A stretch of 64,000 nucleotides of DNA from the NCBI GenBank assembly GCA_033762295.1, contig JANRLW010000043.1, positions 32,001 through 96,000 on the forward strand, given 5' to 3'. The DNA comes from Capsulimonadales bacterium (GTDB lineage Bacteria > Armatimonadota > Armatimonadia > Armatimonadales > Armatimonadaceae). Positions 1 to 64,000 of the stretch are shown here, piece by piece. Under the pieces are notes generated by a model. It saw nothing but the letters and a program-made list of their open reading frames with translations. It searched no databases and was not told where the DNA came from. A program made the translations under genes and the position numbers. Numbering within the stretch: position 1 is the stretch's first letter; every line of letters begins with the position of its first letter.

Positions 1-1
1 G

Positions 2-1069
2 GACGGTCTCCATATCGCGCCGGACGCGCCGGGCGGGTACGAATGGTGGTACTTCGACGCGCTGTCGGACGACGGGAAATACGCGCTGGTCGTCATTTTC
101 TTTCTGGGTGCGCCGATGTCGCCGTATTATCGCGCGGTTGTCGACTCCCGTGGTTTCGGGCGAACCCCGCCGTCGCCCAACGACTGGTGCGCGGTGTTCG
201 TCTCCCTCCATGAAATTCCGCCTCCGAGCGTCGTCTTCACCACGAATCCCCACGGGGCGCGAAAACGGCGATCGGCAGAAGAACGAGCGTACGCGTACAA
301 CCTCTACCGCGACGGGCGATTCGCGGCGGACGGTTCGGAAATCGTGATCGGAGACTCCCGGATGTGTCGAACGGTGAACGACGGCTGGCGATTATCCCTG
401 ACGGAACGATGCCTCTGGTTCGGACGGATAACCGCCGACATCGAGTTCGCGCCGACCGGCGACCCGATCGCGGGCGATCCGTTCGGGAGGGATGACGACC
501 ACACCTGGGTCTGCGTCGCGCCGCATTGCCGCGTCACGGCGAGCGTTCGAACGGCGGACGGACAGACGATCGATTTTCCCGCCGACGGGTATCACGATCA
601 TAATTTCGGGACGCTGCCGTGGGCGGGCGGGGAGGACGCCGGTTGGTTCTGGGCGCGGGGCCATCTGTCGGGCGAGAACGGCGAGCGCACGACGGCGATC
701 GTCTATACCCATACCGGCGAACCCGAACGTTTCCTTCTCACCCATCGCGCGGGTAGCCCGATTCGAATCACGGATGCCGCCCGGAGCGCCGTTACGGTGA
801 CGTACCGTAACCCGTACGGTCTGGATTACCGGCTCAGCGAACGGTTCGAACAGCCGGAGTCGGGAGAGGTGTTCGTTCTGCGCTGCAACGCGTTCGGCGA
901 TCTCTTGCGGGGGCCTTTTTACGGAAGATGGGTTGTCGAGATCTCCGGAACCGATGAGAAGGGTGCGCCGCTGCAGGGAAAAGGCATCGCCGAAGCCTTC
1001 CGTCCGTCGCGCCTTTGCCATCCGATCTGGTCGCGCTTGATGCGGACGCGCTTTCGTCGGAGGAGCTAG
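2..1069 (+). CDS. crtC: Carotenoid 1,2-hydratase (CrtC family), 5'-truncated by window edge
   Basis: Frame is open from position 2 (DGLHIAPDAPGGYEWWYFDALSDDGKYALVVIFFLG) into the 116..1069 ORF. GYxWWYxDALSDDG and GYHDHNFG are CrtC-type motifs. Confidence 0.8.
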   Translation, partial: DGLHIAPDAPGGYEWWYFDALSDDGKYALVVIFFLGAPMSPYYRAVVDSRGFGRTPPSPNDWCAVFVSLHEIPPPSVVFTTNPHGARKRRSAEERAYAYNLYRDGRFAADGSEIVIGDSRMCRTVNDGWRLSLTERCLWFGRITADIEFAPTGDPIAGDPFGRDDDHTWVCVAPHCRVTASVRTADGQTIDFPADGYHDHNFGTLPWAGGEDAGWFWARGHLSGENGERTTAIVYTHTGEPERFLLTHRAGSPIRITDAARSAVTVTYRNPYGLDYRLSERFEQPESGEVFVLRCNAFGDLLRGPFYGRWVVEISGTDEKGAPLQGKGIAEAFRPSRLCHPIWSRLMRTRFRRRS

Positions 1070-1070
1070 A

Positions 1071-1865
1071 GTGTCCCCGGCGGAAGCGAGGGCGGTACTG
1101 CCGATCGTCGGCACGCGGGCGGCGCAGGTCGGCGTGATCGGCGCGGTGGCGTTGGCACCACTTTTTCGCGTGTTGCCGTTCCCATGGTTTGTCGGCGTGA
1201 CGGCGGCAGGAGGCGTCGCCGTGACGGCGGGGTTGTCGCTCTATTTCGTCCGTGTGTTCGATCCGCGCACGACCTTCGGGTACCCGCTGTTGGTGCGTCC
1301 GTCCGCGCCACGCGATGTCTCCCTGACATTCGACGACGGTCCGCACCCGGAGACGACGCCGGTCCTGCTGGAGACTCTGGCCCGGTCCGGCGCACGGGCG
1401 ACCTTCTTCCTGATTGCCGAGACCGCCCGAGCCTATCCCGATCTGACGCGACGCATTGCGGCGGAGGGGCATTCGATCGGGCTTCACGGGCTTCGGCATG
1501 AGACCATGGTCCTCAAAAGCGCGAACCGACTGACCGCCGAATGGAGGGAGGCGGAAGCGATTCTGTCCGAAATCCTGGGAGGACCGCTTCCGGGACGGTT
1601 GCTTCGTCCGCCCCACGGCTTCAAAACCCCGACCGTCTGCCGGACGGCGTGTCAGCAGGGGTGGACCCTCGTCGCCTGGTCCGCCGACGGTCGGGACTAC
1701 GACGCGCTTTCGGCGGACGCCATTGTGCGGAATATTCGTGACGCGGGGCTGCCCGGCGCGATCGTTCTGCTCCACGAACGACCGGGAAGCACCGAAACCG
1801 TCGCCGCCCTCGAGGAACTTCTCCGGGAGGGATCGGCGCAAGGGTATAATTTCGTCGGGCTTTAA
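1071..1865 (+). CDS. Membrane-anchored polysaccharide deacetylase (NodB/CE4)
   Basis: TFDDGP, HGLRH, RPPHG and LLHE motifs; hydrophobic N-terminus; starts 1 nt after the crtC stop. Confidence 0.88.
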   Translation: MSPAEARAVLPIVGTRAAQVGVIGAVALAPLFRVLPFPWFVGVTAAGGVAVTAGLSLYFVRVFDPRTTFGYPLLVRPSAPRDVSLTFDDGPHPETTPVLLETLARSGARATFFLIAETARAYPDLTRRIAAEGHSIGLHGLRHETMVLKSANRLTAEWREAEAILSEILGGPLPGRLLRPPHGFKTPTVCRTACQQGWTLVAWSADGRDYDALSADAIVRNIRDAGLPGAIVLLHERPGSTETVAALEELLREGSAQGYNFVGL

Positions 1866-1874
1866 AGGGGAATT

Positions 1875-2828
1875 ATGAATCGACGAACGATTCCAAACAT
1901 GGACCCGGAAGTGTCGGCGCTTTGCTTCGGGTGCGGAAGTCTGGGAACCGGAGCGAAGGGCGATACGGCGTTGCGACTGATCGACGACTACGTGTCCGTC
2001 GGGGGGAATTTTTTCGATTCGGCGCACTGCTACGCGTTCTGGACGCCCGAAGGCGCGGGGGCGAGCGAACGTGAACTGGGGCGTTGCCTCCGCCATCTGG
2101 GGATTCGGGACCGTTGTGTGGTCGCGACCAAGGGCGGTCATCCGGAAGGGCCGGGCTACCCGCGACCGAAGGATTTTCTGGCGGAGACGGTTCTACGGCA
2201 GGATATCGAAGACAGTCTGGATCGGCTGGGTGTCGACCGTATCGATCTGTACTTCCTGCATCGGGATGACGGCAGAACGCCCGTCGGCGAAATTATCGAT
2301 CGGTTGAACGGCGAGGTGGCGCGGGGGAGAATAGGTTTCCTCGGCGCGAGCAACTGGTCGGTCGAACGGATCGCCGCCGCCAACACGTACGCCGCCGAAA
2401 CGGGGCAAAAAGGGTTTGTCATCTCGCAGATTCAGTGGGGACTGGCGGTTCCGAACTGGTATTCGGAAGAACCGGGGCCGGACCCGGTACACCGGACGGT
2501 CGGCCTGAAGGAGCGGGAGTTCCATCGGCGGACGGGGCTGCCGATCGCCGCTTTCTCGGCCACGGTCAGCGGCTATTTCGCCGGGAACGAGGGAGCGAAC
2601 CATTTGTACGACAGTGAGGTCAACCGGCGGCGACGGGAACGGGCGCGGGAGGTGGCGGGGGAGATCGGAGCGACCCCGAACCAGGTGGCGCTGGCGTGGC
2701 TCCTGCATCATCCGTTTTCGGTGTTTCCGATCTTCGCCACCAATCGTCCCGATCATCTGAACGAAATCCTCGGCGCGGCGCAGGTACGCCTCGCCGAGGA
2801 TCAACTCGGCCGGTTAACGGTGGATTGA
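1875..2828 (+). CDS. Aldo/keto reductase
   Basis: GGNFFDSAHCY, VATKGG, SLDRLGVDRIDLYFLH, GASNW, TPNQVALAWLL. Confidence 0.92.
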   Translation: MNRRTIPNMDPEVSALCFGCGSLGTGAKGDTALRLIDDYVSVGGNFFDSAHCYAFWTPEGAGASERELGRCLRHLGIRDRCVVATKGGHPEGPGYPRPKDFLAETVLRQDIEDSLDRLGVDRIDLYFLHRDDGRTPVGEIIDRLNGEVARGRIGFLGASNWSVERIAAANTYAAETGQKGFVISQIQWGLAVPNWYSEEPGPDPVHRTVGLKEREFHRRTGLPIAAFSATVSGYFAGNEGANHLYDSEVNRRRRERAREVAGEIGATPNQVALAWLLHHPFSVFPIFATNRPDHLNEILGAAQVRLAEDQLGRLTVD

Positions 2829-2838
2829 CCGTCCGGCC

Positions 2839-5262
2839 TTACTTTCCGGCCAGTGCGGTCACCTCCGCCGCCGTCAGTGTCTCCTTCCCGTCCGTGCCGA
2901 AGCGAACCGCCTGTGTCGCGTTCGCCACGAACAGGACCGTTTCACCGACGGACGCCCAGCGGGCAATGTCCCGGTTCCGTCGGATCAGGGCGAAATAGGC
3001 CGGTGAGTAGACCTTGATCCGGACGATTTCCTTCTGTTTTTTGGCGTCGTAGGTCGCATCCTGCCAGACATCGCCGTTACCTGTCCGGTAAAAGGCGCGC
3101 GACCCGGCGTTCCGAATCCGCTCGGCCATACGGGCGTTGCGGTCCTTGTCCTCGCCGGCCTGGGCCCGGTAGTAGGAGGTGTTTCCCACCACGGCCTGGT
3201 TGCGCTGAGCACGGGTCGCCTGACTGAGATTGACCGCGGACTCGCCTTTTCTGCCGGTATCCGCACTGCCGAAGCGAACATCGGTGCGCCCTCCGGCATT
3301 CCCACCCCCGCCCACGCCGACCCCACCGGGGGCGGCACCGGCCGGGAGGCCGACGGTCCCGCGTCCGAGGCTCGTCGAGAGCGAAGTTCCCACCGTCTCA
3401 GGTTCCGGAACAAACAGGCCGGTGTAGGGAGTGAGGATTCCGTACTCCTTCGACAGGGCGATAATCTGGTCGATGACCTCCTTCCGGGTGTCGTCGTCGG
3501 TTCGGAGGCGTACCTCATCCATCAGGTAGCCGATTTTCCGGGACGCCCAGAGCCGGGGCAGGAAGTCGGCCCCGGTCTCGACCGCAGGAAACTTTGCCGT
3601 CAGATCGAAGCTCTGCGGTCTGCCGTTGGCCTCACCGGCGAGGGTCAGACGCACCTTTTCGCTACCCCCCGTGTATCGACCGACGATGACCAATTGCCCC
3701 CCGGAGAACAGGTCGGGTAGGTCGCCCGGTCTGGGGTAAATCTCCCCGGTTCGCGCCCCATCGACCGTCAGTTTCAGGTTTTCCAGCACGGTGGCATTGG
3801 TCCGGGCGACGAAACGCGAGGTCTTGACTTCGATATCCTCATCCGGCCGGACGTAATCGGCGTCACCACGGAGCGACTGACTGACCTGATCGAGGAAGGG
3901 GACATCGACATCGTAACCGACGCCGAAAACGAAGGTCCGGGCTTTCTTTGCGTTCTCCTGAACGGCATTTCGGACGATGGTCGCCTGACTGCGCTCCCCG
4001 ACCGTCGGCAATCCGTCGGTGAAAAACAACAACGTATTGCCGGAGGCGCGTTCCGGGAACTGTTTCAGGCCGTCGAGCAATGCCTGGTTGATATTCGTGC
4101 CGCCATCGGCGGTGATTCCATCGACGAACGCTTCGGCCCGTTTTTTATTGTCCGGCGTCGCGTGGATCGGTTCCGGGGCGAACGGTTCCACAGCGTCCGA
4201 AAAGGTCAGGATATTGAAGCGGTCCTGAGGCCGCAGTTTCCCGATGGCGAAACGCAGTGCGCCCTTGGCCTGTTCGATCTTCTTTCCCTGCATGGAACCG
4301 GAACGGTCCATCACCAGCACCACCCGTCGGGGGGCCGGGTTTCGCTCGGTCGCGGAGAGCGTGGGCGAAACGACGACCAGGAAGTACCCGGATTGCCGGA
4401 CGCCGCCCGTCAGGCTGGCGACCTGTGGAAGCGCGGCGTTATAGGTCAGAACGGACAGAGCGACCGCTTCCTCGCTTTTCCCGGCGACGAAGAGGTTGAG
4501 TTCGGGATTTTCCGCAAGGCGCGAATCGGAACCCGCGCTTTCCCAGACGGCGGTCACTTCGGATTCCGAACGTCGAAAATCCATTTCATGCGTCGGCGAG
4601 TACACCGAGCCGATTCCCGAACCGGCGACGGCCACACGGACCGATACCTTTTCCGGGCGAGCGGCCCCGGGCAGATGGGGACCGACCAAAGTCCATACGT
4701 ATTTTCGCGCGTTGCCTTCTTTCGGAAGCACCGAGACCAGTTTCAGGGTGATTTTCCGCTGACTGTTCGCGGCGATCGGAAAAACTCGGGCGCGAAGCGC
4801 CGCCCGCCCCTGAAACGTAAGGAGCGCCGGGTCCCGTCGGCGGCGAACGATCTCCTCGTAGGTTGCCGTCGCTTCGTCCCGGTTCAGCAGGCGGCCTTCC
4901 ATCTTCCGGTCGCCGTCGTACAGGGCAAAGGACGTGACCTCTGCGCCGGCCGGAATCGGGAACAGGAAATCGGCTTCCTGATCGGTACCGGTCCGGTTCT
5001 CCAGGGTATGCGTGACGTCCGTACGGGCGACCCCGTCACGAATCGTCGCATCGACCTCGACCGCCTTGACGGCGATCTGGTGAACGGGTCGGGGCGGTAC
5101 CGGCTGGATCGGAAGGCGGGGATGCGGGTGCGGAATCGGTCGGGTAGGCGGTTGGATAGCCCGAACGGAACGAGGAAGGCCGGCAAAGAGCAGGAAGGGA
5201 GCCATCGCGAGCGATACACTGGCGATGAGAGCAAATGTGGACACTTTTCCTTTCGCAGTCAC
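2839..5262 (-). CDS. Secreted VIT + vWA domain protein (inter-alpha-trypsin inhibitor heavy chain-like)
   Basis: Signal-like N-terminus, VIT region (FLFPIP...YEEIVRRRRDPALL), MIDAS DRSGS, GGTNI, FFTDG, ILTPYT; SD AGGAG upstream of the GTG. Confidence 0.88.
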   Translation of the reverse strand: MTAKGKVSTFALIASVSLAMAPFLLFAGLPRSVRAIQPPTRPIPHPHPRLPIQPVPPRPVHQIAVKAVEVDATIRDGVARTDVTHTLENRTGTDQEADFLFPIPAGAEVTSFALYDGDRKMEGRLLNRDEATATYEEIVRRRRDPALLTFQGRAALRARVFPIAANSQRKITLKLVSVLPKEGNARKYVWTLVGPHLPGAARPEKVSVRVAVAGSGIGSVYSPTHEMDFRRSESEVTAVWESAGSDSRLAENPELNLFVAGKSEEAVALSVLTYNAALPQVASLTGGVRQSGYFLVVVSPTLSATERNPAPRRVVLVMDRSGSMQGKKIEQAKGALRFAIGKLRPQDRFNILTFSDAVEPFAPEPIHATPDNKKRAEAFVDGITADGGTNINQALLDGLKQFPERASGNTLLFFTDGLPTVGERSQATIVRNAVQENAKKARTFVFGVGYDVDVPFLDQVSQSLRGDADYVRPDEDIEVKTSRFVARTNATVLENLKLTVDGARTGEIYPRPGDLPDLFSGGQLVIVGRYTGGSEKVRLTLAGEANGRPQSFDLTAKFPAVETGADFLPRLWASRKIGYLMDEVRLRTDDDTRKEVIDQIIALSKEYGILTPYTGLFVPEPETVGTSLSTSLGRGTVGLPAGAAPGGVGVGGGGNAGGRTDVRFGSADTGRKGESAVNLSQATRAQRNQAVVGNTSYYRAQAGEDKDRNARMAERIRNAGSRAFYRTGNGDVWQDATYDAKKQKEIVRIKVYSPAYFALIRRNRDIARWASVGETVLFVANATQAVRFGTDGKETLTAAEVTALAGK

Positions 5263-5398
5263 GGTCGTATCTCCTGAGTCGGCATGCCGACAGGTTTATG
5301 ACCCGCCGACGCATCGTTCTCTTCAACCGGCCGATCTTTCCGATTTCCGAGGGAACTTACCGGACTTGTCGATTAGTTTTTAGTATTGAAAAGGTAAT

Positions 5399-5695
5399 AT
5401 GATGAACGAAAACTGGTGTCAGGCAATACGTGAACGCAAACGGGTGCGGTTGACCTACGGTGGCGGCGGTCGTCTGGTGGAGATGCATATCTATGGAACC
5501 GACGCGGCAGGGGAGCCTTATGTCCGCGCCTTCCAGGTGAGCGGTCACAGCAATACCGGCACACCAACCGGATGGAAGCTGTTCCGGGCGGAGGAGGTTC
5601 ACGACTGGTCGGTCACGCCGGAAACGTTTACCGGGCCGCGGGCGGGTTATAAGCCCGACGACCCGGTGGTGACCAACGTTTACTGCCGGATTTGA
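5399..5695 (+). CDS. Small standalone WYL-like domain protein
   Basis: AIRERKRVRLTY..RLVEMHIYG..VRAFQ..GWKLFRAEEV..ETF pattern resembles the WYL SH3-like fold. Confidence 0.65.
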   Translation: MMNENWCQAIRERKRVRLTYGGGGRLVEMHIYGTDAAGEPYVRAFQVSGHSNTGTPTGWKLFRAEEVHDWSVTPETFTGPRAGYKPDDPVVTNVYCRI

Positions 5696-5708
5696 CCGTG
5701 TCCGAAGG

Positions 5709-6740
5709 TTAACGTTCGATAGGAATCGGTAGATTCTGGGTCTGTCCGGTATCGGCCGCGCGCAGGCCGGCCTCCAGAATCTCTTGGGAAAGCCGGCCAA
5801 TGGTGGCGGAGCAGACACCTTCGATCTCCGACCCGGTTTCGAGACAGTGAATGAAATACTCCGGCGCGGAACGATGCGGCGCTTCCGGCGCGGCAGGCTC
5901 GATCGTTTCCACATCCTTCCCGGGTTTGAAAAGCTGAACCTTGCCGTGGAGGATGGAGAGCGCCCCTTCCGAACCGTAGGCGACCGGGTTTGCCCCGGCA
6001 TAACCGGTGACCTGGGTCCACGACGCTTCGGCGACGGCCAGTGCGTTCCGATACTGCATCGTAACGATCGCATTGTCGTCCGGAAGCGGATAATCTTTGG
6101 CGAGCACGCCCCGCAGACCGGTTACCTTTTCGGGCAGGCCGAGGAATCGCGCGGCCATCGCCGCTCCATAACAGCAATAGTCCATGAACGCTCCCGCGCC
6201 GTTTTTCTCACCGTCGTAGAGCCATTCCCAGAAGCGCGGGTCGCACCCGATCTCTTTCGGACCGTTGTGTGCCGACCGGTACTTGAAGTAGCGAACCTGG
6301 CCGATATCTCCGGCAAGGATACGCCGCTCCATCTCCTGAAACGCGGGTTGCCAGGCGGTCGGCCAGTTTATCATCAGGCGGACGTCGGCCTTTTCGGCGG
6401 CGCGGACCATGCGTTCCGCCTGGGCGAGGGTGGCTGCCATCGGTTTCTCGACGAGCAGGTGCAGACCGTTCGTCGCCGCCGTTTCGACGATATCGGCGTG
6501 AACGCTGTTCTCCGCCGCGATCTGTACGATATCGAGCGACTCACCTTCGGTGGCCAGCATCTCCTGCCAGGAGTCGTACGTTTTTTCGACGCCGTAATCG
6601 CGCCGGATGCGTTCCCGGAGTTCCGGGTTGACATCGCCTGCCGCGACGATTTGCACGTTGGGGAGGGCCTGCCAGCGACGCAGTTCCCCCCAGACGTGAT
6701 CATGGACCAGGGCCGCCACACCAACACGATAGGTCTTCAT
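5709..6740 (-). CDS. Gfo/Idh/MocA family oxidoreductase
   Basis: HLLVEKPMA motif; GAGAFMDYCCY. Confidence 0.9.
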   Translation of the reverse strand: MKTYRVGVAALVHDHVWGELRRWQALPNVQIVAAGDVNPELRERIRRDYGVEKTYDSWQEMLATEGESLDIVQIAAENSVHADIVETAATNGLHLLVEKPMAATLAQAERMVRAAEKADVRLMINWPTAWQPAFQEMERRILAGDIGQVRYFKYRSAHNGPKEIGCDPRFWEWLYDGEKNGAGAFMDYCCYGAAMAARFLGLPEKVTGLRGVLAKDYPLPDDNAIVTMQYRNALAVAEASWTQVTGYAGANPVAYGSEGALSILHGKVQLFKPGKDVETIEPAAPEAPHRSAPEYFIHCLETGSEIEGVCSATIGRLSQEILEAGLRAADTGQTQNLPIPIER

Positions 6741-6815
6741 CGGAATGCCTCTTATGCGAATGGGAGATTCGCACAGGTGTTCGGCGTCGATGCGGGCGGT
6801 TCCTGCCGTGGCGGC

Positions 6816-8147
6816 TTACTTTGCGGCGAAACGCCCGACCTGAGCCAGCAGAATCGCCCGCTCACCGGGCTGCAAGACCTGCTCGATCCCCTGTTTCGCT
6901 CCGGCAAGGTTCCCCTGACGGGCTTCGGCGACGACGGGCGACTCTTTTGGCGCGGCGGCGGCGTTCTCCATATCGGGGGTGAGGCGCGGCGATCGCAACG
7001 GATTCCCCGTCTTCACCGTCTTCAGATAGCCCTCGCGCAGGACGGAGTCCTTGATCGTACTCGCGGCGGCCTGCGCGGTCCGGGTGTCGCCGACGACCAG
7101 GAGGGCGGAAACCAGGCGACCGACCACCTCATTCCGCAGGTTCCATCGACCGTTCGAATCGACGCCGATCTTTCCGGCGATCCGATAGGCGTCAGCGAGG
7201 GTCCGGCGGGCGGCCGCACTATCCCCCCAGGCTGCCTGGGTCTGCGCGACCGCAATCAGAGCGTCGGTCTTGTTCGCGTTCTCGTACGACGGGTTCTTCG
7301 GGTCACGAATATTGTCGACCGCGCTCCGAGCGTTCCCGAGCATCTGTTTCGCTGCGGGCAGGTTGCCGTTCCGTCGGAGGGCCTCGGCGACATCCAGAAG
7401 AACCTTCGGACGCCAGTGGATTTCGACGTTGCGCGAGATCATCTCCGCTCCGCGGCGGTCGCCGTTTTCGGCGGCGACGGTCGCGATCGCCGCCAGCGCG
7501 CCGTAATGATGTCCGGCGACCGTGAAACGCGACTTGCCGACCGTTTGGATCGCGCCGTTCAGGTCGCCGGCGGCGGCCTGACCGGCCACGATGCGCGACC
7601 AGGCATCGCTCTGACCGTGCTCGTCCTTGATCGAGGCAGCGGTTCGGCGGGCGGCAGCGAGGTCACCGAGGGCGGCCTGGGTTCCGGCAACCATCGGCCA
7701 GACGACCTGACGCGTCGCGATATCCGAAGCCGGAAGCGACTCGGCGAAGCGAACGAGTTGAATCAACGTTTCCTGCGCCCCGGCCCCGTCACCCGATAGA
7801 CGGCGTTGCTGCGCGATCGTTGCCAGAACCGCCGCCTTTTCCGCCGGCCGGCTGACCAGTTCGGCCGTTTTTTCGGCGGCGGCGAAGAATTCCGGCGCAC
7901 GGTTCAGGTCCGCGACCGGAGGCAGTTTCAGGGCGACGAGTCCGACGGTGGTCGAGGCCGCCGCCGCCGTACCGAGGGAACCGACGGACGCACCGTTGGA
8001 GCAGCCGGCCAGTGCCAATGCGGTCATTGCCGCGCCAAGAGCCAGGGCGGAAAACGCCCCCCGACCGTACCGGGAACGACCGTTGCCGTTTGCCAACATT
8101 CTATTCTCCGTTCCACTCGCCGTCCGTCCGAATTTGATGAAACCCAT
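6816..8147 (-). CDS. Putative lipoprotein with TPR-like helical repeats (start uncertain)
   Basis: Lipobox LALAGC; repeated A..I.D......A...IA..QA..GD...A units. Confidence 0.65.
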   Translation of the reverse strand: MGFIKFGRTASGTENRMLANGNGRSRYGRGAFSALALGAAMTALALAGCSNGASVGSLGTAAAASTTVGLVALKLPPVADLNRAPEFFAAAEKTAELVSRPAEKAAVLATIAQQRRLSGDGAGAQETLIQLVRFAESLPASDIATRQVVWPMVAGTQAALGDLAAARRTAASIKDEHGQSDAWSRIVAGQAAAGDLNGAIQTVGKSRFTVAGHHYGALAAIATVAAENGDRRGAEMISRNVEIHWRPKVLLDVAEALRRNGNLPAAKQMLGNARSAVDNIRDPKNPSYENANKTDALIAVAQTQAAWGDSAAARRTLADAYRIAGKIGVDSNGRWNLRNEVVGRLVSALLVVGDTRTAQAAASTIKDSVLREGYLKTVKTGNPLRSPRLTPDMENAAAAPKESPVVAEARQGNLAGAKQGIEQVLQPGERAILLAQVGRFAAK

Positions 8148-8198
8148 CCTAAAAACCCTCCCGAACCGAAAAGTCCAGGTAATTACGTTAAATTTTCG

Positions 8199-9155
8199 TT
8201 ACCCGTTTTCCGTAATGACATCAGAATTTTTCTGCCGAACAACGGGCTTATCCGTAGTATCGGCAATTAAGCGAATCAACTCTGCCCCTAAAAGTAACAG
8301 CTGGGAAGAAACATAGATCCAGAGGAAGAGGATCGCCACGATGCCGAGGGAACCGTACGCGCGATCATACGAGTTCCCGCCATTGAAATTTCTCAGGTAC
8401 AGTGCGAACCCCTGTTTGGCCAGTTCGAAGAACACGGCGACAAACCCGCCGCCGATAAAGGCCTCTTTCCATGTGACGCCCGCGGCAGGAGACGGCAGAT
8501 AGTGATAGACCGCCGCGAAAACCGACGCATTCAGCGCGACGCCGACCAGCAACAGGAAGGCCGCGAGCCACCATGGCGGCGGTTCCGGCAGCGCGGAAAA
8601 CCAGGAGATCCGGCGCAGCCAGTGGACACCGACCGTCGGCAGGAGCGAAAGCAGGAACAGTGCGCCCGTTCCGATAAGCAGCCCGACCGCGACGAGGTTG
8701 ACCTGCAGGAAATGCCGGGTCTCTCTGGCACGGAACGCGGCGTTCATCGGCGCGACCGCATTGACAAAAATCCGACTGGCCGTAAAGAAGAACGTCACCA
8801 GACTGAGGATGCCCGCCGTTCCGCTGGCCTGGCGCAGTTGTTCCGCCTGCTGTTCGACCCCGGCGCTGACGATCAGTTTCTGTGCGACCGCATTGGCGTT
8901 CGAAACCGGCAGGAGCCGGGCGACCAGGCCCTGAACCTGCGCGGCGGCCTCCTGCGGATCGCGAATTAAAAGGCCCACCAGCGCCAGTCCGCCGACCAGG
9001 AGCGGGACAATCGACAGCAGTGCGAAGTAGGACAGCGCCGCCGCCCAGACACCGCATTGGTCGGCATTGAACCGCCGTACCAGTTCGAATAAAAATCCTT
9101 TCAGCCCTCCCTCTTGCCAGGAATATCGGTAATCCTCTTGCGCCGGTTCGGACAT
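8199..9155 (-). CDS. YihY/BrkB family membrane protein
   Basis: AAALSYFALLSIVP and YGSLG...LWIY...LLLGAE motifs; GGAGG upstream of the ATG at 9155. Confidence 0.9.
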   Translation of the reverse strand: MSEPAQEDYRYSWQEGGLKGFLFELVRRFNADQCGVWAAALSYFALLSIVPLLVGGLALVGLLIRDPQEAAAQVQGLVARLLPVSNANAVAQKLIVSAGVEQQAEQLRQASGTAGILSLVTFFFTASRIFVNAVAPMNAAFRARETRHFLQVNLVAVGLLIGTGALFLLSLLPTVGVHWLRRISWFSALPEPPPWWLAAFLLLVGVALNASVFAAVYHYLPSPAAGVTWKEAFIGGGFVAVFFELAKQGFALYLRNFNGGNSYDRAYGSLGIVAILFLWIYVSSQLLLLGAELIRLIADTTDKPVVRQKNSDVITENG

Positions 9156-9320
9156 GGTAGATGAGACCTCCGCCTTTCCATGGTTACAGTTCGCCGTTCC
9201 GTTCCGTTGAGGTTCCGATTTCGTCGTGTTTCCCACCTTTCAACCATAATGACCGTATTTAAGCGAGATTCGTTACCACGCTTACCTGCAAAAAATTGTA
9301 CACCGGTAAGTTTTCACAGG

Positions 9321-10655
9321 TCAGGAACCGGCGTCGGGATTGGAAGGCGGGTCGCCCATCACGTGAACCACCAGCCGCAGCGCCTCCGTCAGCAGGTCAT
9401 CGCCTTCGAACGGGACATACGGCGGTTCGATCCCGGAAAGATCGGTAAGGAAGGAGGTCGGTCGGATCGCTCCGGTGCCGAGGTGAAGTCGGACCGTCTC
9501 GTCCTCGAGCCGAAGGACGAGTTCGTCCTCTTCAACGGTGGTTCGATCGGACAGAGCGAGCAGGGGAAGCAGCGAACGGAGAACGTCTCGTCGGGTTTCG
9601 GCGCTGGGGAGCAACGGGCCGGAAACCGGCTCCGCGTCGGAGCGAAGCGCCTTCTCGCCGGGCACCATCGGAGCGACGGAACCATCGCCGCTGGCAAATC
9701 GTTCGGCTTCACGCATGGCCTCAGAGAAGACAAGCGGAGGAACGGCCGAAAGGGGAAGGGGGTCTTCGGAGGGCAGCGAGTCCGAGGGGAAAAAGCGAAG
9801 GTTGCCGGTCGTCAGAAGGTCCGGCGTCGTGGTCGGCAGGAGCGAAATCTCAAGCCGCAGGTTGAGTTCGGGCAACGCCTTCGTCAGCAGGTCGGGTGTC
9901 CGTTCCCAGTCGCGGGAAGCGGCGATCCGTTCGACGACGTCCCGGCGCACGGTGAATCGGGCGAACCGGTCGGAGGCGAGGGCATCCTCCCCTGCCGGAT
10001 CGGGATCCGGCGGCAGATAAACCTCGCGGTGCGCCTGCTTGAAGGGCTGCGTGATACGTCGCTGCAAGAGAAAAGCGCGCCAGGTTTCGATCTCCCCGGT
10101 GGAATACCCGATCGGATGCCAGAGCCGCATCAGGGTGTCGTCGGTCAGGTCGTTCAGGAGGTGGCCGGAGACGTCGACGAATCCGTTGCGGGTCTCGTCC
10201 CAGATACCCGAAAGTTTTCGTTCGGCGTGGGCAAAATGCCAGATCAACCGTTTGGCGAGATGTCCGTAGATCGGGTGACGGGCGTAGCGGGCACGCCAGA
10301 CGCCCAGCGTCCAGTTGCGCTCGGGGAGGAAGAAACCGTCGAAGCGGATCTCCTGCTCGGAGATCGCCTCGGTGGCCGCTCGCATCTCGTCGGCGAACGC
10401 CCGGATTCGGTCGGCGGCGGGGACAGACGGATCGACGACCGGAGGTGTGGTGGAGGTTTCGCCGCCGGGTGTCGTCCAGAGGACCCGGACATCGCCGGTT
10501 CCGGTGATGGCGGCGAAGGCTTCATAGCCTTCCAGGGATTCGCGACGAAATCCTTCCGGAGCGAAACCGAAATCGGGTATCTCCAGGTCGGTATCGAGAA
10601 CGGTCCGGGGTTCGGTGATCGGCGGGTTCATTTCTGTTGGGTCCGTGGTGGTCAC
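9321..10655 (-). CDS. DUF4132-family protein
   Basis: IPDFGF, KRLIW, LWHPI, QPFKQAHREVY, VPPLVFSEAMR, IHLGTG-like and YVPFEGD motifs. Confidence 0.8.
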   Translation of the reverse strand: MTTTDPTEMNPPITEPRTVLDTDLEIPDFGFAPEGFRRESLEGYEAFAAITGTGDVRVLWTTPGGETSTTPPVVDPSVPAADRIRAFADEMRAATEAISEQEIRFDGFFLPERNWTLGVWRARYARHPIYGHLAKRLIWHFAHAERKLSGIWDETRNGFVDVSGHLLNDLTDDTLMRLWHPIGYSTGEIETWRAFLLQRRITQPFKQAHREVYLPPDPDPAGEDALASDRFARFTVRRDVVERIAASRDWERTPDLLTKALPELNLRLEISLLPTTTPDLLTTGNLRFFPSDSLPSEDPLPLSAVPPLVFSEAMREAERFASGDGSVAPMVPGEKALRSDAEPVSGPLLPSAETRRDVLRSLLPLLALSDRTTVEEDELVLRLEDETVRLHLGTGAIRPTSFLTDLSGIEPPYVPFEGDDLLTEALRLVVHVMGDPPSNPDAGS

Positions 10656-10791
10656 ACGTCGTTCCTTGTGTTATTGTTTTTGCGATCGGATATAAAAGAC
10701 GTTCGCAAAATCCGTTATTCTTTTCGGTCCGGAATAATACCTGCATTAGGGATTACCGGGCGGGCTGTCGTTCCGGCGGTCGGGTCTTTCC

Positions 10792-10820
10792 TTGACAAAC
10801 GGGTGTTCGGCCCCTACAAT
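10792..10820 (+). promoter_or_regulatory. Sigma70-type promoter for accB-hom-thrC
   Basis: TTGACA(10792-10797)-N17-TACAAT(10815-10820). Confidence 0.75.
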
Positions 10821-10976
10821 GACGGCAATCGAATCCGTCGGTCAGGGGACGCGCGGCTCCGCGGTGAGCGTCTGCGCGTCTTTCGTCGTTCCGGACGTCC
10901 TTTCCGAAGAAAGTGCGCCCGTTGATCGCGGCCTGACCATCGGCATGAAAAACGAAACCGGAAATCAGGGAATCCT

Positions 10977-11513
10977 TTGAGTCACTCACTAACGTCTCCG
11001 GAGGAAAACCGGACTCCCGAGCTGGCCGCAACTGCCGACAACGTCCGGCGATTGGCGAGCCTGGTGGAGGAAAGCGGCCTGAGCGAGTTGCTGTACGAGA
11101 CGGACAACGTCCGGATCGTCCTGCGGACGGCGGCCTATCCGCGAACCGGGACGAACGTGGCGGTTCCTTCCGGCGCGACCGGATACGGACGGTGGGAATC
11201 GCCGGAAACGCCGTCGGTCGCCGAGGAACCGGACGGTGACGCCGAACCGCCGACGATGGCGGAGGACGGGCGTTGGCTGCGGGTCGAAGCGCCGATCATG
11301 GGGATCTTTTACCGTGCGTCGTCGCAGGGGTCGCCGCCCCTGGTGGAAGTGGGGGATACCCTGACCGAAGGGCAGGTGATCGGCCTGATCGAGGCGATGA
11401 AGGTCTTTTCGGAGGTGCCGTCGCCTGCTGCCGGACGTGTGATCGATATACCGGCCAGGAACGGGGGATTGGTACAACCGGGCGATACGTTGATTTTGCT
11501 GGAGCGGGAATAG
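10977..11513 (+). CDS. accB: Acetyl-CoA carboxylase biotin carboxyl carrier protein
   Basis: APIMGIFYRA and EAMKV biotinylation motif. Confidence 0.9.
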   Translation: MSHSLTSPEENRTPELAATADNVRRLASLVEESGLSELLYETDNVRIVLRTAAYPRTGTNVAVPSGATGYGRWESPETPSVAEEPDGDAEPPTMAEDGRWLRVEAPIMGIFYRASSQGSPPLVEVGDTLTEGQVIGLIEAMKVFSEVPSPAAGRVIDIPARNGGLVQPGDTLILLERE

Positions 11514-11530
11514 AAAAACGGAGAACATTC

Positions 11531-12820
11531 ATGCGTGAAATCAAGATCGGAGTCCTGGGACTGGGAGTCGTCGGGTCGGGAACCGTCGGAATCCTGCAAG
11601 ATAACGCCAAGGAGATCGCGCGGCGTGTCGGTGCCCACCTCACCGTCAAAAAGATCGCCGTTCGGAACCTGAGCAAACCGCGTGCGGTCCAGGTGGAACG
11701 CTCTCTCCTGACCGACAACCCGTATGAAGTGATCGACGATCCGGAAATCGAAATCCTGGCGGAACTGATCGGTGGCGTCGAACCCGCTCACGAGTATGTC
11801 CTGCGGGCCATTCGAAACGGCAAACATATCGTCACGGCCAACAAGGAGATGATGGCGAAAGCCGGCCATGATCTGATGGCCGCCGCGGGCGAGAAGCGGC
11901 GCGATTTCTTCCTTGAGGGGAGCGTTGCCGGAGGAATTCCCATCATCGCCGCCGTCAAGGAGTCGCTGACCGCCAACCGTATTCATGAGGTTATCGGAAT
12001 CGTCAACGGCACGACCAACTATATCCTGACCAAGATGACGGAGGAGGGGGCGAATTTCGCCGATGTGCTGGCGGAGGCGCAGGCACACGGTTACGCCGAG
12101 TCCGACCCGAGCAGCGATGTCGACGGCTTCGACGCACAGTACAAGATAGGCATACTTGCCTCAATCGCTTTTAACTCCCAGGTGCCGGTGGAGGAAATCA
12201 GTGCGCAGGGTATCCGTTCGATCGAGGCGCAGGATATCCGTGTGGCGCGGGACCTGGGCTATCGGATCAAACTGCTGGCGATCGCCCGGCAGGATGCGGA
12301 CGACAATACGATGCAGGTTCGGGTACATCCGGCGTTGCTCCCGCTTTCGCACCCCCTGGCGAGCGTAAACGGCGTTTCCAATGCGGTCCTCGTGCGCGGC
12401 GATGCGGTCGGCGAGGTCATGTTCTACGGCCCCGGCGCGGGTTCCCGACCGACCGGTAGCGCTGTCGTCGGCGATCTGGTGGAGATCGGGCGGAATATTC
12501 TCTGTAATTCCACGGGGCGTGTGGGCTGCACCTGTTTCGACCGGAAGCGAATGCTGCCGATCGAACTGGTCGAAACGAAGTACTATGTTCGTGTGACGGT
12601 GGCGGATCGGGTCAAGGTGCTGGCGACCATCGCCGGCGTTTTCGGTGACCATAATGTTTCCATCGAGTCCGTGGTACAACAGGGAACTCTGGGCGACGAT
12701 GTGGAGATCGTCTGGATCACGCATCGGGTGCGCGAGGGCGACCTCCGCGCCGCGTTGAAAAAGATCGCCGAGTTGGACTGCGTTCGAACCGTATCGAACT
12801 GTTTCCGCGTGGTTGACTGA
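11531..12820 (+). CDS. hom: Homoserine dehydrogenase with C-terminal ACT domain
   Basis: [35 protein letters not shown] at 11531 after GGAG. Confidence 0.95.
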
Positions 12821-12893
12821 CCGGCAGGTCCGAGGGCGTTCAGCGCAGTTCGTGAAGGGAGCGGCGATAGCCGGAAGGGAGCAGCGGACCGGA

Positions 12894-14021
12894 ATGAGGA
12901 CCGATACGAACCGGACGGGGCGGCAGGGGATCATCGCCGCCTATCGGGATTTTCTCCCGGACATTACCGCCGAATCGCCGGTGGTGACCCTGTGCGAGGG
13001 CGGCACGCCGTTGATCGAAGCGCCGCGTCTGGCGACCGCGCTCGAACTGCCGGCGAATTTTCGCCTTTACCTGAAGTTCGAGGGAATGAACCCGACCGGT
13101 TCCTTCAAGGATCGCGGCATGACGATGGCGGTCAGCAAAGCGGTCGAGGAAGGTCGCACCGTCGTCATGTGCGCGTCCACGGGAAATACGTCGGCGGCGG
13201 CGGCGGCGTACGCGGCGCGGGCGGGTATCGAATGTGTCGTTCTTCTGCCCCAGGGCGAGGTCGCGCTGGGGAAGCTCTCGCAGGCCCTCATGCATGGCGC
13301 ACGCGTCCTGGCGATCCGGGGCAACTTCGATGAGGCGCTGTGCCTGGTACGTGAGATCTGCGCCACGGAACCGATCGCTCTTGTCAATTCCGTCAATCCG
13401 GTGCGGATCGAGGGCCAGAAGACGGCCGCATTCGAGATTGTCGATGAACTGGGCGACGCCCCGCATTTTCATGCGATGCCGGTCGGAAACGCGGGGAACA
13501 TCACGGCCTACTGGAAAGGATTCAAGGAGTTTTTCGCCCGGGGCCTGGCCACGCGGACCCCGCGCCTCCTCGGGTTTCAGGCCGCCGGCGCCGCGCCGCT
13601 GGTCGATGGCGCGCCGGTTCCCTTTCCGAACACCGTGGCGACTGCCATTCGTATCGGCAATCCGGCCTCCTGGCAGGGCGCTCTGACGGCGCGTGACGAA
13701 TCCGGCGGTCTCATCGGCAAGGTGACCGATGAGGAGATTCTGGCGGCGTACCGGACGGTCGCCGCCACCGAAGGCGTCTTCGCCGAGCCGGCGTGCGCCG
13801 CGCCGCTGGCCGGAATAAAAGCGCTCCAACGGGATGGCTTTTTCACCGAAAACAGTACCGGGGATGATCTTGTACGTATCACGGTCACGTTGACCGGCCA
13901 CGGACTGAAAGATCCCGACCGCGCCCTGCGTACCGCCGTACGGGGAATACAAGAGGTCGATGCCGACCGGGACGCGATTTTGCGAGCCGTCGGTGAAAAA
14001 TCGATCGACCTCGGTCGGTGA
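12894..14021 (+). CDS. thrC: Threonine synthase (start could be 12813)
   Basis: [32 protein letters not shown]. Confidence 0.93.
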
Positions 14022-14055
14022 TAAAATCAACACATCCGGTCGACACGGAAACGTT

Positions 14056-14083
14056 CGAACTTTGTCCCCTCCCACCTCGTAAT
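14056..14083 (+). promoter_or_regulatory. Putative ECF-sigma promoter upstream of signal peptidase
   Basis: CGAAC-N17-CGTAAT; the same pattern occurs at four other loci. Confidence 0.5.
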
Positions 14084-14135
14084 TAAAGGTGGAGATTATG
14101 CACGACGCATATAAATTGGAAGGGGTTCAGTATCC

Positions 14136-14717
14136 ATGTCTACCGGGTCGATCACAGGGAATTCGCGGTTGAATGTGCATCCGACGTTGGAAGCGCGTCT
14201 CGCCGAACTGCGGGAAGAGGAAGCGCGTAAGACGCGTCATCGAGAACAGGTGGTTCGGGAACGGCGGTTCCTGATTCCGGTGTTTCTGTTCGTGCTTTTC
14301 CTGTTTCCGAATCTTGGGACGGTATCGGTGGTCGGAACGTCGATGCATCCGACGCTGGAGACGGGCGACCGATTGCTCATGCTGAAAACCCATCAGATCT
14401 TCTCTCCGATCCGTCCGGGAGATATCGTGGTGGTTCGGAAGGCGGACGGGTCGTATAAGGGCGAAGACCTGATCAAGCGGGTAATCTGCGTAAAAGACAA
14501 ACAGGGAAATCTCCTCTGGGCCCCGTCGGTGAAGACATCCGAAGGGACGATCGACCCGAAACGTCTGTTCCCGCATTATGTGTTGCGCCTGCGCCCGTTC
14601 CCGAAGGGTTCCGTGCTGGTTCTGGGAGATAACATTTTCCATTCCACCGATTCCCGTGATCCGGAGGTCGGCGCGATATCCGCCGCCGAAATCGAAGGAA
14701 AGGTGCTGTTCCGTTAA
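14136..14717 (+). CDS. lepB: Signal peptidase I (S26)
   Basis: GTSMHPTL (Ser), LIKRV (Lys), GDN...STDSR. Confidence 0.88.
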   Translation: MSTGSITGNSRLNVHPTLEARLAELREEEARKTRHREQVVRERRFLIPVFLFVLFLFPNLGTVSVVGTSMHPTLETGDRLLMLKTHQIFSPIRPGDIVVVRKADGSYKGEDLIKRVICVKDKQGNLLWAPSVKTSEGTIDPKRLFPHYVLRLRPFPKGSVLVLGDNIFHSTDSRDPEVGAISAAEIEGKVLFR

Positions 14718-14771
14718 ACGCCGGAGGGAACGAAACTCCGCCGGGCGGATCGCACGACAGGTGAGCCGTTC

Positions 14772-15743
14772 ATGAGAGATTCGTTACCTGATTCGACCGA
14801 CGTCGTCCTGACGACGGAGATTCCCGGACTGACGCGGGTCGCTTCCGGGAAAGTGCGGGATATTTACGAGGTCGGTGAGGATGCGCTCCTGTTGGTGGCG
14901 ACCGACCGCATCTCCGCGTTCGATGTGGTGATGCGGCAGGGAATCCCGGATAAAGGGCGCGTCCTCACGCAGTTATCGGTTTTCTGGTTCGAAACCCTGG
15001 CCGATGTTCTGCCGAACCATCTGATCACGGCCGAGGACGACCTGGTTTTCGCCCGTCTTTCCGCGGCGGGCGCGGAGATGACCGACGGACGGCGGCGTTC
15101 GCTGAGCGGACGTTGCCTGCTCTGTCGCCGGACACGCCCTTTGCCGATCGAAGCCGTCGTTCGCGGCTACCTTTCCGGCTCGGCCTGGAAGGAGTACCGA
15201 CTGACACCGGCCTGGGATGGCGTGGTGCAACTCTGGGGCGTGGCCGTACCCTCCGGACTCCTCGAATCCGAACGGCTTCCTCAGCCGATTTTCACCCCCA
15301 GTACGAAGGCCATCGCCGGACATGACCAGCCCATTCCCGTCGCCGAAATCGAGTCCTACATCGGAGCCTACGCGACACCGGTCCGCGACGCCGCCGTGGA
15401 ACTCTATCAGGCCGCGCGTGAATACGCGGAGAATCGGGGAATCCTTCTCGCCGATACCAAGTTCGAGTTCGGGACGCTCGAAAACGGGTCGCTTCTCCTG
15501 ATCGACGAAGCGCTGACTCCGGACTCCTCCCGGTTCTGGGCGGCGGAGTCCTATCGCCCCGGTGGCCCGCAGCCGTCCTTCGACAAGCAGTTCGTTCGTG
15601 ATTTTCTGGAGACGGTTCCGGGCTGGAACAAACAGGCTCCGGCGCCGGACCTGCCGGAGGACATCGTCGCGAAGACGACCGAAAAGTACCGCGAAGCGTA
15701 TCGTCGCCTTACCGGACGGGAACTGGCGGGAGCGACCGCCTGA
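14772..15743 (+). CDS. purC: SAICAR synthetase
   Basis: GKVRDIY, TDRISAFD, DTKFEFG, DEALTPDSSRFW, FDKQFVRD. Confidence 0.96.
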   Translation: MRDSLPDSTDVVLTTEIPGLTRVASGKVRDIYEVGEDALLLVATDRISAFDVVMRQGIPDKGRVLTQLSVFWFETLADVLPNHLITAEDDLVFARLSAAGAEMTDGRRRSLSGRCLLCRRTRPLPIEAVVRGYLSGSAWKEYRLTPAWDGVVQLWGVAVPSGLLESERLPQPIFTPSTKAIAGHDQPIPVAEIESYIGAYATPVRDAAVELYQAAREYAENRGILLADTKFEFGTLENGSLLLIDEALTPDSSRFWAAESYRPGGPQPSFDKQFVRDFLETVPGWNKQAPAPDLPEDIVAKTTEKYREAYRRLTGRELAGATA

Positions 15744-15744
15744 G

Positions 15745-16365
15745 GTGGAATCGCTTCTCGTCCGACCGGTGGTCCTGGTTGGCCGCTCCGTTCGGCTCGA
15801 ACCGGTCTCCATGGCGCACTTCCCGGACCTTGCGGAGCAGGCCATCGATCCCGATATCTGGCAGTATATGGGCAGCGGCAACCTGAGTGACCCGGAACGA
15901 TTGCACGGGTGTATTGAGGCCGCCGTTCGTGAGACCCGTCCGGAGGAGGGAGTGATGTTCGCCGCGGTCGCGACGGCTACCGGCCGCGCGGTCGGCATGA
16001 CCGGCCTCTACGACGTCCATCCCGTCCATCGCCGCCTCGAACTCGGGCGGACCTGGTACGGACGGGATTATCGGCGGACGGCGATCAATACCGAATCGAA
16101 GTATCTGCTCCTCACTCACTGTTTCGAAACGCTTTCGGCCCACCGGGTAACCATCAAAACGGACACCCGCAACGAGCGGTCGCAACGTGCGATCGAACGC
16201 ATCGGCGCGACACGCGAAGGGGTGCTGCGCCACCACATGGTGCTCTGGGACGGGTATGTACGGGATACCGTGTATTACGGCATCATCGCCCCGGAATGGC
16301 CGCACGTCAAGGCGCACCTGGAACGGCTCCTGATGCGAGGCTCCGTTCGGGTAGAATCGTCCTGA
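15745..16365 (+). CDS. RimJ/RimL-type GNAT acetyltransferase
   Basis: LELGRTWY, INTESKYLLL, NERSQRAIERIGA, RDTVYY; in-frame GTG at 15745. Confidence 0.88.
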   Translation: MESLLVRPVVLVGRSVRLEPVSMAHFPDLAEQAIDPDIWQYMGSGNLSDPERLHGCIEAAVRETRPEEGVMFAAVATATGRAVGMTGLYDVHPVHRRLELGRTWYGRDYRRTAINTESKYLLLTHCFETLSAHRVTIKTDTRNERSQRAIERIGATREGVLRHHMVLWDGYVRDTVYYGIIAPEWPHVKAHLERLLMRGSVRVESS

Positions 16366-17498
16366 TGCGTTATCTGACGATCCTGCTCGAAGGCGGGTTG
16401 ACCCGTCCTTCCGGAGCGGGGAAGACACCGCTGGAAACCGCCGACACATCGACGCTCGACCGGCTGGCCCGGCGCGGACGCGTCGGCGCGGTACGCCTCT
16501 TACCGGAGGAACGACGTCTTCCGGCGGAAGCGATCTATCTCTCAGTCCTCGGATACGATCCGGAGAACTACACCGGACGCGGCGCCGTACTTGCGGCGGC
16601 CCGGAGAATTCCTCTCGGCGAGCGGGAGGTCGCCTGTGCCGCCCCCCTGGTTTCCACCGACGGAACGACCCTTTTTTCGGACGGAACGGAGGGCATTTCG
16701 GACGAAGAGTCCGTTGCCCTCCTCGACGCCGTAAGTGAGAAGTTGGGTTCATCGCGGATGGCCCTCTATCCCGCGCCGGGAAATCATGGTTTCGCGGTCT
16801 TCGCCGACCTGCCGGGCAGTGTGCTCGCGCGCTCCCCGCAGCGTTGTGTCGGGAAGACCCTCCGGGAATGTCTCCCGGAAGGCGAGGCCGCCGAGAAACT
16901 CACCGGGTTGATGTTCGACTCGCTGGAGATTCTCGACCGGCATCCGACCAACCGACAACGACGCGGCCGGGGACAGTCGCCACTCAACATGATCTGGCCG
17001 TACGGCCCCGGTCGGAGCCTTTCCCTGCCCCCGTTGTTCGACCGGATCGGGCCGGCGGCGGCCGTCACCGATCGTGCGCTGGCGGCGGGAATCGCACGGG
17101 CGGCCGGTCTGCGCGTGGTCGCTCCACCCGCACCCGGTTATGCCGCCGTGGTCGCCGCCGTCCGGGAGGCGCAGAAAGCCGACGTGCCGTCCCTGTTCGT
17201 GCCGGTTCGGATCGTCGCTCCCGACGAAAACCCGGAGAACGAGGAGCATGCCGAACGGATCGAGCAGGTCGACCGCGATCTGGTCGAGCCGCTCCTGAGC
17301 CGGTTCGAACGAGGCGATGAAGCGTTTCGTTGCCTGGTCATCGCGACCCCGCCGGTCCCCGGCGCGGACCCGGTCCCTTTCCTTATTTACGATCCGATTC
17401 GCCCGGAAAACCCTGTTTTGCCCTTTGACGAACGCGCCCTGCCGGAGATTCGGGCCGTTCTCGACGGTCGGCGGATGGTCGATTCTCTGACCCGGTGA
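16365..17498 (+). CDS. ApgM-like (AP superfamily cofactor-independent phosphoglycerate mutase / proposed homoserine kinase) protein with degenerate active site
   Basis: GKTPLETA, DRLARRG, LSVLGYDP, YTGRG, HPTNRQR, NMIWPYG and DPVPFLIY scaffold motifs are present; metal and nucleophile motifs are altered. Confidence 0.75.
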   Translation: MRYLTILLEGGLTRPSGAGKTPLETADTSTLDRLARRGRVGAVRLLPEERRLPAEAIYLSVLGYDPENYTGRGAVLAAARRIPLGEREVACAAPLVSTDGTTLFSDGTEGISDEESVALLDAVSEKLGSSRMALYPAPGNHGFAVFADLPGSVLARSPQRCVGKTLRECLPEGEAAEKLTGLMFDSLEILDRHPTNRQRRGRGQSPLNMIWPYGPGRSLSLPPLFDRIGPAAAVTDRALAAGIARAAGLRVVAPPAPGYAAVVAAVREAQKADVPSLFVPVRIVAPDENPENEEHAERIEQVDRDLVEPLLSRFERGDEAFRCLVIATPPVPGADPVPFLIYDPIRPENPVLPFDERALPEIRAVLDGRRMVDSLTR

Positions 17499-17572
17499 GG
17501 TCGCACGCGGGGATTGTCGGCAAGCGAGTCTAATTGTTGTATGATGCATTCGGAAGGACAGGTGACAGACGA

Positions 17573-18466
17573 ATGCGGGTTTTAGTGACGGGAACGGCCG
17601 GTCGTGTAGGATCGGTGGTCGCCAGGGAGTTTCTGGCCCACGGATATCAGGTGCGCGGGCTGGATAAAAACCCTCCGCACGAGGACCTGCGCGGCCGTAT
17701 CGAAACGGTGTACGCCGACCTGACGGACCGATTCGCCCTGCTTCGGGCTGCCGACGGCTGCGAGGCCATCGCCCATCTGGCGGCGATTCCGACCCCGTCC
17801 CATGGAGAGGAAGGCATTTTCCCGACCAACGTCACCGGCACGCAGTACCTGCTGGCGGCGGCGGAAGCGACCGGAATACGGCGCGTCGCCCTTGCCTCGA
17901 CCTGCTGTACGTTCGGAATCTACTTCGCCCGACATCCGTTCGATCCGCAGTATTTTCCGATGGATGAACGGCATCCCGCGCTACCGCAGGATATGTACGG
18001 CCTCTCCAAACTTCTCAACGAGGAGACGGCGGCGGCGTACACCCGGCGGGCGGGAATCACCACCGTCTGTCTGCGCCTGACCACGGTCGTGGATTTCGGA
18101 AACCGCCAGTACTTTCATTGGTGGCGACACGGTCTGACGAGCGACCGGGAACGCCGTAACGATATGTGGTCGTATGTGGACGTGCGGGACGCGGCGCGCG
18201 CTTTCCGTCTGGCGATTGAGAACGCGGTCGACGGAACGAGCGCCGTCGCCATCATCGCCCGGCGCGATTCCCTGACCGCGCATGATATTCGCCATCTTGT
18301 AAAGCGACATTTCCCGGCACTCGCGCCCCAGGTGGAAACGTTCGAACCGACACAGTGCCTGTACCGAACCGATATGGCCGAGAACGCCTTCGGATTCGTC
18401 GCCGAACACTCATGGCGGGAAGTACCCGAACTGTCGGACCTTAAACCGGAATTCAACGAAGAATAG
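17573..18466 (+). CDS. NAD-dependent epimerase/dehydratase family protein
   Basis: VTGTAGRVG, HLAAIP, YGLSK, YVDVRDAA. Confidence 0.9.
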   Translation: MRVLVTGTAGRVGSVVAREFLAHGYQVRGLDKNPPHEDLRGRIETVYADLTDRFALLRAADGCEAIAHLAAIPTPSHGEEGIFPTNVTGTQYLLAAAEATGIRRVALASTCCTFGIYFARHPFDPQYFPMDERHPALPQDMYGLSKLLNEETAAAYTRRAGITTVCLRLTTVVDFGNRQYFHWWRHGLTSDRERRNDMWSYVDVRDAARAFRLAIENAVDGTSAVAIIARRDSLTAHDIRHLVKRHFPALAPQVETFEPTQCLYRTDMAENAFGFVAEHSWREVPELSDLKPEFNEE

Positions 18467-18482
18467 GGAACGGAGGCTTTTC

Positions 18483-19520
18483 ATGGGGGAAGGGCGTCGG
18501 AGGTGGGTTGCGTTTTTCGGTCTCTGGTGTCTGTATTCGGTCGCGACCATCGGCACCGCGAACGCCGACGTGAAAATCGAGCGTGTCCGGTACAAAGGGT
18601 GGAGCGACTGCTGGAAACTCTCCAACGGGACCGTCGAACTGGTGCTGGTCCCGGCGGTTTCGCGCATCCTGCATTACGGTTTCAAAGGCGGTCCGAACCT
18701 CCTCTGGGAAAACCGGCCCCTGGCCGGGACGGTCGGGGACGGAAAAACGGGAGATTGGCGAAATGTCGGCGGGGACAAAGTCTGGCCCTGGCCGCAGGAC
18801 GACTGGGAGCGATTACTGCCGAGGGCCTGGCCGCCACCCCCCGTCGCCGACGCACTCCCGGTTCAGGTCACCGTCGTCGGCAAAGATACGCTTCGTACCA
18901 CCTCCGACCGACTGATGCCCTGGGGGGTTCGCATCCTGCGGGAGATACGCATGGAACCGACCGGAACCGGGGTGCATATCGTCAGTCGGTTCGTTCGTGA
19001 AACCGACGGGGAGGTCGCGCCCTGCGCCCCCTGGACGGTCACGCAGGTTCCGGCGACGCCCTGGGTAATCGCTCGTCTCCTTCCTGCTTCGACTCTGCCG
19101 GACGGATACAAATCGTTCAGCGGCGAGGCGAAGTTCAAAAGCGTTACGAAACTGCCGGAGGGCGTCTTGCTGGTCGAACGGAACCCGACGCAGGCGACCA
19201 AGATCGGCTTCGATGGCGATATCCTGGCGACGCTGCAGGCGGATACGCTGTTTCTGATTCGACAGGCGAAGTCGCTTCCCGCCGACCACCGGGGAGGCGC
19301 CTGGGCACCCGGAGATCGGGCGCAGTTGTATTCGCAACCGGACGACGCGAACGCGGCGAAGGCCGGCACCCTGCCCTACATCGAACTGGAAATGACCGCC
19401 CCACGGAAAAGCCTGAAGAAAGGGGAGACGGTGACGCTGGCGCAGTTCTGGGAACTGCGCCGACTGCCCGAACCGCAACGGAATCCGTCGGGGGTCGCCG
19501 TTCTGTTAAAATCGCTTTGA
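18483..19520 (+). CDS. Secreted DUF4380-like (mutarotase-like fold) protein
   Basis: Signal peptide; NLLW, GGDKVWPWPQ, YIELE. Confidence 0.65.
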   Translation: MGEGRRRWVAFFGLWCLYSVATIGTANADVKIERVRYKGWSDCWKLSNGTVELVLVPAVSRILHYGFKGGPNLLWENRPLAGTVGDGKTGDWRNVGGDKVWPWPQDDWERLLPRAWPPPPVADALPVQVTVVGKDTLRTTSDRLMPWGVRILREIRMEPTGTGVHIVSRFVRETDGEVAPCAPWTVTQVPATPWVIARLLPASTLPDGYKSFSGEAKFKSVTKLPEGVLLVERNPTQATKIGFDGDILATLQADTLFLIRQAKSLPADHRGGAWAPGDRAQLYSQPDDANAAKAGTLPYIELEMTAPRKSLKKGETVTLAQFWELRRLPEPQRNPSGVAVLLKSL

Positions 19521-20434
19521 TCGTATCTGAGATTTCCGGCCGACTATCCGCTCCGAACGGTTTCGTCCTGACGACAACCGCCGACCGGAGTATCGAACAA
19601 CTTGCCCTCACGGCCAATCGGACATTCGAAGGATATCCGATGCCGATCCAACACACGCCGGAGGGGTTCGCGACGTTTTGCCGTCTGCACCACCTGGATA
19701 TCGCGCAATCGGTCCAGTTACGCGATGATTCCGGGAACGTGGTCGGACAGGCCATGCTGGGCATCCGTGACCGGCGGGGGTGGTGTGGCGGGTTCGGCAT
19801 CGTCCCGGAGTTCCGGGGAAAGCGATTGGCGACGGCGCTGATCGACGGACTGCTCGACCGCGCCCGGCTGAACGGGTTAAAAGTCCTGCAACTCGAAGTC
19901 CTGTGCGACAACGAACCCGCCCTGCGGACCTACCGGCGCGCCGGGTTCGTCGTTCGGCGAGAGGTGATCAGTTTCGCCGGACCGATCGCCGAAAATCTTC
20001 ATCGGACGACCGAGTCCGCCGAGGTCCGCCCCGTTCCGATCCTCGAAGCGATCGCGCGTTTCGCATTGAATGAAACCCTGTGGGAAACCAGTCCTGTCTG
20101 GCAGCGTCAGATCGCCTTGCTATACCTGCGGACCGATCTCCGGGCGTTCGGCGCGACGGCGAACGACGGCACGGCGCAGATCCTTTACGGGTTTCAGACG
20201 GCGACGGGCTTTCTGCGGATAGACCGCCTGGATTTCGATTCGGAAGCGGCCGCCCGCGCCGTACTGAGGCGGGCGATCAACGAAGCCGCGGCCGCCCTCC
20301 GCGACGCCGGTGAAAACCGCCCGATCAAGTGGATCGTCCTGAACGAACCCACTGACACGCCTCTGTATGCCCTACTGGATCGGCTGATGGTTCCGATCAC
20401 TTACCGGCAATACGAGATGTCCCTCGATCTTTGA
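19517..20434 (+). CDS. GNAT acetyltransferase
   Basis: GIVPEFRGKRLA, LEVLCDNEPALRTYRRAGF. Confidence 0.82.
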   Translation: MIVSEISGRLSAPNGFVLTTTADRSIEQLALTANRTFEGYPMPIQHTPEGFATFCRLHHLDIAQSVQLRDDSGNVVGQAMLGIRDRRGWCGGFGIVPEFRGKRLATALIDGLLDRARLNGLKVLQLEVLCDNEPALRTYRRAGFVVRREVISFAGPIAENLHRTTESAEVRPVPILEAIARFALNETLWETSPVWQRQIALLYLRTDLRAFGATANDGTAQILYGFQTATGFLRIDRLDFDSEAAARAVLRRAINEAAAALRDAGENRPIKWIVLNEPTDTPLYALLDRLMVPITYRQYEMSLDL

Positions 20435-20441
20435 GACTGAT

Positions 20442-20470
20442 TTGACAGGGGGAGGGCGGACGGGTATAAT
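20442..20470 (+). promoter_or_regulatory. Consensus sigma70 promoter for pyrK-pyrD
   Basis: Perfect TTGACA(20442-20447)-N17-TATAAT(20465-20470). Confidence 0.88.
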
Positions 20471-20490
20471 CGCGCTTCAGGACGCCTAAC

Positions 20491-21279
20491 GTGATACGAA
20501 AACTCCTCGCCCCTGTCGTCAGGAATACCCCGCTTTCCGCTCCCGGTCATTTCGTTCTGGAGTTAGAGGCGGCGGAGATGGCGGCCGAGGCCAGACCCGG
20601 TCAGTTCATCGCCGTCACCGATCGAACGAACACCCAGCTTTTGCGTCGGCCTTTCTCCATCTACACGGCGGACCCCGCGTCCGGAGTGTGCAGTATTCTC
20701 TTCTCGGTGTACGGGGCGACCACCGGAGCCATGTCCCGGATGGTACCGGGCGAGAAAATGGACATCATCGGTCCGCTGGGTGGGCGGGTTTTCGCAGCCG
20801 ATGGACGTCCCGGAGCGCATCATGTCATGGTCGGCGGCGGGTATGGCGTGCCACCCCTCGTGTTCCTCTCCCGACGAATCAAAGCCGATCACCCGGAGGC
20901 GAAAATTACCTTCATCAACGGAGCGCGGACCAAGGCGTTTCTGGTCGGCACCGATGGTCTGGACGACGAAGGCATCCCGGTACTTTCCTGCACCGATGAC
21001 GGCACCTGCGGCATTCATGGGCGTGTGACGGTTGCGCTCGAACCGATCCTGTCGACCGGAGAACCGGTGCAGGTCTACACCTGTGGGCCGACCCCGATGA
21101 TGCGCGCGGTGGCGGAACGGTCGATCGCCGCCGGAGTGCCATGTCAGGTCAGCATGGAGACGTTCATGCCCTGCGGTATCGGCATCTGCATGGGCTGCGC
21201 GGTGGCGACGACCGACGGCAGGTTCGCCCGTGGCTGTACCGACGGTCCGGTGTTTCCGGCGCATGAGGTGAGATGGTGA
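20491..21279 (+). CDS. pyrK: Dihydroorotate dehydrogenase electron transfer subunit
   Basis: LRRPFSI, GGGYGVPP, CGPTPM, CGIGICMGC...CTDGPVF. Confidence 0.93.
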   Translation: MIRKLLAPVVRNTPLSAPGHFVLELEAAEMAAEARPGQFIAVTDRTNTQLLRRPFSIYTADPASGVCSILFSVYGATTGAMSRMVPGEKMDIIGPLGGRVFAADGRPGAHHVMVGGGYGVPPLVFLSRRIKADHPEAKITFINGARTKAFLVGTDGLDDEGIPVLSCTDDGTCGIHGRVTVALEPILSTGEPVQVYTCGPTPMMRAVAERSIAAGVPCQVSMETFMPCGIGICMGCAVATTDGRFARGCTDGPVFPAHEVRW

Positions 21280-22190
21280 GCGTTCCCGATCTCTCGGTCC
21301 GTATCGGCGGCCTGCAGATGCGAAATCCCGTCACGGTCGGCTCGGGCACCTTCGGATTCGGTTCGGAGGTCGCCGACCTGGTCGACCTGAACGCGCTGGG
21401 CGCGGTGACCGTAAAGGCGACGACGTCACAGGCTCGGATCGGTAACCCGCCCGCCCGGATCGTCGAAACGGCGAGCGGGATGTTGAACGCGATCGGACTC
21501 CAGAACGGCGGAATCGACCACTACCTCGCCGAAAAACTGCCCTTCCTGCGACGGTACGACTGCCCGATCATCGTCAACGTCCCCGGCGAGAACCCGGAGG
21601 ATTTCGCCTTCGTGGTCGAGCGTCTGACGGCGGCGGGCGGCGCGGACGCGATCGAACTCAACATCTCCTGTCCGAACGTCTCGCACGGCCTTGACTATGC
21701 GACGGACCCGAGGCTGACCGCCGAAGTGGTGGCACGCTGTCGCCGGGCCACCCCGCTGCCGCTGATCGCCAAACTGTCGCCGAACGTCACCGATATCCGG
21801 CCGATCGCGCGCGCGGCGGAGGAGGCGGGGGCGGACGCCCTCTCGCTGATCAACACCGTGGTCGGAACCAGTATCGACGCGAAGAAACGCACGTTCCGGC
21901 TGGCAAATATCACCGGGGGACTGTCCGGCCCCGCCATCAAGCCGATCGCCCTGTTGCATGTTTACCGCGCCGCGCAAACCGTGAGAATCCCGATCATCGG
22001 GATGGGCGGCATCATGAACGCTACCGATGCGATCGAGTTTCTGCTGGCCGGCGCGAGCGCGGTCGCCGTTGGCACGGCGAACTTTGTCAACCCGTTGGCC
22101 GCCATCGAGATCGCCGACGGGATCGGTCAGTATCTTTCCGAAAACGGTTTTGCCTCCGTTCGCGACATCGTCGGAACCGTTTCGGCGTGA
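21273..22190 (+). CDS. pyrD: Dihydroorotate dehydrogenase (family 1B)
   Basis: MLNAIGLQN, ELNISCPN, KLSPNV, GGLSGPAIKP. Confidence 0.95.
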   Translation: MVSVPDLSVRIGGLQMRNPVTVGSGTFGFGSEVADLVDLNALGAVTVKATTSQARIGNPPARIVETASGMLNAIGLQNGGIDHYLAEKLPFLRRYDCPIIVNVPGENPEDFAFVVERLTAAGGADAIELNISCPNVSHGLDYATDPRLTAEVVARCRRATPLPLIAKLSPNVTDIRPIARAAEEAGADALSLINTVVGTSIDAKKRTFRLANITGGLSGPAIKPIALLHVYRAAQTVRIPIIGMGGIMNATDAIEFLLAGASAVAVGTANFVNPLAAIEIADGIGQYLSENGFASVRDIVGTVSA

Positions 22191-22238
22191 CTTTTTCCGC
22201 AGTGACCCCTGAAAACGGTCCGGATCGACGATCCGCCA

Positions 22239-22247
22239 TGCTATACT
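22239..22247 (+). promoter_or_regulatory. Extended -10 promoter element upstream of uORF/ABC exporter
   Basis: TGcTATACT. Confidence 0.5.
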
Positions 22248-22321
22248 GAAGAATAGTCACCGTACGCGGATGCCTGCACCCCTGAGGTTGCGTCCCACAC
22301 GACAACGAAAGGTGCTGCGCC

Positions 22322-22495
22322 ATGAGCGTTGCCGAACCCAATTTGAACCGAATGCGCCCCCCACGCCCCCGGCGCGTTTTTGATCCCACCGGAGACGGAA
22401 AACCGATAACCGAAGCGGTCGAACCCCGCGGATCGAGGTCGCACGCCCTCGACACCGTCCCCGACACCGTCCCCGAAACCGTCCGCGAGAACTGA
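22322..22495 (+). CDS. 57-aa ORF in frame with the downstream ABC transporter
   Basis: SD GAAAGGTG; MSVAEPNLNRMRPPRPRRVFDPTGDGKPITEAVEPRGSRSHALDTVPDTVPETVREN, then TGA ACC ATG. Confidence 0.45.
   Translation: MSVAEPNLNRMRPPRPRRVFDPTGDGKPITEAVEPRGSRSHALDTVPDTVPETVREN
22451..22486 (+). repeat. 12-bp tandem repeat x3 (imperfect)
   Basis: gacaccgtcccc gacaccgtcccc gaaaccgtccgc. Confidence 0.8.
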
Positions 22496-22498
22496 ACC

Positions 22499-24280
22499 AT
22501 GGAGAACTACAAACGCCTGTTGCGCTACCTGCGACCGTACCGCGTACGGGTATCGCTGGCCATCGTGCTGATGTTCGTGGTCACCCTGTCGGCCATTCCC
22601 ATGCCGCTGTTCCAGAAACAGGTGCTGGATGTCGCCATTCCGGGCCGGGATGTCGGCATGCTTTGGATGATTTTCTTCGGAGTGATCGGACTGACCGGAC
22701 TGCGCGGCATCGTCTCCTACACGCTGAACTACATCATCGGATGGCTCGGCCAGCGGGTCGTGTTCGATCTGCGCTTCCAATCGTACCGACACCTGCAACG
22801 TTTGTCCCTCGCCTATTATGATGGGCGTCAGCCGGGGAAGATCATGGCGCGGTTGACCGGCGACATCGATGTCATTCAATATGCGCTGACACAGGGGTTC
22901 GTTTATCTGATCACCGACATCGCTACGCTTTTCATCGTTATCGGCTGGCTCTTCCTCCTGGAATGGCGTCTGGCTCTGCTCGCCGTGGGAATCCTCCCCC
23001 TCTACGTTCTGAACTATAAACTGCTCCTGTCGCGTATCCGTAAGGTCAGCGTCGAACTGCGGGAACGCTGGGAGAAGATGATCTCCACCTTGACCGAAAA
23101 GGTGGGCGCGATCGCCGTGGTCAAGGCGTTCGCCCGCGAGGGATACGAGACCGAACATTTCATGGAGACGGTCGCCAACAACTTCAAACTCAGCATGCAG
23201 CAGACCCGTCTCAACCGCTTTCTCGGCGCGACCTCTCAGTTGATCCGGATGCTCGGAACGGGTGGCCTGCTCTGGTACGGCGGCGCGATGGTGCTGGGTC
23301 GCCAGTTGAAACCGGGCGAACTGCTGGCATTCTACTCCTATATCGGTTATCTTTACGAACCTGCCGTTCGTGTGGTCGACTTCAACGTTCAGCTGCAGTG
23401 GGCGAACGCATCGATCGATCGCGTCTTCGAGACGCTCGATACCCGTCCGGAGATCATCGATGCGACCGATGCCGTTCACCTGCCGACCGTCCGTGGGGAT
23501 GTCGAATTTCGAAACGTCACCTTCGGCTACGATCCGGAGCAGCCGGTCGTCCATAATATCACCTTCCGAATCCATCCGGGGGAGATCATCGCCATCGTCG
23601 GTCCGAGCGGCGCCGGGAAATCCACGCTCGTGAACCTTCTGGCCCGGTTCTACGATGTCACCGGCGACGGGGCGGTTCTGGTGGACGGGCACGACGTCCG
23701 CAAAGTGCGCCTGGAAACCATGCGTCGACATATCGGGATGGTGACCCAGGAGACGATCCTCTTTTCGGTAACCCTCAGGGAAAATATTCGCTACGGAAGA
23801 CGAGATGCCACGGACGAGCAGGTCATCGCCGCCGCGAAGGCGGCCGAAATGCACGACTTCATCCTGTCGCTCCCGGACGGTTACGAGACAAAGATCGGCG
23901 AGGACGGCATCAAACTTTCCGGCGGGCAGAAACAGCGAATGAGCATCGCCCGCGCGATCCTCGCGGACCCGCGCATCCTGATCCTGGATGACGCGACCTC
24001 GGCGCTGGACAGCCATACCGAGGCGAACATTCAGGCGGCACTGGCGGAACTGATGAAAGGACGCACCAACTTCGTCATCGCGCACCGACTGTCGACGATC
24101 ATGAACGCCGACCGAATCCTGGTCATGAACGAGGGCCGGATCGTGGATTTCGGAACCCATGCCGAACTGGTCAACCGTCCCGGCATCTACCGCGACCTCT
24201 ACAACGAGCAGTTCAAAACCGTGGGCATGCTCTCCGACGAGGACAAAGCGCGTCTCCTCACCGTGGCGGCCGTCGGCTGA
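22499..24280 (+). CDS. ABC exporter, fused permease/ATPase (MsbA-like half transporter)
   Basis: TM domain, GPSGAGKS, LSGGQKQR, ILILDDAT, IAHRL. Confidence 0.93.
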   Translation: MENYKRLLRYLRPYRVRVSLAIVLMFVVTLSAIPMPLFQKQVLDVAIPGRDVGMLWMIFFGVIGLTGLRGIVSYTLNYIIGWLGQRVVFDLRFQSYRHLQRLSLAYYDGRQPGKIMARLTGDIDVIQYALTQGFVYLITDIATLFIVIGWLFLLEWRLALLAVGILPLYVLNYKLLLSRIRKVSVELRERWEKMISTLTEKVGAIAVVKAFAREGYETEHFMETVANNFKLSMQQTRLNRFLGATSQLIRMLGTGGLLWYGGAMVLGRQLKPGELLAFYSYIGYLYEPAVRVVDFNVQLQWANASIDRVFETLDTRPEIIDATDAVHLPTVRGDVEFRNVTFGYDPEQPVVHNITFRIHPGEIIAIVGPSGAGKSTLVNLLARFYDVTGDGAVLVDGHDVRKVRLETMRRHIGMVTQETILFSVTLRENIRYGRRDATDEQVIAAAKAAEMHDFILSLPDGYETKIGEDGIKLSGGQKQRMSIARAILADPRILILDDATSALDSHTEANIQAALAELMKGRTNFVIAHRLSTIMNADRILVMNEGRIVDFGTHAELVNRPGIYRDLYNEQFKTVGMLSDEDKARLLTVAAVG

Positions 24281-24297
24281 GAGGACGCAGCCGGAGA

Positions 24298-24331
24298 AAC
24301 GGTCCCGAAGGCGGATGCCTTCGAGACCGTT
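24298..24331. terminator. Hairpin between convergent genes
   Basis: aacggtcccgaaggc-ggat-gccttcgagaccgtt (15-bp stem, one mismatch). Confidence 0.6.
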
Positions 24332-24349
24332 CGTGGGGAACGGACGCCG

Positions 24350-26491
24350 TCAGAGGTTGCCCTCGGCGCGACGGTGTTCGTAATCGGCGATCAGCGGTTC
24401 CGACAGGTGGGCGGGCAGTTCCGCGTAGTGCGAGATCGTCAGGAAGAACGAACCGCGTCCGCGCGCCAGCGAACGGAGATCGCTGACATACCGTTGCAGC
24501 GAGGCCGCGGGGACGTGCGCTCGAACGATCTGATAACCGGTCTGATCCGCCGGTTCGATCCCGATAACATGACCGCGTCGGGTACTGATATCGCTCACGA
24601 TGTCGCCCAGGTTTGCATCCGGGATCGTCACCGAGAGTTCGGCGATCGGCTCCAGCAGACGGACCCCGGCCTGACGAGCGGCGTTTGCGAACGCCAGCAC
24701 GCCCGCCGTATGGAATGCCGCTTCCGACGAATCGACGGTGTGGAAGGAGCCGTCGTCCACCGTGACGCGCACATCCCGCATCGGGTAACCGGCGACGACG
24801 CCCCGCGCCATCGCCTCACGAACGCCTTTCTCGATGGCCGGTAGGTACTGTCGCGGGATCGCCCCACCGACGATCCGATCCACGAACTCGAAGCCACTGC
24901 CGAAGGGCAGGGGTTCCACGGTCAGCCAGCAGTCGCCGAACTGCCCGTGTCCGCCGGTCTGTTTCTTGTGGCGGCCCTGCGCCCGCGCCGAACGGGTCAG
25001 CGCTTCGCGATACGGAATCTTCGGCGGACGGGTCTCCAGGTTCGCCCCGAACCGCGCCAGACGCGCCAGGGCGACTTCCAAATGGGTTTCGCCCAGGGCT
25101 TCAAGGAGCGTCTCACCGGTCTCTTCGTCCCGGCGCGAACGGAAACAGGGGTCCTCCTCCGAAACGCGGGCCAGGGCGTTGCCCATTTTATCCTCGTCGC
25201 TTTTGGTTCGGGCGTAGGCGGCGAACGTCAGCCTGGGTTCCGGGAAGGCGATCGGGGGATAAAGGATCGGCTGGCTGCGGTCACACAGCGTGTCGCCGGT
25301 CGCGGTGGAGGTAAGTTTGGCGACGGCGGCGATCTCCCCGGCACGAACGATCGTCAGCGGTTGCTGTTGTTTCCCACGCAGGCGGAAGAGCGGACCGATA
25401 CGTTCCTCGGTACCTTTTCCGGCGTTCCGAACGACGGTATCCGGGGTCAGCGTTCCCGAAAGAACACGGAAGCATGTGATCTTGCCGACGTAGGGATCGG
25501 CGAAGGTTTTGAAGACGAAAGCGGAGAAGGGGGCGTCCTCCCGGCAGGGACGCGTTTGCCGTTTCCCGGTCTGCGGGTTCGTCCCCTCGGCATCCGGGAT
25601 TTCGTCGGGAGACTCGAACTCGAGGGCAAGGTGCGACAGTAGCGGTCGGATTCCGATGCCCCGGAGGGCGGAACCGCAGAAAACCGGCACGATCCGTCCG
25701 CCGAGAAGATCCTCATGGATTCCGCGTTCGATCTCCTCCTCGGTCAGCTCCTGCCCGTCCAGAAACTCCTCGATCAGTTCGTCATCGCCTTCGGCGGCGC
25801 GTTCGATCAGAACGGCGCGCCATTCCTCCACGGCATCCCGCATGTCCTCCGGGATGGGGGCGGGTCGGCAATCCCGGCCCGAACCGATCCATGCGGTCCG
25901 CGTGATCAGATCGACCACTCCCTCGAACGTGGGGCCGGACCCGATCGGCAGAACCGCCGGGACGATATGTTCGCCGAATCGTTGGCGCAGGGCGGTCAGG
26001 GTGCCGTAGAAGTCGGCATTGTCACGGTCCATCTTATTGATAAAGATCGCCTCGGCTTTGTTTACGGCATGTCCGAGGTCGAAGGCCTGTTCCAACCCGT
26101 GATCGAGTTCGCCGTTGGCGACCGCGGGAGTGACCAGGAGAACATCGTCAACGGCCCGGAGGGCGGCGACGTAGTCGCCGAGGAAATCGGGAGAGCCGGG
26201 AGTATCGATCCATGTGAACCGGCGGTCGTCCCAGGCGCAATGGGCGAGAGAAAGTTGAACGCTGATTTTGCGTTTGGCGGATTCCGGGTCGAAGTCGAGG
26301 AGCGAAGCGGCTTCGTCGACTTTTCCCTGACGTTCGACACAGCCGGAGACGTAGAGGATGGCTTCGATCAGAGAGGTCTTGCCCGCACCGGAGTGCCCGG
26401 CCAGGGCGATATTACGAACATCCGAACCACAAGCGCGCGGAGCGGTCGTCGCGGAAACCGACGAGCCGCTCGGTGATAGGGTCACCGACAT
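24350..26491 (-). CDS. Elongation factor G paralogue (EF-G2-like)
   Basis: GHSGAGKT, RKISV, DTPGS, NKMD, KKQTGGHGQFG, DSSEAAF; lies outside any str operon. Confidence 0.9.
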   Translation of the reverse strand: MSVTLSPSGSSVSATTAPRACGSDVRNIALAGHSGAGKTSLIEAILYVSGCVERQGKVDEAASLLDFDPESAKRKISVQLSLAHCAWDDRRFTWIDTPGSPDFLGDYVAALRAVDDVLLVTPAVANGELDHGLEQAFDLGHAVNKAEAIFINKMDRDNADFYGTLTALRQRFGEHIVPAVLPIGSGPTFEGVVDLITRTAWIGSGRDCRPAPIPEDMRDAVEEWRAVLIERAAEGDDELIEEFLDGQELTEEEIERGIHEDLLGGRIVPVFCGSALRGIGIRPLLSHLALEFESPDEIPDAEGTNPQTGKRQTRPCREDAPFSAFVFKTFADPYVGKITCFRVLSGTLTPDTVVRNAGKGTEERIGPLFRLRGKQQQPLTIVRAGEIAAVAKLTSTATGDTLCDRSQPILYPPIAFPEPRLTFAAYARTKSDEDKMGNALARVSEEDPCFRSRRDEETGETLLEALGETHLEVALARLARFGANLETRPPKIPYREALTRSARAQGRHKKQTGGHGQFGDCWLTVEPLPFGSGFEFVDRIVGGAIPRQYLPAIEKGVREAMARGVVAGYPMRDVRVTVDDGSFHTVDSSEAAFHTAGVLAFANAARQAGVRLLEPIAELSVTIPDANLGDIVSDISTRRGHVIGIEPADQTGYQIVRAHVPAASLQRYVSDLRSLARGRGSFFLTISHYAELPAHLSEPLIADYEHRRAEGNL

Positions 26492-26790
26492 CGGCGGTAC
26501 CTCCTTTCGGGCGCGTTTTCGGTCAGGTGTCGACCGGGAACGCGTCCCGGGCGCTCGCGTCCGCCACCCCGCTGCCGCGTGAGGAAGGGAAAGGCGGTTC
26601 GGGTGAGCGGGGGGTGGGCGTGGGAACCCGTATTCGGTTTTGAGATGGCCTTCGTGGGAAGGTTATAGACACTATACCGGCGGAAATCACGAAATCGCGC
26701 CCGTTTCGCGTCGGATCAGGAGAATTTCGGCACAATCCGTCGAATTGCGGACCCTCTCGGGCAGGCTCCCGTTCGGCAGGGAACGGAGTT

Positions 26791-28194
26791 TCAGGGACGG
26801 CGAGTTTCCCAAGCGCCGATGTCCGGACCCCGGCCCTGCGTGCGATTTTTGCTCCCGAAGTCGGTCTTCAGGAGAACCCGGCGACTGCCGACGTCGACGC
26901 CCGGTCCCGAAGGACGACAGCGGAAATCCGGTGAATCGGCGTCCGGAGAGAGAAACTGCGGGTTTCCGAATCGATTTTGCCAGCTGGCTGCCTTGTCCGC
27001 ACCGGTTCCAAGGTCCGCCTCCCCGCCGAAAAACAGGTTCGCCTCGAAACGAACGGAATCCGGAGCCGGGGCGACCGCTTTCCCGTTATCGAAGGAACGA
27101 GCGCAAAGCGCACCGGGCTGACCGCCGCTCACCGCAATATTGTTGAGAAAACGGACGCGCGCCGATTGACCGACACTCAGTTCCGCGCTCGGCCCGGAAC
27201 CGTTCGGAAACGGGACGCGCAGGTCACCGTCCTGCAGATTTCGTACGCAGGTATTGTTGACGACATCGACGTTATTGCTCTTGAAAACATGGATTCCGCG
27301 ACCGCCGTTTCGATAGACCAGATTATTGCCGATCAGGGTACGCGGTGATTCGTAGCTCGTATCGATGATGATTCCGTTGCCGTCCGTATGGAACCCGTTG
27401 CCGGTCCGCGACGGTGGCGTGTACCGGGAACGGTTCTCGTAAATCCGGTTGCCGACGACGACGTTATGGTAGCCCCGGTCGCTCTCCTGTCGGTTGCGAA
27501 GACCCAGGAGGGTGATTCCGCTCTGATCGTATTTCGAACCCCAGGCACACCGATATACCGCGTTGCCGTTGATGGTCACATAGTCGCTCCCTTCCGTCAC
27601 CTCTTGCGTCGCGTCCGAGACCGTTCCGACGGCGGCGATGCCCGCGCCTCCCATGTTTCGAACGGTGCAGTCGAGAATTCGAACATGGTGTGCGGTCGGA
27701 TGAAGAACGATGCCGTTGCATTCGGCGGAGGCGAGCGATCCGTCGACGATCAGGCCGATTACCTGTACATGATGGACCGGTGAAAATACACCGGTCTTCC
27801 GTTCATCGTCCCAACGATCCATGGCGGGAATGCCGATCACTTCCCAGGCATTCGGATCGGTGACTTGCAGGATCGGTCGTTCGCCGGGATAGCCGCGAAG
27901 CGTGATACCGGATTTATTGAGGCCGAACGGACCGGGGTAGAGGCCGCCGCGAAGGACGATGGTGTCGCCGGTTCCGTACTCCTCGCCCGAACGGGCAAGG
28001 TCGAGGGCGCGGCGGATGGTGCGAAGCGGTGTGGCGGGATCGCCCGCCGTAAACGCATTCCGGGAGTCATCCCCGTCGGGAGCGACGTAGAGAGTGCCTG
28101 CCGACGCGGATACGGCGCAAAGTAGCAGGGAGGCGAGGAGCAGAGCGGTCGACGACGGGAAACCAAAAAGCGAGCGGAGGTTCGGGATCGGCAT
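26791..28194 (-). CDS. Secreted right-handed parallel beta-helix protein
   Basis: Signal peptide; YVAPDGDD, PLRTI, GDTIVLRGGLY, TDGNGIIID, N-rich coils, PDIGAWE. Confidence 0.8.
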   Translation of the reverse strand: MPIPNLRSLFGFPSSTALLLASLLLCAVSASAGTLYVAPDGDDSRNAFTAGDPATPLRTIRRALDLARSGEEYGTGDTIVLRGGLYPGPFGLNKSGITLRGYPGERPILQVTDPNAWEVIGIPAMDRWDDERKTGVFSPVHHVQVIGLIVDGSLASAECNGIVLHPTAHHVRILDCTVRNMGGAGIAAVGTVSDATQEVTEGSDYVTINGNAVYRCAWGSKYDQSGITLLGLRNRQESDRGYHNVVVGNRIYENRSRYTPPSRTGNGFHTDGNGIIIDTSYESPRTLIGNNLVYRNGGRGIHVFKSNNVDVVNNTCVRNLQDGDLRVPFPNGSGPSAELSVGQSARVRFLNNIAVSGGQPGALCARSFDNGKAVAPAPDSVRFEANLFFGGEADLGTGADKAASWQNRFGNPQFLSPDADSPDFRCRPSGPGVDVGSRRVLLKTDFGSKNRTQGRGPDIGAWETRRP

Positions 28195-28243
28195 AACGCT
28201 TTGTCCTTCCCCTCCGCCCCTGCGGATTCCTGCCCGAAAGCCG

Positions 28244-29860
28244 TTACGGGCTGACGACGACGAAGCGTCCCTCGCCCTGTCGCAGGACATAAAGGGCGAC
28301 GCTGCGGTTATCGGCAGGCTGGTCTTTGAGAATACGTTCCACCGCCGCCTTCAACTCATCCGGCGAATCGATCGGCGACTGGCCGACCCGCTGGATGACA
28401 TCGCCCCGTCGGATTCCGGCCGCCTGTGCGGCGGAGTTGGGCTGAACCTCGGCCACGACCACCCCGCGCGTACCCGCCGGAACGCGCAGCTGTCCGGCCA
28501 GGTCCGGGGTCAGCGGCGCGATCCGGATTCCAAGCGAGGTCCCGGAGGACTTTTCGCCGTCACCGTTCAACGGCAACGAGGGGGTGCCGGGTTCCTTGCG
28601 CTCCTCGACCGTCGCTTCAAGGGTTCGCTTCGCCCCCCCGCGCAGAATATCCAGTTTGATGGTGGTACCCGCGCGGGTCGCCGCCACCAGGCGCTGTAAC
28701 TCGGACGAGGTCGCGATCGCCCGTCCGTTGATGCCGGTAATTACGTCGCCCGGTTCCAACCCGGCGCGCGATGCCGGGCTATTCGGCTCGACCGATTCCA
28801 CCAGAGCGCCGGTCGTCGTCGGTGCCAGCCCGAAGGCGCGGGCCTGCTCGCTCACGTTGGCGATCGCAATTCCAAGGCGCGAACGACGTACCCGACCTTC
28901 CTTCAGAAGGGTGTCCGCGATCTCGCGGGCCGTGGAAATGGGAATCGCGAACCCGATACCGACGTTACCGCCCGTTCGGCTGTAGATCGCGTTGTTGACC
29001 CCGATGACCCGACCGTAGATATCGAGAAGCGGGCCGCCGGAGTTGCCCGGATTGATGGAGGCGTCCGTCTGCAGGTACTGCCCCGGACCGTTCTCGGATA
29101 GCGGCACCTCGCGACCCTTGGCGGAGATGACCCCGACCGTCATGGTGTGATCCAGTCCGAACGGATTGCCGAGAGCGATCGCCCAATCGCCGACATTCAC
29201 CCGATCCGAATCTCCGAGGGTAACGGTCGGAAGACCGTTTGCCGGAATCTTCACCACGGCAACATCGGTGACGGCGTCCTCACCGACGACCTTCGCATTC
29301 TTAAACACCTGACCGTCCGCCAGTTTGACGGTGACGGTGTCGGCGCCCCGAACGACATGGGCATTGGTGATGATGACCCCGTCCTGTCGGATGATGAAGC
29401 CGGACCCGAGGCCCGAACGAACCATTCGACCGCCCTGGCGGCCGGACGGCGGCGCGGACGGCTCGGCGTTCGGGACAACCTCCTCCGGAACGTTATCGCC
29501 GAAGAACCGGCGGAAAAGTTCGTCCATATCGGGTCCGCCGGGTCCGCCAGGTCCGCCGAACGGCGTCATGCCGCGTCGAGGCGTCGGAATGCTTTCCATG
29601 GTCGTGATCGTGACCACCGCCGGTTCGACCGAGCGGGCGACCTGATTGAAGGCCGCCTGCATGTTGGCCGCCTCACGGATCGCTTCCGTCGTCGCGACCG
29701 CCGCCGGTCGGGCGGGAGCGGCCGCCGCGACCCGGGCCGACTGTCCGGTCTGCGCTTCGGAGGGACGTATGTAGCCGGGCGCTAACAGGGCAGCGATCCC
29801 GATCGCTCCGGCCACGGTCAGTTTTGCAGAGTGCTTCTTGAGAAACAAATTCGATCTCAT
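28244..29860 (-). CDS. htrA: HtrA/DegP (Do family) serine protease with two PDZ domains
   Basis: TNAHVV, TDVAVVK, TDASINPGNSGGPL; two PDZ domains; AAGGAG upstream of the ATG at 29860. Confidence 0.93.
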   Translation of the reverse strand: MRSNLFLKKHSAKLTVAGAIGIAALLAPGYIRPSEAQTGQSARVAAAAPARPAAVATTEAIREAANMQAAFNQVARSVEPAVVTITTMESIPTPRRGMTPFGGPGGPGGPDMDELFRRFFGDNVPEEVVPNAEPSAPPSGRQGGRMVRSGLGSGFIIRQDGVIITNAHVVRGADTVTVKLADGQVFKNAKVVGEDAVTDVAVVKIPANGLPTVTLGDSDRVNVGDWAIALGNPFGLDHTMTVGVISAKGREVPLSENGPGQYLQTDASINPGNSGGPLLDIYGRVIGVNNAIYSRTGGNVGIGFAIPISTAREIADTLLKEGRVRRSRLGIAIANVSEQARAFGLAPTTTGALVESVEPNSPASRAGLEPGDVITGINGRAIATSSELQRLVAATRAGTTIKLDILRGGAKRTLEATVEERKEPGTPSLPLNGDGEKSSGTSLGIRIAPLTPDLAGQLRVPAGTRGVVVAEVQPNSAAQAAGIRRGDVIQRVGQSPIDSPDELKAAVERILKDQPADNRSVALYVLRQGEGRFVVVSP

Positions 29861-29902
29861 CTTGTACAAGGCTCCTTACGGAAAGTCCTATTTGACAGAT
29901 TC

Positions 29903-29931
29903 ATTACGAAGGATCGGCCGGATCGTGTTCC
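29903..29931 (-). promoter_or_regulatory. Putative ECF-sigma promoter upstream of htrA
   Basis: GGAAC-N18-CGTAAT on the minus strand. Confidence 0.5.
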
Positions 29932-30029
29932 GACCGGAGGTTCACGGAGGAAAACAACCGAACCGATTCCTGCGCGGAATCGTCTAATTCGGTATTCCCG
30001 TTCCCCATCGTCTCCGGAGGGCCTGTAAC

Positions 30030-31613
30030 GTGTCCCAGGTACTGTTGTGGGTTTCGCTCGTCCTCGGCGTGGTCGCCGTGCTGCTTCGTTTCCTGCCTTT
30101 GCCACCCGTTCCGGGTCGACCGGAAGGCGAATCCGTCGTTCGGTCGACCGAAGAGGGGGAAGCCCATCCGGTGGTCCGGCGGATCGGGTTCGCGGCCCCG
30201 TTTCTCGGTTTTGCGCTGACCTTGCCGGTAGGCGGCGTCTTCTCCTCCGGACAGCAGTTCGGGATCGGTTTTCTCGCGGGAGGCGTGTCGGCTCTGCTGG
30301 CCGATTTTTTGGTTCGGACATCGAAATCGCCTCGCGAACCGGAAGCGATCCCCCGGACCGCCGCGAACGGACTCGCCATCGCCGTCGTAGCCGCCGTCCT
30401 CCTCTTTTTGCCGGCGTCCCGCCTCGATGCGCTTCTCGGCGTCGCGATCGGCTGGCTGTGCCCGGCGTTTGCCTTTCTGCTCGCCCTGCCCGCAACCCGG
30501 CGCGCCGCCGCCCCCGGACGTGGGACGGTGGCGGCGGTGGGTATGGCCGTCACCCTCTGCGCGGGCGCGGCGCTGTGCCTGTACCGGGACCCCATTACCT
30601 CGCAGTTCCCCAAACTCTCCTGGACCGCGCTTCTCCTTGCCTTCGCCGCGCTGGGAACGCTGGTCAACGCAGGGACGGCGCGGTTCGAACCCTTTCTGCG
30701 GACCGGTATCCGTCGACTGCTGCCGATAGCGGTTCTGGCGGCGGGGGCGGGAATCGCCCTGTTCCAGGCCGATCTCAAACTGGTGGACGATCCGCGAACG
30801 GCCTGGATCGGTGTCGGTGGCCTTTTGCTTCTCCCGGTCGTTCTCGCCGCCCTGCGCGAGGCGGCGCGACGCGCTCCGACGGAGGATCCGGGAACGATCC
30901 GTATGTTTCTGCCGGCCGTTCTGCTGACCACCGGATTTCTCGCGGCGGTTCAGACGCTGCAGGGGACGGGCGCGGCGGTGTTCACGGTCGCTCTCTGGCT
31001 GGCCCTGCCCCCGCTTCTGCCCTTTGCCCGCGAGGAGAGCGGCGAGGGGGAACCCGTCGAAAACGACCTGTCCTTATCTCTCCTGAACCTTCTGCTGTTC
31101 GGTACGACGCTGCTGCTCTGGCGGCTGTTCGTCACCCGCTGGTCCGGCGAACTGCACGGCGTTTCCCTGACCGACCAGTACGCCCTTTTCGGCCTGATTC
31201 TGGGAGCGGCGATCCCCGATCTTCTGTCTTCCGTTCCGTCCGGTTGGTCCGGCGGAAAAACGGGCGGGACGGTGCGGGGGATCGCAGCTCTGACGGTCAC
31301 CGCTCTGCTGGCGCTGGCCGTGCCTGCTCTGCCCCTGGTACTGTTCGGTCCGAAAAGCGTGGTGGCGGTGCTGATCGGTCTCGGGCTGGGTGTCGGACTT
31401 CGAACGGCACGCCACCCGTCGCTGTTCCCGGCGTTAATCGCGCTGGCGGTAACCCTGGTGCTGACCCAGTGGACGGGAACCGTGCTGCCGGAGCAGGCCT
31501 GGTCACGGGTCGATAAGGTCCGGGTACTGATCGGCCTCATGGCGGTCCTGGTGCCGCTGACGGTTTTCTCCGATCGCTTCATGGTCCTTCTCGGGCGGAG
31601 GGAGACACGATGA
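30030..31613 (+). CDS. Polytopic membrane protein (about 16-17 TM), apparent degenerate membrane-pyrophosphatase fold
   Basis: GGAGG SD; very hydrophobic; colinear helix similarity to HppA (see findings); stop overlaps the next ATG (ATGA). Confidence 0.75.
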   Translation: MSQVLLWVSLVLGVVAVLLRFLPLPPVPGRPEGESVVRSTEEGEAHPVVRRIGFAAPFLGFALTLPVGGVFSSGQQFGIGFLAGGVSALLADFLVRTSKSPREPEAIPRTAANGLAIAVVAAVLLFLPASRLDALLGVAIGWLCPAFAFLLALPATRRAAAPGRGTVAAVGMAVTLCAGAALCLYRDPITSQFPKLSWTALLLAFAALGTLVNAGTARFEPFLRTGIRRLLPIAVLAAGAGIALFQADLKLVDDPRTAWIGVGGLLLLPVVLAALREAARRAPTEDPGTIRMFLPAVLLTTGFLAAVQTLQGTGAAVFTVALWLALPPLLPFAREESGEGEPVENDLSLSLLNLLLFGTTLLLWRLFVTRWSGELHGVSLTDQYALFGLILGAAIPDLLSSVPSGWSGGKTGGTVRGIAALTVTALLALAVPALPLVLFGPKSVVAVLIGLGLGVGLRTARHPSLFPALIALAVTLVLTQWTGTVLPEQAWSRVDKVRVLIGLMAVLVPLTVFSDRFMVLLGRRETR

Positions 31614-34600
31614 AAGGCCGTTTGTTCCAATCGCTCGCCTCCGCCCTGGTCGTGACGCTGGTCGGAATCGGATGGGCGTTCCTGATCCTCGCGGAGACGC
31701 CGCGCGGGCAGGTCGAGGGGACGGTGCGCCTCACCGACGCCGGCAACCGTCCGCTTTCCCGGTGCGATGTCTACCTGACGCCGATCGATGAGGAAGGCAA
31801 CCGGGATAACCGCGACAATGATCCGCGCGAACGCCGACACACGGTCACGGACGAGCAGGGCGTGTTTCGCCTTCGCGCCGTTCCCGCCGGTAGATACGCG
31901 CTTTCGGCATCCGCCCGCTGGCATCAAAGCGAGCGAGATATCCGGATCGACGTTGAAGAGGCGAGAACGGCCCGCGGAACGATCGACCTGAAGCGGAGCG
32001 AACCGGATCTGAGCGTGGGCGACCATCAGGCGACGTTCGCGACCACGGAGAAACCGTTCCTGCCGGTACGTGGCTATTTCTCCGGGTCATCCGGGCGGTC
32101 GCGCCCATCGCTCCGCCTCCGGGTCTTCAGGACGCGCCTGTCGGACGTTCTGAAGCGCGGCGACTCGGCGAGCGCTCTCGATGACCTGCGCTACACCTAC
32201 CAGGGGCCGACGCCGCGATTGCCAAAAGCGCTGCTGGCGAAGGGTAGTCCGGATGCACCCCGACTCGTTGCCGACGTCACCCGGCCGGTGACCGGGATCG
32301 ACCGGGAAGGCTTTTTCGTCAACCGCGTTCCGATCGCGGCGGCCGTCGGCAAACCGGGACTCTACCTGGTCGAGTTCGCTCACGGCAAGCACTCCTCCGC
32401 CTCCTATGTTCTCGTTTCCGATCTCGCTCTGGTCGTGAAAAACGCCCCCGGTTCGATCCATGCGTTCGCCGCCCACATCCGGAAAGGAACGCCGATCGGA
32501 GGGGCCGTCCTTCGCTATTTCACCGGAGGACGCTCCGTCGCCTCGACACGGACGGACCGAAACGGCCTGGGGACCCTGACGCGACCGACGGCCCCTCCGC
32601 GCCCGGCAGGGGGCGCCGATGCCGGGGGAAACGTCGCCCCGAACCTGACCGTCGCGTCGTACGGGGACGACGAAGCCGTCGTGCGTTACGGTGGGGGGTG
32701 GTGGGGCGAGCAAACGGAACCCATCTACGCCGTCCATACTGTGACCGACCGCACGATCTACCGGCCCGGCGACCGGATTTCGTACAAGGGAATCGTCCGA
32801 CGGCGAAACGGCGCGAACACGTACCTCGTTCCGGCCTCGCTTCCTGTCAGTATCGAGGTGCGGGATGCGAACGGGGGACTGTTGGTCAAAGAGAGCAAGA
32901 CGACGAACGATGCCGGGGTCTATGATGGGACGATCGAGACCAGCCCCGAAGTCGCGACCGGTTCCTACACCCTGGTCGCCCGCATCGGAGAGGAGAGGCA
33001 TACCGCCGACGTGTCCGTCGCCTCCTACCGGAAACCGGAGTTCGTCGTAAAGGTCACCGCCGGGAAAGCCCGTTATCTCCGGGGCGAACCGGTGACGATG
33101 ACAATGGCGGCGTCGTACTACTTCGGTGCGCCTGTCGCCGGAGCGAAGGTCCGCTACTATGTCACCCGAAATCCCGACTGGAGCGTCGATTACGGTGGCT
33201 CGGACGAGGAGGAGGCGGGCGAATTTCGTCCCGGTCTCTTCGGGTCGTTTCCCGGCGATTTCCATGGGGATACGGTGGCGGACGGCGAGGTGCGTCTGGA
33301 CGAAAACGGGCAGGCGGTCATTACGGTCGATTCGTCGAAACGAGCGAACGAACCATCGTCGCCGGAGCGACCGGACGACGAGTTCCTTCCTCAGGTGGAA
33401 ACGTACACTCTGACCGCGTGGGTGGAGGATTCATCGCAACGGTCGGTGGAGGGGCAGGGGCAGGTACGGGTCGCGGCGGGCGATTTGACCCTGTCCGTGG
33501 TGCCCGAAGGGTACGTCGCCATGCCCGGAAAACCGTCGCAGGTCTTCGTCACCGTGCGGGATGCGGACGGGAAACCGGTTGCCGGTCAAACGGTCGAACT
33601 GCGAACGGCCTATGAGGTCCGGGATTCGGAGGGGGAGCGGACTCGACCGACCCCCCTGGGAGCCGCGCAGACGGCGACGACCGGGGCCGATGGCCGCGCG
33701 CTTCTGACCGTCACGCCCACGAAGTCCGGGGAGATCGTCCTGACGGCGTCGGTTCGCGACGCGGGCGGTCGTACCGTTTCGACACGGGGCGGCCTCTGGG
33801 CCGTCGGTGACCGGGATACCGAACTCGATACGGATTACGGCGACCTTGCCCTGCTGACCGATCGGCGGCGTTACGAACCGGGTGACACGGCACGGGTGCT
33901 GGTGAATACGTCGCGGACCGGGCAAACGGTCTGGCTCAGCGTCGAAGGCGACCGGGTCTACCGTTCGTTCGCCCTGCCGATTACCCGTCGAAGTACCGTG
34001 ATCGAACTGCCGATAGACCCCGAATGGGGGCCGAATGTGACGCTGGTTGCCTGTTATGTGCGCGACAAGAAGTTCGCTTCGAGCGAAACGCCGCTCCGGG
34101 TCGCCCTGAAAGCGAAGGAAGTGGCGGTGACCGTCCGACCGGTCGGCGGCGACCGCTATCAGCCGGGCGATAATGTGACGTACGAAATCCGCACGCTCGA
34201 CGCCGACCGGGGGCGACCGGTCGCCGCGAATGTCGCGCTGTCGGTCGTGGATGAGTCCGTTTTCGCCCTGCGCCCCGACGATCCCAAAGCGTTGCGTCGA
34301 ACCTTCTATCCGCCGCGAACCAACCGGGTCAGCACGGCGTTTTCGTTCGCCGTCGAGTATCTGGGCGATGTCAGCAAGGCGGAACCGGAAATCAGAGCAC
34401 GGAAACGGTTCCGCGATACCGCCTTCTGGGCTCCGGAAGTACGCACCGACGCGCAGGGTCGAGCGCGGGTGACCGTGAACCTGCCGGAGAACCTGACGAC
34501 CTGGCGGGCGACTGCGAACGCGGTCACCGCCGATACCGCCGTCGGTTACGGACTCAGCAAGGTGCTCTCCTCCCGTCCGTTTTTCGTACGACTGGAGACG

Positions 34601-36538
34601 CCCCGCTTCCTGACCGGGGGCGACCGGTCGCGCCTGATGGCTCTGGTGCATAACGAAACGGGAGAAAAGCAGGAGGCCCAGGTGCGGCTGGTCGCCTCCG
34701 GACTCGTGGCCGCCGGGGACGACCGCCGGAAAATCACCATACCCGCCGGAGGCGTCGGGACCGTCGAGTGGGCGGTCACGGTTCCACCGGACGCCGGACC
34801 GACACCGGTGCGCGTGACGGTCCGGACCGTGGACGGGAACGGTCGGTCCGGATTCACCGACGGTATCGAGCAGGTTCTGCCGATCCGGCCCTACGGAAAG
34901 ACGGTCCTGACGACCTTTGCCGGAACGGGCAGCGACGGACCGGTCGACCAGACCGTCACGCTCGACCCGGCGGCGATCCCCTCGCAGACCCGATTGACGG
35001 TGCGGGTCACCCCGTCCCTGTCCGCCGCTCTGGTCGGCAGCCTCGACTACCTGATCGGCTTCCCCTACGGCTGCACGGAACAGACGATGAGCCGCTTCTA
35101 TCCGGACCTCCTGATCGAACGGCTCGGACTGCTGACGGACCCGAGAAGAAAGGCGGACGTGCCTCGCATGGTCCGGGACGGCGTCGCCCGCCTCGCCCGT
35201 CTGCAACACACGGACACGGGCGGCTGGGGCTGGTGGGAGCGGGATGCCGACGATCCGTTTATGACCGCGTATGTCATTCTCGGATTGGCGACCGCGCGGG
35301 CGCAAGGCTACGAGGTTGAACCCTCCCTGCTGAGCCGGGGGATCGAAGCCGCGGTCAAATTGGCGGGAACCGCGCCGGTGAAAGCACGTCCGTTCCTTCT
35401 CTACGCTCTGGCGGAGGCAGGATACGACGATTCCGGAAACGGTATTCTGCATACCCCGTTCCGGGGCGGGAAACGCCTTGACCCCGCCCGACTGGACAGC
35501 GTTTCGCTGGCCTATCTTGTTCTGCTGGGCCGACGGCTGAACGCCGACGTGCGACCATTCCTGACCGAACTGGAACGACGTGAGGTGGTTCAGGGGCGCC
35601 TGATTCACTGGAAGGGGGCGCGGGAAGGCGACGAAGACACGGATACGAGCGACCGGATGGCGACCGCCCTGGCATTTCGCGTCCTTCTGGCAGAAAATCC
35701 GAACGACACGCGCCTGCCGGGAATTCTCCGCTGGCTGATGCTGAGCCGGACCGACAGCTATTTCGGGAACACTCGCGACACGTCGTGGGTGTTGTCCGCC
35801 CTCTGCGATTACCTGCGTGTGCGCCCTGAAGAGCGAACCGTCGCTTTCGCTCCCGTGCAGGTATTGGTCAACGGTCGCCTGCAGGCGACCCTCGACGCGA
35901 GGACGACCGACGAGCGCGACCCGGAAACCGTGGTGGACGTTCCGGCCGACGTCCTGCGGCCGGGCCGAAATACGGTCCGGTTCGTCCGGTCGACCGGCGG
36001 GCCGACCCTGTTTTACTCCGGCGCTCTGCGACAGACGCTGCGCGTTCCCGACGCTGCCGACCTTCCGGCGGTCACCGACCATGGAATCACTGTGCGGCGG
36101 GAGACGTTGCGCGTTCAACCACGGAAAACAAACGGCGACCTCTGGCGATTGGTGACCGAACCGGTGGCGGACGGCAGGTTTCGGCAGGGCGACCGGCTCC
36201 GGGTACGCCTGACCGTCACCGCCGACCGGGAGATTCGTTACCTGATGCTGGAGGATCGCTTTCCGGCGGGCGCGGAAGTGACGGAGCGGGGGACGGCGGA
36301 CGAGGACGTAAACTACCGGGAAAGCGGGTCGTTCTTCTCCTACGATCAGGTCGATGTCCGGGACGATCGAATCGCCTTCTTCATCAAGCGCCTGCCCAGG
36401 GGAACCCAGGTGCTGGAATATAACCTGCGGGCACAGACGCCGGGAATCTACCATGTGCTTCCGACCGAAGCGCAGGCGATGTACGATGCCACGGCGCACG
36501 GTTCGTCGTCGGGCCGTCGTCTGGAGGTTCGTCCTTGA
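31610..36538 (+). CDS. Bacterial alpha-2-macroglobulin with intact thioester
   Basis: TDRTIYRPGD, YRKPEF, VVDESVF, FRDTAFW, LPENLTTWR, FPYGCTEQ (CxEQ), GGWGWW, DVRDDRIAFF; N-terminal TM and carboxypeptidase-regulatory-like domain. Confidence 0.93.
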   Translation: MKGRLFQSLASALVVTLVGIGWAFLILAETPRGQVEGTVRLTDAGNRPLSRCDVYLTPIDEEGNRDNRDNDPRERRHTVTDEQGVFRLRAVPAGRYALSASARWHQSERDIRIDVEEARTARGTIDLKRSEPDLSVGDHQATFATTEKPFLPVRGYFSGSSGRSRPSLRLRVFRTRLSDVLKRGDSASALDDLRYTYQGPTPRLPKALLAKGSPDAPRLVADVTRPVTGIDREGFFVNRVPIAAAVGKPGLYLVEFAHGKHSSASYVLVSDLALVVKNAPGSIHAFAAHIRKGTPIGGAVLRYFTGGRSVASTRTDRNGLGTLTRPTAPPRPAGGADAGGNVAPNLTVASYGDDEAVVRYGGGWWGEQTEPIYAVHTVTDRTIYRPGDRISYKGIVRRRNGANTYLVPASLPVSIEVRDANGGLLVKESKTTNDAGVYDGTIETSPEVATGSYTLVARIGEERHTADVSVASYRKPEFVVKVTAGKARYLRGEPVTMTMAASYYFGAPVAGAKVRYYVTRNPDWSVDYGGSDEEEAGEFRPGLFGSFPGDFHGDTVADGEVRLDENGQAVITVDSSKRANEPSSPERPDDEFLPQVETYTLTAWVEDSSQRSVEGQGQVRVAAGDLTLSVVPEGYVAMPGKPSQVFVTVRDADGKPVAGQTVELRTAYEVRDSEGERTRPTPLGAAQTATTGADGRALLTVTPTKSGEIVLTASVRDAGGRTVSTRGGLWAVGDRDTELDTDYGDLALLTDRRRYEPGDTARVLVNTSRTGQTVWLSVEGDRVYRSFALPITRRSTVIELPIDPEWGPNVTLVACYVRDKKFASSETPLRVALKAKEVAVTVRPVGGDRYQPGDNVTYEIRTLDADRGRPVAANVALSVVDESVFALRPDDPKALRRTFYPPRTNRVSTAFSFAVEYLGDVSKAEPEIRARKRFRDTAFWAPEVRTDAQGRARVTVNLPENLTTWRATANAVTADTAVGYGLSKVLSSRPFFVRLETPRFLTGGDRSRLMALVHNETGEKQEAQVRLVASGLVAAGDDRRKITIPAGGVGTVEWAVTVPPDAGPTPVRVTVRTVDGNGRSGFTDGIEQVLPIRPYGKTVLTTFAGTGSDGPVDQTVTLDPAAIPSQTRLTVRVTPSLSAALVGSLDYLIGFPYGCTEQTMSRFYPDLLIERLGLLTDPRRKADVPRMVRDGVARLARLQHTDTGGWGWWERDADDPFMTAYVILGLATARAQGYEVEPSLLSRGIEAAVKLAGTAPVKARPFLLYALAEAGYDDSGNGILHTPFRGGKRLDPARLDSVSLAYLVLLGRRLNADVRPFLTELERREVVQGRLIHWKGAREGDEDTDTSDRMATALAFRVLLAENPNDTRLPGILRWLMLSRTDSYFGNTRDTSWVLSALCDYLRVRPEERTVAFAPVQVLVNGRLQATLDARTTDERDPETVVDVPADVLRPGRNTVRFVRSTGGPTLFYSGALRQTLRVPDAADLPAVTDHGITVRRETLRVQPRKTNGDLWRLVTEPVADGRFRQGDRLRVRLTVTADREIRYLMLEDRFPAGAEVTERGTADEDVNYRESGSFFSYDQVDVRDDRIAFFIKRLPRGTQVLEYNLRAQTPGIYHVLPTEAQAMYDATAHGSSSGRRLEVRP

Positions 36539-37326
36539 ACCGGAACGTTGGCCGGTTCCCCGGACTGTTGGCATTGGGTCTGATGCCGTTCGGCCTCGTG
36601 CTTCTGGTCGTCGCCGCCCTCGCCGCGTTGTCGCCTCCCGAAAGCCGGATGGCCGGTTTCGCCACCTCGCTTTCCGGGCGGACGCCCGCGCAGCGACACA
36701 ACGCAAGGCTGGCGGCACGCTCCCTCAACGGAGCCCGAATTCCCGCCGGGGGACTCTTCTCCTTCAACGGCACGGTGCAGACCTGGTCTCTCGATCGGGG
36801 CTATGTTCGCGCGCCGGTGTCCTACGACGGTTCGCTCGTTCCGGCGTTCGGCGGTGGGGTCTGTCAGACCTCGACCGCCCTGTATAATGCCGCCTTACTC
36901 GCCGGAATGGCGATCACCGAACGGCATCACCATGTCTTCGCCCCGCACTATGTCCCGCCCGGACGCGACGCGGCGGTCGCATACCCGAATATCGATCTTC
37001 GCTTCCGAAACCCGTACCCGTTCCCCGTTCGCCTCCGTTCGTCGGTCGACGGCGATATTCTCCGGGTCGAAATGTGGGGGCGGACCGATACGCGCACGGA
37101 ATATCAACTGGTCACCCGTGTCCTGTCGGCGTCGCCCCCCGAAACCGTACGCCGTACCGTTCCGCGCAAAGCCGGGAAACCGGCCGTCGCCCGGTACGCC
37201 GGGATCGGCGGCTTTCGCGTCGTTACCTACCGGGTGGCCCGGAAAAACGGACGGGAAGTGCGGCGCGAACGTCTCTCGGATGACGCCTATCCTTCCATGC
37301 CCAATATCCTGGCCTTCGCGGAATGA
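36535..37326 (+). CDS. VanW family protein
   Basis: FSFNGTV, GGGVCQTSTALYNAAL, ERHHH, GRDAAV, DLRFRN; C-terminal G5-like segment. Confidence 0.88.
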   Translation: MNRNVGRFPGLLALGLMPFGLVLLVVAALAALSPPESRMAGFATSLSGRTPAQRHNARLAARSLNGARIPAGGLFSFNGTVQTWSLDRGYVRAPVSYDGSLVPAFGGGVCQTSTALYNAALLAGMAITERHHHVFAPHYVPPGRDAAVAYPNIDLRFRNPYPFPVRLRSSVDGDILRVEMWGRTDTRTEYQLVTRVLSASPPETVRRTVPRKAGKPAVARYAGIGGFRVVTYRVARKNGREVRRERLSDDAYPSMPNILAFAE

Positions 37327-37328
37327 CC

Positions 37329-37356
37329 GGAACACGTAGACGCGCGACGACGTCTT
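37329..37356 (+). promoter_or_regulatory. Putative ECF-sigma promoter
   Basis: GGAAC-N17-CGTCTT. Confidence 0.45.
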
Positions 37357-37425
37357 GTGCGTATTCTCCGGAGGATGCGAATCGGGAAACGCCCCGATTC
37401 CCTCTCCTGATTCGGAAGGCGGCGC

Positions 37426-38754
37426 ATGAAGCACTTCGATTACCTCCTCATCGGCGGCGGCATCGCGTCCGTCGCGGCGGCGCAAAGCATCCGCGAACGG
37501 GACGGCGGCAGCATTCTCATTCTCAAGGATGAACCGCGACCGCCCTACGATCATCCGCCGCTATCGAAGGATTACCTGAAACGCCGGGAGATCGGGGAGG
37601 GCGAAGCATACAGCAAAGAGGAGACGTTCTACCGGCAGCGCGGGATCGATCTGCGAACCGGCGTCCGTGTCACGGCGATCGACACCTCCGCCCAGACCGT
37701 AACCACCGACCGGGACGAACGTTTGCATTACGGAAAACTCCTGCTGGCGACCGGGTCCTCCGCTCGAAGACTCGAGGTGCCGGGGGCCCATGCGCCGAAC
37801 GTTTTCACCCTTCGAACGCTGGACGACTCCCTCGCCCTGCGTCAGGCGTTCGAACCCGCGCAGCGTGTGCTGGTCGTCGGTGCCGGTTACATCGGCATGG
37901 AGGTGGCGGCGGCGGCGGCGCAGCGGGGGTTACAGGTCACCGTCGTCGACCCGGAACCGTACCCGTTCCGGAAATTCGCCAGCGAAACCTTCGGAAACTT
38001 CATCAAGAGGTATTTCACGCGGAAGGGCGTCCGGTTTCTGCTCGGGAACGAGGTCGCCTGTATCGATTGCGATCCGGAGACCGGAATGGCCCATTCGGTC
38101 TGCCTGAAAAGCGGACAACCGGTGCCGACCGACGTCGTCGTGACCGGCGTCGGTGCGAAATTGAATCTGGACCTGGCGATCTCCGCCGGACTGGAGACCG
38201 ATGAAACGGAAGGGGTGCTCGCCGACGAGTTCCTGCGGACGTCCGCGCCGAACGTCTATGTCGCCGGGGATATCGCCTATTTCAAGGACATCATTCTCGG
38301 AAAACGCTGGCATGCCGAGCATCACCTGAACGCCAAATGGCAGGGAGAGGCGGTCGGGCGCAATCTGGCGGGAGAGGTCGAACCGTACAATCGGGTCGCC
38401 TACTTCTTTTCCGATCTTTTCGATATCCATATGATCCTTCGGGGTGACCCCAAAGGCGGCGAAGGTCGCGCGCTTCTCGGAGATATCGAGGGGGCGGAAT
38501 TTATCGAACTGTACGGTGACGAGGAGGATCGGCTGACGATGGGGGTTGCGGTCAGCCGTGACGAAACGAAACTCGGGGGGATTTCGGACACGCTGGATCG
38601 GATGATTCGGGAACGGGTGTCGATCCCGCAGGCGGTCTCGCGTCTCAGCGAAAGCGAGCGCACCTCGTTTATCGGTCTGCCGTCGATGGCGGCGGTCCTG
38701 GGAATGATTGCCGGGAGCGAAGCCCTGCACTTCCTGCCCGCCTGGAATCGTTAG
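37426..38754 (+). CDS. FAD/NAD(P)-dependent oxidoreductase (ferredoxin reductase-like)
   Basis: GGGIAS, PPLSK, LLLATG, GAGYIGME, VYVAGD, YFFSD. Confidence 0.9.
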   Translation: MKHFDYLLIGGGIASVAAAQSIRERDGGSILILKDEPRPPYDHPPLSKDYLKRREIGEGEAYSKEETFYRQRGIDLRTGVRVTAIDTSAQTVTTDRDERLHYGKLLLATGSSARRLEVPGAHAPNVFTLRTLDDSLALRQAFEPAQRVLVVGAGYIGMEVAAAAAQRGLQVTVVDPEPYPFRKFASETFGNFIKRYFTRKGVRFLLGNEVACIDCDPETGMAHSVCLKSGQPVPTDVVVTGVGAKLNLDLAISAGLETDETEGVLADEFLRTSAPNVYVAGDIAYFKDIILGKRWHAEHHLNAKWQGEAVGRNLAGEVEPYNRVAYFFSDLFDIHMILRGDPKGGEGRALLGDIEGAEFIELYGDEEDRLTMGVAVSRDETKLGGISDTLDRMIRERVSIPQAVSRLSESERTSFIGLPSMAAVLGMIAGSEALHFLPAWNR

Positions 38755-38951
38755 GCGCCCCTTTACGGATCGTCGTCAAATACGCCGTTGGTGGGACGAC
38801 GACCGTTTTCCACGGAAATACGATAGAGGCAGGAGCGTTCGTGAGCCATCGGAATCGCGACGATGCGACCGCCGCAGCTTGAGAACCAAATGCCGGTCGC
38901 CAGCCCCGCTGTTGGCAGCGGTCGTTGACGGCTTCTCTACGGAGGACCGTG

Positions 38952-41552
38952 ATGAACCTCTCTATCGTACGCGAGTTCCTGACCAAACGGAGGAAACTCG
39001 CCTTCCTGCTGATTGCCGGATCCGTCTTTTTCCTGGCCAGCGCCCTGTCCGCCGTCTGGGCGCAGGAGGTACGCCCGCTGACGGGACTGCCCGCCGGGGA
39101 ACCCGGATTCCGCCCGTTCGAATTTTTGACCTCACCTCGCTACACGGACGCCGAACGATTCGGCCTGTTCGCCGCCCTTGGAATCGCCCTTGCCGGCCTC
39201 GGGTACGCCCTCCTGCTCATGCGGCAGGTCAGTCGCGCCGACCGGGGGACGCCGAAGATGCAGGAGATTGCCGCGGCCGTTCGGGAAGGTGCGGACGCGT
39301 ATCTTCGAAAACAGTTTTCCATTGTGGCGATCCTGATCGCCGTGCTGGTCGTCGTTCTTTTCCTCGCCAAGGCGCTCACGTCCCCGCTCGGATTTAACGA
39401 TCCGTTCGCCCTCGGACGCGCCGGGGCGTTCCTGGTCGGTGCGCTGTTTTCCGGCACCGTCGGATTCGTCGGCATGCGGCTGGCGACCACGGGGAACCTC
39501 CGCGTGGCCGCCGCCGCGCCGGTCGGGTTCGGGAAAGCCCTGATGCTCGGTTACCGGACCGGAACCGTCACCGGTATGCTGACGGACGGCCTCGGTCTCC
39601 TCGGAGGCACCCTGATCTTCATGATCTACGGAGAACACGCCTATGAGGCGCTCCTCGGCTTCGGATTCGGCGGCACACTGCTGGCCTTGTTCATGCGGGT
39701 CGGCGGCGGAATCTACACCAAAGCGGCCGATGTCGGCGCGGACCTCGTCGGCAAAATCGAGCAGGATATTCCCGAGGACGACCCCCGTAACGCCGCGACC
39801 ATCGCCGATAACGTCGGCGACAACGTCGGCGACTGCGCGGGAATGGCCGCCGATATCTTCGAATCGTACGAAGTCACCATCGTCGCCGCCATGATCCTGG
39901 GCTGGGTCGCCTTCGGACACCAGGGCGTGCTCTTCCCGATCCTCGTGCGCGCCATCGGTGTGGTCGCCTCGATCGTGTCCACCTATCTCGTCCGTGCGGG
40001 GGATCGTGGAAACGTCGCCGAGGCGATGAAATCGATCAACTTCGGGTTCTGGGTCGGTTCGGTGATTTCCGTGGTCGGATTCCTGACCCTCGGGTTCTTC
40101 TACCTGCGCTTTGACGCCGACCCGACGCGACCGTGGATCCATCCCGGACTCGACATGCGCCCGGCCTGGGCCTGTCTGATCGGCGTCCTGCTCTGCGTCG
40201 CCCTGAACCGCAGCACGGAGTACTTCACCGGCACCGAGTTCAATCCGGTGAAAGGACTGCAACGCGCCTGCGGCACCGGGCATGCCACCAACATCATCGA
40301 AGGGTTCGCGGTCGGCATGGAATCGGCGGTCTTCGCCGGTATCATCCTCTGCACCGCGATCATCGCCTCCGTGCTGGTGTATACCGGAACGAACGCTATC
40401 GCCATCGCTTACGGTGTCGCCATGTGCGGTATCGGCATGCTCACCCTGACCGGCAACACCATTTCGATGGACGTCTTCGGTCCGGTGGCGGACAATGCGA
40501 ACGGCATCGGCGAAATGGGCTATGAACGAAACCGGATGGGGGTCGAGAAGTATCAGGAATCCCGTCAGGTGCTGGCGGACCTGGACGCGGTCGGCAACAC
40601 CACCAAGGCGGTCACCAAGGGAGTCGCCATCGGTTCGGCCGTCATCGCGGCGGTCTCGCTCTACGCCTCCTTCATCACGGTGATCGGGTCCGGCGGCGGT
40701 TCGGAGAAGGAAGCGTTACCGATCCCGCTGTTCGACCGGGTCGCCGGCTTACTGACGGTGTCCGAACCGAAACTGCTGGTCGGTATGCTGATCGGCGGCT
40801 CGGTCCCGATGCTCTTCTCGGCGATGACGATCCGTGCGGTCGGGCGTGCGGCCTACCTGATCGTCCATGAATGCCGCGTCCAGTTCCGTGATGCCGCCAT
40901 CTGGAACGGAACCAGGAAGCCCGATTACGGACGTGTCGTCCGCATCTGCACCGAAGCGGCCCAGAAGGAACTCGTCGGACCGGCGCTCCTGGCCGTCTTC
41001 TCACCCGTGTTGATCGGCTTCCTGCTCGGACCGATCGGTCTGGCCGGATTCCTGGGCGGTTCGATCGTCGTCGGACAGTTGATCGCCTCCTTCATGTGCA
41101 ACTCCGGAGGAGCGTGGGACAACGCCAAAAAGACCATCGAAGACGAAACGCGCGACCATGCCGCCAATACCGGCAAAGGATCGGAACGGCATAAAGCCAG
41201 CGTCACCGGCGATACGGTGGGCGATCCGCTGAAGGACACGGCCGGACCGGCGATCAACCCGCTGCTCAAGGTCATGAACATGGTCGCCATCCTGACGGTC
41301 CCGATGATGATCGGGTACGATTCGAAGGTGGTGGACAACGTCCGTCAGGCGGCGGCGGCGAGCAACTACAAACTGCCGTCCACCTTCCAGGCGACCGGTA
41401 TCGACGCTCTCTGGCTGATTGCGGTCGGAATCGCGTCCGCCGCCCTGATCTGGGCGTACGTCCAGTCGAAACGCCACATCGGAATCGTCGCCGAGGTGCT
41501 GCCGGCGACCAGCGCGATCCCCGGCGACGACCGGGAATTCGCCGCCCGCTGA
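38952..41552 (+). CDS. hppA: Membrane-bound ion-translocating pyrophosphatase, K+-independent signature
   Basis: KAADVGADLVGK, EDDPRN, DNVGDNVGD, GNTTKA, GGAWDNAKK, GDTVGDPLKD. Confidence 0.95.
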   Translation: MNLSIVREFLTKRRKLAFLLIAGSVFFLASALSAVWAQEVRPLTGLPAGEPGFRPFEFLTSPRYTDAERFGLFAALGIALAGLGYALLLMRQVSRADRGTPKMQEIAAAVREGADAYLRKQFSIVAILIAVLVVVLFLAKALTSPLGFNDPFALGRAGAFLVGALFSGTVGFVGMRLATTGNLRVAAAAPVGFGKALMLGYRTGTVTGMLTDGLGLLGGTLIFMIYGEHAYEALLGFGFGGTLLALFMRVGGGIYTKAADVGADLVGKIEQDIPEDDPRNAATIADNVGDNVGDCAGMAADIFESYEVTIVAAMILGWVAFGHQGVLFPILVRAIGVVASIVSTYLVRAGDRGNVAEAMKSINFGFWVGSVISVVGFLTLGFFYLRFDADPTRPWIHPGLDMRPAWACLIGVLLCVALNRSTEYFTGTEFNPVKGLQRACGTGHATNIIEGFAVGMESAVFAGIILCTAIIASVLVYTGTNAIAIAYGVAMCGIGMLTLTGNTISMDVFGPVADNANGIGEMGYERNRMGVEKYQESRQVLADLDAVGNTTKAVTKGVAIGSAVIAAVSLYASFITVIGSGGGSEKEALPIPLFDRVAGLLTVSEPKLLVGMLIGGSVPMLFSAMTIRAVGRAAYLIVHECRVQFRDAAIWNGTRKPDYGRVVRICTEAAQKELVGPALLAVFSPVLIGFLLGPIGLAGFLGGSIVVGQLIASFMCNSGGAWDNAKKTIEDETRDHAANTGKGSERHKASVTGDTVGDPLKDTAGPAINPLLKVMNMVAILTVPMMIGYDSKVVDNVRQAAAASNYKLPSTFQATGIDALWLIAVGIASAALIWAYVQSKRHIGIVAEVLPATSAIPGDDREFAAR

Positions 41553-41555
41553 TCG

Positions 41556-42878
41556 TCAGCGTTCCAGGTTGGCGAGCGTCAGCCAGCCGGAAGCGCAGGT
41601 GTCCTGCTCCGCGTTCGCAAAGCGGAGCGGGACGCCGTTTTTCAGGGGGGAGCGGAGACGCAGGAGCAGACGGTAGTGCCCCGAAGGCAAACCGGTAAGC
41701 GTCAGCCGATCCTCCCAGAGACGCGGGGAGTCGCCGGGAAGCAGCCCAGTGATCCGGCCGTTGCCCGGAAAGGTCCGCAGGAACGCGCCCTGTGGCGTGG
41801 CAATCGCGTACTCCGACGACCAATCATAATAGAACGGGGCGACTCCCCGGTTCGTGACCTCGGTTCGTACCATCAGGGAGTCGCCCTCCCGTTCGATCGT
41901 GACCCCCGGAATATGGAACTCGTAGCCCATCCGGCGTACTTCCGTCTCGGCGCGTCGGCGACGTTCCGGCGACGGCGGCTTCTCAAACATTCCCGTGTCC
42001 ATCAGCCAGGTGACGCGCGTACGGGTGACGCAGGTCCGAAAATCCTGGATTCGCCGGTCGCCGGGAGGCGTATCGAAGACCTTCCCCCAGGCTTCCGGTC
42101 GGATTTCGCCGCCGATCGGGAATCGTTTCCATTTCGCCTGCGCCTCCGGTCCGGCGGTTTTCAGCAGGGAGAGAAAGAACCAGCGATCGTCCCGCTTCCC
42201 CGTTTCGAGCGTCGCCCAGGCGAATGAATCATCGTGGTACCCGAACCGGCGGCGGTGGTTGGGCGAATAAACCTCATCCTTCGGTCCGGCGGGGTAGCGC
42301 AACAGGACCGGCGTCGTCCGAAAAGCGGATTCATAGGCGTCCAGGACGGCTTCCTGCACCGCCTTCGGCGCGAACAGTTCACTGCGCGGAAAGGTATGCC
42401 ATTCGCCCCAGGTACCGATAAGTCCGGCCGTGACGAAGCCCAGGCGCGGGTCGCCGTCGTACCGTTTTCCGAGGGCGGCGATAAAAGCGGTCAGGGCCGC
42501 CGTCAGTCGCGGATCACGATAGTCGGGCGTCTCGACCTCGGTCGGGGGCAGAGGCTGCGTATTGGTGTTGACATACCGAAACACCTTCAATCCGCGGTCG
42601 ATCAGATACTTCGGAATCACGTTCCGTTTGCCCGGATACTCGAGGAATATACGGAAGACCGCCTGATGGCCCCGTCCGGAGATGTCGCTCAGCAGGTTCT
42701 CCAGCGGCGTCCAATCATAGGTGTCGGGGCCGACCAGAATCCCGCTCAGGGGAAGATAGTTGAACTCCAGGCTGTGAGGGAAGCGCGTCCGATGATCCCC
42801 CTGATAGGGGACGAGTCCTTTGAGCGGATTCAGGACCGAAGCGGGGGTATATCGTAACGTTCGGGAGAGGCGGCGCAT
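41556..42878 (-). CDS. DUF4832-containing glycoside hydrolase-like protein
   Basis: NPLKG, YDGDPRL, GTWGEWH, GYHDDSF, GGEIRPE, MGYEF, NRGVAPFYYDW; start chosen from TACAAT-N5-ATG. Confidence 0.7.
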   Translation of the reverse strand: MRRLSRTLRYTPASVLNPLKGLVPYQGDHRTRFPHSLEFNYLPLSGILVGPDTYDWTPLENLLSDISGRGHQAVFRIFLEYPGKRNVIPKYLIDRGLKVFRYVNTNTQPLPPTEVETPDYRDPRLTAALTAFIAALGKRYDGDPRLGFVTAGLIGTWGEWHTFPRSELFAPKAVQEAVLDAYESAFRTTPVLLRYPAGPKDEVYSPNHRRRFGYHDDSFAWATLETGKRDDRWFFLSLLKTAGPEAQAKWKRFPIGGEIRPEAWGKVFDTPPGDRRIQDFRTCVTRTRVTWLMDTGMFEKPPSPERRRRAETEVRRMGYEFHIPGVTIEREGDSLMVRTEVTNRGVAPFYYDWSSEYAIATPQGAFLRTFPGNGRITGLLPGDSPRLWEDRLTLTGLPSGHYRLLLRLRSPLKNGVPLRFANAEQDTCASGWLTLANLER

Positions 42879-43038
42879 GCCGCATTGTATCGCTCGATGG
42901 GAAGGAATCGGCGTGGCGAGTCTCCCGTGCAGGGAATGGTTTGCTTGCCGGCGAAAACAAATGATGACGCCGCACCGATGACGGTGTTTTCGTTCTGTCC
43001 GTCCCTTCCGTTCGTGCTTCCCGAAAGGAGGCTGCCTC

Positions 43039-45567
43039 ATGTCTCGTCGTATCTTCCGCACCGTCTACAATGCGATCGGTCTTGCCCTGAGCGTTACGTC
43101 GCTGGCCGCGATTACCGGGGCCGTCAAACGCGTTCCGCCCGTCTACGCCAACGATGTCACCGGAGATTCCCGGCGGACCCTGCCGACCGGCTGGCGGCTA
43201 CGACCCGCCGGAACGTCGATCCCGCTGCCCGGCGATATGCCGTTGAAATTCGCCCTGACCGGTGATGGCCGATACCTGGTGGTCAATACGTCGGGGCACC
43301 ACGATCAGAGCCTGAATGTCATCGACCTGGCGACGCATCGGATCACGGACACCTTCCGGGTTCAGAAAAACTGGGCCGGGTTGAGTGTGGACGGGGAGAC
43401 GGTCTGCCTCTCCGGGGGAGGGCATGTCGATCAGTTCTCCGAGCGACTGGTTCAACGCGGGTATTCTCCGGACGTCGCCCGGGAACTAACCAAGCCGGTA
43501 CTCCGGTTTTCGCTCCGAGAAGGCCGTCTGACACCGATCGCCGGGATCGTGCCGGAGGGCATCCGGGAGTCGCGTCGATATATCTCCGGCATTACCCGGG
43601 GCGCGGACGGTTCGCTGTACGTGCTGGATATGAACAACGACACCGTCTTCCGTCTGACCGACGAGTCGGGGACGGTAGCAGCGACGGCGACGGTCGGGTA
43701 TCGTCCGTACGCCGCCGTCCTGTCTCCGGACGGAAAGACCCTGGCCGTCTCGAACTGGGGCGATAAATCGGTTTCCCTGCTGGACGCCCTGACCTTGAAG
43801 GAGGTGGGGAAGGTCGCGACGGAAGCGCACCCGGCGGAGATGGTTTACGGCAAAGACGGTCGTCTTTATGTCGCCAATGGCGGAGCCAATAGCGTCAGCG
43901 TCGTCTGGGACGGGGCGGTCCGCGAAACCATCGTCACCGCCCTTGAGGCGAAAGCGCCGATCGGCTCCACTCCGGTCGCGGTGGCGATCGCCCCGGACGG
44001 GAAGCGATTGTATGTGGCGAACGCCGGAAACAACAACGTTGCCGTGGTCGATATCTCCGATGTCGATGCGGCTGCGAGGAACAGCCGGTCACGCGTTCTC
44101 GGCTTCATCCCGACCGGGTGGTACCCGACCGCCGTCACGGTCGCCCCGGACGGAAAGCGTTTGTATATCGCCGTCGGCAAGGGAATGTATTCCGCCGGTA
44201 ACGGACCGCGACCGAACGATACCCGGAAACCGGGCGTCGCCTGCGACCACTGGAACTCCCCGGCCTGCCCCCCGGATTACATCGGCAACATTCTGAACGG
44301 CGCGGTCAACGTGGTGGACGTTCCCGACGAAAAACAACTCGCCGCCTACACGAAGACCGTTCGGGAGAATATGCCGGTCCCACCGACGGCCGTCACCGAT
44401 CCGAAACGGGTCGCCGAGGCGACCGCGGCGTTCAAAAAGATCAAGCACGTTCTCTTCATCATCAAGGAAAACCGCACTTACGACCAGGTCTTCAGCGACA
44501 TTCCCGGCGGCAACGGCGACCCGAAACTGCTGTTGTACGGCGAGAAGGTGACCCCGAACCACCATACGCTGGCGAAACGAACGGTGTTGCTGGATAACCT
44601 GTACTGTAGTGGCGAGGTTTCCGAGGATGGTCACGAATGGTGCAACTCGGCCTACGCGACCGATTACAAGCAGAAGGGATGGGTGAACAGTTACAGCGAA
44701 CGCGGTGCGCCGGAGGTAGATAACCGACTATCGTCGTCGCCCGCCGGTTACCTCTGGGATAACTGCAAGGCGCACGGGGTTACCTACCGCTCCTACGGCG
44801 AGTACTCCAGCTTCCGATCCTCTCCGAGTTCCCGACCGGTCTTCACCGGCGACCCCGGACTGCTCGACCATGCCAGCCTGGAATGGTGGCAACTGGATGC
44901 GCTGAAAGATATGCGCGACAGCGATTACGCCGGGGTTTTCGTGGCGGATTTGAAAAAGGCGGAAAGGACGGGAGTCTGGCCGCAGTTCATCGTCATGTCT
45001 CTCGGAGAGGACCATACGAACGGCCTGCGCGCCGGGGCGTTCAGTCCGCGCTCCTGCGTTGCCGCGAACGATCAGGGCGTGGGCCTGATTATCGATAGGC
45101 TGAGCCATTCCCGCTTTTGGAAGGAGACGGCGGTCTTCATCATCGAGGACGACGCACAGGACGGTCCCGACCATGTGGACGCGCATCGCACGATCGGCCT
45201 GGTGATCTCCCCGTTCTCCCGGCGGAACATCGTCGACAGCACGCTCTATACGACGAACAGCATGATCCGAACGATCGAGTTGATCCTGAACCTGCCGCCG
45301 ATGACGCAGTTCGACGAAAAGGCGATGCCGATGTATAACTGCTTCACCGCCGAGGCCGATCTGACGCCTTATTCTCTGCTTCCGCCGCAGGTGGACCTTG
45401 CCGAACGCAACCCGGAGAAGGGGGAGGGGGCACGGTTATCGGCGCTTCTGGACTTTTCCGGGTTCGATCGTGCGGACCCGGCGTTGCTGAACCGCATTCT
45501 GTGGGAGGACGCTCACCCGGGCGTCCCGATGCCGGCCCCGGTCCGCAGCGGAATCAATGTCCGTTAG
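43039..45567 (+). CDS. YncE-type beta-propeller / phosphoesterase (AP superfamily) fusion
   Basis: PDGKRLYVAN repeats, PTGWYP, IIKENRTYDQ, EDDAQDGPDHVDAHR. Confidence 0.88.
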   Translation: MSRRIFRTVYNAIGLALSVTSLAAITGAVKRVPPVYANDVTGDSRRTLPTGWRLRPAGTSIPLPGDMPLKFALTGDGRYLVVNTSGHHDQSLNVIDLATHRITDTFRVQKNWAGLSVDGETVCLSGGGHVDQFSERLVQRGYSPDVARELTKPVLRFSLREGRLTPIAGIVPEGIRESRRYISGITRGADGSLYVLDMNNDTVFRLTDESGTVAATATVGYRPYAAVLSPDGKTLAVSNWGDKSVSLLDALTLKEVGKVATEAHPAEMVYGKDGRLYVANGGANSVSVVWDGAVRETIVTALEAKAPIGSTPVAVAIAPDGKRLYVANAGNNNVAVVDISDVDAAARNSRSRVLGFIPTGWYPTAVTVAPDGKRLYIAVGKGMYSAGNGPRPNDTRKPGVACDHWNSPACPPDYIGNILNGAVNVVDVPDEKQLAAYTKTVRENMPVPPTAVTDPKRVAEATAAFKKIKHVLFIIKENRTYDQVFSDIPGGNGDPKLLLYGEKVTPNHHTLAKRTVLLDNLYCSGEVSEDGHEWCNSAYATDYKQKGWVNSYSERGAPEVDNRLSSSPAGYLWDNCKAHGVTYRSYGEYSSFRSSPSSRPVFTGDPGLLDHASLEWWQLDALKDMRDSDYAGVFVADLKKAERTGVWPQFIVMSLGEDHTNGLRAGAFSPRSCVAANDQGVGLIIDRLSHSRFWKETAVFIIEDDAQDGPDHVDAHRTIGLVISPFSRRNIVDSTLYTTNSMIRTIELILNLPPMTQFDEKAMPMYNCFTAEADLTPYSLLPPQVDLAERNPEKGEGARLSALLDFSGFDRADPALLNRILWEDAHPGVPMPAPVRSGINVR

Positions 45568-45621
45568 GGCCGTTGGGGACCTTTCCGGTGACCGGCGACG
45601 ACTATGACGGCTAAAATTTCC

Positions 45622-45663
45622 TAATACACTGCATTCTCTAAATTAAGAGAATGCAGTGTATTA
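45622..45663. repeat. Perfect 18-bp inverted repeat with 6-nt spacer
   Basis: TAATACACTGCATTCTCT-AAATTA-AGAGAATGCAGTGTATTA. Confidence 0.92.
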
Positions 45664-45878
45664 AGAACATGAAGCCGCCACTGGAAATAGAAATCCCTCC
45701 CCCGGAGGCGAGAGCCGAGATGGAGGAGTTTCTTTCGACACTTGCCGAACTGTTTCCGATAGGGGAAGCGTCGTAAACAGAGCCGCGCCGAAAGGAAACC
45801 GGACGCCACGACGCGGCCCCCGCCGACGCGGCCCAATCAGGAAACTCCCTCCCGTCCTCCCGGTTTCCCCGAGAATGC

Positions 45879-46133
45879 CTATCGCGTGAAAGAACGGCTA
45901 CCGACCAGCCCGCCATCTTTCATGCCCGCACCTTCCAGGGTCTCGGTCTCGGTCAGAAGATCGACACCGTCGGACTTCGTTTCCTCGTTATCGATATCGG
46001 CCATGCCGATCAGCGTATAGTCCCGCTCCACCCAACGATCGTCCTTGGGTCCGGTGATCGGGAAATCGTTGCTGTAGGGATCATCGCTCACCGGACGGTT
46101 TCGCGACACCTCGAAATTCTTTTGTTTCTCCAT
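45879..46133 (-). CDS. Small acidic hydrophilic protein
   Basis: MEKQKNFEVSRNRPVSDDPYSNDF...; GAAAGGGG SD-like site and an ECF-like motif upstream. Confidence 0.55.
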   Translation of the reverse strand: MEKQKNFEVSRNRPVSDDPYSNDFPITGPKDDRWVERDYTLIGMADIDNEETKSDGVDLLTETETLEGAGMKDGGLVGSRSFTR

Positions 46134-46172
46134 TGACTGATGTAACCCCTTTCCTGACAACCTTCACTCATC

Positions 46173-46200
46173 TATACGGAAGGAAAACCGAAAGGGTTCG
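46173..46200 (-). promoter_or_regulatory. Putative ECF-sigma promoter
   Basis: CGAAC-N17-CGTATA on the minus strand. Confidence 0.5.
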
Positions 46201-46206
46201 CCACCG

Positions 46207-46590
46207 TCAGGAGTCGCCCGGAAAAGCGTCGGGGATCTCCCCGGGCGTCTCCTCGGTAATCAGCGATGCCACGACGGAAATTACGCCGAGGGTCGCCAGC
46301 GCGCCGCGCGCCTCCCCGCTTTCCTCCGTAGCGCCCTGAGCATAGCCGAGAAGAGCCGTTCCCAGGGCGAAATCGACGGCCAGATGGGCGGACATCGGAA
46401 ACACCTTGAACAGCCCGAGTTCGTACCGGGTCATCAGACCGGAGATCAGCACCTTGCCGGCCGCCCCCAGAGCGAGCGTTCTGGTCCGCTGATTGGCACG
46501 AACGACAAACGGTATCGCCGCCAGCAGCACCACGCTGGAATAATCAAGCACACCGTGGATACGGGTGGGCAGAACTCGGAACGTATTCAC
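46207..46590 (-). CDS. Small membrane protein (SPW-repeat-like)
   Basis: TRIHGVLDY and TRYELGL..FPMSAHLAVD motifs; about 4 TM. Confidence 0.7.
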   Translation of the reverse strand: MNTFRVLPTRIHGVLDYSSVVLLAAIPFVVRANQRTRTLALGAAGKVLISGLMTRYELGLFKVFPMSAHLAVDFALGTALLGYAQGATEESGEARGALATLGVISVVASLITEETPGEIPDAFPGDS

Positions 46591-46604
46591 CGGGATGCTC
46601 CTTT

Positions 46605-47498
46605 CTACGTCAGCGCGAGTAGCGTGGCAAGGTTGCCGTTGGGGCCGTTCGGGAAGAAGCCGCCCCGGGTTTCGTTTCCGGTCTGCGCCTGCAGAACAAT
46701 GTTCAATACCTCGCGCGGCGTCCGGACGGGCGGAAAACCGGTCGAACCGATCTCGGTCGGGAAGTACTGCTGCGTGGCCGGGGGCGGAGGGATATCCTTT
46801 CCATCGAGGGCGACGGCGGTCAGATTGCGCTGAGCGATCAACAGACGGACGACCCCACCATGGTAGGCTTCGGTCACCGCAGCCCGCCCCGCGTTTTGAA
46901 TGACGTCGGGGTTGAACAAGAAGCGCGAGGTGCCGGTGTAGGCGGAAACCGCGACATCCTCGAACGAACGGGTCGCGAGGAGGAATCCGTCGGGTGTGGT
47001 CGGGTCGATCCCCAGGTTTCGCGGTGGTGTGGCAAGGTCGATCCTCGGTTTCGCGATCGGGGTGCCGCCCAACTGGGTGATCGTCTGACGGAGAACGTTG
47101 ACGTGGGCACGTTCATCGGCGGCAATCTGGTTCGCGATCGCTTCCAGTCGGGCGTCGCCGAAACTGATCCGGCCGCCTCCGACCGTCGGTCCCGCCGTTC
47201 CCTGGCCGGTGATCCCGACACCGAACGCTTCGATACCCTGTCCGGTCGTCGCGTAGGTATAGTACTCGCTATCGAGGTACTCCAGGTTCAGAGCGAAATT
47301 GAGGATATCGATATCACGAGCGACATTACCGTCCGACCCGGTCTGGGCAATGGCGGGGCGGAGGGTCCCGCTGCGGCTTCCGCATCCGGCGACCCACGCC
47401 CCCGCCAGCACAATCCCGGTACCGAGCGACCGGGAAAACAGGTCACGGCGGGAGCAATCCGCCATGGCTTCCCGCCCGGTAAGTTCCTTATCCTGCAT
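46605..47498 (-). CDS. Exported ferritin-like (Ferritin_2, desiccation-related type) protein
   Basis: DILNFALNLEYL, ADERAHV, FEDVAVSAY, EAYHGG, GGFFPNG; Tat-like SRRDLF and lipobox-like VAGC. Confidence 0.85.
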   Translation of the reverse strand: MQDKELTGREAMADCSRRDLFSRSLGTGIVLAGAWVAGCGSRSGTLRPAIAQTGSDGNVARDIDILNFALNLEYLDSEYYTYATTGQGIEAFGVGITGQGTAGPTVGGGRISFGDARLEAIANQIAADERAHVNVLRQTITQLGGTPIAKPRIDLATPPRNLGIDPTTPDGFLLATRSFEDVAVSAYTGTSRFLFNPDVIQNAGRAAVTEAYHGGVVRLLIAQRNLTAVALDGKDIPPPPATQQYFPTEIGSTGFPPVRTPREVLNIVLQAQTGNETRGGFFPNGPNGNLATLLALT

Positions 47499-47763
47499 CG
47501 GAATTTTCCTTTCGAGGCGGCCGGATGCCGCTAGAGGTGCCGCTGTTCATTCCGCCGGTTTCCTCCTCGGGTTCGGCGGGAGTTCGCGTCGTCGTGGTTT
47601 CGATCAGACCCTCGCCGGCGATTTCGGACCCGGGCGTCCCATTGGTTCGGTCGCCGTTCCCGGGACCGTTGGCGTCGAACCCGGTCAGATCATTGTCCTC
47701 GGCTTTGTTGGGATTTTTCCGACCGTCCACCGGGGAATCGGCGTCTTCGGCAGTCATAGGCAT
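47488..47763 (-). CDS. Small acidic, Gly/Asn/Thr-rich disordered protein
   Basis: MPMTAEDADSPVDGRKNPNKAEDNDLTGFDANG...; GAGGA upstream; 3' end overlaps the ferritin-like gene start. Confidence 0.55.
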   Translation of the reverse strand: MPMTAEDADSPVDGRKNPNKAEDNDLTGFDANGPGNGDRTNGTPGSEIAGEGLIETTTTRTPAEPEEETGGMNSGTSSGIRPPRKENSDAG

Positions 47764-47799
47764 GGTGGATATGAGATCCTCGTGGAGAGATTCGGAAAC

Positions 47800-47827
47800 A
47801 GGACGCCGCCGTTCTCGCGCAGGTTCG
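47800..47827 (-). promoter_or_regulatory. Putative ECF-sigma promoter
   Basis: CGAAC-N17-CGTCCT on the minus strand, 36 nt upstream of the ATG. Confidence 0.45.
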
Positions 47828-47966
47828 TCGACGGTCGTGTTTCGGGGAAACTCCCGACCGGATTTCCCGCGTTCCCGACCTGTCCGGGCCGACTTGACGC
47901 CGTACCGGGGACGGCGATACACTGAACGACGAAACCTTCCGTTATTGCCGGAGACGTTCCGTACCC

Positions 47967-50540
47967 ATGCCTCCCCGAATCGCCACCCATTCAATCTGGC
48001 CCACCTGCCTTCTGGCCTCATCGCTTCTGGCTTCCGCTGTCGGAACGCCGGTGCGGGCGCAAAAGAACGCGCCGGGCCTTCCGCCGAACGCGCCCGCTCA
48101 GAATCTGGGCCGGTTTCAGGTGGCTCCGCCCCCCGGGCTCGCGTTGTTCAACCGGGCACTCGAGGCGACGAAAGCCGGAAAATATGCCGAAGCCGAGCGT
48201 CTATACCGCAAGGTCGTCAAAGACGCCCCGGAGGCCGCGGCGGCGTGGGCAAACCTCGGACTGCTCGTCGGACGGCAGGAGCGCATCAAGGAAGCGATCG
48301 AGTTTCTGACCCGTGCGACCCGCGTATCGCCGGAGACCGGCGCGTTCTGGGCACAGCTGTCCGCCTTTCAGTTGCGGGGAAAGCAGTGGAAGGCCGCCGA
48401 ACTGTCCGCCCGAAAAGCGCTGGCCCGCGATGCCGCCGACCTGCTCGCGGTGGCCAACCTGAGCGATGCGCTCTTTCAGCAGCGACGCTACGCCGAAGCC
48501 GCGGTCATCCTGAAGAAATTAAGCCGGATGGAAGGCGACCCGCCGACCGACCATACGGAAATCACCCTGATTCTGGCGTTGTCCGGCGCGGGAAAAGCGC
48601 GCGAAGCATTGCCGCTGGCGCAGGCTCGGTCCGATCGACGACCGAAGGATGTCCAGTCGTTTTTGCTTCTGGGGGATACGGCCCGACGCGCCGGAGATAT
48701 CGGGACGGCGGAAAAGGCGTACCGACAGGCGTCAAACCTCGACCCGAAACACCCGGGCGCGTTAGCCGGAATCTCCGTCACCGCCGCGATCCGGGGCGAC
48801 CGGACAGCGGCGCTCAAACTGATCGACCAGCGGCTGGCGAAGGAGCCGTTTCGCGCCGAACTGTATTTTCAGAAGGGCTATATCATCTACTCGGACAATA
48901 CCCGTCCGCCGGAGGAACGCCTGGGTATTGCCGAAGGGGCGTTCCGCCGCGCCGCCGCTCTCGACCCGAAGAATCCGCAGTACCTGACGTATTCCGGGCT
49001 GGTACTGATGCTGCGCGGACCCTATCCGGGACTACGGGAGGATGAGGAGCCACCGTCGGGTGTCCCGCCCTATGCCATGGCGGAAAACTACCTGCGCGGC
49101 GCATTGACCCTGAATCCGAAGCTGACCATGGCCCGACTGGCCCTCGGGAGCATCTCCGAGCAACGGAGGAAACCCGCCGAGGCGATCGCTCAATATGAGG
49201 CGGTGCTGCAATACGCGCCGAAGGACGCCGACGCGCACCGGGGGATCGCTGGGGTTCATTACGCGCAGGGGCGAAAGGCCAAAGCCTATGAGCGGATGGA
49301 AACCATCGCCCGATTGAACCCCACCGACACGCAGGCGCTGAGCGAACTGGCCTCCTGGTATGTCGCCGACAAACGCTCCGACGACGCCGAGAAGGTCTAT
49401 CGCCGCGTCCTTTTGCGAAATCCCAAGGATGCGCCGGCCCGACTCGCCCTTGGACGGATGCAGGAAGAGCGAAAGAACCTGCCCGGAGCGGCGACGGAGT
49501 ACCGCGCGGCCGTCGCCGGCGCCCCGACGGACCGGAACGCGACGCTGCTTCTGGCGAACGTTCTGCAACTTCAGAAGAAGACGGCGGATGCGATTCAGGT
49601 TCTCCGCGAATTTCTCCATCGGTCGCCCGAAAATAATCCGATCCGCTGGCAACTCGCGCTGCTTTTGAAGGAGAGCGGGAAAACGGACGAAGCGTTGGCC
49701 GAAATGCAGCAGCTGACGCTGAAAAACGACGATCCCGATCGGCTGACGTACCTTCTCAGCGTTCCCCGACTGCACCTGGAAGCCAAACGGTTCGATGAGG
49801 CCATTTCGACACTGCTCCGTCTCCAAACCGAGCACCCGAAAGAGGATGCCATCCGCTACCTGCTGGCCGATGCCTACGAGCGTTCGGATCGTAAGGAGAA
49901 GGCGGAAGCGGTCCTGCGGGAAATGGTCGATCGAAGCGCCGATCCTACCCGACGGAACGCGCCGCCCGATCCCCGCCCACGATTGGCGCTGGCCGAACTC
50001 TACGAACGGTCCAACGCCTGGGACGAGGCGGCGACCCTGTACGAGGACGTTCTCCGCTACGAGACGATGAACGTCACCGCGCTTTTCGCCCTCAGTCGTG
50101 TGCGCGAGAAGGGCAATAAACCGGACGCCGCGGTCGATTTTCTGACCGTCCTGGCGACGGCGAACGACAGGGAACCGAGCCTGCCGGGGGTGGGCGCGAT
50201 CCATCAGTTGTACCTGAACCAGGGGAAGCTGGACCGCTACCTCGAGTTTACGAAGGCGCTACTTGCGAAATACCCGGAGAATCGCAATGCCCGGTACATT
50301 CGCGCTCGTAGCCTCACCGAGGGAACTCCGGACGAAAATGCGCGTCGGGAGGCCGCTTCCCTCTATCAGGCGATTGTGGAGAGCAACGCCGACGATATCG
50401 AGGCGCGGCGCAACCTGGCGAAGGAGTGGGAAGCCCTCGGACGCAAGGACGACGCGGTGGGCGCGTACCGGGAAATCCTGAAAAAACGGGCGACGGACAC
50501 GGACGCGCTTGCCTCGTTGCGTCGGCTCGGGGCGAGTTGA
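47967..50540 (+). CDS. Secreted multi-TPR protein
   Basis: Signal peptide (VRA-Q) followed by many TPR units. Confidence 0.85.
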   Translation: MPPRIATHSIWPTCLLASSLLASAVGTPVRAQKNAPGLPPNAPAQNLGRFQVAPPPGLALFNRALEATKAGKYAEAERLYRKVVKDAPEAAAAWANLGLLVGRQERIKEAIEFLTRATRVSPETGAFWAQLSAFQLRGKQWKAAELSARKALARDAADLLAVANLSDALFQQRRYAEAAVILKKLSRMEGDPPTDHTEITLILALSGAGKAREALPLAQARSDRRPKDVQSFLLLGDTARRAGDIGTAEKAYRQASNLDPKHPGALAGISVTAAIRGDRTAALKLIDQRLAKEPFRAELYFQKGYIIYSDNTRPPEERLGIAEGAFRRAAALDPKNPQYLTYSGLVLMLRGPYPGLREDEEPPSGVPPYAMAENYLRGALTLNPKLTMARLALGSISEQRRKPAEAIAQYEAVLQYAPKDADAHRGIAGVHYAQGRKAKAYERMETIARLNPTDTQALSELASWYVADKRSDDAEKVYRRVLLRNPKDAPARLALGRMQEERKNLPGAATEYRAAVAGAPTDRNATLLLANVLQLQKKTADAIQVLREFLHRSPENNPIRWQLALLLKESGKTDEALAEMQQLTLKNDDPDRLTYLLSVPRLHLEAKRFDEAISTLLRLQTEHPKEDAIRYLLADAYERSDRKEKAEAVLREMVDRSADPTRRNAPPDPRPRLALAELYERSNAWDEAATLYEDVLRYETMNVTALFALSRVREKGNKPDAAVDFLTVLATANDREPSLPGVGAIHQLYLNQGKLDRYLEFTKALLAKYPENRNARYIRARSLTEGTPDENARREAASLYQAIVESNADDIEARRNLAKEWEALGRKDDAVGAYREILKKRATDTDALASLRRLGAS

Positions 50541-50593
50541 CCGGTCGTGCCGATCATGGCCCCGATCCTCACCCGGAATCCGGGATAGAATGG

Positions 50594-51091
50594 ATGACTA
50601 TGTATTGCGTTCGCCATCCCAAAGTTCAAACCTCTCTGGCCTGCGGCCGCTGCGGCGCCCCGATCTGTACCGAGTGCGCGGTCTCGGGCGCGGTCGGCAT
50701 GCTCTGCCAAAAATGCGCCTACGGGGACGGGAACCCGCTGTATAAGGTGCCGCCAATGCGTATGGCGCTCACCGTCGGCGCGGGTCTGCTGGCGGGGGTC
50801 GGGGTGGGATTTCTCCTTCAGGCGATGAGCGGAATGTTCTTTTTACTTTTTCTGCTCTGTCCGATCATCGGCGGGTTTCTGGGACAGACCATCCTCTGGG
50901 CTTCCGGGTTCAAGCGAGGACGGACGCTCGAGATTTTGGCCGGGACCAGCGTGGTCGGCGGTTCGCTCATCGCTTTGCTGCTGAACGGCGCGGTGTTTTT
51001 CTATCTGCAGAGTCCGCTGGCCCTGGCCCTGTTCGCACTGGGGGTCGCGCTGACAGCCGGTGCGGCGATCGGGAAGATCCGTTATTTCTGA
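50594..51091 (+). CDS. B-box-like zinc finger membrane protein
   Basis: CxxHP...CxxC...CxxC...CxxC followed by about 4 TM helices. Confidence 0.72.
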
Positions 51092-53007
51092 AATCGCAGT
51101 TGGGATTCGATCTCGTCGATCAACGCGCGCGCCGATTCCTCGACGCTTTGTCGGGCGGTCGGAAGTACGATATCCGGCGCGACCGGCGGCTCGTAGGGCG
51201 AGGAGATACCCGTAAACTCCCGAATCTCCCCGGCACGGGCGCGGCGGTAGAGTCCTTTCGGGTCACGCTCCTCGCAGACCTCCAGCGGCGCATCGACAAA
51301 CACCTCGAAGAAGTCGATGCCTCCCTGCTGCAGAACGTCCCGCGCTGCGGCACGGTCGGAACGGTAGGGCGAGATTAAGGCGGTCAGAACGACCAGGCCC
51401 GACTCGGCGAACAGACGAGCGACCTGCGCGGCGCGGCGGATGTTTTCCGCCCGGTCCTCCGGTGAAAAACCGAGGTCGGCGCAGAGCCCATGCCGGAGAT
51501 TGTCACCGTCGAGCAGAGTCACCTGCCAGCCCGCGTCGAAAAGGGCGCGGTGTACCGTGGCGGCGATGGTGGATTTCCCCGAACCGGACAGGCCGGTGAG
51601 CCAGAGAACGCCTCCTCTGTGACCGTTTCGCCGGGCGCGTTCCTCGAAAGTGACCCGTGAATCGACGGCGACCAGATTCCGTGCCGAGGACGAACCGGGC
51701 GTCGATGCCGTCCGCGCGGCGTCGTCCGTCCGTACCCCGGTGATGATTCCGCCGCCGGCCACCCGTCGCTGATGCACCAGGACGAACCGACCGAGCGTCG
51801 GAACCTCGTCATGCAGATCGAATGCGATCGGACGTTCGGTTTCGATCAGAACCTCGGCGACATCGTTCCGGGCAAGATGGCTGCGGACTTCCTGCGTCTC
51901 CAGGGTGGAAGCGTCCAGCAGGCGTTCGACCCGGGCGACCCGCGCGGTCACCTCCTGAGTCGCCAGTTTCAGCCGGACCCGTTCCCCGACGGACAGATCG
52001 CCCGGCCCCATCCAGAACAGGGAGGCGGAGAACCCCATACCGGTCCGCGGGGGCATGCCGGCCCGCGCCGTCGTCGCGATCTGTCCCCGCTCGGCGAAGA
52101 TCTGCTCGGTCAGGGTGAGGGCGACGCTCTCCCCGGCGACGGCGAAATCACGATCCGGACCGTGCCATCGTTCGAACTGCGCGACCGTCGATCGACGGTC
52201 GCCGGGCTGAAACACCAGCGAATCGCCGACCCGCAGGACCCCGGTCTCGATACGACCGACCAGGATGCGCCGGGCATCGAACCGATACACATCCTGAATC
52301 GGCAGCCGTAGGGGAAGGTCATCGGCGTCCACGGAGGAATCGAACGCGTCCAGCGTTTCCAGCATGGTCGGGCCATCGTACCAGGGCATCGTTTCCGTCG
52401 CCCGCGCGGCGATGTTATCGCCTTCGCGAGCCGAGATCGGAACGAACCGCTCCGCCGCCAGGCCGATCTTTTCCAGAAACTCGCGGTATTCGGCGACGAC
52501 ACGGCGGAAGGTGGCCTCATCATAGCCGACCAGGTCCATTTTGTTGACGGCGACAACAACCTGTCGAACCCCCAGAAGCTTCAACAGGTACCCGTGGCGA
52601 CGGGACTGTTCGCGGACGCCTTCGGAGGCGGCGATCAGCAGGACGGCGGCATCGGCGGAGGCCGCGCCCGTGATCATATTCTTCAGGAACTCCTTATGAC
52701 CCGGCGCATCGATAATGACGTATTCCCGTTTCGCCGTCCGAAAAGGGATCTGGGTCGTGTCGATGGTGATGTTCTGTTCCTGCTCCTCCAGCAGCGCATC
52801 CAGAAGAAACGCATACTCGAACGGCATTCCCTCGGCTTCGCTCGCCTTGCGGATCGCCTCAATCTTTCCCTCGGGCATCGAATCGGTATCGAAAAAGATC
52901 CGGCCGATCAGGGTCGATTTTCCGTGATCGACATGCCCCACGACAACGATTTTCAGTTTCCGCCGGTCCGCGGTGATCGAATTGTTTTCCGTCCTAACGG
53001 CGCTCAT
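51082..53007 (-). CDS. cysNC: Sulfate adenylyltransferase subunit 1 / APS kinase fusion
   Basis: [23 protein letters not shown]-terminal [24 protein letters not shown]. Confidence 0.94.
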
Positions 53008-53008
53008 T

Positions 53009-53923
53009 CTACATGAAACCCCTGGCGCGCAGTTTCTGCATCGCGTTTCGTTCGTGGTGATCCTGGGCGCGTCCGGCGCGTTCGGGAACCCGCGTGGCTT
53101 CCAGTTCGGCAATGATCTTTTCAATCGTGTCGGCATCGCTCTTCACCGGATGGGTGATCGGCCAGCATCCGAGGCTACGATACCGCTTCCCGTCGCGGGC
53201 AAAGTACATCCCCGGAATCGGAATGTTCTCCCGCCGGATATAGCGCCAGATATCGACCTCGGTCCAGTCGAGCAGGGGCTGAACGCGCACATGTTCGCCG
53301 GGTTGAATATCGGTCGTGAACTGCCCCCAGAACTCCGGCGGCTGATCCTTGTAGTCCCAGGCGTAATCCGCCGATCGCGGCGAAAAATATCGTTCCTTGG
53401 CGCGCGTGCTGTCCTCGTCACGGCGAATGCCCGTGATAAGGGCGTCCCACCGGTGTTCGGAGAGCGCCTGTTGCAGGGCGACCGATTTCAGTTCGTGGGT
53501 GACGGTGACCGGGTCGTGCGTTTCGTAGGAGATGCCCCGCCCGTAACGCGCCTCCTCGTTGATTTTGACGATCAGGTTCAGCCCGTAGTGCTGCGTGGCC
53601 CATTCCCGGAACTCGAGCATCTCCGGGAACTCGTAGGTCGTATCGATATGCAGTACGGGAAAGGGGATATGTCCGCAGAACGCTTTCTTCGCCAGCCAGA
53701 TCAGGACGTTGCTGTCCTTGCCCATGCTCCAGGGCATACAGAGACGAGAGAAGGCATGGTACGCCTCGCGGAGGATATGGAGGCTCTGGTTTTCGAGGTA
53801 GTCCAGGTGGGTCCGATCGACGCGGGTGGTCGGTTCGTCCACCCCGAACAGACTGTCGAGGCTGTCCGAACCGTCGACGACGTCCGCCGGTAGCCCGGAC
53901 CGTTCCGTCGTTCGCAAACTCAT
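53009..53923 (-). CDS. cysD: Sulfate adenylyltransferase subunit 2
   Basis: [27 protein letters not shown]. Confidence 0.94.
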
Positions 53924-54663
53924 TTCGAAAGCACCGCCCTTCCCATAAAGGTGTGAATCCCGCACTCGGTCTTGTCGAACCCGGTCCAGCGTCCGGCGCG
54001 TTCGCTGTCGCCCTCGCCGACCGGACGGGTGCAGGGGATACATCCGATCGAACGGAAGCCGCGATCGTGCAGCGGATTGTAGGGGATGCCGTTCTTTTTG
54101 AGGTACTCCCAGACGGCGTCACGGGTCCAGGCAGCCATCGGGTTGAGCTTGTAAAGGTACTCGTCCCGGAAGGAATCAAACTGGTAGGCTTCGAGCACCG
54201 AGGTCGCTTCGCGGGTTTCGCCCTGACCACGGCGGACACCGGTGATCCACATATCGAGGGTGGCGAGTTTTTTTTGCAGGGGGACGACCTTGCGCAGATG
54301 GCAGCAGACATCGGGTGCGCGGTTCCAAAGCTCCGGCCCCTCCTCCTCCGCCTGCTCCTCCACCGTCCGCTCCGGATGCAGGGACTCGATGGAGATGCCG
54401 AGGAACGTTTCCAACCGCGCTTTCAGTTCCAGTGTTTCGGGGAAAAGCAGGCCGGTATCCAGCGTGAAAACCGGGAACGGCAATCCGGCCGAAACGGCAT
54501 GGTGCAGGATCACCAGCCCGGCTCCCTGAAAGGAGGTGCCGATCGCCGCGCGCGGCCCGAACGTGTCCCATGCCCAGCGCAGGGTTTCGGTCAGCGGTTG
54601 ATGTTCCAGATGAAGCGACCACTCGGCGAGATCCGTCCGAACGTGCTCTTTGGGAAAGGCCAT
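53920..54663 (-). CDS. cysH: Adenylyl-sulfate (APS) reductase, Fe-S type
   Basis: LDTG, CCHLRK, SIGCIPCT, ECGIH. Confidence 0.93.
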   Translation of the reverse strand: MAFPKEHVRTDLAEWSLHLEHQPLTETLRWAWDTFGPRAAIGTSFQGAGLVILHHAVSAGLPFPVFTLDTGLLFPETLELKARLETFLGISIESLHPERTVEEQAEEEGPELWNRAPDVCCHLRKVVPLQKKLATLDMWITGVRRGQGETREATSVLEAYQFDSFRDEYLYKLNPMAAWTRDAVWEYLKKNGIPYNPLHDRGFRSIGCIPCTRPVGEGDSERAGRWTGFDKTECGIHTFMGRAVLSK

Positions 54664-54669
54664 GGCTTC

Positions 54670-54698
54670 ATTCTACAATATCCTATTAATTTAGTCAA
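54670..54698 (-). promoter_or_regulatory. Sigma70 promoter of cysH (apparently leaderless) overlapped by an Rrf2-like operator
   Basis: TTGACT-N17-TAGAAT-N6-ATG on the minus strand. Confidence 0.7.
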
Positions 54699-54843
54699 TA
54701 TTGTCAACATAGTCAGGATTAAGGTGAAGTCCCGATCCGAATCCGGGTCTCTTGTCAAAGCGATGCATTTCCGATAAGGAGACTGTAATAATAACGGGGA
54801 AATATCGCAGAGAACCGTAGAGATCCCGGGGGAGCGAAGAAGC

Positions 54844-55218
54844 ATGGCGAAAGTGTTGTTGTCGGCAAAGATGGGCGCGCCCTACATGGAAATCAGCGTG
54901 GGGTATGGTCTTTTTGCCAAGTACCGGATGGTGTTCGTCAACGAGCGGGGAAGTACGCTCTGGACGAAAACGGGCCATAGTGTGGACGGCGTGGTCGACA
55001 AGATCATGGTCGGCGTGCCGATCGAAGAACTGACCGGCGGGACGATCTCCTGGAAGATCGTCGTCGCGACGTTCGACGACGGGGAGCAACCGTTTTACGC
55101 CGAACTGAAATTCACGCAGGATAACGTGGCCGTACCGAACGGTTCGTTCGTCTATAAGGGCAAGATCGACGTGGTTCGCAAGGTCAGCGACGGCAGCGGC
55201 ATCGAGGTGCACGAGTGA
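54844..55218 (+). CDS. Hypothetical protein
   Basis: 124-aa ORF with GGGAG SD and ordinary composition; no family recognised. Confidence 0.7.
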   Translation: MAKVLLSAKMGAPYMEISVGYGLFAKYRMVFVNERGSTLWTKTGHSVDGVVDKIMVGVPIEELTGGTISWKIVVATFDDGEQPFYAELKFTQDNVAVPNGSFVYKGKIDVVRKVSDGSGIEVHE

Positions 55219-55239
55219 TCTTCGGAAACGCGGGAGAGG

Positions 55240-56175
55240 TCATTCCTCTCCCGTCGTGGGAGGCGCCGTCGACAGACCGGCGGCCTCGGACGCTTCCAGC
55301 GCCAGGCAGGCCCAATCCATCGCATCCCGACCCTTGGCCCGTGCGGCGATCAATCGATCCTGAACCACCCCGGCCAGCGGCAGCGGAACCCCGCTCCGCT
55401 TGCCCAACTCCTGCGCCAGCGTGATGTCCTTCTGGCCCAGAGGCAGTGTGAATCCGGCCGGAAGATACTCCTGCGTGGCGATCAATCGACCGTAGGATCG
55501 ATAGACGGGCGACCCGAAAACGGTCAGGGTCAGCATTTCGTAGATCGCCTGTCGGGAAACGCCGTTCTTCTCCGCCAGAGTGAATGCCTCTCCCATCGCC
55601 TCAATCGCCGCGCCGATCATGAAATTTCCGCAGACTTTGACCACATGGGCCGCTCCGGGTTCGTCCCCGAAGTCCCAGACTTTTTGCCCCATCGCCAGCA
55701 ATACCGGCTGAACACGTTCCCGAACGTCCGCCGTTCCGCCGGAAAGCAGGACATTCAACTGGCCTGCCTGCGCGACCTCCGGTCGGCCGTAGACCGGAGC
55801 GGCAAGGTAGACGGAACCCCGCAAATCGTGTTCGGCGGCCAGACGTCGAGAAAGCTCCGGACTGATCGTGCTGAGCGACAGGTGGATTCCGCCTGACGTC
55901 AGCCCGTTCAGGATACCGTCCTCGCCGAGGGACATCGACTCGACCGCCGCGTCGTCCGCCAGCATGGAACAGACGATATCCGTCGATCGGGCCGCGTCAG
56001 CCGGCGATTCACACAGGACCGCGCCGCCCTCGACCAGTCCGCTCGCCTTTTCCGCCGTCCGGTTATACACACGGAGGGTGAATCCCGCTTTGAGCAGGTT
56101 GGAGGCCATCGGCAGGCCCATCGCCCCCAGACCGATAAAGGCGACCGCTTTTTTCATGGGTTCGTTTCGGTTCAT
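55240..56175 (-). CDS. NAD(P)-dependent oxidoreductase (beta-hydroxyacid dehydrogenase family)
   Basis: FIGLGAMGLPMA, YNRT, APVYG, VKVCGN, KDI. Confidence 0.9.
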   Translation of the reverse strand: MNRNEPMKKAVAFIGLGAMGLPMASNLLKAGFTLRVYNRTAEKASGLVEGGAVLCESPADAARSTDIVCSMLADDAAVESMSLGEDGILNGLTSGGIHLSLSTISPELSRRLAAEHDLRGSVYLAAPVYGRPEVAQAGQLNVLLSGGTADVRERVQPVLLAMGQKVWDFGDEPGAAHVVKVCGNFMIGAAIEAMGEAFTLAEKNGVSRQAIYEMLTLTVFGSPVYRSYGRLIATQEYLPAGFTLPLGQKDITLAQELGKRSGVPLPLAGVVQDRLIAARAKGRDAMDWACLALEASEAAGLSTAPPTTGEE

Positions 56176-56891
56176 CGTCGTTCGCTCTGGCCGTAGTAGG
56201 CCGTAGCTCCGTGTTTACGCAGGAAGTGCTTATCGAGAAGGTGAGGCCCGAGATCGGCGGTATCGGCCCGGATGGCGAGCGTATCCAGCGCCATTCCGGC
56301 GACCTCCTCCAGTACGGTCGCGTTCTCCACCGCATAGGCGGCGTCCGGTCCCCAGGCGAAGGGCGCGTGACCGTGGACAAGTACGCCGGGAACCTGAAGG
56401 GGATCGAGGCCCCGCTCGCGGAACGTGCGGACAATCACCAGCCCGGTGTTATGCTCATACCCTTCGCCGTCGCGCACCTCCTGCGCGGTCATCGGCGCGG
56501 TGCAGGGGATCGGCCCGTAAAAGTGATCGGCGTGCGTCGTGCCGAAGCAGGGGATATCGTGACCGGCCTGCGCCCAGGCGGTCGCCTTCCGCGAGTGGGT
56601 ATGGACGATCCCGCCGATCTGCGGAAAGGCGTTGTACAGGGCGCGATGGGTCGCCGTATCCGAAGACGGGCGCCAGGAACCGTCGCCGACGATCTCACCG
56701 GTCGCCGCCCTCAGCACCACCATATTTTCCGGCGCAAGACGTTCGTACGGCACACCGCTCGGTTTGATCGCGATCAGGCCGGAACCGGCGTCGAACACCG
56801 ACGCGTTCCCCCAGGTCAGGATCGCCAGGCCCCGCCGGAAAATCTCCAGATTGGCGGAATACGCCGCCGCCTGCAGTTCGTCCACAGTCAT
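56172..56891 (-). CDS. araD: L-ribulose-5-phosphate 4-epimerase
   Basis: TWGNAS, IKPSG, PSSDTATH, VHTHS, GTTHADHF, KHGATAYYGQ. Confidence 0.93.
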   Translation of the reverse strand: MTVDELQAAAYSANLEIFRRGLAILTWGNASVFDAGSGLIAIKPSGVPYERLAPENMVVLRAATGEIVGDGSWRPSSDTATHRALYNAFPQIGGIVHTHSRKATAWAQAGHDIPCFGTTHADHFYGPIPCTAPMTAQEVRDGEGYEHNTGLVIVRTFRERGLDPLQVPGVLVHGHAPFAWGPDAAYAVENATVLEEVAGMALDTLAIRADTADLGPHLLDKHFLRKHGATAYYGQSERR

Positions 56892-56986
56892 AAACACACC
56901 ATACCCGAAATTCGAAAACGCCCGCCCGCCGTAAGGGGCAGGACCCGCCGCGCAACGGTGCGAATCCGTATTCGGAGGTAGGACCG

Positions 56987-57430
56987 ATGCCCGATATCGT
57001 CTTAGCGGAACGTGAAATGACGGACGCCGAGTTCGCCCGGATGAACGCCGGTTTCGACGAGAATTCCTCGGAACATGGGGTGGTTATACAGGCGAGCGAT
57101 CGTTTCGGCTACGTCGCTACGGACGGCGAGACGTTCGTCGGCTGTGCGAGCGGTCTGGCCTATCGGAACGGCCCGCACTACAACGGCTGGTTCTACCTGA
57201 CGGACCTTTTCGTGGAGAAACCGTATCGGCGGAACGGGCTGGGAGCGTTGCTGTTACGGCGACTGGAGGAACGGGTGCGCATTCTCGGCGTCCGGCATAT
57301 GCAAACGGATACCGCCGAATACGAGGGGCTGGCGTTCTATCGAAAGCAGGGGTATCGGGTCCTTTATGAGCAGGAAAGCTGGTTTTCCTCCGGCCAGAGC
57401 CGTTTCGGTCTGAGGAAGGACCTGCTTTGA
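56987..57430 (+). CDS. GNAT acetyltransferase
   Basis: LFVEKPYRRNGLG, FYRKQGY; GGAGG SD. Confidence 0.85.
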   Translation: MPDIVLAEREMTDAEFARMNAGFDENSSEHGVVIQASDRFGYVATDGETFVGCASGLAYRNGPHYNGWFYLTDLFVEKPYRRNGLGALLLRRLEERVRILGVRHMQTDTAEYEGLAFYRKQGYRVLYEQESWFSSGQSRFGLRKDLL

Positions 57431-57437
57431 CGGCGAA

Positions 57438-57474
57438 ACGGGCGCGTCCGGAGTTTACCTTCGAACGCGCCCGT
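57438..57474. terminator. Hairpin between convergent genes
   Basis: acgggcgcgt...acgcgcccgt 10-bp stem. Confidence 0.5.
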
Positions 57475-57493
57475 CGGTGAACGGCGAGACGGT

Positions 57494-57778
57494 TCAGGCG
57501 ACGTGGAACCCGCTATGCCGGAGGGTATTGCCTTCCTCCCAGCGAGCGGTCACCTCGGTCACCTGCGCCGCTTCCGGTCCGACATGCAGTTCGTGCAGCA
57601 GAACATCCAGCGGCGTTCGGTCCTGACACTCGGCCAGCACCTCTACCGAACCGTCGGGAAGGTTCTTCACGTATCCCGCGATTCCGGGTAGCCGGTGCGC
57701 CGTGTGGTGCGCCCAGTACCGATATCCGACTCCCTGTACCCTGCCATGCACGATGGCATGAAGACGATGTACCGACAT
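57494..57778 (-). CDS. acyP: Acylphosphatase
   Basis: GRVQGVGYR, GYVKNLPDGSVEV. Confidence 0.93.
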   Translation of the reverse strand: MSVHRLHAIVHGRVQGVGYRYWAHHTAHRLPGIAGYVKNLPDGSVEVLAECQDRTPLDVLLHELHVGPEAAQVTEVTARWEEGNTLRHSGFHVA

Positions 57779-57839
57779 CTCTGTCTCCCCCTTACCGTTT
57801 CCCGGAGACCCCGTACCGGGGAACCCTGGTCCTTCGCCA

Positions 57840-58667
57840 TTATTTTACCGGACCGACGGCGATTTTGACGGTTCGTTCCGACCGAACGGGTTTGCCGTCC
57901 TGCTGCGCGGGTTCCCACTTCCACGCGCCGATCCAGGCGAGGATCGCTTTGTCGGTGTCGGCGTTGCCGCAGCTTTTGACGATCGATTCGGTATGAGTGC
58001 CGTCGGCCTCGATCGTTACCTTGATCTCGACGGTGGCGCCGTTTTCAAGTCCGCCCTGATCGGTCGGGCGAGCCGACCGAAGGCGCGGTTCGACGATCGT
58101 CACCTTCTTCATTTTGTCGCCGACTTCGATCCGTTCGGCGACCTCCTGCCCCTGCAGCACCTTGCCGAACAGCGTATATTTGTTGACTCCGTCCGGGTCC
58201 TTTTCGTCCAGGAAATAGGCCGGGCGATTGATGACGATATAGAACTGGGAACCGGCGGTATCGCGGCCGGCGTTTGCCATCGCCACCGCGCCACGGTCAT
58301 GTTTCAAAATCCGGTTGGCTTCGTTTTTGATTTCGTAGCCGGGACCGCCCGTTCCGTTGCCCTGCGGGTCGCCGCCCTGAATGACGAAGTTGGGAACGAC
58401 CCGATGGAAGGTCAGGCCGTTGTAGAACCCCTTCTTCGCGAGTTGGACGAAGTTATTTACCGTAATCGGCGCGTCGTTCGGATAAAGTTCGATAACGATC
58501 CGTCCCTTACCGGTTTCCAGAACGGCCAGCGGATGAGTTTCGTCGGCGGCCGCCGGCAGTCGGGCGGCGTTCGGAGCGGCGTCCTGAGCGCGGACCGGAA
58601 GGACCGGCGCGGCCAGCAGGAACGCGGCGCAGAGAAGCGTGAAAATACGTCCGATCATCGATTTCAC
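57840..58667 (-). CDS. Exported cyclophilin-type PPIase with C-terminal TonB_C-like domain
   Basis: [29 protein letters not shown]-terminal V.I.ADG......SCG...DKAI......WKWEPA..DGKPV. Confidence 0.85.
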
Positions 58668-59231
58668 CTACTTTCGTCCCGGCTCGACGATCGTCACCTT
58701 CTTCATCTTGTCACCGATGACGATCTTTTCGGCGACGTCCTGTCCGGAGATGACCTGACCGAAGATAGTGTATTTGTTCGCGCCGCCCGGCATCTTTTCA
58801 TCCAGATTGGGGGCGGGCTGACCGATAACGATATAGAACTGGGAACCGGCGGTATCGGGACCGGCGTTCGCCATCGCGACCGCGCCGCGGTTATGACGAA
58901 GCATCTTGTTGTCCTCATTCTTGATCGAATAACCGGGACCGCCCGAACCGTCCCCTTTGGGGTCACCGCCCTGAATGACGAAGTTGGGGACGACCCGATG
59001 GAAGGTCAGGCCGTTGTAGAACCCCTTCTTCGCGAGTTTGATGAAATTTTCGGTCGTGATTTTGGTGACTTCCGGGTAAAGCCGGATCTTGATCGTGCCT
59101 TTGTCGGTCTCGATGATCGCGAGCGGACTGGCGGGTCCCTTTCCGGAGGGCGTCTGCGCCCACGACGCCGGAGGAACGGACAGTAGAACGACGACAAAAA
59201 ACAGGGGGAGGCAGCGGAAAAGTTGCTTCAC
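58668..59231 (-). CDS. Exported cyclophilin-type PPIase
   Basis: Same cyclophilin motifs; AAGGA upstream of the GTG at 59231; signal peptide. Confidence 0.9.
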   Translation of the reverse strand: MKQLFRCLPLFFVVVLLSVPPASWAQTPSGKGPASPLAIIETDKGTIKIRLYPEVTKITTENFIKLAKKGFYNGLTFHRVVPNFVIQGGDPKGDGSGGPGYSIKNEDNKMLRHNRGAVAMANAGPDTAGSQFYIVIGQPAPNLDEKMPGGANKYTIFGQVISGQDVAEKIVIGDKMKKVTIVEPGRK

Positions 59232-59310
59232 GGTGCATTCCTTAGTTTCGAAAGTTTCGAATGAGATTGGTTTTTCCAACCCTCTATTCTAAAACGAGGG
59301 CGGGGACGTG

Positions 59311-60282
59311 TCAACCGGGAATGTTCGTTCGGTCAAAGAAGAAAACGCCGGTTTCCAGGTCGACCTCCGCGAACCCGCCGACCGGAAGGGTGAGACGACG
59401 GGGGATATGTCCGTAGGCGACGCCGGCCGCGACCGCGACCCGGTCCCCGGTCATCGACAGCACGAGTTCGGGGATGCGCTCCGCCAGTTCGGCGTTCTGT
59501 GCCTCGTTCATTCCGTTGAAGGAACCGATCAGCAGGGCGGCGATTCGGTCCAGAGTCCCGCTCAGACGGAGTTGCGTCAGAAAACGGTCGACGCGGTAAA
59601 GCTCCTCGTGGACGTCCTCGATGAGGAGGATCGCCCCGGACAGGTCCGGGACATACGGTGTCCCAAGTAGGGAAATCAACAGGGAAAGGCAAACCGGATA
59701 GAGAGGACCGGATACCCGGGTCGGCCCGCGAAGGATACGCCAGGGCACCGTGTCGGGCGGCGAATCGGACCGCCGTGGGAAGTCCGTCGCGGTGACGGCG
59801 CGAAGGAAACTCTCCGCGCTGAACGGATCGCAGAGCGCCGAACCGATGCCCTCGTTTCCGGTCGCCATCACCCCGGAAAAGGAGACGATTCCGGTCCGGG
59901 CGGCAATGCCGAGCGAGAGTGCGGTGATATCGGAGTAGCCGACCAGCGGCTTGGGATCGGACCGCAGGGCGTCATAATCGATCCCGTCCAGGAGTCGTCC
60001 GGCGCCATACCCGCCCCGCGCGCACAGAATCAGGTCCACCGACGGGTCGCGGAGCAGGAGGTTCAGGTCCGAGAGACGCTCCGGGTCCGGTCCGGCCAGG
60101 TACGGCAGCGAGGCGTCCCGACGGGTGGCGTTCGGAGCGACGACCACCCGAAAGCCGCGTGTTTCCAGTACGGCGGCAGCGGCGGCGATCGCGCCGTCGG
60201 GAGAGGGAGAGGAAGGGGAACAGAGGCCGATCACGCCGCCCGGTTTCAGGGGGCGCGGCCAGACGGGCGACGCAGGAGACAT
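59311..60282 (-). CDS. LD-carboxypeptidase (peptidase S66)
   Basis: RGGYG, GYSDIT (Ser), LLIED (Glu), YGH (His). Confidence 0.9.
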   Translation of the reverse strand: MSPASPVWPRPLKPGGVIGLCSPSSPSPDGAIAAAAAVLETRGFRVVVAPNATRRDASLPYLAGPDPERLSDLNLLLRDPSVDLILCARGGYGAGRLLDGIDYDALRSDPKPLVGYSDITALSLGIAARTGIVSFSGVMATGNEGIGSALCDPFSAESFLRAVTATDFPRRSDSPPDTVPWRILRGPTRVSGPLYPVCLSLLISLLGTPYVPDLSGAILLIEDVHEELYRVDRFLTQLRLSGTLDRIAALLIGSFNGMNEAQNAELAERIPELVLSMTGDRVAVAAGVAYGHIPRRLTLPVGGFAEVDLETGVFFFDRTNIPG

Positions 60283-60492
60283 ACGAGCATTGTACCGTAT
60301 GCGCATCGGACCGTACGTCTCCGGAAACAAAACGGAACGTTCGTGTTTCTATACTCCGGCTTTTTAACCTGTTGCTATTTATTTACATTTTGGTTGGTTC
60401 TGGGGTATATTCATCCTGACAACCCGGGACAGGGCGCACCCCCCGATAAAAGCCGACTCGCGCCGGCATGAAGAAAAAGATGACAGAGAGAG

Positions 60493-63400
60493 ATGATCCA
60501 CGAAAACGCAATGCAACCAACGGTGCTGATCGTCAGCGATACGCCGGAAGCCATCCGTGCCATCGTCGAATACCCGGCTCACAAGGGACTGACGCCCTAT
60601 GACTCGAAAGTCGCCGGGACGGCGGCCGAAGCCCTGCGAATCTGCCGGTACGCGCTTCCGGATTGTATCCTGCTCGACCTGACGCTTCCCGACCGCTCCG
60701 GCGCGGATCTTCTCGTCGAACTGGCGAACGGTCGGCCTGTTTTGCCCTGCGCCGTCGTCGTGATGACGGAACCGGGGGAGGAACCCCTGGCGGTGGAGGC
60801 CATGAAACGCGGCGCGCACGATTATCTCGACCGGCTGCGCGCGACTCCGGAGATTCTTTCCCGCGTCATTGAAAATGCGATCCGTCGGTTCGAACTGGGC
60901 CGCGAAAACGACCGGCAGCGGAGTATCCTGCGCGAGAACGAGGAACGGCTGAGAATCGCCCTGCAGACCGCCCAGATGGGCAGCTACGAGTGGGACCTCG
61001 CCACCAACGTAATCCGCTGGCAGCCGGAATTGGAGCGTCTCTACGGGCTTCGTCCGGGCCATTTCGATGGCACCTACGAGCACTGGGTCTCGATGATCGA
61101 ACCGGAGGATCTTCCGACACTGGAACGGCTTCGGCCCGAACTCGTCTGGATGGGCGAGACCTCGGGCGATTTCCGAATCCATCGCCCCGATGGAACCGTG
61201 CGCTGGATCCATGCCCGTGACAAAATGGTGCGCGACCGTCACGGCACTCCCGAAAGGATCGTCGGCGTTCACGTCGACATCACCGAACGGAAGCAGGCGG
61301 AAGAGGCCCAGCAGCGTCAGTTCGAACGTCAAACGCTGTTGCTGGAGTGCTCACGATTGTTGCTGGCGAGCGGACGAGGGGACCGTGAGCGCACCGAGTT
61401 GGTGTTCGAACGGATTCGCGGACATCTGGACGCCGATATCTGTTTCCATTACGAACCCGACCCCGCCAACGGAGACCTTCGCCTGGTCGCCGGTATCGGC
61501 ATCCCGCCCGAAATGGCGGCGGAAGCGGCGCGGTTGGGCCTGGGACAGGCGTTCTGCGGGACGGTCGCGGAAACCTCTGCGCCGCTCCGACGGAACGCCG
61601 CCGAGGTGGCGGTCGATCCGCAAGGCGCGTTCGTTCGTCGGGCGGGGGGACGGTGTTACGCCTCCCATCCGTTGCTCTCCGGGACCGGCGGGCTGCTGGG
61701 AACTTTTTCCGTCGCCAGTTCGCGACGCGAATCGTTTTCCGACGAGGAGATCGGCTTCCTGCAGACCCTAGCACATCTGATGGCGCTCGCCGCCGAGCGG
61801 GAACGGACCGAGGCCGCACTTCACCTGAGCGATCAGCGATTCCGCCTCGCGTTCGAGCAAGCCAATATCGGAATCGCCTATGTCACCCCGGACGGGCGCT
61901 GGCTCCGGGTGAATGATCGGCTGTGCGCCATGCTCGGATACGCCTGCGAGGAGTTGATGCGCCTGCCGGCGTCCGCCATGTGGATTGCCGGTGAGGAAGG
62001 CGACGACCGGGAACTTCGGGAAAAGCTGCTGACCGGGGAGATCGGGTCGTTTGCCCGGGAAAAACGCTACCGGAAGAAAAATGGGGAAATCCTCTGGGTA
62101 CATCGAACCGTCGCGCTCGCCCGCGATGCGCAGGGACGCCCGGACTACTTCATTCTGATTGTCGAGGATATCTCGGACCGAAAACGGGCCGAGGAGGAGC
62201 GGCAGCATATCGTCGAAAGCGCCGGATGCCTGCTCTGGTCGTGCGAGGTTCGCAACGACGGCGAGAAACTTCGCTGGGAGACGACCTATTTTGACGAAGA
62301 GGCCGCCCAGCGTCTGGTGCCGATTCGTCCGAAACCCGGCAAGAGATACATCTGGCACTGGCATGATGTCCGGTTCCCGGAGGATCGCGAACGAAACTAT
62401 CGCCACGGGGAACGCTGTGTGCGGGCCGGTCAGGACTACCAGGATGAGTTCCGCATGCGGGCCGAGGATGGTTCGGTGCGCTGGCTGCGGGAGGATGTGC
62501 GGGTTCGGACGATCGAGGAAGGGCAACGCTGGAGCCTCGTCGGTGTCTGCACCGATATCACGAGCCTGAAAGCGGCGGAAGCCGAACGGACCTACGTACT
62601 CGAAAGCGCCCGCTGCCTTCTCTGGCACGCGACCGTCCACGATATCGGAACCGACGCGCTGGAGTGGGAAGTCTCCTCACCCTCGGCGGAAAGCGGTAAC
62701 CGTTTCGTCATCCTCGAAGTCCCTCCGCACAAAACGTATATGGATATGTTCCACGCCGCCAGGTTGCCGGAGGACCGGGAACGGACGGATCGGGACGGCA
62801 ACCGTCATCTGCGTGAGGATCGGGGGTATCAGCAGGAGTTCCGGGTGCGGGCCGCGTCCGGTGAGATACGCTGGGTCCATGAATCGGTCCGGGTGGATGT
62901 TCTCGAACCGGGGAAACGGTGGCGACTGGCCGGGGTCTGTGTCGATATCACCGAACAAAAACGCGCGGAGGAGTTAATCCGTAACGAAAAGGAGCTGCTG
63001 AGCCGGGTCGCTGAGACAGTGCCGGGCGTGGTCTGCGCGTACCGGCTCGATCCGGACGGACGCGTTTCGATGCCATATGCCGCGCCGGGTATCCGCGACC
63101 TCTACGGATTGACACCGGAGGACGTGCGGGAGGATGCCTCCCGCCTCATGGAACTCTGGCACCCCGGGGACCGTGACCTGCTGATTTCCACCATCGACGA
63201 ATCGCGACGGACGATGGCTCCCTGGCAATGCGAGTTCCGTGCGCTTGTTCCGACGCGCGGGGAGATCTGGGTCGAAGGGCATTCGGTGCCGAAACGGGAG
63301 GACGACGGCAGTACCATCTGGTATGGCATGCTGACCGAAATCACCGGGCGAAAGCGTGCTGAAGAGTTCGCGTACGGCCATCGTGAGGTGCTGGAACGGA

Positions 63401-64000
63401 TCGCCGACACCGCTCCGCTGGCCGAAACGATCGACCTCCTGCTGCGACACACGGAGCGGTACTCTCCGGGGATGATCTGCGGCGTGCTGCTGCCCGACGC
63501 GGACGGTAAGCGTCTCCGCCATATCGCCGGTCCGAGCCTTCCGGAGCCGTATGTGCGGGCGATCGATGGTGTGGAGATCGGGCCGAATGCCGGGAGTTGC
63601 GGAACCGCCGCCTACCGGCGAGATACGGTGTTCGTCGAGGATATCGCCACCGATCCGCTCTGGCAGGATTTTCGGCACCTGGCATTGCCCCATGGTCTCC
63701 GCGCCTGCTGGTCGACTCCGGTTCTCGACCGCGACGGCACGGTGCTCGGGACATTCGCCGCCTATTTCCGAAACCCGGTTCTGCCGTCGCCGTCCCATCT
63801 GGTTCTGGCGCAGGATGTCATTCGGACGCTGACCCTTTGCCTGCGGAGGCATCGGGCGGAACAGGCGTTACGGGAAAGCGAAAACCGCCTGCGCGACCTG
63901 ATTGAGGGGCTTCCGCAGCTGGTCTGGACCTGTGAACCGCAGGGAACCTGTGACTACCTCAGTCCGCAATGGGTCGAATATACAGGTGTCCCGATGGTGG
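60493..64000 (+). CDS. Multidomain REC-PAS-GAF-PAS(x4)-GAF-PAS sensor, 3'-truncated by window edge (output domain not visible)
   Basis: Open frame from ATG 60493: PDCILLDLTLPD (REC), GSYEWD/DGTVRWI/DITERK (PAS-PAC), GQAFCGTVA and GSCGTAAY/CWSTP (GAF). Absent from the ORF track because it has no stop codon in the window. Confidence 0.9.
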   Translation, partial: MIHENAMQPTVLIVSDTPEAIRAIVEYPAHKGLTPYDSKVAGTAAEALRICRYALPDCILLDLTLPDRSGADLLVELANGRPVLPCAVVVMTEPGEEPLAVEAMKRGAHDYLDRLRATPEILSRVIENAIRRFELGRENDRQRSILRENEERLRIALQTAQMGSYEWDLATNVIRWQPELERLYGLRPGHFDGTYEHWVSMIEPEDLPTLERLRPELVWMGETSGDFRIHRPDGTVRWIHARDKMVRDRHGTPERIVGVHVDITERKQAEEAQQRQFERQTLLLECSRLLLASGRGDRERTELVFERIRGHLDADICFHYEPDPANGDLRLVAGIGIPPEMAAEAARLGLGQAFCGTVAETSAPLRRNAAEVAVDPQGAFVRRAGGRCYASHPLLSGTGGLLGTFSVASSRRESFSDEEIGFLQTLAHLMALAAERERTEAALHLSDQRFRLAFEQANIGIAYVTPDGRWLRVNDRLCAMLGYACEELMRLPASAMWIAGEEGDDRELREKLLTGEIGSFAREKRYRKKNGEILWVHRTVALARDAQGRPDYFILIVEDISDRKRAEEERQHIVESAGCLLWSCEVRNDGEKLRWETTYFDEEAAQRLVPIRPKPGKRYIWHWHDVRFPEDRERNYRHGERCVRAGQDYQDEFRMRAEDGSVRWLREDVRVRTIEEGQRWSLVGVCTDITSLKAAEAERTYVLESARCLLWHATVHDIGTDALEWEVSSPSAESGNRFVILEVPPHKTYMDMFHAARLPEDRERTDRDGNRHLREDRGYQQEFRVRAASGEIRWVHESVRVDVLEPGKRWRLAGVCVDITEQKRAEELIRNEKELLSRVAETVPGVVCAYRLDPDGRVSMPYAAPGIRDLYGLTPEDVREDASRLMELWHPGDRDLLISTIDESRRTMAPWQCEFRALVPTRGEIWVEGHSVPKREDDGSTIWYGMLTEITGRKRAEEFAYGHREVLERIADTAPLAETIDLLLRHTERYSPGMICGVLLPDADGKRLRHIAGPSLPEPYVRAIDGVEIGPNAGSCGTAAYRRDTVFVEDIATDPLWQDFRHLALPHGLRACWSTPVLDRDGTVLGTFAAYFRNPVLPSPSHLVLAQDVIRTLTLCLRRHRAEQALRESENRLRDLIEGLPQLVWTCEPQGTCDYLSPQWVEYTGVPMV

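Follow-up and report, generated by a model that had tools for sequence, protein, structure and literature searches.

What is the function of a polytopic membrane protein that matches no annotated family and is encoded directly upstream of genes for an alpha-2-macroglobulin (A2M) and a VanW-domain protein? The 64,000-nucleotide stretch of DNA analysed here (the window) raises this question with an open reading frame at 30030..31613 on the forward strand, which has a GTG start and encodes 527 aa. We refer to its product as X. An earlier note had proposed, from an alignment by eye, that X is a membrane pyrophosphatase (mPPase) stripped of its catalytic loops and recruited into an envelope operon. 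It also named the checks that such a claim needs: profile and structure comparisons, a helix count with topology, and a survey of homologues for linkage to A2M and VanW.

The X gene and its product

The existence of the open reading frame was confirmed, and the N-terminal pattern at its start is common to homologues. A Shine-Dalgarno-like GGAGG can be read at 30016..30020 (+), 9 nt 5′ of the GTG start. Seventeen helices are predicted, 16 in the core and one at the C-terminus, and the predicted topology gives X a periplasmic N-terminus and a cytoplasmic C-terminus. The positive-inside count for the X family is 14.2 K+R per sequence in the predicted cytoplasmic loops vs. 2.2 in the outer loops.

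Database annotation provided no assignment. No family was matched by X in Pfam and NCBIfam at E up to 1, PF03030 was absent from Pfam searches of 14 X-family members at E up to 10, and PADLOC returned nothing for X. Both X-family profiles found nothing significant in a PDB sequence search (only PsaI, E 0.53), and the ESM Atlas offered no usable lead (best feature score 0.78; model pLDDT 0.41). The family comprises 413 representative clusters in which every named member is labelled “hypothetical protein”; it receives its first structural assignment here.

Resemblance to membrane pyrophosphatases

A genuine mPPase, HppA, is encoded in the same window (38952..41552, +, 866 aa; PF03030 E 2e-231, Pfam score 770 bits; NCBIfam sodium-translocating PPase) and is used as a comparator only, since it lies outside the X-A2M-VanW module. 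Simple sequence searches miss the resemblance. BLASTP of X against this HppA reached a best E of 1.7, hmmsearch between the X family and mPPases yielded nothing significant in either direction, and hhalign of the X family against the single HppA sequence gave probabilities of 0.33% (14-sequence profile) and 0.6% (82-sequence profile), with HppA ranking only 5th of 68 polytopic ORFs in the single-sequence test. With a narrow HppA profile, made from 25 sequences that share at least 69% identity, the probability rose to 7.3% (P 0.0048), which is suggestive only.

When the 82-sequence X-family profile was aligned with a profile of 53 mPPases, hhalign reported a probability of 95.3% in local mode (E 2.1e-8, 387 columns) and 97.9% in global mode (E 3.7e-12, 510 columns), at about 13% identity, while reversed-sequence controls gave P 0.14–0.17. 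Tested on 68 further polytopic ORFs from this genome, the mPPase profile scored at most 34.2 (10% probability) vs. 76.5 for X. The resemblance of X to mPPases exceeds chance, and does so only at the profile and structure level.

The proposed register of the alignment can be followed in more detail. All eight motif pairs by which the hydrophobic segments of X had been matched to HppA helices are present and colinear. Five are fully in register in the independent hhalign alignment and in two more the register is broken only by a gap within the pair; for the eighth, the pairing holds for the helix, but the residues are offset by 2–5 positions. The best conserved block of the X family, LTDQYALFG...G...P at the start of TM13 (residues 380–400; 31167..31229, +), was identified in family alignments and hhalign matches and is also where the local match to mPPase TM13 is strongest. 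The TM13, TM5 and TM3 motifs are all still recognisably mPPase-like. mPPases form homodimers via TM10, 13 and 15.

The structural comparison points the same way. An AF2 model built from 82 sequences has a pLDDT of 91.1 and a pTM of 0.94, and a Foldseek search with it listed nothing but mPPases through rank 36; there were no matches to PAP2, BacA, MurJ or SEDS folds. In this model, X retains the mPPase membrane core, in which 16 transmembrane helices make up two concentric rings and TM5, 6, 11, 12, 15 and 16 form the inner one. The topology, with the N-terminus outside, is likewise retained, and a 17th helix is present in addition. The evidence for the mPPase relationship of X comes from a single predicted model and a single profile-profile tool. 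It might be asked, then, whether the likeness is an artefact of hydrophobic helices matching by chance and of AlphaFold favouring a memorised fold, as would be consistent with the non-significant pairwise and HMM-level searches and with the low confidence of the Atlas model (pLDDT 0.41) and of an earlier AlphaFold model from 14 sequences (pLDDT 55.6), which was left out of the fold search. However, model confidence rose only once the alignment was deeper, a sign of co-variation, the independent profile-profile test was significant where its reversed controls were not, and hhalign reproduces the register of the motif pairs that had been chosen by eye. We consider an artefact highly improbable.

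Loss of the catalytic apparatus

Among the 53 mPPases, 35 charged columns are at least 95% conserved, and judged by spacing they match the residues that a review of the enzyme family (PMC6882861) assigns to the hydrolytic centre, the funnel and the gate. The X family keeps none of the 35, and 24 of them align to gaps where loops 5-6, 11-12 and 15-16 have been shortened by deletion. The hydrolytic centre of mPPases comprises D5.61, D5.65, E5.76, D5.77, D6.35, D6.39, D6.43, D11.57, D15.61, D16.31, D16.35 and D16.39 together with K5.58, K15.64 and K16.38 (PMC6882861); the corresponding columns in X are gaps or unconserved, non-identical residues throughout. The coupling funnel and ion gate (R5.50, D6.50, E6.53, D11.50, K12.50 and K16.50; PMC6882861) are lost as well, with R5.50, D11.50 and K16.50 replaced by L150, A333 and L465, respectively, and D6.50, E6.53 and K12.50 aligned to gaps. 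TM6 of X has no acidic residue, and no ionisable residue in mid-membrane is conserved at 80% or more in the family.

Global hhalign and column mapping locate the deletions, and the replacement of the catalytic segments by short linkers, as the earlier note had described it, is confirmed. Loop 5-6 (residues 153–160; 30486..30509, +) has 8 weakly conserved residues (mean information 0.78) in place of the ~50-residue mPPase catalytic loop with K5.58, D5.61, D5.65, E5.76, D5.77 and D6.35–6.43. Loop 11-12 (residues 334–344; 31029..31061, +) is short (11 residues), acidic and variable, and replaces D11.57 and the GNTT-K12.50 segment. Loop 15-16 (residues 462–465; 31413..31424, +) is a 4-residue turn where mPPases have the DNAKK and GDTVGDPLKD segments (D15.61, K15.64, D16.31–16.39). 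In mPPases, long inner-ring helices and loops form a hydrophilic extension that reaches ~20 Å into the cytoplasm. This extension is absent in X, whose inner-ring helices span 20–26 residues and are joined by these loops of 8, 11 and 4 residues. Judged from its sequence, X is a diverged, catalytically dead relative of mPPases in which the residues of the hydrolytic centre, the funnel and the gate have all been lost. With these gone, PPi hydrolysis or ion pumping in the mPPase manner would be impossible, and the claim of an mPPase fold without its catalytic apparatus is supported.

A conserved operon with A2M and VanW

The A2M gene (31610..36538, +) starts 4 bp before the end of the X gene and encodes a thioester (type I-like) bacterial A2M of 1642 aa (Pfam bMG10, A2M_BRD, A2M, MG2 and TED). 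Its product has the type I features of a CXEQ thioester (GCTEQ at residues 1154–1158; 35069–35083), a bait region (A2M_BRD), a TED, and a predicted inner-membrane tether in the form of an N-terminal hydrophobic anchor. The following gene (36535..37326, +) again overlaps by 4 bp, here with the A2M stop, and encodes a 263-aa VanW-domain protein (Pfam VanW, E 7e-43) with an N-terminal membrane anchor. VanW domains are described as L,D-transpeptidases with a proposed Cys-His-Asp catalytic triad (PMC11348318). In an alignment of 19 orthologues, C110 (36862–36864), H133 and D145 of the VanW neighbour are invariant, a putative match to the published triad at the level of residue types. GGAGG motifs like that of X also precede the A2M and VanW starts, and a promoter and terminator scan of 29700–39000 returned 1 promoter-like site where 0.9 were expected.

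The order X-A2M-VanW is conserved across Armatimonadota in nearly every locus examined. A2M lies directly downstream of X in 12/12 and 28/29 loci of the phylum with enough sequence and for 15 of 19 more remote members of the family; VanW follows A2M in 9 of the 10 loci long enough to show it and in 13 of those 15 remote loci. The order persists to family members at E 1e-9 to 1e-30 from many families of the phylum. This survey of homologues upholds the proposed recruitment of X into an envelope operon, with its 4-bp overlaps and conserved synteny. At the same time, four distant homologues (three of family f31, one of f10) lie away from any A2M gene, and of 8 A2M loci drawn from lineages in which no X was detected, 5 lack a neighbour resembling X, so the link between X and A2M is strong but not obligatory.

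These exceptions bear on the view that X works independently of A2M and VanW and that the synteny is merely inherited gene order within one phylum. The four unlinked homologues speak for this view, as does the origin of all X loci in a single phylum, owing to which the loci are not independent observations. Yet the order extends to those remote members and across many families of the phylum, the stop and start codons overlap, and the flanking HtrA and HppA genes are not conserved. We therefore regard independent function as improbable.

Two other candidate linkages of X were dropped. The divergently transcribed HtrA gene is not conserved at related loci, and a match to HppA (tblastn, E≤1e-5) was found in 0 of 14 related loci; none was listed with HppA as query in the larger locus set, where flanks are only ~1.5 kb, or in the distant-member set. 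AMMECR1 (PF01871) was sought in this 94.5%-complete genome and not found. In one of the loci without A2M, the X homologue adjoins a gene for a NamZ exo-muramidase.

The periplasmic face and the proposed role of X

Conservation in the X family falls on one side of the membrane. The conserved polar residues D133, R186, R365, R370, D382, Q480 and R493 are found where helices 5, 6, 12 and 16 of the inner ring, as well as helices 13 and 17, end on the periplasmic side, and the outer loops are more conserved than the predicted cytoplasmic loops. Helix-packing glycines are also conserved. From the helix positions and the mPPase architecture, the polar residues would be expected to cluster in space.

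One use of such a core would be as a passive channel or secondary transporter that retains the mPPase inner-ring conduit for an ion or a small solute and is co-regulated with A2M and VanW while not physically part of the module. The six inner-ring helices are kept, conserved polar residues lie at the periplasmic mouth of the ring, and the many conserved glycines and prolines could permit helix movement. However, a conduit of this kind finds no conserved ionisable or polar residue in mid-membrane, D6.50, E6.53 and K16.50 of the mPPase gate have gaps or leucine in their place, and the cytoplasmic loops that close the ring are short and unconserved. We judge a channel unlikely.

The same residues could instead make X a receptor, or an enzyme, with an anionic lipid-linked envelope molecule in the outer leaflet as its target; undecaprenyl pyrophosphate, lipid II or a phospholipid would be candidates, and an Arg/Asp cluster at the former exit channel would be the site used. 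Four conserved arginines and two aspartates at periplasmic helix ends run contrary to the positive-inside rule, the neighbouring VanW is described as acting on peptidoglycan (PMC11348318), and the NamZ gene noted above adjoins a homologue. Against this, X has no recognisable catalytic motif and no fold match to PAP2, BacA, MurJ or SEDS, the cluster is deduced from helix positions, and the NamZ link is a single case. Such an activity seems to us quite improbable.

The reading that we favour, with a probability of about 0.6, is that X is a diverged, dead mPPase relative that most likely serves as a non-enzymatic membrane subunit of an A2M-VanW trap-and-repair module. X would be co-translated as the first product of an operon with membrane-anchored A2M and VanW, which in the periplasm would trap proteases and re-cross-link the wall. 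As an integral-membrane subunit, X may act through its periplasmic face to arrange or control the two single-pass proteins, or to offer them a ligand. While the fold, the homology, the loss of catalytic residues, the topology bias and the conserved synteny are observed, physical association with A2M and VanW and a scaffold mechanism are inferred. Because both partners have anchors of their own, a pure anchoring role, like that of MagB, is not required of X. A more specific version would have X as the first non-catalytic branch of the mPPase superfamily, in which a periplasmic Arg/Asp pocket at the former ion-exit mouth binds an anionic, lipid-linked wall precursor or the anchors of the partners and so couples the thioester trap to 3-3 cross-linking by VanW; we offer this as a long shot.

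Comparison with known systems

Pairing of a trap with a wall enzyme has a precedent. In Escherichia coli (ECAM/YfhM-pbpC) and for Salmonella A2M, as in this operon, a thioester (CXEQ) inner-membrane A2M adjoins the gene of a peptidoglycan cross-linking enzyme, and type I A2M and PBP1c are proposed, in the account of PMC5764988, to catch invading proteases and mend the wall. The present locus differs in that a VanW-type L,D-transpeptidase, which belongs to a separate transpeptidase family (PMC11348318), takes the place of PBP1c, the A2M is anchored by a helix rather than a lipobox, and the polytopic third partner X has no counterpart in the E. coli pair. Literature searches for A2M paired with VanW returned only unrelated papers. 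X would bring to a bacterial “periplasmic immunity” module a third component that had so far lacked annotation, and VanW in place of PBP1c makes the trap-and-repair logic testable in a new setting.

The functional precedent for an operon-encoded membrane partner of A2M is MagB of the Pseudomonas aeruginosa magABCDEF operon, which is described as setting the membrane localisation and stability of a type II A2M complex (PMC5764988). According to the same account, MagB is predicted to have a single transmembrane helix, and the A2M that it binds has neither a thioester nor an anchor (PMC5764988), whereas X has 17 helices and an A2M neighbour with its own anchor; the two were compared by description only.

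By profile homology and inferred N-terminus-out topology, X is closest to the mPPases (HppA, PF03030 H_PPase), with structures from Thermotoga maritima, Vigna radiata and Pyrobaculum aerophilum. It differs from them in being ~200–340 residues shorter, in its extra C-terminal helix, in a shift of conservation to the periplasmic face, and in the location of its gene in an A2M-VanW operon. The review of mPPases describes only pyrophosphate-driven ion pumps with this fold (PMC6882861). Full-text literature searches for a non-catalytic mPPase relative or an mPPase-like fold found none, in agreement with the earlier note that no such family had been described. X indicates that the bare 16-helix core can fold and be maintained by selection even when the hydrolytic centre, funnel and gate are missing, and it offers a minimal reference for what the mPPase membrane core contributes alone, as well as a case study of a primary pump turned pseudoenzyme. 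The genuine HppA coexists with X in the same genome, and of 121 genomes sampled from the phylum, 106 contain PF03030.

Sequence family and distribution of X

The gene of X, the 527-aa polytopic membrane protein studied here, lies at 30030-31613 on the + strand and opens with GTG, with GGAGG 9 nt 5′ of the start. Its hydropathy profile has ~15-17 hydrophobic segments and no Pfam or NCBIfam family is assigned to it. A word-indexed search returned 13 relatives, and an HMM scan of 1.84 billion representative proteins returned 413 at E ≤ 1e-3, 149 of them at E ≤ 1e-30; most of the best 150 of the 413 are 450-680 aa long, the shorter ones covering part of the profile only. The 14 X loci found in species genomes all carry Armatimonadota titles (Armatimonadaceae, Chthonomonadaceae/-ales or Abditibacteriaceae). 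Among 10 clusters looked up, the four named members are all "hypothetical protein" and the two members with an organism are Armatimonadota and Chthonomonadales.

X was matched in 118 of 301 sampled Armatimonadota genomes, with 93 matches among the 238 of high quality, and in 78 of 159 genera. The 118 is a floor, because genomes G002 and G063, scored X-negative by the whole-genome profile search, carry X clearly 5′ of A2M, the alpha-2-macroglobulin gene (L102 and L103; E 2e-28 and 1.9e-18); the first-look filter of the survey misses divergent members. In genome G153, a 568-aa, ~14-helix ORF (L098 13228-14931, - strand), convergent just after A2M and the VanW-domain gene, is a strongly diverged member (E 0.015 by hmmsearch; 90% and E 1.5e-6 by hhalign), so the family is wider than HMM searches show.

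X has the fold of membrane pyrophosphatases

The earlier note had paired, by eye, eight motifs of X with helices of HppA, the genuine membrane-bound pyrophosphatase (mPPase) in the window, and had warned that chance alone can make hydrophobic helices look alike. That warning could not be dismissed by simple searches, which found nothing. A match to Pfam PF03030 (H_PPase) was absent in 14 of 14 family members at E up to 10, and HppA itself matches at E 2e-231. The best BLASTP E-value between X and HppA was 1.7, HMM-versus-sequence searches in both directions gave nothing, and PDB sequence searches gave nothing relevant. With X family profiles, hhalign against the single HppA sequence gave probabilities of 0.33% and 0.6%, and in this single-sequence test HppA, ranked together with 68 further polytopic ORFs from the genome, came only fifth.

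A narrow HppA profile gave a weak match (7.3% probability, P 0.0048). The widened mPPase profile comprised 53 sequences 40-76% identical to the window HppA, 25 from a homologue search and 28 translated from genome-survey loci. Against it, the X family matched locally at 95.3% probability (E 2.1e-8, score 76.5, 387 columns) and globally at 97.9% (E 3.7e-12, 510 columns). Reversed-sequence controls gave P 0.14-0.17, and the null set, the mPPase profile against the 68 other polytopic ORFs, topped out at a score of 34.2 (10% probability). Seven of the eight by-eye pairs are in register in this alignment and the eighth is 2-5 residues off. Given significant profile homology, low controls and motifs in register, the resemblance had been seen correctly, and the reading of it as an artefact, the last of the alternatives in our ordering, is very unlikely.

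The fold of X is mPPase-like. With 14 sequences the structure model came out poor (pLDDT 55.6); 82 diverse members gave a confident one (pLDDT 91.1, pTM 0.94, 17 helices). In a Foldseek search of the PDB with the predicted structure, all ranks through 36 were membrane pyrophosphatases (Thermotoga maritima, Vigna radiata, Pyrobaculum aerophilum), with E-values of 8.2e-6 to 1.7e-3 and query-based TM-scores of 0.46-0.64, beyond which matches fell to MFS transporters at TM ≤ 0.19. With the N-terminus placed outside by homology, lysines plus arginines number 14.2 per sequence in predicted cytoplasmic loops versus 2.2 in outer loops; the mPPase topology is therefore supported.

Loss of the catalytic apparatus

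As the earlier note had claimed, short linkers replace the catalytic segments: loops 5-6, 11-12 and 15-16 measure 8, 11 and 4 residues. The 53 mPPases share 35 charged columns at ≥95% conservation; in the X family 24 of these are gapped, and none of the 35 is conserved as the same residue. Matched by spacing to the residues of the hydrolytic centre, coupling funnel and ion gate given in a review (PMC6882861), the lost columns include K5.58, D5.61, D5.65, E5.76, D5.77, D6.35-6.43, D6.50, E6.53, D11.50, D11.57, K12.50, D15.61, K15.64, D16.31-16.39 and K16.50. With catalytic and gate residues and loops missing, X falls outside the mPPase family functionally, yet shares its fold and ancestry, and catalysis has been lost. 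The inner-ring helices have the usual length of membrane helices, and no mid-membrane ionisable residue is conserved at ≥80% in the family. A passive channel or transporter, the first alternative in our ordering, is disfavoured by this apolar mid-membrane.

X has been found in Armatimonadota alone, and mPPases are widespread; reductive evolution from an mPPase duplicate would thus be the simplest history. PF03030 occurs in 106 of 121 sampled Armatimonadota genomes, in a survey whose control genomes span bacteria and archaea, and the source genome has a genuine HppA, so that X is an addition to HppA and not a replacement.

Conservation in X is lowest in the cytoplasmic loops and is concentrated in helix-packing glycines and on the periplasmic side. 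The conserved residues are P66/F71/G74 on the periplasmic side (loop 2-3), D133 (TM5), R186 (end of TM6), W198, G312/G314, R365 and R370 (end of TM12), D382 with an LTDQYALFG motif (TM13), Q480/W481 (end of TM16) and R493 (TM17). Several of those on the periplasmic side sit on inner-ring helices, which line the exit channel in mPPases, and together they may form one pocket. The Arg/Asp set makes attractive the second alternative, in which X would face the periplasm and bind, or act as an enzyme on, a wall precursor that is anionic and lipid-linked.

A conserved operon with A2M and VanW

X and A2M overlap by 4 bp at the stop-start junction, as do A2M and VanW, and each of the three starts has its own GGAGG. 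A2M (1642 aa) has an N-terminal membrane anchor, MG, bait-region, TED and bMG10 domains and a GCTEQ thioester motif. The VanW protein (263 aa) has a membrane anchor and invariant C110, H133 and D145; L,D-transpeptidase activity and a Cys-His-Asp triad have been shown for VanW domains (PMC11348318).

A survey of the linkage, suggested in the earlier note, found A2M directly 3′ of X in all 12 loci that were long enough (two of 14 were too short). VanW follows in nine of the 12; two loci end early and one has 4.9 kb after A2M and no VanW. In a second set of 30 loci, the window's own and at least nine duplicates of the first 14 among them, A2M follows X in 28; of the other two, one is cut and one combines a split gene with just 0.8 kb of downstream sequence. 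Nineteen of 20 distant matches (E 1e-4 to 1e-41) carry an X member, with A2M adjacent in 15 of the 19 and VanW too in 13; the four without adjacent A2M belong to family f31 (three) and family f10 (one). For lineages in which no X had been detected, eight A2M loci were examined: two have a clear X upstream, five have none, and in one a divergent X-like gene lies beyond VanW in convergent orientation (90% by hhalign). X is syntenic with A2M and VanW. VanW is the less constant member of the trio, since in L082 and L083 (genus g3) and L009, where X and A2M are adjacent, it was not found within ~4 kb downstream. Third in order among the alternatives is that X is independent in function and the gene order simply inherited.

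PMC5764988 presents the pairing of type I thioester A2Ms and PBP1c as a trap-and-repair system; type II A2Ms, by its account, depend for their localisation and stability on MagB, a membrane protein encoded in the operon. In contrast to the type I A2M/PBP1c pair, the cross-linking enzyme at the X operon is a VanW L,D-transpeptidase, and the additional partner, compared with the A2M systems described there, is a dead relative of mPPases. We infer that X would be an integral-membrane subunit of the A2M-VanW module, physically associated with it and acting through its conserved periplasmic face. A full-text literature search, with most subscription journals outside its coverage, found no non-catalytic mPPase relative and no A2M-VanW link.

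Variant loci and window neighbours

In L087 (7807-10546, genome G119), an X-like gene lies away from A2M, directly 3′ of a NamZ exo-beta-N-acetylmuramidase gene, a single case of a possible peptidoglycan link. In L096 (genome G195), polytopic ORFs at 50-1405 and 7808-9178 (-) lie on both sides of an A2M homologue; they are unrelated to X or mPPases by hhalign, VanW was not detected there, and the arrangement may be another variant of the module.

HtrA and HppA, other window neighbours, are not conserved beside X in related loci, and no AMMECR1 gene was found in the source genome (94.5% complete). The DegP/HtrA-family serine protease gene (28244-29869, -), with two PDZ domains, is divergent from the operon, 160 bp upstream of X, and places an envelope-stress protease beside a protease-trap operon. 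Adjoining it (26791-28290, -) is a 499-aa right-handed beta-helix (NosD-like) protein whose C-terminus weakly matches a choice-of-anchor Q domain. A pyridine-nucleotide-disulphide oxidoreductase (ferredoxin-reductase-like; 37426-38754, +), with no match in 14 related loci, begins 99 bp after VanW and precedes HppA. HppA (38925/38952-41552, +) starts either at a TTG at 38925, giving an 875-aa ORF, or at 38952 as in the database record (866 aa), and has an N-terminal extension of ~80-90 residues ahead of the Pfam domain, with an extra hydrophobic segment at residues 23-47 of the long ORF.
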